A stretch of DNA of 61,364 bases, filler included, from Sphacelaria rigidula (lineage: Eukaryota): assembly GCA_964200075.2 (NCBI GenBank). It is 5 parts of 5 records of this genome, joined end to end, with 100 filler letters (N's around TTAATTAATTAA, not from the genome) between each part and the next. Parts side by side here need not be neighbours in the genome. Positions count along the whole stretch, not along the records: positions 12,295 to 24,488 come from CAXNAA020004021.1; 4 more parts are not named here. One strand, written 5' to 3'. The notes under the pieces were generated by a model. The model saw only the letters and a program-made list of their open reading frames with translations. It made no database searches and was not told the DNA's origin. The position numbers were made by a program, and so were the translations under genes. Each line of letters starts with the position of its first letter. Position 1 is the first letter of the stretch. Shown here one piece after another: positions 1 to 61,364 of the stretch.

Positions 1-1494
1 CCCGGCGCCCCCCCCCCCCCTGAAAAGGGAGGTGTGGCGAACGTAAAAAACCAAAAACAAGAAAAAAAAATACACCCCCCCCCCCCCCCCCCCCTGTGTT
101 TCGAGGGTCGGCCAGTCTACATGGGCCCTTGTGCAGCCAACCGTTCCAACACCGTGCGGTGAATAATGGCCCCTGTAAAGTACAATTGACGTTTGGGGAT
201 GGTTGTCTTGGTATTTGCGAATTTGGTCATGTTTAGTAAAGCTCTATAGAAAAGAGTCTTGTGCCCGATGCAATTCTTCCTGTTGTGGACAGCAAAAGCT
301 CGCGGTGAGCAGTGCGCTCGAAGTCCTCTGGGCGCAGTGTCCACGTAGCACACTCGTGTTGCATGGCTGCCACCATCTCCGCTTCGAGCCACGGAAGCTT
401 GAGCGATAGCTGGGCATTGGGTCGGTTGTAGAATTGAGAGATTTACCTTCAGAAGACCTCTCGACAGCGCTTGTGCGGCGCGTACTTTCAGAGGAGATAT
501 TCGCGTTTTCGCTGCTTGCACCAAGAGAAGTTTTGCCTCGACATGCAGTGTGGTCTCTGAGGAGCGGGATACGGGAGCCGCGTTGGTGTTCGGGAGAACC
601 CACCTTCACATCCTCGAAGACCTTGTGAGGTCTGCCCGGTACAACTTCTGGGAGCGCATAACGAGCATGTGTCACGAGGGAAGGGCTTTTGATGACCAAT
701 CTATCCCCATGTTTTACGTTTTTCCCCTTAACCCTTACGGCGGGAGAGCGGAAGGCGGTGCATCTCGCGGCAACTAAGCCAGTCCGACCCTACCGACGCG
801 TTTCCCTCTCCCGCTGAAATCATGATCCATCCCTTGATACTTTGAAAAATCCACGTCATCATCACCAGTCCGGGTCTGTCCAGTGAGCAATGGTGATACG
901 TACTTTGCAGGTCGCTACTGTAAGCTCCTTGATTTCGGATCTAGCTCCGGCCACAGTGCACTTTGGAGGCCTTGCTTCGTCCCCAGTCTTGCTTCCACTC
1001 TTCCATACGAGCAGGTTTTCATCGTTCCGATTTTTTCCTTGGCTACCTTTTTAGGTGTATGATTGGTGACAGCAATCCTGAAATGGCATGATAGCATGGG
1101 CATACTTCGCATTCTCGGACGTGTTTCGCATCCGTGTTGATCATCTCCCCGTTCCCTTTCAAAATGTTCCACGTTTAGGACGAGTCATCACGGGTACGAA
1201 ATACCATATCCACGATTTCTCCGGCCTGATTGCCCAAAAGGGAGAAAAAAGTTGACCGCTGGGCCAAGGGGTATCCACGCGACTTTTGCGCCATTCCACT
1301 TATCTGGGCTGCGTGAATCTGGGTTGCAAGGCTGAAAACAAAGTCTAGGGATTGATTCGTGCGATTCGAATCAATCACACTAAAACCAAGTAATTTCTAG
1401 GCGAATCGTTGACTCATCCGACCCTTGAAGTGTTCAGTGCGTTCGTCCTTCCTCTTTTTCCCTTGTTTCTCCTTTCGCTTTGTTTCTGCTTCAG

Positions 1495-4400
1495 ATGTCG
1501 CGTCGTTTGTGTATGTAGCGGCCGGGATATCTGGAGCCATCGTGATGGTGGTTAGGATGCGACGGGTTAGGCGTCAGCTGAATGAGTTCAGGCTGATGAC
1601 GGTGAGAGTTTTAGCAGAAACGAAAGCCACAACTAGAAGTTCAATAATCTTCAAATATTACCTCAGCCCTGCACTGACTACACGAAGAATATGGGATAAA
1701 TGGCAAGGAAGCATTCGTCCATTAAACTCAAGTCACTCGCGGCGCTATGGACACGGTGATGATCTGACACGAAATGACCACGGCTCTTAGTGCTCGAAGG
1801 GTCAACAAGCATAACTCAGTCATTGGTATGGACGACGTGTGCTCGAACATCTTAGCATTGCTCAGTAGCTTGCAGATACATGGTTCCCGGTATTAGCCCT
1901 TCAAAGATGGGAGCTTGATCGATGGAACGGTTGTCTCACACCCCACCTGTCATCACCTGATCAGCTGCGGATCCAACCCTGACCATTTGACAGATGTACT
2001 AGAGGTGAACAAAACGGATATAGCTCATCACTGGGCAAGCACTCGAATAAAAGATGTTCGAAAAAATAAACAGCAATGGAAAGCAGAAGAGCTCGGAACG
2101 ATTGAATATTTGTGAAGGGGGAGTTAGTTTCAGGCAGTTCTATTTCAGCGTTAATGATGACGGCAGGACGCTTTCCTGCGGTGGCAGCACGCTGTTCAGT
2201 TCCCCGTGAGATAACCAGCCAAGAGTACGATGGTCTCAACACTTATCAACAAAGATGTAAGGGTTATGCCCTGGACATCACGGTTTACGCTGCTTTTTTA
2301 TTCCCGAGAATCCACAGAGGCATGAGTTCCACACTAAATTCATCATGTGGAAGCCATCATGTGGGGTTCACCCGCCAGGTAATCAGTCATTTCTCCAATC
2401 CTTTATGTTACCACTTGGCTCGGGAGGCGGAAGATTTGCAGACTTGTTGGCGTTCGGATTGGAGTCGCTGCTTCCCGCGGCATGCCCTCCGCTTCTTGTT
2501 CTTTTTCTCAAGGACTGACTGACCTTGTGTGTCTTCGCAGGCATGCATCTGGCTTTTCTTTCAACGTGGTTCGTGCCTTTTCATCTGGTCCAGATGTGTC
2601 CACCGCCCCAGAGCGTGGGCTTGAATTTCAAGCTTCTCCGCTTTTCCGGTCCTGTTGGTGCTGGTGTTGCTGTCGCTGTATGTTTTCGACCAGCGTCTGG
2701 TTTTGTGTGCTTCCTGAGCCTTTCCGTCCTCCCTCAGTATTGCCTCCCTCCCCTCCCCCAGATGACCATAATCTTTGCGCTTTCCCTTCTTCTCGCTCGT
2801 TCGTTTTGGCACTGCTGTGGTACAGACTTCGTTGGCGTTTCTCTTGATTTGGTCGCTGTACCTTCTTCCTGTGGGGGAGTGGATGTGGCAGGCGTACCCT
2901 GCTATTCCCCGAAGATTGGTCATGGTCGACAACTTCGTGGTGAGATCCCGAACTATCTTCCTCTTGTCTATTACGTTGGTATCTTCCTCTGATATACATA
3001 TACATATATGTATATATATATATGTATGTATTGCACTTCTTTTTCAATCGATGCAGTTGTTCTTTCATATTTCGCTTCTGTATTGATAACCCATCTGCTG
3101 CATTTGGCGCCCTGGGATTACGTGAGACGGTTACACATTTGTAACCTTCATGCGCTGTGAATTATCTGCAAACACACTGCAGCGTACAAGAGGCACACAT
3201 GTTGTTTGCGTTTGTGGATGTTTTGTTGTTTGCGAGCTATACGGTAAAGCACAGGCTGGGGATCCCCACTCGATGATACGTGAATGAAATCGCCGCAACG
3301 TACACCTTAGTGGGAAAACACAGGGGCAGTATGAGTAGCCCCTTTTCAAGGTGGGCTGTCGTGTTGTCAGTCGCCCAGAATCTCGACTTCTTGAACTTTG
3401 AGAATACTGCGGTGCTTCAATCGACATGCGTTCGACTTCTTCATTAAAGATACTTTTTGCTACTATGAGATCGTTTTCTCCATCGAGGGTATAAACATCA
3501 TTCGCTGCATTGAAGGTGAATGGGGCATGAGCCAGCCCTAGGCTTTGGTGCTCAAGTCGGGGCGGTTCGTGTTCACCTCACCGATTTCAATTCTGGCGAT
3601 GAGCAATTATTGGATGGTCCTGGAAAATAGGGTTGAGTTTTCAAATGGGGCCGAACACAACCGTCAGAAAATTCACATTTCCCCCATGACAGTTTTGCAA
3701 AAACAATCAACTATGGGTTCTATTTGCGTGCTGACACTTCCCCTAGCTTGCCGTGTTGCGCATTGTTGCTCCGGTTCCTAAAGCCAGATGTACCTTCTTT
3801 CGTACGCTCGAAATAAATGGCTCTCACCAGGTGAGAGGAGGAGCTTTCGTCGGCTTCCTTCGTGCGTCATCAGAAACGTTTTGCCGTTTTTTTCGCACGT
3901 CTCTCCGAGTGATCAAATAAGGAATGGTTTCATGAGAAATAAAGTGCCAACGTTGGTGTTTCGGCAAATAAACTACATTACTGGAAACGTTGAACGGGTT
4001 TAGAAATGGGAAATATCACTCGTGAGAAACTCCCTGCCCATTCCGAATTTTCCTTGGACTCGAAAAAAACTCCGACACCGTGTTCTCCAAAGTAAGGGGA
4101 TTCAATCAAAGTGGCTTCCCTCATCTGTTGAAGGCAGTTTCGAATTTACGAAAGGAGATGGATACATATGGTTTTTTACAGCGGAGCAACAATTCCCCAA
4201 AAGGCAAGCTAGCGAAGTTTTAACAGGAAAATTAAATCCTCAGTTGTCATTTGCAAAACTGCTCCGACGAAAATGTTTCTTTTTCGGAAGGTGGGTTCAG
4301 CCCCATTATAATGTTCAACCCTATTTTTCAGGATCCTTTTTTAATACTAGGCGAAAGTCGTGACCAGTCCATGCGGTGCGTGTGCTCACCTAAACAAATG

Positions 4401-7400
4401 TCACATACAAGGTGTCGCGGATGGCGTGTTTTACTCAACCAGAAAGGATCAGCACACCTGAACGCATATAACTTGAATCGCAGACACGGTAGGGGTGCAC
4501 AAATATTTTCCGAGATTGAAATTATTAGAAGCTCTCTATCTCATTCAATATACGACCTCTGGAAATATGTGACAGTATACGCCAGGATAACTATTTCAAT
4601 GTGCTGGGGAGATCCCGAATGGATATGGGAACGGGGATGCCCTGACCCATATTCTTGTGCATCTAGAATCGTTAGGAGCCCCTGAACCGGACAAGATTTC
4701 GCGTAAAGCGTGCACCCCTACCGTAGCATTGCTCACCCGCGAATCTGTCGTCCCTGTGCTGTTCTCCTCAGAGTACCGTGGTGCTGTTCTGGTGTCCGAT
4801 AGCTGTTCCGTTCGTGCGATACTTGCAGAAGGACGAGGAGTATGTTTCCCAGGTACGTGACGTATAACGCTGGTAGCCCAGTTTCAGTACGGTACCCCTC
4901 CTCCATTTTCAAGCAGATTTCATCAGATTTCGTCGTCGACGCCGGTGTCATACACCCAAAACTCAGTTCGGCCCATGTATGTACCCGGCCCCGTAGTCAT
5001 GGTGCCGACTATTCCGCTGGAATCCGCAGGCACAACCTCCATTGGTTGGTCGATTGACTTCATGGTTGATTGAGTAATTGCCGCCGCTACCTGATCCACA
5101 AGTCCATCCGTGGTCAAATGGTACACGTACCGAAGGGTGAAGCTTCATAAAGAGAAACACCCTCTCGGAGGGAACTCGAGTAAACGAGAGAACTCGAGAA
5201 GGAAGGAGAGATAACACAGACAGATGGAACGAAGATGTGACAAAGGACACCAGCCTGGGAACGGGTACCCATCCCGGGTTAGCCGCGACAGGCCCCTGCG
5301 AGGGCCCCAAGTGCGGGCGCTGAACACACGCAAGGTCATGAAAGTAGGTTGCGGCTGACCGAATGCCGTCTACCATGAAACTCCGGATTTGAAGGTGGAA
5401 ACTATTCGAGACATTGTTAATGCCTGAGTCCGAACTGAAACTCGTACGTGAAACGCAACAACACGTGCTCCGGAATCGAGTGCTTGGGCTAGCTGCGTTC
5501 GCGCTGATATTTGTTCGACCTACAAGGCGCGTCAAAAGTGTACCCCCCCGCCCCCACTGCGTCGAGGGTCCTTGGTTCATGGGGTGTGCGCTCAGCCGTG
5601 CCCACGAGATAGACACACCCAAGTGCATCACGTGGGAAAGAGCTCCCAGGAGAACCCCTGTCTCATATGATGAGCGATGTCGCGTAGCACAAGCGAACAC
5701 ATTGCACGAAGGTACTACATCACTGTAGTTTCGCGCAATGTGCCGCCAGTCTGTTCCCTCGTGATATGATGGCCGTAACTCTTACATTCGCATTCTCAAA
5801 ATTACAACCGGACCAGTCACACCCGGATTGGGCAGGCCACCGGGGAGGTTGTTTTTACTCTGGAGGATCCCGTCTGTGCCGATGTTTACTTCCCGTCTTC
5901 CCTCATCTGCTGGTTTTGGTGTGCTGTGCCATCGGTCCGTGACCTTCTCTTCTGTTTTGTTCTTTTTTTCATCCGCCGAGTGTTCCTAGTCGTTCGTCGT
6001 GGGTGCATCTACGCTGTAAATGGGTACGCATTGGAATCATGTCACAGCGGCACATTTGGGCTCTTCAGATGTTCTCGTCGAGAGGTTCCTAAAGTTCCGT
6101 AGCCAATCGACGTGCTGATCATGGCGTGCTCTCACGAATATCATGAGTCGTTTCGGTGTGATGAGAGCCCCTAACACTTCGAACCCAAGGAGTATTTGGT
6201 GCACGTGTACCTGGACACCACTCGAAGGGTCAGTTGATATACGACAAGGAGTCAATCAGCTGACAAACCGACAAAACAGTCATCACTTCAACTCCTCCTT
6301 CCCCCCATGGCGCGCAACAGTTCACGTTTGGGTTCTCCCGTCTTCCAACGCCGGCTCAAATGCGGGCCTCGCTTGCGGACCAGCTCGGAGTCGACCACTT
6401 GAGGAAAAAATTCCGAAAGTATGCAGCGGGGAGAGTTGCTCCAGAGCTACCCGATTTCTACAAGGTATGTCGTGTTCATTTCCTCTGTCAGCATGCAGTA
6501 TGTTTCGAGAGTATTCGTCCCAAAAAGTAATGCTTATGTTCACTTTTTGAAGGTTCTTAGGGACTGCCTGCCGGGCTCTTGATCCACGCGGCTGTCTCCA
6601 TCTTGGCCACGTGGTTTCAGACCGGTATGCTCTCAGTGACATTTACTCTTTCATGCCTTTTAGTGTTGTAGGTTTCGAGGCGGAAGAAGGCCATTCGAGG
6701 TAGTACATGGCAAGCGCCAGTGAAACGGTTTCATATGATCTTGCTGGAAAACTGTTTTTGCACACAAAGTCTTGATAGCCTGGTAGTCAAGGTGCAGGTA
6801 CTGACTACACGTACGCGTGGCTTGGCGTTGATCGGTTTGGTTTGGTTTGACCGATTGTCGCACATGATTTGCGCCACCAGGAACCCAGCCGCGACCACGA
6901 AATGATGTAGACATACCCAAGTAGAGCAGGAACGCTCGCTGAAAGAACCTCGAAGAAAGGGAAGTGAAAAAGGAACCAAGGCACATGGAACGGCGTAAGG
7001 TGAAGGAAACGACACGCGTTATGCTTCCCCAGCATGGCTTCCGTTGAGTTGATCAATTAGTTTCTGTTGCGCATGAGTTTGTTGTTTTTGTGTGGGGGGT
7101 GCTTGAAGGGGGATTGCCGTTGAAAACCCAGCGTGCTGGTTTTCTTTATTCTAGTACGCCCATTGATTGCTGGATATGTTATTATTTCCTCGTGTTTCAT
7201 GTGTTCGTTTTGGTACGGAAATGCAATATCCAGGCGTGCATGGACAGGGAACAAGTGGAGGGATACTTCGCTCGCCAGGCCATGTCCATGGCGATCATCG
7301 ACCGTTTCATTGTCGAGGGAGCAAAGCATGAGATCAACATATCGGAACAGTGCAGGCGAACAGTATTGGAATCCGATATAACAAGGTGTGTATAGTGCGT

Positions 7401-10400
7401 ATTTTTTACACATATACCAAGCAGGACGCCGACAGAATGCAGCAAGGGTATCGTATATAGATATGTTATGCCATTATTTACGTTACCGGATGGAAGGCTG
7501 TCCAGTGAAGATGGATATAAATATCGATTACAACTGAGATGTTGGTTTCCGTCATTTTTGCTGAGACCACACGATTTTGCTTTTTCTCTTGATACAAGCT
7601 CCGTGAAAAACGGGCGCAAATGAGCGAAATGGTTGTTCGCACAGCTGCATAATTCTGGATCAAAAGAAACCCCAACCTCAGAGTTGAACTTGTTCACGTC
7701 CACTTTTCGTAGGGGTCACGCTTGTTCTAACCGCAATAATTCGCCGGTTCTGGTTCCCCCAGAACGAGGCTTGTCTCGGTCACTACTGAGGTGTATTTGA
7801 TTGTTGATAATTGTTGATTTCCACGGTCGATGTGCTGACCAGTTCCGCCAAGAAGTGTCGCAGGCACAAACACGTTTGGTTTATGGTAGCCACACACTGG
7901 TGAATACGCTGTGGAAAAATGGCTTGTGTAATGTCTCTCACTGTCGTCCCACTGCACTCGGAGTTTGGCGTTTCCTTTACGTTATGACACTGTGAATTTA
8001 ATCCATCACCTGTGGTATACACGCATGGCCCACGCCACGTGTCCCGGTGAACAGCTGGAAACAAGTGTGTACGCAATGAGTGCAGTTTCAGACGGCGACT
8101 GAAGTGATATCGGTTTGTATTTCTTTCGGAACATGATTCTGTTGCGTTGGACACGTCATCTACTCGTCAAATGCGAATATAAACAACGTATCTTGTAGTC
8201 GCACTTGTACTCATCACGGAGATGATGGAAGGAATGTCAACCACTTCTCACATGACCTTCCTGTCTTCTTGAACGGCATCCCTGAGGTCGACGCAGCCCA
8301 CTCGCACCCCAAATACAAGCCCAATCACAACGCATGCTGCCCCGGGCCGCATCAAATACGAAACTCGCCGCTGAGTGTATCAGGTACAATCTTTTCGACG
8401 AAGCTATCGCCGAAGTGCTGGATATTATGGAGGTCAACTTCAAGGCTGATTTCGAGCGCACCAGGGAGTACCAGAGGCTGAACAGAGCAGTTGAGAGGGA
8501 GGCAAAGGAGCTCGCGGTACTAAGACAGGTGTGCTATGACAACAATAATATCCTGATAGTATTTATTTTATTTCCATTGAATTTGCCAACCTTTTTGTCG
8601 ACAAGTGTCCAACGTATCCAAATTGAATATTCCGGAACAGTTTATCTGGCCCGTACGTCACCAGATCTTCCGGGGAGTAATACCTCCAACTGGCTTCCAA
8701 CGCTGGTCAACCCCGTGTCTTCGGGTGAGCTGCTCAACAAGTTACAGCATCATTATAGTATTATTTCCGCACATTAGTCCGATCTCTTGAACCCGTACGG
8801 CATACGCGCCGCGTACATGCGTTGGTCCACAACCTTTGACCCATGGATATGTTTTCTACGTTTTTTCAGTTATCGATATGTAGCATTTGTTTCCCGAGGC
8901 GTTCAATTAGTTGTCCGAGATGCCGGAACAGCTTGTCTCCGTACCGCTCTCTGAATAGTTGCTACTTGTAAAAATGTCGTGGTCGAGAGTTTTTTTTTTC
9001 AAGATTTCCCACGTGAAATATCACCACCGTTTGATCTCAGCTACTATTTGAAAATGACGTTTGGGCTAAGTAATGTGTCACCAATATCCGGCGGGTCACT
9101 TATGAAGAGCTCTAGGAGAGCGCGATCAAAGTGCGCGCCTCAAGATGGAACGCTTTGACATCTTCACACACTACGTGTTCTACTCTGCCTTTTGCTTCTA
9201 GACTTTTTTCCTGATTTTCGTCGTGCGGAAATATGAACAAGAGTTCAAGAGGTGATCCGATTGAATTGGACGAGCTGGAGAAGCGCCGAGCCATTTCTCG
9301 CCCATATAGTACAAGGATGGCGTATGTACTAGGATAAAAAAACAGGATACAAGCTACGGCAAGGTACTCGTCCCGGGGCGCTGCGGGATTGGGGAACAGG
9401 GAGGGGCAAGGGTCAATAGTACGATAAAAAGCATGAAAAGGACGTAGGGGGGCTCACTTCCCGTATATGCTGAGAACAGAAGATGAAGCATCCAATTGCG
9501 TACTGCTAAATCAGCAAAGCTCCACAGACAACAGACGCGAGACAGGTGAACACCCAAATCTCGGAGAACTGATGGCCGCCCGAGAAGTGATGATAGTAAC
9601 AACCTTTATTTCAACAATTGATACGAGTCTGGCTTGAACGTTTGCGGGAGAATTTGCCACGCAATATCACTAATGATTCTTGTGTGCGGTGTGAGTCAGC
9701 CCACGGAGCTTTTGCACGATCATGTCTCATCGTGGCCCCCCAAAAGGCTTGCACTAAACATTTATCGATGTCGCAAACGCAGTTCCTGCATACCATACCC
9801 TCTTCGCCCTCAGGCGAAACTCGTGGCGGAGCCCAAGCCGAGAGGAGAAGCCGGGCCGCAGTCATGCGGACCTCAAAGAAATCGGCTTGTGCCCACCCCT
9901 TGCGGCGGCAGCGTGGCTCGAGGATTTCCCGCCAGCGACAGTCAGGTGCCTGCATACGTGGTGGTATTGTACAGCGGCGACGGTAGTTCGGTGCTCCGGA
10001 AAGAGGACGGGTGCGGTCGTGCGGTCGTGGTGGAGTACATGTTGTTCCTGATGCTAACGCAGTTTCATCGCTACGTCCGCTGCTTTGTTACTTTTAATAG
10101 GCGAACGGCGGTACGTAGCTGCATCTACTTGGACATTTCCGTGCTCTTCGCGAGTATATATATATACATATATTGTATGCATGTATGTATGTATGTATGT
10201 ATGTATGTATGTATGTATGTATGTATGTATATTCCTGTTTATTCTTGGCGCACGTCGATATTCCTCGTCAACAAAACTGCGAGCTCGGCGTTGCCGCGGC
10301 GGGAGGAACGCCACGCAAGTTAAACTTGATGCATTCCGTATCGTTTTGTCTAGTGCAGAGCTTCGCTTGTGATGTCATTTCTCGCTTTAGATTTGTGCAA

Positions 10401-11769
10401 GCTTTCTTATAGAGCAGGTGAAAATAACGAGTAAATTATATCACCAAATATCTGTTGCGCACAAAACTACGCCTCTGAAGACCGACGACACATTGTAATG
10501 GCAGAAGCGATCAATTACCACACGCTTGTGGCATGGAAACATGTATCTTGTCTCACATTCTTCGTGTATTTTTCGTTTCTTTGTAGAGTAGCTTACGGAG
10601 TACATTATCCGGGGGTAACACGAAACCCCACGCCTGTGTTCTTCACATACGTGTATACGCAAGGCCTCATCGCCACCATCAGATCCCGTCCATCGCAAGA
10701 TCTCGGCAAGAGATATTTTCCGAACGGCGGTGTGGCCACAAAATTGAGTTTTTGGATGTGTCATCGCACCGAACGATAACTCTCGATGATGGTCTACGAG
10801 GTCGCGCTAGAAGATAAAACTAGCCCAAAATGTTTTTTGAGGGGGAAGTCAGTATGATCTTGTGTCATGTGTATGTGGCGTACTTGTTGATGTCCCCGTG
10901 CCAATATGGAAGGCTAACTACACCTACCATCAAGTTATTTTTCTTTTTTCTGTATTGCGAGGCATGTACAATTTCCCTTATGCTGGACCAGTGCCTTCTA
11001 CGCTCTTTTTCGTAAGAGTTTGAGCTCTAATATGTCAAGAGACTTGCCACTTCGATTTGTATTTGTATTCGATTTTATGCTGTGACGAACGGTGAACAAA
11101 AGAGATATCGATGGCATCTCGAGAAAATTCTCGAATGTATTACCGACGCTCCTCCTTTGTGTAGTACGTTTCATCCACATTGCCGTCACTGTGGCTATTC
11201 TGGTCTGTATTGCAGTTGCTTTATTGCGCTTCTTGATGTTTCGTAGCATTTATTTTTCTAATATGCGTTTTTTCTCATACTCACTCTTCGTCGACCGCTT
11301 TTCCTGCTGCGTTTCGTTTGACGTTGTGCAGCAGAGACCTGCTACTGTGCCGACATCAACAGCTGCCAAGATATTCTGGACACTGTCCTCCCGTTCCAAA
11401 TACCGCCGCGCAGTTAACGGCTTCAACAGCGGCGGCATCAGCGACTCTGCCGACAGTAATAGAACCGCCACAACCTCGGGCAGCAGCACCGACAATAACA
11501 GCAGTAACACCAACGACGAGGACGGCAGGATCAACAACCGCCGGGGTCGTCGTGCCCGAAGCGGTGGGGGCGGCAGATTTTTCCGCAAACGATCGACCGC
11601 CTCCCCGAGTAGTACCAGCCAGCGAGTCGGTGTGTCTACAACTTCTACCTCCGGTGTATCCTGCTGCAGCAATAGCGGCAGTGAGGACGGCGGCGACAGC
11701 GGGTGCGGTGAGGGTGTCAATGGCTTCGCTGCCGCACCTGATAACATCGGCAGTACAATCGCATTTGCC

Positions 11770-11818
<49 letters not shown>

Positions 11819-11967
11819 TACCAGGGAGTTCATGTGACGGTGGTGGCAGCGATGAAAGTGGTGGGGAAAGTGGTGTAGGGAGCGCAGCGATAGCCACGAC
11901 TCAGGCGAGCTGGAGATTTAGGATTCCCCGAGTACCGGTCCCCAGGTTTCTTGCATTTGTGGCTTGA
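1495..11967 (+). CDS. 7TM-RGS (transmembrane regulator of G-protein signalling), 5'-partial, 8 exons
   Basis: Exons 1495-1601, 2826-2939, 4772-4852, 6321-6464, 7234-7385, 8384-8528, 9814-9945 and 11332(or 11335)-11967, all AG/GT bounded and phase-compatible. The joined translation gives three hydrophobic helices (VASFVYVAAGISGAIVMVV; TSLAFLLIWSLYLLPV; LVMVDNFVSTVVLFWCPIAVPFV) followed by an RGS box (LRKKFRKYAAGRVAPELPDFYK...MAIIDRFIVEGAKHEINISEQCRRTVL...YNLFDEAIAEVLDIMEVNFKADF) resembling Arabidopsis RGS1, then a low-complexity tail. Upstream exons were not found on this contig. The last two exons are less certain than the RGS-box exons. Confidence 0.88.
10176..10230. repeat. (TATG)n microsatellite in RGS intron
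   Basis: Direct reading. Confidence 0.95.
11771..11815 (+). repeat. (GCT)n trinucleotide repeat encoding poly-Ala in the RGS terminal exon
   Basis: Direct reading; in frame with ORF 11092..11967. Confidence 0.9.
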
Positions 11968-12194
11968 GTCTATTGCCGTGCTCTGGGAAGTTCAATTCCA
12001 GGGTACAAAAACATGTTGATCATTATCCTGATGTGTTCATGCCCTTCTTCATGACGGACATCGATGAGATGGCGTCGACAAAAGAGTGTCCTTCATATCA
12101 CAAACAAATTCTGGTAATATTATGCCCATTTCCCTTCCCTCTTGCCCTCCGTGCCCCCCCCCCGCCCCCCCCCCCCCGCCCCCCCCGCCCCCCC

Positions 12195-12294
12195 NNNNNN
12201 NNNNNNNNNNNNNNNNNNNNNNNNNNNNNNNNNNNNNNTTAATTAATTAANNNNNNNNNNNNNNNNNNNNNNNNNNNNNNNNNNNNNNNNNNNN
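12195..12294. other. Artificial contig spacer (N-run with TTAATTAATTAA); identical spacers at 24489-24588, 36783-36882 and 49074-49173
   Basis: 100-nt N blocks carrying an all-frame stop linker; the flanking contigs have near-identical, descending lengths. Confidence 0.97.
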
Positions 12295-12718
12295 TAAAAA
12301 ACGTTCCGATATCTGCGCAGTACTCTGTACTGCGCATCTGATGCAGACGCCTTCCGTGGTCACAGGCTGACTACCCCAAGCTAGGGTGAAAGAAAAAAAT
12401 CATGGAATAAATCGGACCCAGAAACAATTCACACAGACGCAATACAGAAAAAATAAAAAACAAATAAAATAAAGTCACTGGGAAAAACTGAAAAAAGAGG
12501 AATTAAAAAGGACTGCTGACTACTGCTAGCCCTCTAAGTTCCGATGTCATGTGCGACCATTCGGGCCACTGGAGGCAGGGCCCATTGGCCCACTCAACAC
12601 GCGAAGCCAAGCAGGAAGGAAGCCAAACTCGAGAGCCACGATCGCAGGGTTCTAACGTTGTGCCTCTAGAGGGACAGCTATGGGTACGAATATACCACAG
12701 GCACCGTAGATAAGGTAG

Positions 12719-13838
12719 GGCGCGACCTATTTGCAGGTGGGGTATGCAAATAAGAGCGTACAGGTCGCGAACGCGTCCAGAACCAATCCCACGACAAACC
12801 CAGTTTCAAATGCTGATGAGCACACGAAACAACAGGCGTACGCCACAGTAATAGCGCACAGCAGGGCTGTAACACCGATCATATTTCTTTTGTTGTACTG
12901 TAGAGCAGGATGCTGTAAACGCAGGCGGCGATGAATTATTTGCTTTAAACTACCGGGAATCGTGAAATCATTTGGGGGGGGGGGGGCACTTCTTCAGGGC
13001 TATTTCTTGAAGAATAAAAATATGTTGATAGTTGATGGTTGCTGCGGCATGGACAACATGGTATTAGCTGGGTGTTCAAGTGTAATCCTGTCATGAGAGT
13101 GTGCATCGCGTAATGAAGACCTTTCACACCCGCCGCAGCCCATGCGCCGGAACACAGTGCATCCGGGCAGATAACGACATTTGGATGCTTTGAGTACTCT
13201 ACACGGCCGTATACCCGCAGGTAGGGAAACTTGTGAAATCACACCATCATCGTACTACAAGTACCGTTGTCTGCTGTCTGCTGTGCGGACTGTACACTAT
13301 GTAGAGCGGACAACAGACAACAGCAGTACTACTGTACAGAGCCTATACTGCTCCGAACAGTTGACAAGTGATGCGATACAGGACCAATCCCGCTACTCGT
13401 GCCGCCACTTGGATAGCCTGCACAGTACACAGACACAGTGTACAGAGAGCGTGGTGTCTTGTACAACAGCAGTGCAACAGCGGCATGATATGGCGGTATT
13501 CTCGATGGCAAGCAGTTTATGCATACTGTATACAGTCCGTGTTGTTAGAGCATCCATACAATCAAGCATGCGCGGTGCTCGGCTGACGAAGAACACAAGA
13601 CGATTGTTTGCTCATCAAGATCGACCAGAGAGTTTATCGCCACAGGCGTGTGGTCTTCTGCTCTACGACAATATGCTTTTTTTACTGCCCTGCCGTGGAC
13701 TGCTGTGAAGTGCGCCTGACCATTGTTTCGTGTTTGCAACATTTCGATTTGAAATTGGGTTTATCGTGGGTTGGTTTTGGAGGCGTTGGTGACCTGTACG
13801 CTCTTATTTGCATACCCCACCTGCAAATAGGTCGCGCC
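12719..13838. mobile_element. Non-autonomous Mutator-like (MULE) TIR element
   Basis: ~120-bp TIRs (GGCGCGACCTATTTGCAGGTGGGGTATGCAAATAAGAGCGTACAGGTC... and its reverse complement ending 13838). Flanks ATAAGGTAG (12710-12718) and ATAAGGTAT (13839-13847) form a 9-bp TSD with one mismatch. Confidence 0.75.
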
Positions 13839-15047
13839 ATAAGGTATGTACCCGGTACCGGTATTTGAGACATCTCATACCCTGCCGATACCGGTCCAAT
13901 CGGGTATTTTGAAACGTCATACCTACGATACCCACGATATCACGGTATTTCGAGATTGCAATACCTACCGTACCCGCTCGATCCGGTATTTTTAAAACTC
14001 ACACCTACGATACCCACGATACCAGAGTATTTCGAGATTTCAATACCTACCGTACCCGCCCAATCGTTTTTTTTTTAATGTCGCACCTACGATACCTACG
14101 ATACCAGGGTATTTCGAGATTTCAATACCTACCGTACCCGCTCAAGGTATTTTCAAAACTCATACCTACGATACCTACGATACCACGGTATTTCGATATT
14201 TCAATACCTATGTCGTGAGAGAAGCTGTCGCCCAGTTCTCCAATTGTAGGTTCTAACAGCTAGATGTCGTGTTCAGTCAAAGCCAGGATGAGAGAAGGAA
14301 CCGCTGTGCCCAAAGCAAGAAAATGTGGTTTGATACTTCCTTCTTCCGTTATTTGTACTATACTTTGTATCGCCACACACAAGATAGCACTCGTAACTCC
14401 GCTGAAAGTAGCAATCAAAGCCAAAAACCGTTAGCCAAAAACCAGAGGTGTAAAAAGGAGTGAAGCTCGCGGGTGGTGAGTCCAGACAACCCTTCTGCCC
14501 TCACCCCTGTACCTCTTCATCCCTTCTATCGTACTTGACCACCTAACCTGTGATGTTAACTCTAAAAGAACTCACTCTTCAGTCTCAGAGTACACCCAAC
14601 AGTCAGTTTTTCCTGCATGTACTCCAATACTAGGCGACAGGACGTCGATTTCCTTGAATCTAGCCTTTAACATACCCTTACTGCTCTGACCTTCTGATCC
14701 AGAATACATTTTTTTCCCAACCTCTATCACTTTAACATCGACCATACCAACTTCTTTTTAGCCCGAACTAGGTTTATGCTTTTGAAGCCTTGAAATGCTA
14801 CAATTCCATCTGTGAACTCAGGACAAGTATTCATTGATGATGCTTTATCCCGATTTACCCGTACACAGTTCATACTTTCAAACTAGAACTAGTTCTGTAC
14901 AAAACCATAACGCCTCCGAGAGATCGGCTCACCACACTTACCGTACCCGCTTAATCGGGTATTTTCAACACTTATACTTAAAATACCTACGTATACCACT
15001 GTATGGGATACCTCGGTAAATACCGGGGATGTACCCGGTAATACCGG
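13839..15047. mobile_element. MITE-like element built of ATACCTACGATACC/CCGTACCCGC tandem subrepeats (copy 1; left end at 12704, interrupted by the MULE and the solo LTR)
   Basis: ~70-bp degenerate tandem units, colinear with the copy at 16050-16388. Left end CCGTAGATAAGGTA (12704) is the reverse complement of TACCTTATCTACGG (ending 16387). Confidence 0.65.
14211..14936. mobile_element. Solo LTR (726 bp)
   Basis: Starts TGTCGTGAG and ends CTCACCACA (inverted TG...CA termini). It cleanly interrupts the host repeat CAATACCTA|CCGTACCCGC, with a 4-bp TSD CCTA/CTTA (one mismatch). Confidence 0.75.
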
Positions 15048-15504
15048 ACGCGATGCACTCCCCACGGTGCAGCAGCTGGTCCCAACTTATTGTGCAAAGG
15101 CCAGGAGTTGTCGGACCACGTACGTTTTCACAAGTGTTGTATACCCAAATTCCCCCTGATTTTTGTGTTTGGATCAATTTGAAATGAACTCATCATTATG
15201 TAGTCTGAAGTGCGGTCGTTTTTCTTTTCTCCATCTGATAGGTCCACTGCACTTCTGTTCTTAGAAGGCTTCAACTCCAACTTTTAATTAGTGGTGGACG
15301 GAGAGAAACTACAAAACAAATACACTAAGCTTTTTCGATCGAAAACATACGATCTAAAGGCACGAAGCGGCACTTGACTCCTATCTTACAGACCACCACA
15401 CCAGATAACACCCGTTCACAGAACCATGCTAACTCCATCGAACCCATTCTCAGCTACCATCCCAATGCTGCAGCATCGAGTACAAATTGAGCACACGGGG
15501 ATAG

Positions 15505-15890
15505 ATACCCTGCAGTAGTTGTGTATGCTTTCTTTATTTTCTGTTGGCGAAAACTTGTGCATGTTCTTTCATGGTAGGATCAGCGACGGAACTGCGTGGT
15601 ACGGTAGGCTACCGTGTTGCGTCCACGCTAATGTACAGTGCAGGCAGTACAAAGCTGCACGTTGCTGAAGTCCTTTTCACGTCGCGTTGTAAGCAGAGAG
15701 AACTGATGGTCCTGGGCTGTCTGCACTGCACGTTGCCCGCTTCACTTGAAAATCTTACTGTACAAAACACACACACACACGCACTCGAGACACACTGCTT
15801 GCAAGCAGTGCCGACAGTACAGACTGTCTGCACTGCACTGTACTGTACTGTACTGTACACGAATGACCATGTACCATTGCACGAATTCCA
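15505..15890 (+). repeat. Dispersed ~380-bp repeat; second copy at ~33915-34267
   Basis: Colinear similarity, e.g. GAACTGCGTGGTACGGT and ACAAAGCTGCACGTTGCTGAAGTCC...CACGAATGACCATGT, on two different contigs. Confidence 0.8.
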
Positions 15891-16049
15891 CCGTCTTTTT
15901 TCGATCGAAAGCTTGAAAATTCGATTCATACTCGACAAAAATGTGCGATTTTTGTTCGAATCAATTCTACCGCCACATTTTTTCGATACAATTGTTTTCG
16001 CCAAGACACGCCCTGAAACGCTTCTCCGCTGTTTTGAATTCGGTATAAA

Positions 16050-16388
16050 GGGTAAGGCAGGTACCCGGCACTGATATTTGGGACATCTCATACCCTACCG
16101 ATACCGACCCAATCGGGTATTTTCAAATGTCATACCTACGATACCCACGATACCTACGATACCATGGTATTTCAAGACACCAATACCTACTGTACCCGCT
16201 CAATCAGGTATTTTCAAAACTCATACCTACGATACCCACGGTACCACGGTATTTCGAGATTTCAATACCTACCGTACCCGCTCAATCAGGTATTTTCGAA
16301 ACTCATACCTACGATACCCACGACACCACGATATGGGATACCCCGGTAAATATCGGGGGTACGCTTGGTACGGTACCTTATCTACGGT
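16050..16388. mobile_element. MITE-like subrepeat element, copy 2
   Basis: Same tandem units as 13839-15047; right end GGTACGGTACCTTATCTACGG. Confidence 0.65.
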
Positions 16389-16447
16389 TCCTGTGGAATA
16401 TACTACGCATAAGAGGAAGAGCACCACATAACAACGCACACCACCTC

Positions 16448-16522
16448 GGGGGGGGCGTACTCATTTGTTGCTTGCCTTGGTCATTTGACCATTGACCACG
16501 CATCCCTTTCGAGACGGAGCAC
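16448..16522 (-). mobile_element. ~70-nt oligo(C)-tailed SINE-like retroposon, copy 1
   Basis: Minus strand reads GTGCTCCGTCTCGAAAGGGATGCGTGGTCAATGGTCAAATGACCAAGGCAAGCAACAAATGAGTACG(C)8. CACACCACCTCGGGGGG is duplicated at 16437 and 16523. Confidence 0.8.
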
Positions 16523-16639
16523 CACACCACCTCGGGGGGAGGGGTGCATTGGATTCAGCAGTTAGTAGAGAAATAATACAAGGGGAGATGATGCCATTTT
16601 CTGTTCGGTCTCCTCCCTCCTCTCCTCAAATCTCCCGTT

Positions 16640-17262
16640 GAATCGCACGTTGTCGGCTGGCCTCTTCCTCGATCTTTTGCCGGGAGGTCATGAACCTCCC
16701 CGCTCTCTGCAGCACCCCCGCGTGCCATGGTATTCCCCCTTCCCTCTTCGCTTCTGAAGGCCAGGAGGCGCTTTCAACTCAGGACGTCTGTCGGTTGTCG
16801 TCCGTAGAGCCGTTCGTGGCTCCGAAAGCTTGAAAGTCGTCCCGCAGGGGCTTCAGCCAGTTATGCCCAGTGCACCCTGGTCCTGGATTTCCCCCCCCCC
16901 CACGAGTTCTTCGAATGCCACTCGCTTCGGGAGTCGTACGTCCGGTTGTCCAGCCAGGGCTCCAGCGAACAGCAGTCGCCGTTGTCGGACGACGGCTTTG
17001 GCACTTTGGCATTCGGTCTTCTTGAGGGCCTGGGCGTATGACAACTGTCGGTATGTGCGCCACACACTCGGCGCTGCCCGATAACCCGCAGAAGGAGCCG
17101 GTAGTGTACCGTCCTTGGCAACCGGTAGTGCTCGCTGCGCGGGGCCCACGTCATGCATCCATACAGTAGGACTTCCATCGCCTCTGCCTTCAGCGGTCGG
17201 ACCTTGAGTTCCCACGGTGCTTGCGGTCGGTCAACGATCTCCCGGGAAAACTTTCTGATGCA
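16640..17262 (-). mobile_element. RTE-type non-LTR retrotransposon (LINE) C-terminal relic, frameshifted
   Basis: LKVRPLKAEAMEVLLYGCMTW, RQLSYAQALKKTECQS, RQRRLLFAGALA and RLPKRVAFEEL match motifs typical of the post-RT C-terminus of RTE-clade ORFs; they are split across frames. Confidence 0.75.
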
Positions 17263-17874
17263 CTAGCTTTTTTTTCTCTTTTCCTTCCCCGTGCTTCGTA
17301 TATTTGTCCGTGCAGCTGTGGCTCACCCCATTACGGTACAGGAAAGCGACGGTAGGCACGATACGAGGTTGGTTCAGCCCCGCTCGGCGCCAAAATCCGA
17401 TTGTTGACGACCTTTTGTGTCTAACCCCATTAACGCTGTCCCCAATCCCAACCTAAGATGGACTGAGACCCCTCGGGCAAGGTGGGTCGAAGTAATGCCC
17501 TAGGCGAAGTGTGCTTCGTTTTTGCTCGAATCGACATTCGAGGCGCCAGTTCGAGTCAAAACACGTGCTCCGGACGGTGCGCACGCCGCGCGCGCTCTGG
17601 GCGACCGCTGGGGACTGTGAGCCTTCTCTGATCCGAATGTGATGATGGATGTTCAACCATCGGAGTTTTCGCGCCGAACTCGCGTGAACTGTACTACAGT
17701 GCACAATACGTCCCCTGCAGTACAGCAGCTATGATACAGTACGTGGATAATCAAAAGAAGGGTGCGTCTGTATCTTCACCCCATCATGTTGATAGAAGTC
17801 TCTGGTGACTTCCCCTTTCCCGAACCCCGCCAACTCGTAATGTTTTTCCTTTCATTTTAATCAACGACCAAAAG

Positions 17875-20800
17875 GTGCTGCTGCGATGCCCGGAGGTGAC
17901 TATGGCCTTTGCACCCGAGGAATCCATGGGCTTGGGAAACCTAACCATCACCAACATGTGAGAGGGATTTTGATTCGATTTGATTTGATTTGATTCGGTT
18001 CGATTCGATTCGATTGATTGATTGATTTTCGTACATTAACTGATCTCCGAGGGATCCAGCCATGGTTACAAGATAGCACACTCTGGACTACAGACTGCAA
18101 TAGATTACATTGTCAAAAAATGTACTGCGTACAGTATGGAATTTATTGTCTATTCCAATAGACGCAATACTCTGTACTGTGCGCAGTACACTTTTTGACG
18201 ATGTATTCGTTGCCCGGGGTGTGTAAGAAAGTCGTACCCCACGGTGAAAAACACAGAAAGACTCCCTGAGGGAAAGTCGAGGAAGGGGGCATATACAAGA
18301 AAATATATATATAGAAAGATACAAGAACAAGGTAGGCCGTGGCACACCGGCCTGGGAGCACACGAAAATTAGCCCGCGAGCCGCTCGGGTATTTGCACAA
18401 GGGAAATATTGGAAATTTGTCGGACATTCCACGAGAAGTTGGCTAAGGTCAGTTCTTGTAGGGATCTTTCTCTCTCTTTCTCTCTCTTTCTCTCTCTCTC
18501 TCTCTCTTGCTCTGAAAATAGTTGCTTAGCGGTGGCAGCTTTCTTGCCGCGTCCAGCAGTCGCCGAAAGTAACAAACCAACCTTTGAAGCGTGAAGCTCG
18601 TAACCGACCAAAATGAGGGATTTTCGGCTGGGCGTTACTGGGTAGTAGCTCATATTGTCGGAAGCCATTTGCGCAACCAAACGGAAGTGTCCAGTGAGTA
18701 GGTGTACGGGCCATTCCCGGTGCATACAGTACAATACGGTACAGTACAGCTTCTATTTGCCCACCTGTGTGCGAACCTGCGGCCAACAGTCGTAGCTCCC
18801 ACCACGATGTCAGGGCGGCAGAGTCGTGTCGTTGGGGTATGAAGTCAACAGCAGCCACGGGCCAGCAGCAAGTCGATTTGCGCGAAATATGCCAGTCGAA
18901 AAACTATGATAAGGACAGTACGGTACTACAGTTCACACCCACAGTTTGCGTTGTGTACTTGATACAGTGCGCATTTTTGTTCCTTTTTTCCCCTTGTTTC
19001 GTCTTCTGCCGTTCGTGATTGATCCTACTTCGAGGAGTACGTTTCAACAGCCGATTCCAATTTTTGCGGTTGAACACTAAAATGGGGGTTCAACTCGCCT
19101 TCGAAAAATCGAGAATTCGTGCCAAAGAGTATCACCACGGGAAAGCATTTTCGCAAGCAGAGCTTCTAGTGCAGTTCAACCGGTGTGGTTAGGTGCACTA
19201 AATGGATGCCGTGCACACGCGTGTCGATGACGATGTCACCAGAAGAGCAACGGGGGAGACAAATTCTACGATAGCCCCCCCCCCCCAAAAGTGCATGGTT
19301 TTGGGACGCAAAATCTTCACATAAATCGAAATGGGAAAAGCCAAGCACAGTGAGCAGCTGGAAACTCCCACGCTTGGGTTCGTTCTAGCCAATGTCGCCA
19401 ATTTGAGGCGCTTCATGCAGCCTGAACCCAACATCAGGCGCTGTATGACCATTTTTTCGTGACACGTTGTGGCTGGTTTTGGGGGGGGAGGGCTATCGTG
19501 AAAAGTGTCTGGAGAGGAAGCTCCTCGCCGTGTCCTGTGTGTGTCCTCGTTCGGCGATTCCCAATCGCTGCAGATGTTGATCGGTTAAATCAAGACTATT
19601 GTCGCAAGCTGCCAGAATGCGCATTCCCTCCCTCCGGCCAGGTGTCAATAAACGATGTTACAGTTTGTGCAATCTCCAAGAAGCATTGCCGGGCCCCGAC
19701 AGAGTTGTGTTCGAATGAAATTCACCCTTCTCCAATCCCAAAGCGTTTTCTAGGACAAAAAAACAATTTCGAACATGAACGGGTCCACTTCAGTTCGGTT
19801 CTGTACTGATGCTCGATGCAAATTCCAGAATCGTTCGGCGAAACTATCCGGATGTGTCCTCGAACGGCTGACCGAACCCAACTCCAGCACTTTCTCCCAG
19901 CTTGCGAAAACAGTTGTGATTGAACCGATCAAGATTCTAATATGATTATCCTTCTCCCTCGCAAGGTTTGTACAATCGAATTGCTACAGGCAGTTAGTAC
20001 ATGCAGCGACGAAGTTGCAGTAATATTCCGGGCTGAACCGACTGCCCACTACTACTGTCGTTGCTTGAAAGCTCTGCTCAGGCAAGACCTTCCTGGTCAG
20101 CGCTTAACGGCGCGGTTCAGGAATGCAATGGCAGGGGCTTAATCATGAGACGCCCCTGTTCCTAACCATATATCCCCTCTGCTTAGGATGAGTCTCCTCA
20201 CATAACAGTTTTTTGCGACAGACACCCCCCGACACACACACCATACGTGTGACCGGTTGACAGCACAGAAGCTCAATTGCAGGATCTCAGCCCCCATTTC
20301 GGTCACGCCAGCAAGAGTTGAGTCACCCGCACGAGGTATCTTTTTTCACTCCGCATACCAAGAAGGTCTACACGAGTGTTTGATCTCTCATATGTCCTTC
20401 CCTCTACTGGGATGTAGCAGACTGTCTGTTGTCCTTGTTTTGCAGACGTCTGGTGAAATCAACGACTGACTGCAATAAAACCCCTCAGCTTCTGACTATT
20501 AGATCATGCCGCAAGGGCGCAGCCGTCCTTGCTCGCATGTGTGCGTGTGTGAGAACAGTAGCGGTGAGGGGAACATCACCCTGCTTTTCGACGATGTGTT
20601 GTACTGCGCACAGAGGCACTTCCTGTCCAAGCAGAGAGGCAGAGATCAATCGATATTTTCATTGGTCAGCGCCACAGACAGGAGACGACAACCTGGGCAT
20701 CCCGCGATATTGTTTCCGCGGCTGTGCTACAATAATCCGCCTGCCCACACATGGCAACCTGGGTATGTGCTGGTACTATAACATGATTGTAGTGCGTGAG

Positions 20801-21297
20801 AGGACCGCGTGCTCAGAGGACCGCAACGGAGTTTGAACATCCCTGTGGTTAGGGTTAGGGTTAGTGTTGGGGTCAGGGTCAGGGTCAGGGGCGTGGTCCC
20901 TGCAGGGACTGGCCCGATTGGTTTTGAAAAACGTCGATCCTGAGGTGTTTCGAACTAGGATGCGATCCCCTAAGCACACGGTCCTCTCACGCATTACAAT
21001 TTTGCCAATCTCTGCAGCGATTGGGAATCGCCGAACGAGGACACACAAAGGACACCGGCGGGGAGCTTCCTCTCCGCCGTTGCTCCTATGATGATATCGT
21101 CATCGACACGCGTGTGCACGGCATTCATTTAGTGCACTTAACCACACCGGCGTAACTGCAACAGAAACTCTGCTTGCGAAAATGCTTTCCCGTGGCGATA
21201 CTTTTTGGCGTGTGAATTCTCGATTTTTCGAAGGCGAGTTGAACCCCATTTTAGTGTTCAACCCCAAAATTTAGAATCGGCTGTGTTTTGGTTGTTG

Positions 21298-21328
<31 letters not shown>

Positions 21329-21542
21329 TGTTTTTGATGTGCGCTGTGATTTGTGCTCTCTCTTGATCCTCCCTCCTTTTTTACCCCCCGGCGCATTCCC
21401 GCCCTTGCGTGAAAACAGGCGGGTGGTGTGGCTAAGCAGCGAGGATGACTCCAAAGCGTGTGATTTCGACGTACCGTACATCTGCCTTCACGCAATATCC
21501 AAGGACCCGGAAACGTTCCCAACGCCGTGCATTTACTGTCAG
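17875..21542 (+). CDS. CLNS1A: pICln / methylosome subunit (Voldacs domain), internal two exons
   Basis: Exons 17875-17957 (VLLRCPEVTMAFAPEESMGLGNLTITN, phase 2) and 21419-21542 (RVVWLSSEDDSKACDFDVPYICLHAISKDPETFPTPCIYCQ) join in frame (AT|G). The product matches the ICln signature G.L.IT..RVVWLS....D...I.LHAISRD...FP.PCIY.Q. First and last exons were not found on this contig. Confidence 0.85.
17964..18028. repeat. (GATTT/GATTC/GATT)n microsatellite
   Basis: Direct reading. Confidence 0.85.
19257..19510. mobile_element. 254-bp MITE nested in the left TIR; partial second copy at 49174-49345
   Basis: TIRs AGACAAATTCTACGATAGCCC / GGGCTATCGTGAAAAGTGTCT. It is absent from the partner TIR, has a probable GG TSD, and its internal sequence recurs at the start of contig 5. 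Confidence 0.75.
20786..21000. mobile_element. 215-bp MITE carrying telomere-like repeats
   Basis: ~40-bp TIRs (ATTGTAGTGCGTGAGAGGACCGCGTGCTCAGAGGA / TCCCCTAAGCACACGGTCCTCTCACGCATTACAAT) enclosing (TTAGGG)n then (TCAGGG)n at ~20847-20890. Confidence 0.65.
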
Positions 21543-22007
21543 GTATGTGCCATTTGGCCAGTCCAGTACTCTGGTTGCCGGGATATGCGCCATTTGGTCA
21601 TGCTTCAAATACTCTGGCTGTCAGACCTCCTATTTGGTCTTTCTTCAATACCATGACTGGTAGGATACAGTATGTGCCATTTGGTCATCCTCTAAATGCT
21701 TTGAATGTCATCAGACATGTTTCATTGGGCGATTCTATATTACGACGGTTACCCAAAGGCACACGGCCGACTGCACAGTACAGCGTCGGGCGTTGATAGA
21801 GTCCAAACGGAACAGGTCAGTATCGGCCGTATTGCAATCTCGTGTGCTCTATCTTCGCGGCTGAAGCATGCAGTGATCTGCGTGTGTTTTTGTTCAAGTG
21901 ACCGAAATACTAATTTTTGTTCCTGTAGTGCGCACGCATTCGGCAGCATTTCCATTTGTTGTGTGATACGTTGGACATAATTTTGTCGGCACTGTGTACT
22001 GCGGGTT

Positions 22008-24067
22008 GTCATTCCTTCTGTTCTGGACGCCAGTCTACACGTTTCGGTATATGTAGGCGCACTAGCCGGGGTCACACGGGAGGAAAGCCAACATATGAGT
22101 TTTTTTTTGTCATACATTCTGTGGTGTTTTCCTTATGTTTTTATCGTGAGAGGGGTCCAGCACTGCCTTTCCCTCGTTGACCGTTAAGTCGAATTCTGCA
22201 AGGTTGTGTTCTGTAGGGTAGGGTTTTCTGTATACCCAGGGCATTTTGCCGCGTATTGACCGTACCCGATAATTCTGTGACTTGTGCAAGACCTTCATAC
22301 CGTTAACCGACAGTTCTGTAAACTCTGTAAGACTTTCATACTCTTATACCCGATAGTTATGTCATCTCTGTAAGACTCCCGTACCGTTACCGGGGGGCAC
22401 GGGTACGCGCTCGATAAGATACCTGATTGCGGGTACGGTTTTCTGTGCAACCTCCATACCCTACCCGACAGTTCTGTGAGTTTTGTACAAAATGTCTACC
22501 CGTACCCGGGGCTCGGGTATGCTCTTGAAGAAATACCCGATTGCCGGTACCGGTTTTATGTAAACCTCCCATGCCGTACCCGACAAGTTCTGTAATTTCT
22601 GTAAGACTCTTATCCAGTACCGGTACCCGACAGTTCTGTGAGCTTTGTAAGACTCCCATACCCCTACCCGGGGTCAGGGTATACCGTCATAGATATACCC
22701 GATTGCGGGTATGAGCACAGGTACATACCTTGGAGAGGTGCGGATATAGGTTCAATTCAAACACAACCTCATGACCTGAACATATACCTCGCATCGCGAT
22801 CGAGCCACCCAACTCCTTCATTCAAAACCCCACACCAACAATAATTCAGTGTTGGAAAGTTCTTTAGTTTGGGATCTGACAGGATACGAGGTACCGCTGA
22901 GTGGAAACACGAAACATGAGCAGCCCTGCAGACCGTCAGGATGGATCACCCCTAGACGCGAGTGGTGGCTCGAGCGGGGGTGGTTCATCTGCGCCACCAG
23001 AGGATCAAGTAGCAAGACGCATGTCATCGACGTTGATGGTGGTTGTGCCGTGGTCATCAAACCCTAGGGTGTTATCGACATGCACAACACAGATTATGAG
23101 CTGCCACCGAAAGTCGTCAAGGCCGTCGGCGGTTTTGTCGCGTGCCGAGGGGCTTCTAGAGAACGGGCAGCCATGAATGCTCCTTCATGCACTCTCTGGG
23201 AGTGTACGTGAAGCCGATAGATGTTGACGATCCCGTGGACATGTAGTACTGCTATTGTTCGTGTAGTCTTTCTCTATCAACCCCGTGACAAAACCGTTCA
23301 TAGTTGTCGTGGACTGTCACCTGTACTTCGCCACTGTCGTAGTGACGTAGGTCTCACCACAGGGGGAGTGATGATAATACCAAGGTCGTGTTCTGTAGGG
23401 TACGTTTTTCTGTATAGCCGGGGTATTTGGCTGGATATGTACCGTACCCGACAGTTATGTAAACTCTGTAATATTCCCAAACGGTACCCGACAGTTATGT
23501 AATCTCAGTAAGCCTCCCATACCCGTACCCGATAGTTCGGTGAGTTCTGCAAGCCTCCCGTACCGTTATCGGGGGTCACGGGTATGCTCTTGATAAGATA
23601 CCCAGTTGTGGGTACGGTTTTCTGTGCAATCTCCATACCTTCACCCAACAGTTCTGTGACTTTTGTACAAGAACTTTACCCTAACCCGAGGGGCGGGTAT
23701 ACCCTAGAAGAGATACCCGATTGCCGGTACCGGTTTTCTGTAAGCCTCCCATACCGTACCAGACAAGTTCTGTAATTTGTGTAGGACTTTCACACCGGTA
23801 CCCGACACTTCTGTAAACTCTCCAAGACTTTCATACCGGCACCCGACAGTTTTGTAAGTTATGTATGGGATCTGGTACCCTACAGAACGTACCCGTATCT
23901 TACAGAACAAAACCTTGGAATAATGTGTACCAACGACACGGTCGCTCTCCGCTGTTGGGCATTGTGTGAGGAAAATCCCAGATCGTGCGACTTCGCCGAG
24001 ATTCGAATCCACGACCCAACCGTTAAAAGGTTTCGAGGTTACCAACTGAGCCGCCGGGGCGATCGGT
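22008..24067 (-). mobile_element. tRNA-derived SINE split by a 1.7-kb insertion (SINE parts 22008-22197 and 23924-24067)
   Basis: Both parts are colinear with the intact copy at 43207-43576. The minus-strand head has A-box-like CGGCTCAGTTGG and B-box-like GGATTCGAATC. Confidence 0.75.
22198..23918. mobile_element. Composite TIR element with TACCCGACAGTTCTGT subrepeats (two units, ~22198-22733 and ~23380-23918)
   Basis: Ends CAAGGTTGTGTTCTGTA / TACAGAACAAAACCTTG, with a second left end at 23380; the two repeat blocks are colinear. Confidence 0.65.
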
Positions 24068-24212
24068 GCACTATCCGGCACTGTCACCACTAACTTTGAT
24101 ACTATCCCTGCTGTGTACCACCATGGCGCATGGCGCTGGAGGGCACGCCGAAACTGCGTACCATCACCTCGCATTAACGGATACAATTTTTTTCCCGTCC
24201 TTTCTTTTTTTA

Positions 24213-24290
24213 GGGGGGGGGGGGCGTATTCATCTGTTGCTTGCCGTAGTCGTTTGACCGTTGACCACGCATCCCTTTCGAGACGGAGCA
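24213..24290 (-). mobile_element. Oligo(C)-tailed retroposon, copy 2
   Basis: Same ~70-nt body; exact TSD TTCTTTTTTTAGGGG at 24202 and 24291. Confidence 0.8.
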
Positions 24291-24423
24291 TTCTTTTTTT
24301 AGGGGTGGGCTATTGAAAACTTCTAGCTCGCGGAGGAAACAAGAAAATATAAAGAGGATAGCTGACTTTGTTCAATGGTTGTGTTGGTCGCATCAGAGGA
24401 AGTTGCGAGAATCTGCGCTTGCA

Positions 24424-24488
24424 GGGGGGGGGCGTACTCATTTGTTGCTTGCCTTAGTCGTTCGACCATTGACCACGCATCTCTTTCG
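24424..24488 (-). mobile_element. Oligo(C)-tailed retroposon, copy 3 (cut by contig end)
   Basis: Near-identical body running into the gap. Confidence 0.75.
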
Positions 24489-25863
24489 NNNNNNNNNNNN
24501 NNNNNNNNNNNNNNNNNNNNNNNNNNNNNNNNTTAATTAATTAANNNNNNNNNNNNNNNNNNNNNNNNNNNNNNNNNNNNNNNNNNNNCCCCCCCCCCCC
24601 CACCCCTTCCCTCTTTTTTTTTCTCCCCCCCCCCCCCCCCCCCCCCCTTCCCACATGTTGCCCTCAACGTTCTTCGTCCTTGAGAGGAGGATGAACAGCT
24701 GATTTCCTGTACACCACGTCGTGTTCAACTTCAACTGTCCCGTAGGAACGATCCAAAGTTGATGAGGTCCGAAGTGATGCGCGCAGGATAGCCCGTTTAC
24801 CAGCTAATGGAATCACAAGTTGGATGGCAGGGGCGTTCAACATTTTCATAGCCTGCACGATCTATGGTCGAAAGATGCAGTAGATGAGAGCTGTACTGGT
24901 GAAAGTATAGGTCTATTGCAACTATTGTCGGCTGTCAGTAGTTGCAATAGACCTATACTTCATCCCGTACATGTTTTGTATATTGCATCCCATAACGAAA
25001 TATTGTTATCATGCAGGGTGTGAACATTTTTCCGTGTGATATACTCACTCTCGTTGTCGGTGATTTTTGACGGCACGAATAATCGATAGATCAATTCACC
25101 AATCGTTGATGTCAACATCACGCGATGGCTACTCCGCAGCCAAAAACCCTGAGTCCGTTGTTGTTCATACCTCCTGCCACATCTCGGCAGGTTTTTCGAC
25201 GGGCCCTTCCCGTTTCACAATCTAGTGTTGCACTCCTTGCGTTTGGTCTGCCTTGACTGAAGCAGTTCGTATGAGTATTTCTCAAGAAGGCTGCAAAGAT
25301 GAAAGTGAGGAGAAAAATCCCTGCGACGGTGCAATGGGCGTCTTGTGTTCGAATAATTTTGCCTGAAAGTGCGAAATCATTTTCCAACAACTTGGGCCAA
25401 TAAGAGGATGGTGTGTGGAAAGTGTCTTGTGTGCACAAGCCGCGATCGAATCCTCGCATCGCCTCGAGACACACTGTGAAGGTATAATATCCCCGGTTCG
25501 GCCCAGAGGCAGGCCTCGTGCGTACCCCCGGAAACAACGCAAGGAGTATGCTGTAATCCTCGTGATGCAAGGAACCATGGTGTACGGTAGTGTTGTAGAA
25601 TAGGTTTGGAGCGGAGAGACATACCTGTGTCACACACATATGTATGTATGTATGTATACATACATACATACATACCCTTGTGTTATGTGACTTCCATATA
25701 GCACTCATCAGTGAAACGCGCAGATCCTACAGTATTAATAATACATGTGTCAACCCAAAAGCAAGTTGTGGGGAAAACGAAATGACCAACATCGCATCGT
25801 TTGTCGCGTTTTGTGTCTCGGCGGCATACTCCCGTCTTTGGTCTCCTTGGTCTCCTCCCGCAG

Positions 25864-28665
25864 GTTGCGGTTTTGGCTGGGGACTACTTGTTGGCGAGGG
25901 CTTCGGTGCTCCTGGCGCGTTTGAACAATGTACAGGTGAGAGGGGGGCGTCGAGGTCGTTCTCATTTGTTGCTTGTCTTGGTCGTTTGACCAGTGACCAC
26001 GCATCCCTTTCGAGACGGAGCACTGTTCCTACTACTTGTCGAGGCACCTCCAACATTTGAGCGCTCACCACGCCTCTGCCACCACACTACACGGACACAT
26101 TTTACTCTCTTACCCCTTTCCTGTCTCGCCGACTGTGGCTACCATATATCTCCCAGTAAAGCTATAGTTTTTCTCGCCACTTCCCAATGCATCAAATGAT
26201 TTCATGCCACCTCCGTTTACTTCCTACATTTACCTCTCTAGCACGCCCCTTTTCTCCTCGTGTAGTTCACATTCTGCCACTAGATGAGATTTACTCTCTG
26301 GTTATTTTTGCCACAATGGCAATTCTGTGCATCTCCCTCCTCCTCCACTCGACTCCTGGGAGATCTATTCTTTCTGGCAGGTCCAGGTCCCCCACCCGCA
26401 ATCGCACTTTCCCTTTTTTCGCTGATTCCACGGGGCCATGCACCTATGTTGTCATCCCCATTCCCATTTTCAACTCCCGATATACCATGAGGTGTTCCTC
26501 CTCGTCTACTTTCCGTCTTGGCGCTCCTTTTCCCCTTATTTCCATCATGTCCACTACTTTTGTTTTGTACCCCTGCATTCAGAGGGCGGGGCATGGGGTG
26601 AGCGGGGGAGATGGAGGGAAAAGAGCAAAGCCCATGTTGCAAGAGAAACAACCAAGCTGTCGGCGGTCGTTGTGTTCTACGAATATTTGACATACCCCAG
26701 CTCACCGTGCACGTGCGCCGGTGTTGAAAAGTGGTACAAGTGTAGGTCACAAATCCAGCAAATGATCAAGTACCCCTACTCCCACCCTCACCTTCATGGA
26801 ATATCGACGAACCTGTCCATGACTGTCGTGTTCGAGTAAGACACGGCTTGAGTTCCATCCGGTATCTTGTCGAGATGGGGACTGATCTCTGCAGCTCGCT
26901 TTCGATATCCCCCGTGGAATAACGACGTGATGAACCAGGTGGTGGAAATCATGGCTACCGCTCTGGACAGCCTGGTGCAAGGGGAAATTATGCAGCTCAA
27001 GATGGATCCAGAGAAGATGCTGGACATCAGCCAGTACCTGAAGAAAAGCTACTACAAGACGGCCAGTCTCATCACTAATGCGTGCAAGAGCTGCGCCTTG
27101 CTGGGGGGGCACGAGTTCGACAGCGACGTGAGTTTGAGGTCTTGGCTCCGTGTAACCAACTGTTCGTGATTAGCTGGCTGGCTGGCTGACTGGCTGACTG
27201 GCTGGCTTTTGAGGGTCCGCCTCCCTTGTGTCCTCTTTTGTTTTGGTCTCCTGGCCGGGTTTGCGTGTAGCGAGTGTCCGTTTGGCGGTTTCCCTCCCCT
27301 CCTCGTACCTTATTCGTCTGTGGTTTTCCTGGTCGAGCTGGGGTGACCGATCTGTAAGTGTTGGACGTTTAATTCTTGGTCCTTAGCGTATACCTCGTCA
27401 TCATCGTTTTTCTTGGGTACGTCCATCATGACACCACGGCTGGACCCCTGGGGGGTCGGTTCAAGTGCGTCAATCAACCAATCAGTCATTCAATCATCCA
27501 CGAGTGGACTCGTAGCCGATCACTTGGGACCCCTTGACCGCCATGATGGTCCTGTGTATGTTTCCAGCTATGGTTTAGTTAGAAACCACCAATATTATCT
27601 CCACTCGGAAAACCGACCGTTGGACCCAGATGTCCACTCCAGCCGTCGAAGGGTCGAATGGTTGATGAGCAACAAGCGGAGCGATCAAACAATCGAGTAG
27701 TAGTGGTGCCGGCCTCGATCACAGTGTCGCTAAGGAGGTACCAGGGACACACCGCTTGCGATTCATGTCTCTCGTAAAACTTCGTACGCGCTGAAAAGCC
27801 TCTGCAATATGATTTGGGACACATCGTCTGTGGTGGTGATCGATGTTCATACGCGGGGGAGTTCCTCAGTACGCCGCGTTTGCCGCCCTCCCCCTTGTCC
27901 TCGTTCTGTTCTGCCCTCGTTGTATTTCTTCGTCATGATCCACCGTGTTTTCATGTGATGAGTCGCCATCCATGATCGTTCTCTGCCACGTCTGTCATGA
28001 TCTGGGATTGTTCACCATATATTTTGTTGCGTTGTGTGTCGTTGGCTGTCACAGGTTGCAACCGCAGCTGAGGAGTACGGGTACCACATGGGGCTAGCCT
28101 TCCAGATCATCGATGACATCCTTGACATCGTGGGGGCGGCTGATGTAAGCAGCTGGCATCGATTCGGTGTCGATCATGCAATGATTGTGTGGACGTCCAA
28201 TCGTTCTTGTTAATGGTACATATTTTTCCCATCGAAATCGAAAGGGCACTCGCCGTGTATCAAGATCTCTAGTGAACAGAGAGCAAGCCTCGTCTGCTAC
28301 CTGGGAAGAATCTGAACCTATCGTGTTTTTTCGTTTCACGGGTTTCGCCTCGTCTCCTCCACACACCCACATCCTTTCTCCCCTTCGAACGCCGGCACTT
28401 TCTTGCTCTGATCCTCTGTGTGTGCCGCTGCTCCTTGTTTTGTCTTGTGTTGTTGTCATTGTCCATTGTTGTCTTGATCCGTGGTTGTTGTGGCTGGTGT
28501 TGTTCGGTTTCGTGGCTCCTCCGATGTTTTCGTCATGCGACGAAAAGACACTGGGGAAGCCAGCAATGGCGGACATGTCGCTGGGGCTTGCGACTGCGCC
28601 TATCTTGTACGCTGCCGAAACGGAGCCGGGGGTGAAGAAGCTTATCAAGCGCCGATTCAAAAACG

Positions 28666-28714
<49 letters not shown>

Positions 28715-30796
28715 TGCGTCCCTGTTTTTTTTCTTCATTCCTTCAGAGGGGATGTGATTTGCAGACTGACTGTTTTCTTTTTCTTGGGTCGAGTAGGGTT
28801 GTGATGTGTGTGCGCGTTCGTGCTGTTGTGCTCGAAGGTGGCACCGAGGACGCTACATTCAAATATCGTGGAGCAAGACGATGTAAAATATGTGGAACAG
28901 TGATGTTAGAAACCGGGGTGGTGAAGAGATGGCACGTGTAATTTTTTTTGTCTGTTTGAAAACCCATCGTATGCGTCTCTGGTTCAACAAAGTCGTGTCA
29001 AGTGCAAGAGGATACATGATTTACCCTAATGATCCGTTCGTGTGCTATGATGTGAGCCTTCGGTGAACGTCAAAAGCTCCGTTTTATTTATTTTTTCCTC
29101 TCGTTCATGAAATGACTTCTCCCTCATTTCTATTGGTGTTTTCTTTCTCATTTTTTTTCAATTGTGTGAAGGGGGACAAGGAAATCGCTCTGCAGGCGGT
29201 ACTCGCGGGGGATGCAGTAGACCGGTCGAGGGAACTGGCGCGGTGGCACGCGCAGGTACGGATTTATAAAGGATGTGATGTGACGTGTATACATGTCCTT
29301 CTGGCTATTATTGGGTTGTCGCCGCATAGGTGTGCTCCACTTGGTATGTGTTTGGATCCTTTTTTTGAAGATTTTATTTCGTTTTTCTTGTGTAGCAAAT
29401 TCGAAGGACACCTCATTCGTTTTGTTCAGCTGCGCTGTGCGACCATTGGTGGGCGAGTTTACCGGTTCATTCCAAGTAGCGTACGGGTTTCCTTCCTCCC
29501 ATTTCGTGCTCAACAAACTATATTTTTGTCTTTTTTGTTGCTTTTGCTGCAATTGTCCCCCCCCCCCGCGCGCCCTTGTTGGTACCATGATACAAGAACC
29601 TTCAAACCTTAATATTCGATCTATTCCAAGGTCTCTCAACACTGTATGCAGGTGCATCGATACATGGTCGCCTCTCAAAGAGTTGAAGGGCAGGTCGAGT
29701 ACAGTATACTAAATACTCGGTATTTTCGAAGCGGCATACCCTCGGTAGTCGGATTGTGAGGGGAGTATTTGATGTCGTACTCAATCTACTCGGAATTCGA
29801 GTAGAGAGTATTTGAGGCCGTACTCGACCTACTCAAATTTGAGTAAAGTGTTGAGGTCATGCCCAAGTGATACACTATACTGAAGTATTACGGAATGTGC
29901 TTACTCCATATTTGAGTAGAATTTTGGACGTCCGCCGTACGCGATCTTCTCTAATTTTGACTCAAGTATTCGAGCTCGAACTCGACCTGCTCAACCTTTG
30001 AGTAGAGGAAATACTCGAGTGTTTAAATTGAGTACTTGGAAGTACATAACTCCACTCGACCTGCCCTTGCGGAAAGTTCGAATTGGCCCGTACATGGACC
30101 AACAATGACTACACCGAGATGGGCCAGGGTTCAATGTTTAGCAGGAGGCGTTAATGTGTGCAACTGGGGTTTTGGTTCACGAAGCTCACTCCCATCTATC
30201 AAGCATGTTGGAAAATATCAGCGTCGTATCTCAAACTCGGCTCCCGGTATCCTGGTTTGTTTTGTTAACTGTTTCAAGTGAGGGTGATCGCGATTCATAA
30301 GAAGACGTGACCTGGCGGTCAAAGGGTCTCTCATCATCTAATGGATCGCTATCACTTTCACTTGGAAACACTCAACAGAACAAACCAGGCTACCGGGAGC
30401 CGAGCTTGAGATGCCTCAATTGAACATGAGCATCTCTTCGATTTTGTTCTTGTTATTTTGATGAATTTTGACCACTTTTCGAACGTTGGTGTAAATATAT
30501 ACTACATTTCATCTATTGAGTTCACTTGGACCCGCAGGTATTGTACTGCGTGCCATTTTGCGATAATCACCTATGTGAACGCAACACAGAACTGGTCCCC
30601 CCCGTCCCCCCCCACCTCCCCGCTGGACCGGCTATCTTCTAGCGCTTGATCGTTATGACACACTCGAATTTGTGCCATCCTCCATTTTGTTGTATCCTTT
30701 CAGCGCGCCGTGGACGCCGTCTTGAGGCTTCCACCTTCGGAGGCTCGTGATGCTCTGGTCAACATCTGTCACATAGTACTCACACGGAACAAATAA
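25864..30796 (+). CDS. SPS: All-trans polyprenyl (solanesyl/decaprenyl-type) diphosphate synthase, 5'-partial, 6 exons
   Basis: Exons 25864-25935 (VAVLAGDYLLARAS), 26939-27127 (LVQGEIMQL...YYKTASLI), 28055-28144 (GLAFQIIDDILD, the second aspartate-rich motif), 28548-28667 (LGKPAMADMSLGLATAPILYA), 29172-29255 and 30704-30796 (...HIVLTRNK*), all phase 0. The exons containing the first aspartate-rich motif are absent from this contig, so product chain length cannot be assigned. Confidence 0.93.
25942..26023 (-). mobile_element. Oligo(C)-tailed retroposon, copy 4, next to an SPS donor site
   Basis: Body CTCATTTGTTGCTTG...CATCCCTTTCGAGACGGAGCAC; no TSD seen. Confidence 0.7.
29686..30068. mobile_element. 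MITE with TACTCGA/TCGAGTA subrepeats in an SPS intron
   Basis: 15-bp perfect TIR AAGGGCAGGTCGAGT / ACTCGACCTGCCCTT. Confidence 0.65.
30226..30414. mobile_element. ~190-bp MITE; a related left end at ~54454
   Basis: ~40-bp TIRs GTATCTCAAACTCGGCTCCCGGTATCCTGGTTTGTT / AACAAACCAGGCTACCGGGAGCCGAGCTTGAGATGC. Confidence 0.7.
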
Positions 30797-33700
30797 AGGG
30801 GGCAAGAGAAATTGAATTTCGTGATTTGTGAGTTGCAGGTGAAGGATTGTGGGTCGGCGGGAGGAAGGGCAGTGAGTGTCAGCAGTGTCCACCACATGAA
30901 GTAATATTTGCGGGAACATTAAAGTGCAGAGTATGATCTTGACGATGGTGACGAGAGAGGTAGCCGAGGAAAAAACGCGGTTTTCCGATTTTGATTTTTG
31001 ATGTGTGTGCTCGTGCTTGACCGTGTGCATCGGAGAGAGGAATAGGATTGATAGAGATAATTTGATAATTTTGCAACGCGTGAAAGTTTTGCGGCAAGAA
31101 TACGGAAGAAAAGAAAAGGAGAAAATTCTTGATATTGTAGGGGTTTTTGTTTTGTTCTGTTTCGTTGTTCCTCGTCCTGTATCCCCCGTTGTTTTTCCGG
31201 GTTCCTGCAATAAATTGTTTCGATGGTTGACTTGTCAATGCTGACGGAGTTGCAGCGTGGCGTTTTCCCCTCGAAGACTGTAGTGCTGCCAATAATGATG
31301 AGGAATATGGGGGGGGGGGAGAGGGGAAAGGTGGGCTAGAACAGGGACTCAGTTGTACGCTGCAACTAAGGTGGAACGACACCACTTTTTGGCGAGCTGC
31401 GTACATCTTGAAACTTATATTCTGCACCTGCCTCTGGTGCGAAGGAATATCGCACGGACGTGTAGACACGAATGGAACAAACGTAGATCTCCTCTGGAGT
31501 GGAAACAAGCAGAAGGGAAATCCGCATCCCCTGCCCTCCTCTGCTGATTTTTCGTTCTTGTTCTCTTTTGTCGAAGTATGTGTGAGGCGGTCTGATTTTG
31601 ACGGGGGCGGGCGGGCGCACGGGGGTGATGTGAGGGAACCTTGAATGCTCGATCACAACAAATGTAATGAGCGCTTTGCGCGAGGAATGGTGGGCGATGT
31701 TCCGTTCAGCTTTGTTTTTGCTTGTTGATGAATTTTTCCTCTTTTTTTTTTTATGTTGAGTTTTTACCGTCGGCTTGGAGGTGGGGGGGAGTGTAGCTTG
31801 GGATGCAGAGATATTTCGTTGGCGATTCAAAGGATGGGCGTTCTGATTCGTTTCACACACGTTTGGATTGGTGGTACAAGGGGTCAGATTGGTGTTGAAT
31901 GTCTCTCGCGTGTTCGTTATCGTGGCGACTTTGGCTGATGCGGCGCCTTTTCCTGTGCTTCAGTTTGTTCAGAGAAGAGGGTAAGGTTGGGCTGAGGATG
32001 GGTGCAACGGAACACGAGATTTGTACGGGGTGTGGAATAAGGTGTGAGGGATGATTCACGTATCCATATCTGATGTACACTTCGCGTCCGTATGTAGGAG
32101 CATGATGTTTCGAAAAATCCCGTACGCTTGCTTGATAGCACACACTGCTAGACCTGTTTTTTTCCGTGTCCCGAGGTTGGAAAAACAACGGCCCCTGCAG
32201 TCCGTGGTCGCATCCGCATATCCAAGCGTGTACATACGTTATGCATTTTCTCCTGCCCGATCCTATGAGTTTTATGTTCGAGAGGAGACTATGTAGTGCC
32301 ACCTTGCCTTGATTCTCTGGTTTTTCCGGGTTGTGATGGGCGCCTTGAATCTAATCGGGTGTGTTCGGTCATCCTGCACACGGTGGAGGCGGGCGTGTAA
32401 GTTTCAATCAAGTTCACCTTTCTCTTTAATTCGTTGGGTAGCGGTGGTTCCCGCCAAGTACCCAGCAGCACCAGCAGTAACATGGCAGCACTTGAGTCAC
32501 GGGAAGCAGGGTGGGGGTACTGCTTCTGCGTTCCAAGTCTATGAATTGCCGGTCATGACGTCGCGTCTTCGAGCTCATCTGTGTGAGAAAAGGAATGTTT
32601 TCACATGCTTATCGTGATCGACGTTTGGTGATCCCTTCTCCTTTCATGGTGGACCTGCTCCTTACTGACGGGGAGGAAAATAAGTGAAGACACACGCACG
32701 TTACGGCGACGAAAAAGGTCTTTCAGCTGTTCGTGTGTTCGGTGCTTTGGTATGTCGACTTGCATTTTTGTCCAGTTTTTGGGTTTCCTCGAGCTCCGAA
32801 GGGCATGGAACGTGAAGAGGAGAGGGGATTTGGGTGGAGGAAGGGAAGTAGAGCGCGTGGTACCCTCTCCAACATACGAGGACGGATGGAAGGCACAAAG
32901 AAGCAAACGAGATCTGCTTGTGCCACACAGATGGATGCCACTCGAGCGAATATGTAAAGAGGGGGGTACGGAGGGGGGGGGGAGGGGGAGGGCATTAGAT
33001 GAGGGCGGACCACTGACGGTGCTGGATGTCTGATGGAGAACAACGGTGGTTGTCACCGTGTGTTCGATCCGTGACGGATTGTTTTCGCTAAAGAGTCGGC
33101 CATTCACAGGAGCCACGAGTTCGGAACCCTTATTTATTTGACAGGTTGCGCTGTGGCTGCTGTTCTGCTCACCATGATGTATATACCTTGATTACTGTGT
33201 TTGCGTAAAAGTACGCTCATTCCCCCAAAACACCGTAGTATCTTCGCATGTGACGCAAACGAACGAATGATAACTATACGAGGAGACAAGAAAACATGAG
33301 CTACTCGATTTCTTCGGAGACCAGCATGGTATGGTCCGGCGCGCTCTGGTGGAATGCGCCAAAAATATACACTGCTGAAGACAGTCGTGAAGCAGCTTCT
33401 CGCTGTACCCATCATTGCACCACTAACTAGCGCAACCGCGACACGCGGACCACGATGCGCACATGGCAACAAAAAATATTGCTGGACGCTGGTGGAGACT
33501 TCAGCGAGGCATGAGCTCGCAAGTTCCCGTTGGAGATTTTCCAATTTTCCAATTGGTTGTTTGAGGCTATTCCAGATCCGGTATCGGATTCCTGCGACAG
33601 AAAAACGAGCAGAACTTTTCGAGAACTTTTCAGAAAACAAACAGAACTTTTCAAGAACCGCTCAAAACATGACACCATTATCTGGAGTGCAGGGTGGTAC

Positions 33701-34327
33701 ACTCAGCACAAGACAACTCTGCGGTGGTAAATAAAGTCCAGAGTGCTACTCTGAATACCAGACAACACGGCAGTTCTGCAGTGTTTTCGAGTTTTAGAAC
33801 CTGAAGACGGGCTGTATACAGTATGGCCGTCACTACTGTACTCTCTGTGCTTGCAGAGTACAGCCTGTACTCGGACAGTGGAGGTGGACAGCACGCTATC
33901 ACTACTGGATAGATGCACTGCAGTGGCTGGGTATGCTTTGTTGGGTGAAAACTTGCACTTCTCCTCTGATGGTGGGCATCAGCTACAGAACTGCGTGGTA
34001 CGGTGGGCAACCGAGTTGCGTGCACGCTCATGGACAGTGCAGTCTGTACAAAGCTGCACGTTGCTGAAGTCCTCTTCACGTCGCATTGTGAGCAGGGAGG
34101 ACTGATAGTCCTGGGCTCTCTGCACTACATGTTGCCCGCTTCTCCTTCATATCGTCCTGAACCAGACACGCACACACGCACTCAAGACATCCTGCTTGCA
34201 AGAGGTGCAGGCAGTACAGATTGTGTGTATTGTACACGAATGACCATGTGCCGCGTCACGAATTCCAGGCACAGGACCCATACATCGAGATAATTTAATT
34301 TTCAATTATTTGCGCAAAGGGCGATCA

Positions 34328-35883
34328 TGTCCGAGCGTTCAACATCGGCACCCTGCAAACAATGAGAGACGGTTTAAAATCAGCCGAAGGACTGAAACAT
34401 GGGACGTGTGTTGTCTCACTCTACTGCAGCACAAACACACTCGCTTTCGCTCTCTCTGTGTTACGGTATGGGTGATTCACCATTTTGTCTCCGCCCGTTG
34501 TCGGCCCCAACTTTACAGAAACAGAGGCAGGGATTTCCGAGTACCCCCTCACCTCAAAACGCCCCAGGAGTGTGTCCGTGAACGTGGTTTGCGTCACAGA
34601 CAGCGTGCCTCTATCCCAGTCTCTATCCACTGCGCACCCCATGTTCGTGGGAAACCTTTTGTTGAGGATTTTGCCCACCTTTCCTACGTATTCCTCAGAG
34701 CCACTGATAAGGATGTCGTCCACATGGACAACTAAAATCACACGCACGTCTTCTGCATCCTCCACCTTGAAAACGCATGGGTCAGCCTCACACTGCACCA
34801 TCCCGACATCCTCCAGCAACGTTTGACACAGAAGACGAGACCACTGCCTGCTCGCTCGCGTGATCCCGTAAATAGAGTTTTCAAGCTTCACGGTCACGTC
34901 TGTCAAAACGGAGCAACCTTCAGGCAACCTCATGTATACATCGGTATCCATTTCCGCTTGAACAAAAGCCTGTGTCACATCAAAATGGTACAGCGGCCAC
35001 TCTTCCTGAACTGCACTGCCATGACCAGTTTGATGGAGGCCATTGAGGGCGTTGCCGCGAAAGTCTCGAAATAGTCGGCTGCAAAACGTTGTCCAAAACC
35101 TCGCGCTACCAACCTTGCCTTTGCCTTCGTTACAGTACCATCTGCGTCGGTCTTCCAACTAAAAACCCACTTCGCTGAAATCACGTATGCTGCTTCCGGT
35201 ACAGGGCCAGTCGAAAATGTTCCAGCCTTTTCGTGACCTTCTAGCTCGGCCTGCATCGCGCCTAACCATGCCTCTCGAAATTCTGACTTGGTAATGTCAT
35301 CCATACTGGTTGGTGCTGGCTCTATTTCGCTTACGTGTAGACCAACCGGTGAACGCAAACCGAATTCAGACTGCCCTACCGTGTTTTCCTCAGCAACAAA
35401 ACAAAAAAAATCGTTTTCAGCTAACTCGTGTTGAGTCGAAACGATTGCGTCTTGTCCAGCCACCTGTCCTGCTGCAGCGGTGATCATCCCCATGGTTGAG
35501 CGTTTGTCCTCCGCCATTCCCGCCAGCGCCATCTCCACTTCCTTCTTGCTTTCCTCCGCTCCGCCAGCCACCAGCGTTTCGTCTCGTGCGTGTACCGACC
35601 CCATTGCCTCGTGCGTTTTGATCTTCGTACGCCCCGCCCTTGGTGTTGGTAGCCGGTCAGCCCACGCAAGACGACGCTGCTCGGTCCTCGGGAGTTGAGG
35701 AGCGTCGCCGCCCCCCCCGCCATCTTGCGAGGGACCCGTGGAAGAGGGTGACAGTGCGGGCGACGAGGCAGTGTCCGATGCTGATGTGAGCGTCGGCGTA
35801 GGTGTCGGTGTCGGCGTAGGTGTCGGCGTCTGCGCTGGTGTCTGCGTTGGCGTAGGTATCGGCGTCTGCGATGATGTTGGCGT

Positions 35884-35921
<38 letters not shown>

Positions 35922-36782
35922 CCGGCTCCACCTCACCCCCTTCGTTGACGAAATCTGGAACGGGGATATCTGGTCTCACCCCGCCTTTCCCCCACCTCGC
36001 GGGGACGGTGAAGGCACTTCGCCCCCTCCACTACTGATGGGGATCTGCGGTGCTGCTCCGCCGCTCCCACCAACGGAACTCGGCGGGGAGGACGGCGCGC
36101 TTGAGCAACCGCTGGGCGAAGTGTCCACTGTCGAGCTTTCCGTCCTGTCTCCACACACATCCTGGCCTTGATCGACGCTGGAATCCTTCAGCTCGCCCGG
36201 CGTCTGGATCGCTTGCTGTAGCGTGTGGAGGAGGGCGGCGGGCGTACGTGCCCATGTTACATGTCTTGTCACGGAGATAGTTTCTCGTACAGCCAGAACT
36301 CGCATCGCGTCACGTGGGTAGCCTGGTGCTGGGCTCAAGTACCAGCATTTTTCGGCCTTTGGCTGTAATTTTATTTGTCCGCTTCCTCCTACAAAAACCA
36401 GGCTTCAAGAACGGAATGAGGTCACCTTCCGGTGGTGATTCACACCACATGTCATGCGGTGATTTGTGGTGCGGGTTAGCCGAGGTGGCGGTACAGTTCA
36501 GGGCGTGACACGCCAAGTTTGCTTGTTCAGCCCACAGGCTGTCACCATTTGGGATGCGCTCATCGGGGTACAGCTCGGATGCTTGGATTCTAGCCGCAAG
36601 GCCTGCTGTTTCGATGATACCCAACGCTCGCTCTGCAACGCCGTTGAACTGGGGTGTCGGCAGTTGTCTTCTCCTGCTTGATCGTTTCCCTGTCGCACAG
36701 TTCACCAAATGCACCCTCCGAAAATTCACCCCCGTCATCGCTACGGACTATCTCAATTTTTCTCGGAGAGACCCATGCAATG
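34328..36782 (-). mobile_element. Ty1/Copia LTR retrotransposon relic (integrase C-part plus RT, frameshifted, RNase H missing)
   Basis: Integrase motifs TPQFNGVAER and LWAE...ACHALN precede RT motifs KWVFSWK...KAKARLVARGFGQ...DYFETFA, HFDVTQAFVQA, SIYG and LVVHVDDILISG. INT-before-RT order is diagnostic of Copia. Confidence 0.92.
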
Positions 36783-38690
36783 NNNNNNNNNNNNNNNNNN
36801 NNNNNNNNNNNNNNNNNNNNNNNNNNTTAATTAATTAANNNNNNNNNNNNNNNNNNNNNNNNNNNNNNNNNNNNNNNNNNNNCTCCCTTTTGGGCAATCG
36901 GGCGGAAGAAATCGTGAATTTGATGATTTTGAGTCGTGATGATTTGTCCTAACCATGGATAGTTGCAATAGGGCTATACTGTACGCAGTACATTTTGTGT
37001 CTGTTGCAACGATTGACCACAAATTTTGTCCAGGGTGTGAAGTTTTGTGAGTTCGATGATCGTGCGGGGTGCATTACATTTATGTTCCATACGCGCCCCT
37101 CCTGTCATAGGATAGCTGATCGAAATTCCTAAGGTGGATTCATCCTCCAGGCCATGTATCGCCCGTCTCTCTGACTGCATTGCTCAGGAGAGGAGCGGTG
37201 ATCGACCTTCGTACAGTACTCATGACCGAGCCTTCATGCTGCTGCTGAAAGATCCAAACGCGCGGCAAAGTGACATGCAAGTCATCTCTGCCCCTTGCAT
37301 ATTAATCTGCGAATACAAAAGATTGACGGCACACCAACACGATGAAACAGCTCAGTGTATGCCCCCCCTTACCTATGAATGCTCAATTCTCCCTCCTGCT
37401 GTACGTTTACACCAGGATAGCTGAGCTTTGCAGCCAGCAACCCTGGTGCAAGTCGTCCTCTTCGCTTCCCTTCCCGCGCCTGAATGGATGGATGGTTGCA
37501 ACTGGATTGACTCGGAAGTGGCGCGCAACAACAGTTGGGTCCTGTGTTCTGGATCACCGCACAAACGTCACAACCGTTGTCACCTGTCTTTTCCTACACC
37601 GAAAGCCTTGAAGTCGTCTCTCCTGCTTTACATCTGCGAACGAAATCGAAGGGCTTCCCAGTCCTGGAACTGCGTGTGATCAAATGCGGTAACATCATTC
37701 TACGCTAATAATTAAATCACAGCATTCATTTTTGCCTTTATCCACTGGACCTTTTTCAAACTGGTGCTGCATGCTTGCTGCATGCTGCATGATACAAAAT
37801 TCTAGATTCAACAACCCTGTGTACACATCGATCACTACTTGATGTGGGATGCATCAAAGTAGGAGGTATAATCCTCTAATGATTTTTCGTTGAGCAAAAG
37901 AAATTCGCGTCAACAACATGAAGAGTCGGGTGAGAAAAATCGTGCGCCACTGGCGCAACAATAACATTTTGCATAATATGATATGTCGTACGCATACAAA
38001 ATTCGACCCCACGGTCGACGAGGGAAAGTATATACTCTGTCATAATCCTTTGATTGCGCTGGTAGTGTGCATATCAAAGGATATGACAACACCTGTCAGT
38101 ATTATCATATATACCCTTTGGTGCAGTTTGGTGGTCGTTTGGTGCAGCAGTGGGGGAAAATAATGGATAATGGAACGTGTCCCGCGACGGTAATGGAAAA
38201 TGGTCAACATTGGTAACGTAGTCACACTCCGACAGGTTGCGCTCTACGATAAAATGCCACCATATGAGCACTGCACGACGTACGTTCCACCCAGAGGATG
38301 GATGTGTGTTTTGGATATCTCTGATCTCGACAGGATTCCTACGGTCGAAGGGCAAATGGTCAGATTTCAGCTGGAATCCGAGACACTTAGGAGCGCGGTA
38401 AAACCATCATACTGACTGCAAGTGACAAGAAGTCCTCACAATGTGAGCTTGGCCGTCGTCGTCATCGTGCCAACGTGAAGCTCCTTGTGAAGAATCCTGA
38501 TTCAGCTCTGCAGTTTTCGTGCTACTTTTATAACACAGGGGTGAAACACGGTCAAGTGCTTAATACCGCTGTTGGCACGAAGCAACTGGGCGGGGCGGGC
38601 GGAGGCGGGAAGTTTGGCGTTCTCGGGGGTGGTATGCTACGGCTGCCATTGCGGTGCCATTGCGGTTGCAGCACAACGTAATACTATACA

Positions 38691-41600
38691 ATGATCCACG
38701 AGCGACATAAGACGGTACCGTGGATGGTCCATGCGTGCGCCCTGTCTCTGGCGCTTGTGTCGGGATTCATGCTTGGTACCCTCGCAGCTCGGCGCAACAG
38801 AGAACAGACGTTATCATCACAGGATGTGGCGAACAAGCAAAAGCTCACCCGCCGACAGAGCAGGCGAGGTTCCAAGCGGAAGTCGGGTCGTGGCAAAAGT
38901 GAGGACAGCGGCAGAGGGCTCGGTGGAGCTTCACCAAGTACTTATACTGGGGATGATGAGCAACATCAAGACATACCGAAAGGATTGTCCTCAAGGCGAA
39001 GCAAGAGAGGGAGAAACAAACGGCTCTGCCCGAAGGATCTTGCTCTAGACGCGTTTACCAAAGTCGCGCGATCTCACGTAACTTGTATAGGAGCGGGGGA
39101 CTACCAGTCGCTGCTGCTGCTGCCGAGAGCCGCTTTCATGGGCTTCGGTTGTTTTGTCCCGTATGCAAGCTGCCGCGACCGCCTGGTCAACCTCGGACAA
39201 GCCCGGATCGTGACGGCCGGCGTCAATCACCTCCGGATACTGTACGTCAGCTGTTCGTGGGCTAGCACCGGTGGCGTGACGGGCGCAGAAGACGACTTCG
39301 AAACCGTGCGCGCTTTTCTCGAGAGCAACCTGGACCTGGGATATGTGTATATAGGACGATCTTGCGTCGCTAGCGATACAAAGAGGGATGTGCGGGTGAC
39401 ACAGCTCCGCCACGTACCGCTGGCCCTCCTGAGAGCAGATACGATCCTCGTTCTGCCACGCCCAACGACGATGAACCCTGAACACGGTGCAGGTGATCAG
39501 GGGCAGGCGAACCCGGGCGCTCGGCGCCTCAGCGACTTGAGCTTCTACTCACGAGGTGCGTGGTCCCGCATGGAGCTCGCCGTGGCAGCTGTCGGACAGT
39601 CAAAGGTGCTCGTTGCGTTTCGAGCGGCGCCGTTTCCAGAGACGGTCTGGGAGGTGAAGGCAGGCATGACCAACATGAAGGAGGTGGCTAGAAAGGCTGC
39701 AGATGCACTGGAGGCTGCTGCTTCTAGCGCGGCTAAAGCCGGGGTGGGAGTGGATGAAGAGGACGCGACGGCAACGGTGGCGGCGACGGCCGTAAAAGCG
39801 GCCTGTGACAACTGGTTTAGTTCAGAGCTCGATCCACTGGCTTCACTTGGGAAGGCGCGAACAGTAGTGGCAGCTGCGGAGAGTACCGGAGGCGCCGATC
39901 TGCTGCGCCCCATCCAAGAAATGCGACCAATGCCGTCGACAGAAGTCACGGAGGAACTAAGAGCATCACTTGGCGAAGAGAACGTGGCAGGGGACAGGGA
40001 ACTAGCCATGTCGTTATTACTATTCACGGTGCTTTGCACACAACCGAAAGATCGATCAAGTTACACAGATGCTTTTCTGGAGGACGCTGGGAAGATGGAG
40101 GTGGTGTATCGCCCGATAGCGGTGGTACGGAGTCCGTACAGGGAAAGATTCGGGACACCTAGACAGCCGCAAGTAACCACTGCAGTTCTTCAAGGCGGTG
40201 CTTTGGAAGGACGCATTGTATTCCTCAAGGGTCACGGCTACGGTAAGGTTGTTTCAGGGACACATTTAATGCTTGCAATTTCACTGGTAGCGTTTAGCCC
40301 TAGTGTCGTGAGCGGACAGGGACAGCTGAGCGTATTATATGGTTCAACGAAGTGGTCATGGATACAGGATGCCGCTGGGAACTGGGCGGTCTCTGTTGAT
40401 GCCGTCGGATGCATGACGCGTACGAAACATATCCCTGGCTTGGGGATATTTACTGTAGGAGAAACTGTGGGAGCCTGTTGTATGAGGGGTAGTTTACCAC
40501 AAGCGTCTACAGAGGACAAACCAGACTTTTTACGAGACCAAGATATTACTTCATTTGTGTTGCGTACACAAGTTTCTGGGTTTGCATCCTGCCCCAATCA
40601 CTGTCGCTTCAAATAACATATGAATCCGCAGAAGACCGGTCGGGAAATGATATGTGGAAAGCAGCCAGAGTTTCACGAAACGACAGAACAATCTTCTGCA
40701 GAGACTGCTGGCTTGTCGACCAACCACATACAACCATGTGCCTAGATTGTGAACAATATTCTCACTGCTAGCCGACGAAGAACATTGCCTCTGGAAGCCT
40801 AATCTTCCTACAACTACCGAGGAAAAGATGAAGAAAAAGGAGGAGCTGATATTAAGACTGCATGCAGCAGGAGTAAATATCCACGTGTATCTGTAACGAC
40901 GAGGCCCGATTTCTCTAACGTTTCCTTCAGAATCGGAGTCAAAGGCGCATACACCCGAAATTTGGCCCACAAATAGATAGATGTGGTGGTTTCTCAACGT
41001 TCAAGAGAGGCGACCTTCCGCTATGATATTCAAGCAGCCGACTGAGTTTATTCACAGAACATCGCTCTCTTCTACACAAGATGATGAAGATTTCGGTACG
41101 TGCCGCCATATTTGTGCTCCTACAGCTTTCCAAGCAGCACGTTCAACCACTTATCCACATTCGATTCCCTGGAACAACATCCACGCGCCTCTCTGTTTCC
41201 GATTTTTCGCGCAGAGGAGGCGCTCCAAGACCTGAGTGGCTTCCAGATGATCTGGGTGCTCTCCCACATGCATCTCAATAAGGGCTGGAACCGCAAAGTC
41301 CGACCTCCGAGACTGCCGGAAGAACGAAAGGGTCTGTTTTCGACCCGCAGCCCTCACCGACCGAACGCCGTGGCCCTGTCGTCGCTGCGAGTGGACCGCG
41401 TGGACCCAGCCGAAGGCGTTATTTACGTCCATGGTCTGGACTTATTGGACGGTATGCTCTTCACTTCACAGGACGAAAATATGGTGTACGGAGGTAGAAG
41501 TAGTGGTACATCTGACGCCACTGGCGCAATCACGGCGTCACCGGCACCTTCGTATACGGCGGCTGTCCGTTGAGTCACACCATACTGAGCGAAGATATAT

Positions 41601-42514
41601 GCGCGTGCTGCTTACAGTAGATTGCGTGTTGTCTCGCCTCGTGATTGCCACTGAACGAAGGGGTGTCTGATACGTTCGAAAGACTAGCCATGATGAAGGA
41701 GCAGCTGCAAACTAAACAACCGCTTTCGCAACACGTGATTTGCGTCTTATGGCAGGTACTCCAGTGCTGGACATCAAGCCCTATATTGGGTGAGTTCTTT
41801 ACAGAGATAACTACATTTTCATTCTGTGGGTTTTGTTAGGCCAACGTTCCGCTCACGATACCATGTATGAATTTCTTCTACAATTTAACAAATCGCCATG
41901 TGTACAACCTGGCGTTTCTCACGGACCTCTTTGCATATACTGGTCCAGAGCTATTGAAAAAGCGTTATTCGCAAAAAATGTGACGCATATTTGCTATTTG
42001 TGGTCCACGGTCCCTCAAGTGGTGCAATTGTAAAATGACCGAGTGTGGCAGCGGGTGACACTTCTTTCGTAATTTTTTCTACAGGATCAACTTTTGTTTT
42101 GGTGCTAGGGGGCGGCAGTGTACTTTCCAATTGAAGGGGGCACTTCTTTCATTATGACCTCTACACCCTCAACTTTGATTGTGGTTCAAGAGGGGGGGGG
42201 GGGGGTGTACTCATGGTAATGCATGCCATAGGAATAAGACCATTGACCTCGCACCCCTTTTGAGACGTGAAGAGGGGGAGAGGGGTACTTTCCAATTCAA
42301 CATGCTGGCAGAAGCAAGAAGACCTTCAAACCGTGTTGTGTGGATGTGATGCAGGTACTGCGATGCATTTCCGGACATGAAGGCTGGCTGGCTGGAAGAG
42401 CTGGGGTCGGACCATGAGGATCAAGCGGATTTCTTGCACAAATTTAGCGTAGGTGCCGCACTTGTTCACACCACCGAAACCGCGAATGGAGCTGGTGAAT
42501 CCTCCGTTTTGTAG
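38691..42514 (+). CDS. trmO: Fusion protein: N-terminal TM helix + degenerate HET-like domain + TrmO/TsaA (YaeB-like) tRNA m6t6A37 methyltransferase domain; 4 exons, 660 aa
   Basis: Exons 38691-40242, 41215-41451, 41756-41789 and 42355-42514 (phases 1, 1, 2 consistent; 1983 nt including stop). TrmO motifs: PIAVVRSPY.ERFGTPRQP, LQDLSGFQMIWVL, VRPPR, GLFSTRSPHRPNAVALS, GLDLLDGTPVLDIKPY, DAFPD.KAGWL. The TrmO call is strong; the HET-like call is motif-based. Confidence 0.88.
42192..42268 (-). mobile_element. Oligo(C)-tailed retroposon, diverged copy 5 (intron 3 of the trmO fusion gene)
   Basis: (G)14-TGTACTCAT...GACCATTGACCTCGCACCCCTTTTGAGACG; AAGAGGGGG occurs on both sides. Confidence 0.55.
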
Positions 42515-43206
42515 CACCGGGCAACGGCGCACGGGGGAAGAAAATTAATTTGTTTGACACTGGTGTAAGTAAGGCTAAACGTGTGGTGTAAGGTTTTACC
42601 TTTGTCTTGGGATTGCTGACAATCGTGACTGTAAGGATATGTATTGATAAGATATGATGATTTTAAAGGTTGCAAGACCCGACGGGTGGATAGTCAAGTA
42701 CTGCATGCTAGAGTTGCCAAATACTACTGCACTGTACTGTTCAGCCTTTTGTCGGCGTCGTTGTGAAGTGATTCGGGACTGAGTACTGATTGTCCGTAAC
42801 AGGTTGCACAGATGGCCGGTAGTAGTCGAGTATGTGTCGTGAGGATAAAATGGTTTCATGCAATGACGTTTAGAAAGTGTGGCTCATGGTCCTTCCCGTT
42901 GACGGCATATGATGTAGTAAAGGGAATCATCAATAGGTACTACAAAATCAATACGAACTCGGACATTTAGAGGACAGACGCCTCAAATCCCCGGATGGAT
43001 TTATATGAATAAGTAGGCTGCCGAGTGCGATGGTACACCACTTACTACAGCACAGTCAAATCGGTTTTGATCAAGTGAGTGCGTTTATTCGATGGAATGA
43101 ATCAGTTCCGTGAACACTTGATGGAGGCTGAAGCTTCGAGCTACACAACTCTCCTATGAAACGGCTATTCACATGTTGCGTGAACCGCGAAAAAGCCCAT
43201 GTGAGA

Positions 43207-43576
43207 TGTGTGTGTGTGTGTGTGTGTATTGTCGTCCCATCTATTCTAGGCGCCGGTCTACACCTTTCGGTATACATGGGCGCACCAGCCGGGGTCACAC
43301 AGGAGGAAGGACAACACTGGCGCTTTATATTTTTTATTTGTTTTAGTACCCCACCTTCCTTCTGCGCTTCTTGCCTTTATTTTTTATCGCGAGAGGGGTT
43401 AAGCAGTCCCTTTCCCTCGTCGACCGTTAAGTCGAATGTTGTGTACCCGCGACATAGTCGCTCTCCACTGTTGGGCATTCTGTGAGAAAAAATCCCAGAT
43501 CGCACCGAGAATTGAACCCACGACCCAACCGTCAGAAGGTGTCGAGGTTACCCACTGAGCCACCGGGGCGACCGGC
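43207..43576 (-). mobile_element. tRNA-derived SINE, intact copy with (CA)n tail
   Basis: Minus-strand head GCCGGTCGCCCCGGTGGCTCAGTGG (A box) ... GGTTCAATTC (B box); the body is shared with 22008-24067 and ends in a microsatellite tail. Confidence 0.8.
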
Positions 43577-43951
43577 CGAGTATGCCCTATCGAAATGCGC
43601 TCTCAGGTGTGCTATTGTAGAGCGCGTCAGTGATAATTTCAAAATGCCGAAGACACAAGGAAATGAAGACAAAAAAGAGACCGCACGACGGACAAAGGTG
43701 CTTCTGAGATTGCTGCTGTCGCCTGCTCCCTAAAATAGCTTTTACCTGTAAAAGTTCCACAGCCATGCGCGCGTTCAAATAGATGAACGTTTACAGGTAT
43801 GAACTGAGTACATTGTAAAAATGTTTGCGAGTCGGCGAACCGGGAACGGACTGTGACTCTTCGCCTCGATGGGATACTCATGAATATTAATGAAATAGCA
43901 GCAAATCCCCCAGGAGCGTCGAAATTCTAGCTCAGGCGGGGGAGAGGCTTA

Positions 43952-43985
43952 CGCCGTATCCGACAGGGGGGCGGCGCACTTCTAG
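43952..43985 (+). mobile_element. Candidate Helitron 3' terminus
   Basis: GC-rich hairpin CGCCGTATCC-GACA-GGGGGGCGGCG followed 5 nt later by CTAG|T. The 5' end was not identified. Confidence 0.35.
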
Positions 43986-45289
43986 TACAGAGCACTGAAA
44001 TGTATCGACTGATCTGGACAGTTTTTCTCTTATTGTACTACGGCCGACCATCCTCCGTGCGTGGTTGTTTTGTTTGTTTTTGTTCTTGTTATATTTTCCG
44101 CCAGCAGGTTCGCTACCAGATCTCTTTCCCTTCCCCCGCTTCCCTCCCTCTTCTTCTTGCTCTGTCTCTTTTGTGTGTACGCGTACTTGTTTTGGGGTTT
44201 TGTTCCGTTCTGTTTCTCGTTTTCAGTTTTACTCGGTTTGTTTTCTTGCTCTATGTTCGTTCGCTTTTCCCATTTCTCGAGCTTTTTTTCGCCAGTGTTT
44301 CCATTTCCATTTGCATTTGCCTTAATTGGTAGGCACGTCTACCTCGTGGCCGCTACTGGATCCCGAGGGAGCAGTTAATGCGCGACAATCAATCTATCGA
44401 CATAATATACTGTGGTGGCCGCTCCTACTATACCGTTTCAGTAAACTTCGGGTCAGTTTTCGCTTTACGTCGTCAATTGCACGTGAACATGCTCGCCGCA
44501 CAATTTTACCTCGACTTCATCACCCCCTTCCCCCGCGAGAAGACTGATGTAAACCCTGAACACAGAGGATGCTGAAAACTTCGAACTCTCAGTGCCCAAA
44601 ATCCGGGTAGAGTATTAAGATCTTACCCAATAATAACCAGTCATTTGGGTAGAGTTTGGAGATCGGACTATGGCAGCACAAAATAATAATGGCCCTAACT
44701 ATACTCTGGTACCTATAACCCTCCTTATCATATAGGGGGCGGGGGGGGGTGACCCAACTCTCTACCGTTACTTCGCCAACCCTCATCTCTCCTAAGTCTC
44801 TGCTTTAACCATCAAACATTGTTTATGAGAACGCGCCGTGGGAGTGAGAATGAGTCTGACGTTTTTCGTGACTTTTTTCGTTGTCCTGTCAATTTGTTGC
44901 CCATCGGCTTTCAACCGATCGGTCGATAAAATTGAGCAAAGTCACCACAGCCGCCAGAATCCAGAATTACTCTCACTCTCACGGCGCGTTCTCACTTTTC
45001 TTCTCTCGCTGAAATGGGCCCTTTTGACTACCCATTTTCCTCCGCGAAGAAGAAGGTATCCTCAACAATGTACGCCACTGCGCACGTCTGACTCCACGCA
45101 CTTTGTTGTCAGTTTTACTCACCCGTATTTTGCCCCGGCGCACGTCTACAGTAATAAGTGGTGAACAAAAAGTGAGTGGAATAGATTAGGCCAGGGAATG
45201 CAGGGGAGATTACTTTCGGTATAAACTGATATGCAGCCAGCGGGTCTTTTTCTGACGAGCATTTGACTCTCAACGCCGAAAACACGGGT

Positions 45290-46584
45290 TTACACATTGG
45301 GGATCGATTTTTATTGAGGATGAGAAACCCGGAAGATGAAAATCTTCGTGTCCACACCAGATCTTCGAAATATGTTTCCATCCCTCCACTTGTTGATAGC
45401 TATTGACAATTACTACACGCCATACAAATTTGGATTTCGATGACCGAAATGTTGGGGTGCTGGGTTGAAGAACAATTTTGGAGAATTTCGGCGATCTGAT
45501 CGGGTCATCTAAATTCTCCAAAATTGTTTCTTCACCTAAAACCGAACATATCGGTTATCAGGATCTAAATTTGTATGGCGTGTAGTAGTTGTCAATAATA
45601 GCTACTACTAGTAGGTGAAGAGAGTCGAACCATATTTCTAAGATTTGGCGTGGAGCAATGCTACGGTAGGAGTGCACTTTTTGGGCGAAATCTTGTCTGG
45701 TTCAGAGGCTCCTTACAACAACAGTTGTAACTCTAGATGCACAAGAATATGGGTCAGGGCATCTCCGTTTGCAAATTTGTTCGGGATACCCCCATCACAT
45801 TGGGATATAGTAATCCTGCACACGCGGCCATTTGGCTACCTCCAAACTTCGTCCAGGTGGGTACACTTTTCGAGCCTCCAGAGGGATTAAACGCCTCCGG
45901 AGGGGTGCGCGGCCCTCCAGAGGAGATTTTTTCGTTCTCTGCATAGGGGTTGAACGCCTCCGGAGGCTCATTCTTGCCTCTGGAGGGCTGCGCAGCCCTC
46001 CGGGTCGGTAGAGTTTGGTCCCCTCTAGAAGGATGGAGGGCCTCCTGAGGCTTGTTTTCTCCCTGGAGGGCCGCGCATCCCTCCGGAGGCATTTTAGGGT
46101 GTAGCCAAATGGGCGCGTGTGTGGCGTACTCCCACATATTTCATTAATAATCATGTTTTGGTCGAGATAGAGGGCTCCTCATACTTCCAACCTCAGAAAC
46201 CAATTGTGCACCCAAAATCTTCGTATCCGCACCAAATCGTCGAAACATGGTTCCATTTCTTAACCTACGGATAACTATTGACAACTACTACATGTCATAG
46301 AAATTTGGATTTCGATCACCGAAACGTTGGGGTCCTGGGTGAAAAACCAATTCTGGAGAGTTCCGGGTGTCCGAACGGACGCCAAAACGGTTCCGAATTT
46401 GGTTTTTGACCGAGGACCCCAACATTTCGGTGATCGAAGTCCAAATTTCTATGATGTGTAGTAGTTGTCAATAGTTATCAGTAGGTAAAGAAATGGAACC
46501 ATGTGTCGAAGGTTTGGTGTGGGTACGAAGATTGTAATTCTCCGGGTTTCTCAACCCAAAAAAAGATCCATCCCCAATTTGTAA
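45290..46584. repeat. Foldback element whose two arms are themselves palindromes
   Basis: Outer ends are inverted. Internal hairpins at ~45345-45650 and ~46214-46533 are homologous to each other. The core at 45820-46121 has inverted ends and CTCCRGAGG subrepeats. Confidence 0.75.
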
Positions 46585-47467
46585 GATCCGGTGGTGTGGT
46601 ATGAGGACATGATGAGTACCACGTACTGTGGCAACTAAAATTCGTCTGACAAACGTCGACGGGGTGCGAGATTGCTGATCCAATCCGCGGTGCCAGCATG
46701 CAAGCCGTATACGGGTGGAAATATGGGTGGAATTCCTGAGACCATGGAATCATCCCGAGAAAGAGCAGGGAGGGGCTGTTGGAAGTGCCAGTGTCAAGTG
46801 TGACGGACAAAGAAGTCAGGTATTATTCTCTGAACGCGCTGCATGCCACACAAACAAAAATCAAAATGGTTGGGGACAGTCAACCACGATTTCTGTTGTT
46901 GAAAATTATATATGTGTTGTTAGTGTACGGCTGTGAATGGCCCTATGCTGTATTGCGGCATTGAGTAAACAGCCAGCAGTCAACGGCGACGACGAGGTAG
47001 ACCTTGGCGCAAACGGTTTTGTGTTCGCATATGTTTCTGCTACAACTGGCACCTCCATCCCTGATTGGTACTTGCGGGGAAATAGAAAACCCGCCCGAAC
47101 GCAGAAAGCGTCCTATTATCCCGCTATGTGTGCATATGTCTTGAATCTATTATAGTGATTGACGAGACATTCAAATTATTATGCGCAAGGGCAAAAGACC
47201 CTCAGGTCGTATAATGGACTGACTTGGCGCCCCGTACTGCGTAGTCTGCTATAAAGACAACAAAATTATCGTGCAATCGAAGCAGAAATACAAACACCAA
47301 AACGTAAACACACACACAAAATAATGAAGCCCGAGAGTTTCCTCCGACTAGTATCTGTTTCGAATGTCATGATCCAGGCCGGCACAAAAACATTCAAACC
47401 CTCCGTGTGCCTACAGCACAGACAGTACGGTCCTCTGCTGTAATTCGTAACCGGCCAAGAAGAGGGC

Positions 47468-48146
47468 ATGAGCTGGGATGATCCATCAAGCGTGCAGTGG
47501 TGGCTTCCTGCGGGCTATGTAGTGGGCGCAGGTGTGGCGGATATACTGTGGCGAGGGCTTTCTTACAAAAGTACTCGGAAGGAGCAGGATGGCGCTGACT
47601 CCATCAGGGCGCCGCTTCTGCAGCACCAAGCTTCCGGTAAGCGTCAGGGAACATGTTCTTCAGCGAGTTTGAGGATAGGTGTGCTGTAAGGATTCGGGTT
47701 TCGTCTGCATATGTCGGTTTGCATGTAGATTCGAGTGCGTGTCTGTGCTGTCTCTATGGGTGGAAGATTGACTACTGCACTATCTGTATGGGTGGAAGAT
47801 TGACGAGATGTTGCTCGTGTGATCCACTTCCGTCAACTTATTGCGTCATCAACTTTCGTGAGGGCATCGATCGGGAGGGTGATCTCCAGCGTAGCGTCAG
47901 GTTGTTCTGTCGTTGCGTGGCTTGACCTTGGCCCGTTACAACCTGTCGATTACGTACACTATACCGTAGTACATGACATAGTCATTTTCGTAGGCGGTTG
48001 TTGCGTTCATTGACTTATCGTTCGGCCTCGTTCAACCTGATCGCTGTCTCTCTGCAGGCGAGAATAGAGGGCCGCAGTACAATATCACGGCTACGGGCAC
48101 GCTGTGGGCGACCCTGTGTTTCGCAATCGGGCAGTGCATCTACGAG
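47468..48146 (+). CDS. 5' exons of an unidentified membrane protein
   Basis: Exon 47468-47636 (MSWDDPSSVQWWLPAGYVVGAGVADILW...RAPLL; G|gtaagc) joins in phase to exon 48058-48146 (GENRGPQYNITATGTLWATLCFAIGQCIYE|gtatgt). There are two hydrophobic segments; the continuation is unclear. Confidence 0.5.
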
Positions 48147-49719
48147 GTATGTACACGACGTTGTGTGCGCAAAATCAAGCAGTATAGCAACCGCATGTAA
48201 CTTCGGCTCCCCCGTGATGTGGTATGCGCGTTCTGTGTACGTGACTCTTTTTGCAATCGGCTGTACGGTCTGGTACTACTCTATTCCAGTATACCGTCCC
48301 CTGCTCGTTACTAAAATAGCTGAACGGTCTGTACAACAGAATCACCGTTCGCCTCTTGTGTGCCGGGGTCCATGTCCAGCCAGCCAACTGTGTTACGAGG
48401 ATCCCACCCACCAAGGGCGGAACCTGTCGACGATAACACGCGAACGTTCAATGACCACAAACTACACCCGATTAGCCCGTCTACACGGCACGTTGCAACT
48501 TTCTTTTTGATCATGAAATGGCAGCGGGGCTGCTCCTTCATTTTGTGGCTAGAGTCATTGCGCAGTCTACCGGGATGGGTGCAGCCCTCATGACCGCACC
48601 ATCGTGACCAACAAAAGCACCCCTGATTCGGTCTGCTGGACTTGATGGCACAAACTCAAGCAGGTAGTTAGAGCGCATCCATACAGTACAGCAGTCGCAC
48701 TTTCATGTCTGGCGTTGCTGCTTGCGATCGTCGCCGAGAGCGTTCCCGTTAAACGAGAGAGAGCAACTGCGGGACAAACGGGATGTTTCCACGGGAAAGG
48801 CGGTATTTTGTATCCACCTGCATTTACAGCCCGTACTGGTGTCCTTACCGTCTGTTGAGATGCGCTGCACTGTAAGCTGTACCGCACGGTAATACGATTA
48901 TGCACACGGTGCAACTATCGTTCAGCGTCTTGAGCGCATGCGGAATTGTCCGTTAGGCAGAGACAGAGACGACCCCCCGCCCCCCCCCCCCCCCCCCCCC
49001 CCCCAACCAACCCCACCCGCCACCGACCCCCACCTTTCGCTGCGCCTCGTGGGTTGGGTTGGCTATGTGTTTTNNNNNNNNNNNNNNNNNNNNNNNNNNN
49101 NNNNNNNNNNNNNNNNNTTAATTAATTAANNNNNNNNNNNNNNNNNNNNNNNNNNNNNNNNNNNNNNNNNNNNAAAGCCGAGCACAATGAGAAGCTGGGA
49201 GTTCTAACGCTTGGGTTCGTTCTAGACAATGTCGCAAATATGAGGCGCTTCATGCAGCCTGAATCCGAACATCAGGCGCTGTATGGCCATTTTTTCGTGA
49301 CAATTTTAGCTGGGTTTGGGGGGGGGGCTATCGTAGAAAGTGTCTACTATAATGGAAATGCTTGTCTTGTGTCTCGTTCGAATCACGTGTTTCATGCTAA
49401 TAATAAAAACTGCCTGTACTGCAGTATGGTTGCGTCCTTGCATTCCTCGACGAAAACCACGGTTCCCACCCCTTGCACGGTATACAGTTCACAGTTCGTG
49501 ATATCCAGAGCATGTGGGTTGCGTTCATATCATGCATATCCGTTTTTAAACTGGTACGGTATAAGATGTGGTACAGCACGCAGCATCGGCAGTACTACCT
49601 CGTAGATCGAAAAAAAACTGGTTCATCACATCTCCAAGTGCAACAACGATGGACTCGCCGGCATCCCTTCTGCGTGTTTTCGAATCAATCGTGATGAAAC
49701 ATGAGGAGCATTGCTGTCG

Positions 49720-52090
49720 GGCAAAAAGAGGAATTATTGCGAACAGCCTCATCTGTGCAAGTTCCGCACACTACACCATAATCAGCGGATGGGATCCCCA
49801 GCTTATATATCAGTTGTGCTGAAAGATAGACTCCTTAACAGCTTATGCTGAATACGAATCTCAAACACTGCTTACGAGTGTATGTCCACACGGCTGAGCT
49901 TAAATACAATGCTTCGGCTTCAGGCGTGGATGCTGGAACGAAGGTGTATACCTCGCAATGTATGCACATAGTTCATCAAAACCCCGTGGTCCAATGTCTA
50001 CAAAGACAAAGCAAATGATGTTTAGAAAAAATCACCCAATCAATCATGCTTTTGTTCATGGAGGTTTTTGCTTGGTATTTATTAAAATCACCGATATGAT
50101 CGTCACGCCAACACAATCGGGTGGTTCAATGTGTACCACGTCGTATCCCCGAGTACAATAGTGTAGACCAATACCTACCACTGCCATCTCCCGACCGTTT
50201 TTTCCTGTCAGGATCATACCCATGCTGTATGGTGGAGTATATTGTATGTGTGTTATAAATACTATACAGCATATTAACAACAATTAACAGGACTCAGGGT
50301 GACGAAACCCTGTGAGCGTACTGTACGGCGCGAAAAGAACCCTACAGCCAAATCCCCGCGAGAAACGCTGCACAGTTCTCCTGAAACCCTGTGAAGCGTA
50401 CTGTGTGGCGCAAAAAAACACCCTACAGCCAAATCCTCGGGAGAAACACTGCACAGTTCCCCTGAACCCTGTAGACGTGCCCCACAGGGTGCTATCTGTC
50501 CACGTGTGTGGGTGTGAAGCCAACATTGCGTATCAACCGCAGCGTGACGCGTTCGGTGGTACTACCTGCTCACTGCACAGCGGCAGGGTGCACGCTGACA
50601 AAGCACACCGCAGGACGTGACATCCTTAGCCTCTCCCTGTCTTGCATTGATTTCACGTTGTCCTATGCAGTTCGCCACATCATCAATGCAGCCGCTTGTA
50701 TCACGGTCAACGTCTACGCAGGATAACACGCCTCCCTACGCGCTACATTACTACGTCACATTTTGTAAAGTTCCCCGTGTTGCAGCTACAGCGTGCGTTT
50801 GCCCCAGGTGGCGCAAGCAGGAGTGAAAGGCCGCCTGCGCCGCTGTAACGGCTGCCTGCATTTTATTGGGCGCAGCTGTATGGTAACACAGCCGTGGCTG
50901 ATGTGCCCACCTGTACCGAAAGGTGGAGACCGGCGTACAGAATAGATGGGACGACAAAACACACACCAATCTGATTTTGCGCAGTACACTGTCAAAAACG
51001 TGTTCGTAATGACTGTAGAAATCTTTTGTCCACGTTTGGGCACATTTTCATATATAATGCAGCGTCTGGTACATCTCGACTTATAATGTAACGGAGGGTC
51101 TGGTACGTTTCCACCTGTACATGTATGTGATGTTACTCGGTGATATCGAGAAAAATCCGTAACATCTGGGCGAACTGCAGGTCAGGCAATCGCCCCAACA
51201 TTCACCTGCAAACTCTGCTCCAGTGCATGTAAGTTGATATCGCTAGAAAGACACCACCATAACCACCTTGCCGGCTGCCAGCACACGTGGACAAGTAGCA
51301 CCCTGTGGGGCACATCTACAGGGTTCAGGGAGACAGTGCAGTGTTTCTCGCGGGGATCTGGCTGTAGGTTCTTCTTTTTGCGCCCCACAGGACGCTTCAC
51401 AGGGTTTAGGGAAACTGTGCAGGATTCTTCGCGGGGATTTGACTGTAGGGTACTATTTTGTGCCACACAGGGCGCTGCACAGGGTTTCGTCACTCCGTGT
51501 AGAACTCATCGCTGTTTATATGATGTGCAGCCTTTATAGCACGCATACAATATACTCCATGCAGCATGGGCATGGTACTGGTGGTAAAAAACGGTCGACG
51601 AGTGGCAGGGGTGAGAATTGACCTCACGATTTTGTGCTCGGGAGTGCGTCAGGTTGTACATTGAGCTACTGGATGCCACGAAATTATTTTGTGCTTCTGA
51701 TAAATTTCAAGCAAAAACCTCTCTAAACAAAAGCATACTCGGTTGAGTGCTTTTGGTAGACTGCGGACCACGGGGTTTTCAAAAGCAATGTGCCGTGATA
51801 TGCGAGGTACATACCATCAACTCAGCATCCACGTCTTGAGCAGAAGCGTCGTATCTAAACTCGTAGGCGTGTGGACATACACTCGATCGTAATCAGTGTG
51901 TCGGATCTCCATTCAGGAAACGTTGTTGAGAATTATTCATCCTTTAGCCCATGTGCATGGACCGGGGAGCAAAAGGATGAATTATTTTCAACATTTTTTT
52001 CTGCTTGTCGGATCCCATATGCTGATAATGGTGCAGTATGCGGAATTTGCCCAGCAGCTGACGCTGCGAGCAATAATCTCTTTTCCCCCA
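49720..52090. mobile_element. ~2.4-kb diverged foldback/TIR element with ~800-bp arms
   Basis: 49720-50510 is the reverse complement (diverged) of 51280-52090, e.g. GTGCCCCACAGGGTGCTA / TAGCACCCTGTGGGGCAC and CGAGTGTATGTCCACACG / CGTGTGGACATACACTCG. Confidence 0.75.
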
Positions 52091-55000
52091 ATCTCCGGAT
52101 GAATTGGATGGTAAAGTGAAGATTTCTTTCAAGCTTCTTCTGCTGTTCAAATTCCAAATCTGCAAGTGTGCATGGGATTTGTGCAGCAGAAGAAGCTGTC
52201 CGAAATAGATCCTTTTTTCGCTTATTATAAAAATGGGCGAAAAAAAAATCAATTTTGAACAGCTTCTTCTGCTGTTCGAAATAAATGCTCTTTTTTTGAC
52301 GAAATAAATTGGTCGAGAAGAGGATCTGTTTTGAATAGCTTGTCCTGCCGTCCAAAGTAAATTCTTTTTTGCCCGATTCAAATCGAGTGAAGAGGAATTT
52401 ACCTCGGACAGGAGGACAAGCTATTATCAATATATAAATTTACAGATTTTGTACCAAAATATTTGGAATTTTCCAAAACAAAAGTCAGGGTTTTTTACCA
52501 AAACACTACCACATGACTGTGCAGGGCTTTGCCGACCAGCCTACACAGGGCTGTAAACCCAACCCTGGGGAAAACCTTATCAACACGCTACGAGGGGTAC
52601 AGATTTGGATTTTCACTGTCAGGGTTTTTTCACAAAGAGTGTGGAGGACCCTGTATGGACCCTGCACAGTGCGCCCCACAGGGTGCTATCTGTCCACGGG
52701 TGAGACTGTCACAGACTGTGAGGACGTAGAGTCCGCTAGCATTGCTACTGTCTGTACGGGGGTGTTGACCACTTGTCAGGTACGTTGTGGAGCATGATAC
52801 TAGATGAAGATCATCCTTCCTTGTACATGGATCAAATGCTGAGGGTTCTCACTCAAGATTCCGATTTGGAGAATGATACTGGGTAGGCAGCGGCAACTGC
52901 TGTGTGTCCAGGTGTCCCTTGGAGCAGGATGTGTTTGATGTCTGTTTGACGAAGTTATTATCAGAAAACCATCATCAATAGGGGTTCTAGGGTGCAAAAA
53001 TCTAGCAAAACAAATATCGCAAGAATCGGGTCGCAGAAATCAGGTCGCAGAAATCCCGCCCCAAAAACGGAGTCGCAAAAAACCGGTCAGTCGAATTTTC
53101 ACCCGCAGCAGAACATTTCCCGCAGCAGAACAACCAACTTCACTTTGTGAAATTGGAATATTCATGTGGGCTCTCTGCATGTCCATGTAACTATCTTGCC
53201 CTTTTCCTGGAAAAAAACCCGCGTTGAGATGTCGCCCGATACATTTCCGTCCGTGCTCCACTTCTCTTTACCTCGCCTAACCTCGAGCAAAGAAGCCGCC
53301 CCCAAATTCGCGTGGCCAACTGTCCACTGTCGATGTATGGTCGAACATCCATGTTCTGGTCACGTGCTGCAGCACTCCTTCATGTAATTCATCACTGCAT
53401 GCCACTGCCTTCGACATTGGATGTTGCAGGAACAGCGACAGCTATCGAGAAAGGAAAGCCTCCCAGCGTGAGCAAACGCTTCTCGCCTACCTAGACTGGC
53501 ATGCTGACGTTTATGGCCAGTACATCTTGCGCACGTGTAGGTGAGAAGGTCGTCTCCTGGTGACCAATGCCACGGTAGGGATTGCACTTCTTCAGCGAAT
53601 ACGTTTCTCGGGGTTGCTCGGGGTGTTGAACGGATCATTTTGAGAATCGGCATCATTCTCGATTGAAAACACTGAAGATGATACCGATTCACGAAAAGGC
53701 CCCTGCGTGCACAGACCACTGTTGGGGAGTCCGGCCCCGGAGATTTGAGCTACACAGTATGTCTAATATATTTGGGCTCTCACAAAAAGAGACCCAAGAA
53801 CACAAAGTGCAACCCCTACCGCAGCATTGCTCTGGTCTTGAAATGAGAGTCAGGTGCTTCTCCGAGCCTTCCGACCACATCGTTTTCGATCGAAAAGGCC
53901 TCGCTTTGTGGTATTTTCCCTCTTCTCCGCGAGCCACTTACTACTATAAAAAATGGCTGAAGCGAACTAGGGCCAGGAATGCGCTGTACCTATTAGATCG
54001 GGAATGCTCTTTTCCACCGCACTGGTTCGATCGGAAAGCGATGTGCTGAGACACGCCCGCAGAGCAGCAAAATAAGCGTCGATAGGTTGATTTTTCATGG
54101 TGAATCGGTTCACTACATACCCGCACGCCGACTGTTGATTTTTGGGGCTGTAAACTTGACCAGTATATATTTTCGATTAAACTCGGACTGGAGTTGAACT
54201 GGAAGTGGTGATGAAGACACCACTCTATCCGGTTTATTCGAGGTTGACCGTTACCGATTATTTTATCAAGTTTAGTATAGTGAGTTTATAACGATGATGA
54301 TGACACCATTGTTTATTATTTGACTGCGCTGTTGACAATGTTTTTGTGAGATTGAGCGTTGAAGATCCAATTGAGAGCGACCAGTTCATTCGAACGACGC
54401 TAACGGGGACCTTTCAAATTGTTCGACGACACTTTGGACTGTAGTATAACTAAGGTATCTCAAACTCGGCTCCTGATATCCTGTTTTCTATTTTTTTATT
54501 TACGGTGAGGACGAATCATCACGACTACGAATCACCGAATCTGTGATGGTAAATGACCGAGTGCGTGAATTAAACTAGTTATTTGAGATTTGCTGATGGT
54601 CCCAAGAAACGACCGGCGGGTATGAAAAGATTCTAGTCGGATGTGTGCTCGTGTACGAGAGAAAGTAGATTGTTGATATCTTGATCCAGTTCCCAAGTCA
54701 GATAAGATCTGTACCCGATTAGCCGCGTGTACCCGTTGCTACTACAGCTTTGATTGGCTACAGCATGGCGCGTCATGCTGATTTTGTATTCTGACAAGGT
54801 TGTAAGCGAGGAAGGAGGACGTGTTGGGAAAACAGCGAACCAAACTGCTGCTACCCACCTTCTTCACTCGACCCACCGACCAGTCTGCAGGCATCAATTG
54901 GATATAAGAAGAGTTATTTTATCCATCACCTACCACCATCGGTCTCTCCTGTCTTCAGTATCGTGAGCCCACAGCCTTGACGTGAGTCTTTAGCTATGCT

Positions 55001-56167
55001 GTACTATCCCCCTTATCCACGATTCTTATTCGTATTCAGGCCTTGGGCTGGTGATTCTTCCCATACAGCTGGTTGATTGAAAGAAAAAGAACCCTCAGTT
55101 TGATATTACGAGCCAATCGCAGGATCAGCTGGTCACATTCTCATCTATCTTGGGGTGTGACTTGCTTGTTAGTGCTTACCGTTACACTCATGGGGCTTCA
55201 AAGGTAGCTTGTTTCACTCAAGCTGTACGGGTTCATCCCTCGTTCGATCGCCGTTACAGCAGTCTGCATATTTTCGTACTTGCCGCTTGACTTGAATATT
55301 GACGGAACAAACCTTGTGCGTGTGGTTTTGTTTCTTCAAGACAGCTATCCACGTTCTACTTACAGTTTTACCCGATCTGCCCACAGGCCACAGATGTCTC
55401 GCAATATACCCAGTTCCGTCTCAGATATTGATGAGCGCACGCTCAGGCGCTTGAGGCGCGCCCGCGTCCGCGAGCTCTCCCTCGCCATACAACAACCCCC
55501 TTCCCCCTCCACAGGCTAAATTGACGGGGCACGTCAATACCCCGGGATGGATGCACTCTCTTTCGTATCTTCGTACACGGTTCGAAGAAATAACAATATC
55601 GCCAACCACATACAACCTGTACACCCGTCCCACAATTCCTCCCCACACGTGCCCCTGGTATCTATCCCGCTCGAGTTTGTTTTTCAGCCCGCTTCTTCTA
55701 GACACAACGCTTCATTCTCCCCTTCGCTCCAGCAACCCTCCGCATTCGTTTTCGGCTCGGGAAACACCGAGTCGACCGATGTGTGTCCCACTACCGGCCT
55801 CTGTTGGCAGACAGAGCGTGCGCGGACTATTTCAAACTCAACCCGCTGTACAGACAATCATTTATTTTTTTCCAACACGGAACATTCTAGCCAACTGTCC
55901 GATACTTTTATCGATGTTTCATCGATGGAGGGAATTTGTCAGTATAAACAAAGTTTGTCTCTACACACGTCCGACTGTACCAACACCGCAGCAGGGAGCT
56001 CACGCCCGCGGCGGAGCTTGAATATCCCTCCGATACCGACGAACCCACAACCTAGCCATCAACTTCGAACAATATTCCCGTATTCATGTCCAACGCCCCG
56101 ATCCTTGATCGATCGTCCGTTTTATTTCGACGTTGTCTATACCACGTACCTCTCCAGGCACGATTGC

Positions 56168-59100
56168 CATGTCCGATATCGCACGCACGCCGGGTTCACC
56201 TGCCCAAGATTCATTTACGGACGGTGACACCCCGGGGGAGAACCAAAACACCAGGTCTGGTAGCATGGACGGCAACGATCAGGAGTTAGGAGTAGATGAA
56301 TTCGTAGACGGTCGTACCTCCATCGAGGCAACTGACATGGATATGGGAATTGCTCCCCCTCTGGCTTCCGCGGATGTGACCACTGACAACAGTGCCACAC
56401 CCCATCTGTCCACCACTTTAGACGTTGACCACTCGTCGGCATCATACTCAACGCTACCTCCTGTAGGTCTAAACCCTGAACCGGACATTGCTCCACCTAG
56501 GACAGCCGATATTGTCGCAGACACAAGCAGCCCCACTACGCGCCCCCCCAAAGAAGTGAGGAACAAAACCAAGAATCAGTTTCAATACTCTCGGCCTGAA
56601 ACCATCCTACCTCATTTGTGGGAACAGTTGACGCCTTCCGAGCACGCAGAATACTGGGATTCGTTGTTTCTACAGGCCGATAAGGCCAAAACAGAGCGCG
56701 ACAGGCGTCAGGAGTTTGAGTGTAGTCAACTCCTGATACGTACCCAACGTGATGTTGAAAACCAACGACAGGCTCTGGCTCTGCAACAGAGCAAACAGGA
56801 TCGAGTGCTGCGCCAATCGGCAAAAGCTGTTCGGACTGCACAGTTACAGTTGGAACAAGCCCAGCGTACGCACAGTTTGCAATCTGAGCAAGCGACAGCC
56901 CGCCTCTCACAGTCCGGTTTGAACGAACAACTAAGACGCCTCCATCTACTGCATGTCGACCCCCCCTCAACCATAGATGAACCGAAAACTTCATCCAAGG
57001 TCACTCATATCACCAACCCAGTCTTCAAGACTGAATCACGTGCAGACTCCCCTCTCAACACGGGACTTCCCCGCCCCCCACAGCAGCTTCAGGTCACCAC
57101 GGTCCCAAAACATAGCCGTCCGGTATCAACATCTCAGCCTGCAAGCGCCCGTCAACAACCTCCCCCCCCCCTCCCCCACCCCCCCCATGCACCAACATCG
57201 TCCCACACGCTAACGCATCGTACACGATGGCGGCAACGGGCGCGTCTCATGTAAGACCATCCCCTGCACTACTTCGGTTGCAGGACCCAGGTCTGTCTAC
57301 ACTAGATTTGTCCGGTATCGCAACCTTGTCGACTATCCCTCTCGCATACTTTGTCGATGAAGCAGCTAACTTGGTGCGTTACACATTTCAGACGCATCAC
57401 CTCGCAGACCCAATCTGTGAGAAGGCCAATAGCCTGCTTGCCTGGTTCGCCAACAACCGCGAGACTGTCACACTTGCGGGGGTGGTCAGATGTGTGCAAT
57501 CTCAACCCCACCCCAACCACACCACCACACAGATCCAAAATGAGTATGTCGAGCCCCTCATTACCATGTTCCGTGACGTCGAGGAAATTCGCAAAACGAT
57601 CTTTTCTCAACCACCCCAGAACAACTTGGACCACGCAAGCGGCATATGGGATCAGAATTTTAGGGATGATGGGCAACGAATTGCAAAACATCCTCTGCGC
57701 GTTTACGCAGAATGGCAGACTGCGGGTAAAAAGACAGGTACAGGTAGCGGCGGTAGCGTTCAAACCAAACATACGTTGACCCGGAAACAATCCGCGCGCT
57801 TCAAATCCCACGCGTCGAGTACCGACGACAGTGACACGGACAGCCACGGTTCATCCCGCTACAATGACCAGATCCGCTCTTACCGACCTTCTGCACATAC
57901 ACTCTCCGATATTCTACCTCTCTCTTCCACCATTGCCAAGCAGCGTCACTCCCTCTTGAAAGAGAAAGAGGAAGGTAAGCCAGCCAAAACCGAGAAAAAG
58001 GAGGTTTTGGTGGAAGTAAAGAAGGAAGGAGCGTGACCTATCCAACACGGAGACACATGCACAGACTCAATCTGCACCACTCCACACAACCCGCAGCGAC
58101 GCCCCCAGCATCCGATGAGCTTATTTGGAACGCAACATCAAGAGCGTAGGTAAGGTCAAACCCTGATTGCCTTTCATTGCAGGATCCAACGCAAGTGTAA
58201 ACTGTAGTCAGTTGAGGTCATTGCTCAAGAATGTAATGAGCGATATTCTCGCCATTAGCGACCCAAATTTCGTCAGTCTCGAAAGCAGCGAGTGGGTCCG
58301 TGGGTGGAGCCGCCCGTTGCATCGGGCACTAGGGGCACTAGAGCAGGCGATTGACCTCAACTCCTTGCAATCCTCCAAAATTATTGCCATGTGCGACGCT
58401 CATTTCGACCAAGTGTCCCGGGCCCTCAACAAGGGCGCCAGTGGGAACGCGGCGTTCACACTTTTGTTACGGTTGCTTAGCTCGTCGCTTGACACCAGCT
58501 ACGAAGGGGAATCTATTGAGAGATTACTCACCTTCAAGGTTCCCGTGAACACTCCGTTCGATCAATACTTTCGGTCACCGTGGATGGCGGGCGTGAACTA
58601 GCCCCGACCAACGAGATGGTAATATCTCTCTTTCGTTCCAGTATGGGCCGACAGTACCCCAGCCTAGTGCCGGGTGTTTTTGTGGGTGATGCAGCTACTG
58701 CAGCAGTACCATTTGCAAACCTCCACGAAATGTGAAGTCGACTCGAAGGGTTGCGTACGAATCGGACACAGGCTGTCGAGTCGATAGGAGTAAGACAGGA
58801 CGGCACCACTTTGGCACTTAGCCAACACGGTACGTAGGTCATTAGTCAGGAACCTCTCCCCACTCCAGTTGCCCCTGCGTCACGAACTCAATCCAGCAGG
58901 AAATCGCATCAACCGGCGTGGATACCCGACTCAATGACTTCTGCAGGGGAAGTCATGATGACGGCCCAGCTTCAGGTACCAGATGCATTTGCTAGTCGAT
59001 TTCCAAGCTGGCCCTTCGCCAACGAAATTTGGCCGGAAGTGTTCAATGTGAGCACTTCCATGAATAACCACGATCCCTCCCTCTGGGCCCGCGACGTTGA

Positions 59101-59431
59101 ACCCAACATCCGTAACGAGCGTATCCATGAGTGTAAGGACAAATGCCTCAATTGCGGAATATGGTTCGATGGACAAACTGGGTACTCCGCCGACGGCAGA
59201 GTTCCCATCCACTCCATGCGCACCTGCGAGGCACCGTTTGTAAACGCATTCGGCGTCTTGAATAACATATTCCACGATCCGCAATATGCATCGTGTGGGC
59301 CAACTTGGCAAGCACGTATGCGTTTTTACCGCCACCCTCAATCCGGCGACACGCGTGGCCAAAACAACCCCCCTAGAAGGGGTAGTCGCTTTTATGGTAA
59401 CGACTCCCGCTACCAAAACCCGCTGTACTAA
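56168..59431 (+). pseudogene. Degenerate gag-like ORF of a retroelement (DIRS/Ngaro- or Gypsy-like; class not determinable here)
   Basis: An intronless chain of same-strand ORFs broken by frameshifts and stops: a coiled-coil region, a helical region (LLTFKVPVNTPFDQYFR...QYPSLVPGVF), and a terminal CCHC-type knuckle CLNC-x18-H-x4-C. No RT was seen before the contig end. Confidence 0.55.
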
Positions 59432-61305
59432 ACAGCGCACTACCAGACGCGGCCCGCTGACTCGGCGCCACGTCTAACATAGTCTGATCCAGCAAACTCT
59501 CAACCGCAGAACCAGGTACAATCACAAGACGGAAGACGACCACTGATAATTGCACCTAGTCCTACGGGTCCCCCACGCTAGAAAGACGCCCAACAACCCA
59601 CCCCTGATGCTCACCGCACAACTTGACCGTTTTCTGGGAACGTTCACTAAGCCCCCACGTTTCCGAGCAGCAGTCAGTGGGGTAACACAGGACGTGTGGC
59701 TGATCCGAAAACCTGGGCGTCACCACCTGCCCGTTCATTTTATACTTCTGACGACCGTTTGCTCGCCAATCGTTGGCACAACCCCACAATTAGGAATCAA
59801 CGTTCGCCGGTAAATCACCGCAGAAGTACCCAACAATTTTCTTTCGCTCGGCCAGGTCACAAACATCACACACGTGAATCAACGGCGGCCACCGCGGGTT
59901 CAACCATGTGGTGTGGGTTCCCTGGATATGCTGACACTGCCTTGAAGGGTTCCAAGACAGTCGAAGCCCGTGCATCGTTGCATGGCTATCAATTGAGCAG
60001 TGACCAAACCCAACGTTTTAATCCTAGATTTGATTACCCAGTTTTACATTCATCAGGTACTAATCATATTCAGTCGAATCCCCTCCCTTCGAAGGAGAGG
60101 AAGTCATGTAGTGCAGTTTCTCACGCATCAAGAGCCGAAATATCTTCTGGTATGATAGACACTGCTGCTCCGACCGTTCATCGAGGAACACAAAACTCAA
60201 AGCCACACACTCAAGCACCCCCCAACTGCTCAAGTGCCCGGCTAACCCCCCTACCGAGTTCCGCAAAAACTACGGTACCCAGTTCCCTTTACTTGATGAG
60301 CGTAATTATTCCTTGAGGGGTCGCAACCGCAAAGAACCCATGCTTCCGTCGCTCAGCGGGTTGGAATGGAACCCCAAGTGACATCGACTCAGGTGGTGCG
60401 CCAAGAGCGTGACCTAGGTTCGGCTGTCCGAGAACTCATTTCAACAGCTTCTGGAGACGCCGACCCTTTCGTGCGCTACACGCGTCACCCTTGGCGGGCT
60501 TCTCCAGATGATCATGTACATAACCCTGATGTAGCAAGCTCACGTGAACTCCAAGGAAGAGATTGCGTGTGGGCTCCAACAGATGACAACTTTCGAGTGG
60601 AACAGGCCGGTACTCCCCAGATTTCGAACAGATCGTTACTGCTCCCTGACCACCCCGTGTGCACTACGTTAGAACACATTTCCGATGAAGCGTTGCCGCC
60701 TGTAAGGACAGAGACTTCGCCGACTCATGGACGTTCGCATCCTAGTCATGAAGTAACCTAAATCGTGTGTTCGCCACCAGGCGAACAGAGTGTTACGCAA
60801 GACGACTCGTCTCCTAACTCGCCCACGTTCGCCCCTTTAATAGACGCCGGGTTGAACAGTACAGCTTTACCAACCCAGCGTCCTGACGAATCGTCTCCGA
60901 AAGCTCCCATGCTGGCCCTAACCAGTGATGGTATTGAGTTGATTGGCGTATCAACCTCAACACCGCGCCCCGATGAATCGTTCCCTGTTCCGACCAAGCT
61001 GGATAATGTAATTGATTCCGCTTTGCACAATGACGATTCGCCCCCTCTGTTGGCCAATAAGGGTGAAAAAACACGCACAGATTAGTTCTCGGGTCCAACA
61101 ACTACCCTTCCCCGGCATCGCCCCTCCATTGCAGCATATGAGATTCAACCCTCGATTGATGAGACAAATATTTCAGGCGCAAACACTGACACTCCATGCA
61201 CGCACCATCCTTCCGACCAAAAGCTTGTCCCACAGGATCATAACGGGTGTATTTTAGCACCTTCGTTCAAAACGCAAAGCAGGATGTGTGAGTCATCCTA
61301 CGATA

Positions 61306-61355
61306 GGGGGGGGGCGTACTCATTTGTTGCTTGCCTTAGTCGTTTGACCATTGAC
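61306..61355 (-). mobile_element. Oligo(C)-tailed retroposon, 5'-truncated copy 6
   Basis: Lacks the 5' ~25 nt; ATCCTACG is repeated at 61295 and 61357. Confidence 0.75.
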
Positions 61356-61364
61356 TATCCTACG

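Follow-up and report, generated by a model that had tools for sequence, protein, structure and literature searches.

The DNA analyzed here (the window) is a 61,364-nt stretch of the Sphacelaria rigidula genome assembly. It consists of five contigs of approximately 12.19 kb each, between which spacers of N and TTAATTAATTAA were placed (N at positions 12195-12294, 24489-24588, 36783-36882, and 49074-49173). The DNA is eukaryotic with split genes, and its Pfam matches include fragments of TrmO_N, Voldacs, a Copia-type reverse transcriptase (RT), and polyprenyl synthetase. The polyprenyl synthetase gene has exons at 25864-25935 and 26939-27118 on the plus strand, which correspond to positions 83-104 and 106-162 of the PF00348 profile, respectively. 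Matches of exon size to TrmO_N (41088-41570, plus strand; E = 3.6e-23) and to Voldacs/ICln (21255-21653, plus strand; E = 4.1e-08) represent ordinary host genes located near copies 5 and 2, respectively, of the repeat described below. In addition, fragments of RVT_2 were found in two frames at 34424-36030 on the minus strand (E = 6e-18 and 6e-10), which points to a degraded LTR retrotransposon.

Repeat finding (families D7 and D11) and a word-7 blastn search of the window against itself yielded a total of six copies of a short repeat in a single orientation on four of the five contigs, at 16448, 24213, 24424, 25942, 42192, and 61306 (copies 1 to 6). Every copy has a G-run at its left end (8, 12, 9, 6, 14, and 9 G, respectively), just as the earlier note had described. 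The 58-nt core of the repeat (16460-16517) gave two matches at three or fewer mismatches in the window, compared with zero expected from 100 shuffles. The copy at 42192 represents a divergent subfamily, with approximately 78% identity to the others in the self-blastn search. Public contigs of three DNA runs (X1, X3, and X4) were compared with positions 14000-24488, and the counts given here are those of the best-supported rows. In these contigs the repeat has different flanks by the hundreds, which supports a high copy number, as had been proposed from the window, and at least 712, 632, and 323 loose ends lie before 24424 in X1, X3, and X4, respectively.

Other repetitive sequences are also present in the window. 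Direct repeats of approximately 82 nt and 41 nt, rich in TACCCG/CGGGTA, occupy 13837-14194, 16053-16416, and 22273-23877, beside copy 1 and at other places on contig 2, and are high-copy in the public contigs. A second high-copy repeat contains a G-run in a conserved context at 19275-19286 (minus strand), 19481-19488 (plus strand), and 49318-49327 (plus strand). Similar sequence is found on both sides of its run. The pair 19337-19429/49174-49266 also belongs here, inverted arms are located at 19121-19259 and 21071-21209, and the depth of public contigs in X1 is approximately 0.9 million in the bins 19250-19599 and 20650-20999. There are 26 G/C runs of 8 nt or longer in the window against 13 A/T runs (e.g., G/C runs at 8-20, 75-94, 12154-12194, 24589-24647, and 48980-49004), and several contigs begin or end in C-runs.

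The structure of each copy, all of which read on the minus strand, was as follows. Copy 1 (16437-16539) consists of a left target-site duplication (TSD; 16437-16453), two extra G of the tail (16454-16455), a 67-nt body (16456-16522), and a right TSD (16523-16539); the duplicated sequence is CACACCACCTCGGGGGG (17 nt), with a gap of 0 nt to the element. Similarly, copy 2 (24202-24305) has a left TSD (24202-24216), eight extra G (24217-24224), a 66-nt body (24225-24290), and a right TSD (24291-24305), the latter being TTCTTTTTTTAGGGG (15 nt; gap of 0 nt). Copy 3 (24424-24488) begins with nine G (24424-24432) followed by 56 nt of body (24433-24488) and runs into the end of its contig, so that the visible part has neither a 5' end nor a TSD. 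The bodies of these three copies are the 3' end of the LINE identified below. Copy 4 (25935-26608) is a longer, 5'-truncated copy of the LINE, in which a G-run (25942-25947) and nine degenerate bases (25948-25956) precede a body of about 630-636 nt extending from 25957 to approximately 26583. Copy 5 (42188-42278), the member of the divergent subfamily, has the 9-nt TSD AAGAGGGGG (42188-42196 and 42270-42278; gap of 0 nt) on either side of nine extra G (42197-42205) and a 64-nt body (42206-42269). Copy 6 (61295-61364) carries a G-run at 61306-61314, a 5'-truncated body of 41 nt (61315-61355), and one extra T. Its TSD, ATCCTACG, is at least 8 nt long because the end of the window cuts it (61295-61302, the start of the left TSD, and 61357-61364), and the gap is 1 nt.

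The earlier note had listed four copies with direct duplications at the G-run, and these four are confirmed as duplications of 17, 15, 9, and at least 8 nt that abut the element with gaps of 0, 0, 0, and 1 nt. When the same search windows were placed at random 1000 times, an exact repeat of at least 8 nt was obtained 33 times, one of at least 9 nt 11 times, and one of at least 15 nt once, in a control that also counted repeats lying apart from the element. Copy 4 has a probable fifth TSD, GGTGAGAGGGGG at 25935-25946 and GGTGAGCGGGGG at 26597-26608, with 11 of 12 positions matching. This duplication is graded only as probable because it contains one mismatch and lies approximately 13 nt past the last aligned base. 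Truncation is on the ORF-proximal side in all five copies with a visible end (bodies of 67, 66, 64, 41, and about 636 nt), including the copy at 61306, whose 41-nt body is shortened opposite the G-run as had been noted; the truncated end is thus the 5' end in five of five measurable copies.

Copy 4 is located in antisense orientation in a 1003-nt intron (25936-26938) of the polyprenyl synthetase gene and makes up approximately 650 nt of it. Through its probable TSD, GGTGAG, the sequence of the 5' splice site, is present twice. The gain of an intron through copy 4, as by an introner, was considered and rejected, since the flanking exons are contiguous in the profile and the probable TSD only repeats the existing splice site within a pre-existing intron.

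On the sense strand, each insertion reads TSD, truncated LINE, C-run, and TSD, and every TSD starts with C's, the same homopolymer as the tail. In the three copies with complete exact TSDs, the left G-run exceeds the G-run of the right TSD by 2, 8, and 9 G. This excess suggests that C's from the RNA, or slippage, were added at each event. The predicted nick sites of the four copies with a complete right TSD are GGGGGG/AGGGG, AGGGG/TGGGC, GGGGG/AGAGG, and GGGGG/AGATG (the slash marks the nick; the last is copy 4, with its probable TSD). The target at all four is therefore GGGG, the predicted nick, and then A or T. No contig that spans an insertion point but lacks the element, as an empty site would, was found among the public contigs, which are short pieces that break at repeats.

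These features bear on whether the G-runs have any biological tie to the repeat or are a sequencing or assembly artefact such as two-color poly-G. The C- or G-runs at the termini of several contigs and the predominance of long G/C runs over A/T runs (26 to 13) would be consistent with such an artefact. However, the runs are internal with unique sequence at their flanks, and the right-hand TSD repeats part of each run. Furthermore, the same junction is present in copies from independent collections (L002, L004, L005, and L007, described below) and is also recorded in entries of the curated Ectocarpus repeat library. An artefactual origin is therefore given a negligible probability.

Past 16523, at least 517, 432, and 319 public contigs of X1, X3, and X4, respectively, continue into one common sequence, and this sequence is the one that also follows copy 4 in the window. 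It is therefore apparent that the 70-mer terminates a longer sequence. When metagenomes were scanned with a motif of 22 letters, six loci were obtained, three of which were true copies (L002, L004, and L005). The other three (L001, L003, and L006) were rejected as chance matches of 22-29 nt without a G-run. A fourth external copy, L007, was obtained by scanning prokaryote genome bins, and its full 5259-base contig is L015; a pattern scan of viral contigs gave zero matches. The 70-mer is present at 96-99% identity beside 8-13 G in L002, L004, L005, and L007/L015, and a C-run tail is found in all ten true copies (six in the window and four external). The bin containing L007 is labeled as an uncultured bacterium, and only one contig of the bin carries the element. 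The presence of an intact eukaryotic LINE on a 5.3-kb contig of that bin is likely due to contamination by algal DNA.

In L002, L004, L005, and L015, a long open frame was found on the strand opposite the G-run. L015 contains an intact ORF of 1333 amino acids (positions 113-4114, minus strand) with Exo_endo_phos at residues 144-366 and RVT_1 at residues 714-963. Both Exo_endo_phos and Exo_endo_phos_2 matched the L015 ORF and the proteins P0001 and P0002, indicating an N-terminal AP-type endonuclease in the same ORF as the RT. Frames ending in the 70-mer matched RVT_1 with E values of 3e-31 to 3e-33. In addition, a CCHC motif (Cys-x-Cys-x8-His-x4-Cys) was read from the C-terminal part of the frame. 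The LINE thus has a single ORF of about 1330-1360 amino acids, whose stop codon TGA is located 5 nt before the C-run, with GTACG as the 5-nt UTR on the sense strand. P0001 (1360 amino acids; 80% identity to the L005 frame) and P0002 (1328 amino acids; 73%) have the same architecture; these closest full-length proteins come from metagenome contigs. Among solved structures, human LINE-1 ORF2p (E = 6.6e-21 with the RT of P0001) and R2 proteins match best. Of the named proteins, the closest to the element is P0003 of the brown alga Ectocarpus sp. CCAP 1310/34; this gene model is chimeric, and its C-terminus belongs to this LINE family (66% identity). In L015, the distance from the tail to the contig end is at least 5.16 kb; no TSD of 9 nt or longer was found at this full-length copy, and the contig may be collapsed or chimeric.

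The copies in the window were then related to this LINE. In tblastn, the last 20 amino acids of P0001 matched copy 1 with 100% identity (16523-16464), and its last 19 amino acids matched copy 2 with 84% identity. Copy 4 aligned with L005, L002, and L004 over approximately 620 nt at 72-76% identity and corresponded to amino acids 1158-1360 of P0001 in two frames, which implies a frameshift. Since the window copies encode the C-terminus of P0001 followed by the stop codon, the 5-nt UTR, and the tail, what had been described as a retroposon of approximately 70 nt is not an entity of its own and consists of the last 19-20 codons, stop, UTR, and tail of a LINE. The sense strand of the LINE is the minus strand of the window, in agreement with the minus-strand RNA that the earlier note had proposed. 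The C-run 5 nt past the stop codon likewise supports the predicted oligo(C) 3' end of that RNA, and the postulated partner with RT and endonuclease, ending in the same 3' sequence and C-run, has been found in L002, L004, L005, and L015.

A short sequence in many copies with flanking direct repeats could also be the end of a Helitron, a MITE, or another DNA transposon, with the G-run as part of the target or of the element end. The TSDs of the repeat, however, vary in length (at least 8, 9, 15, and 17 nt), while those of cut-and-paste families are fixed; terminal inverted repeats are absent, the two ends being unrelated; truncation is one-sided; and the sequence leads into an ORF encoding endonuclease and RT (EN-RT). 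These results contradict such a terminus, one of the findings that the earlier note had named as refuting its proposal, and make it very improbable. On the other hand, variable TSDs, one-sided 5' truncation, a simple-sequence tail, a non-LTR RT, and an AP endonuclease, the features that define a LINE, were all found.

The reading that we favor, with a probability of about 85%, is that the repeat forms the 3' end of an autonomous non-LTR retrotransposon, an APE-type LINE bearing oligo(C) in place of poly(A), that the six copies are 5'-truncated and "dead on arrival", and that they were inserted through priming at G-runs. The anatomy of the insertions fits target-primed reverse transcription. 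The insertion anatomy and the partner ORF are directly visible in the sequence, and from them we infer the specificity of the nick (past G-runs, from four target sites only), the pairing, and the origin of the tail. The endonuclease would nick one strand, the plus strand of the window, directly past a short G-run. The freed 3' G-run would pair with the oligo(C) at the 3' end of the RNA and prime reverse transcription, and copying of the tail or slippage would lengthen the run, as may have occurred where 2, 8, and 9 G were gained. A cut of the second strand staggered by 9-17 nt would give TSDs that start with a C-run on the sense strand, and cDNA synthesis ending early would leave truncated copies. 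When tails of earlier copies serve as targets, head-to-tail arrays would be formed. Head-to-tail joints from 16519-16523 to 24424-24430 are common in the contigs of the three DNA runs (at least 87 contigs in X1), as expected if the tails of old copies are used in this way. Taken as a whole, the mechanism and the strand of the earlier proposal stand, whereas its separate entity and its novelty do not.

The positions of the 5' ends were also compared. In three copies out of the five that can be measured, one of them the divergent copy, these ends fall within 4 nt of one another (64-67 nt). Among the public contigs, at least 178, 175, and 151 in X1, X3, and X4, respectively, stop at 16521, compared with the at least 517, 432, and 319 that continue. 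Plain random truncation of an element of 5-6 kb does not predict this pile-up. The class of 64-68 nt might instead be a discrete non-autonomous micro-retroposon, a minimal 3' recognition module with its own RNA 5' end that is mobilized in trans. This is suggested by the three body lengths of 67, 66, and 64 nt among the five that can be measured, the divergent subfamily included, and by the heaping of loose ends and joints of the public (Logan) contigs at 16519-16523. It is also in line with the library entries for the short LINE-dependent Ectocarpus elements RTEX-N1 and RTEX-N2, which share only a 3' end of 60-100 bp with their LINEs. Such units, however, have no sequence of their own, since all of it is the coding end of the LINE plus the 5-nt UTR, and there is no tRNA gene or Rfam family to provide a pol III head. 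Their ends are scattered inexactly over 4-5 nt, and copies of 41 and about 636 nt occur in the same family. In addition, the pile-up was taken from the best-supported rows, beyond which there are 7430 loose ends and 1710 joints, and thus it is not a full histogram. We consider a separate micro-retroposon of this kind to be unlikely.

The Rfam search that the earlier note had proposed gave zero matches at the gathering score in the window, and the number of tRNA genes in the window was also zero. A SINE was rejected, as there is no tRNA gene, no Rfam match, and only LINE sequence in the short copies. The consensus fold of seven copies had an energy of -12.67 kcal/mol with 19 pairs and zero compensatory changes, and the 181-nt fold of L002 had a z score of -1.08. 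Since these folds give no sign of a special structure, no recognition hairpin is claimed.

A speculative and likewise unlikely reading is that the units of 64-68 nt are no products of random truncation and form a discrete class, the minimal RT-recognition module of the (C)n-tailed LINE, re-copied alone and often head-to-tail, with a 5' boundary set by the RNA. Processing of the RNA, a stop of the RT, or a jump between templates might set it; as one candidate, the 3' end could pair with the distant 5' UTR. An exact 13-nt inverted match to the boundary at approximately 66 nt was found at 4740-4752 of L015, approximately 630 nt upstream of the ORF. This match (E = 0.035) was noticed post hoc when the final 200 nt of the element were searched against the single contig L015; it is a lead only and could be due to chance. 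If this reading is true, the smallest naturally amplifiable LINE unit would measure approximately 65 nt, and much of the G/C homopolymer load of the genome would be seeded by units of this size. In any case, 5' ends near 66 nt raise a small question about how LINE cDNA synthesis stops.

The LINE end accounts for a short repeat of high copy number, for some contig breaks in this draft assembly, and for part of the surplus of G/C homopolymers. Copy 3 runs into a contig end, and copy 6 into the end of the last contig, where the window also ends. Only 5 of 11 G-runs are tails of the element, and the load may therefore have further sources, such as additional (C)n-tailed families. Caution is also required so that fragments of this type are not filed as a new SINE. 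The tail-to-target pairing of LINEs, with C/G in place of A/T, is here indicated in a second genome, and by this pairing logic the endonuclease of brown-alga-type LINEs is a candidate G-tract nickase.

Mammalian L1 and Alu use a nick at TTTT/AA and have a poly(A) tail, and their TSDs begin with A's that merge with the tail. The LINE described here resembles them in having an AP endonuclease and an RT, a primer homopolymer that would pair with the RNA tail, variable TSDs starting with the tail base, and 5' truncation. It differs from them in that the homopolymer is C/G and not A/T, in its single ORF, and in its 3' UTR of only 5 nt. Polyadenylation cannot produce such a tail, which must consequently be templated or arise by slippage.

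Some elements of the R1, Tx1, and R4 groups are specific for microsatellites. LINEs with simple-repeat tails are also listed in the Ectocarpus library, in which RTE-1/2_Ec32 have a (CAA)n tail and CRE-1_Ec32 has a (CA)n tail (PMC12477816). In these LINEs as in the element described here, tail and target share sequence, which suggests priming guided by annealing. The present element is unlike them in that its repeat is a single base and its targets are ordinary short G-runs dispersed through introns and unique DNA rather than long arrays.

The closest known systems are RTE-X LINEs of Ectocarpus, for which the library contains seven families with 16,418 copies (Genome Biol 2025;26:320, PMC12477816). 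Its entries describe RTEX-1a_Ec32 (5867 bp) as having a "single EN-RT ORF; (C)n 3'" and a "C-rich" TSD and RTEX-2_Ec32 as having "(C)n termini/TSD", and the main text states that the LINEs are "frequently 5' truncated" (PMC12477816). The word "C-rich" occurs zero times in that main text, where tail and target are not discussed; they appear only in the supplement. A literature search for C-tailed LINEs found no paper among the matches listed, as judged from titles and the starts of abstracts. Two non-autonomous elements are also described in the library: RTEX-N1 (607 bp), which "can be present in tandem" and whose 60-bp 3' end is 83% like RTEX-1/2, and RTEX-N2 (188 bp); only their last 60-100 bp are common with the Ectocarpus LINEs (PMC12477816). 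The tandem RTEX-N1 of Ectocarpus has a parallel in the head-to-tail joints found here. "Sower", an unclassified repeat of the first Ectocarpus genome (approximately 2.5 Mb, 1.2% of the genome; PMC3145265), may be RTEX-N1_Ec32 (2.48 Mb), judging from total size alone.

As far as these entries describe them, RTEX-1/2_Ec32 and the LINE in the window share a single EN-RT ORF, a (C)n 3' end, a C-rich TSD, 5' truncation, and many copies. The ORF, tail, and TSD described for RTEX-1/2 were all found, and for comparison with their length of 5.5-5.9 kb, L015 gives only a lower bound of 5.16 kb. The two differ in genome and in family and were compared by description only. Since RTEX-1 and RTEX-2 have the same anatomy according to those entries (PMC12477816), the C/G analogue of poly(A) retroposition that the earlier note had regarded as novel is a type already in print. 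Membership of the present LINE in RTE-X appears likely from this comparison. It closely parallels the Ectocarpus RTE-X LINEs, to which it is probably related, and the family found here is a new, RTEX-1/2-like one of C-tailed LINEs inserted at G-runs.
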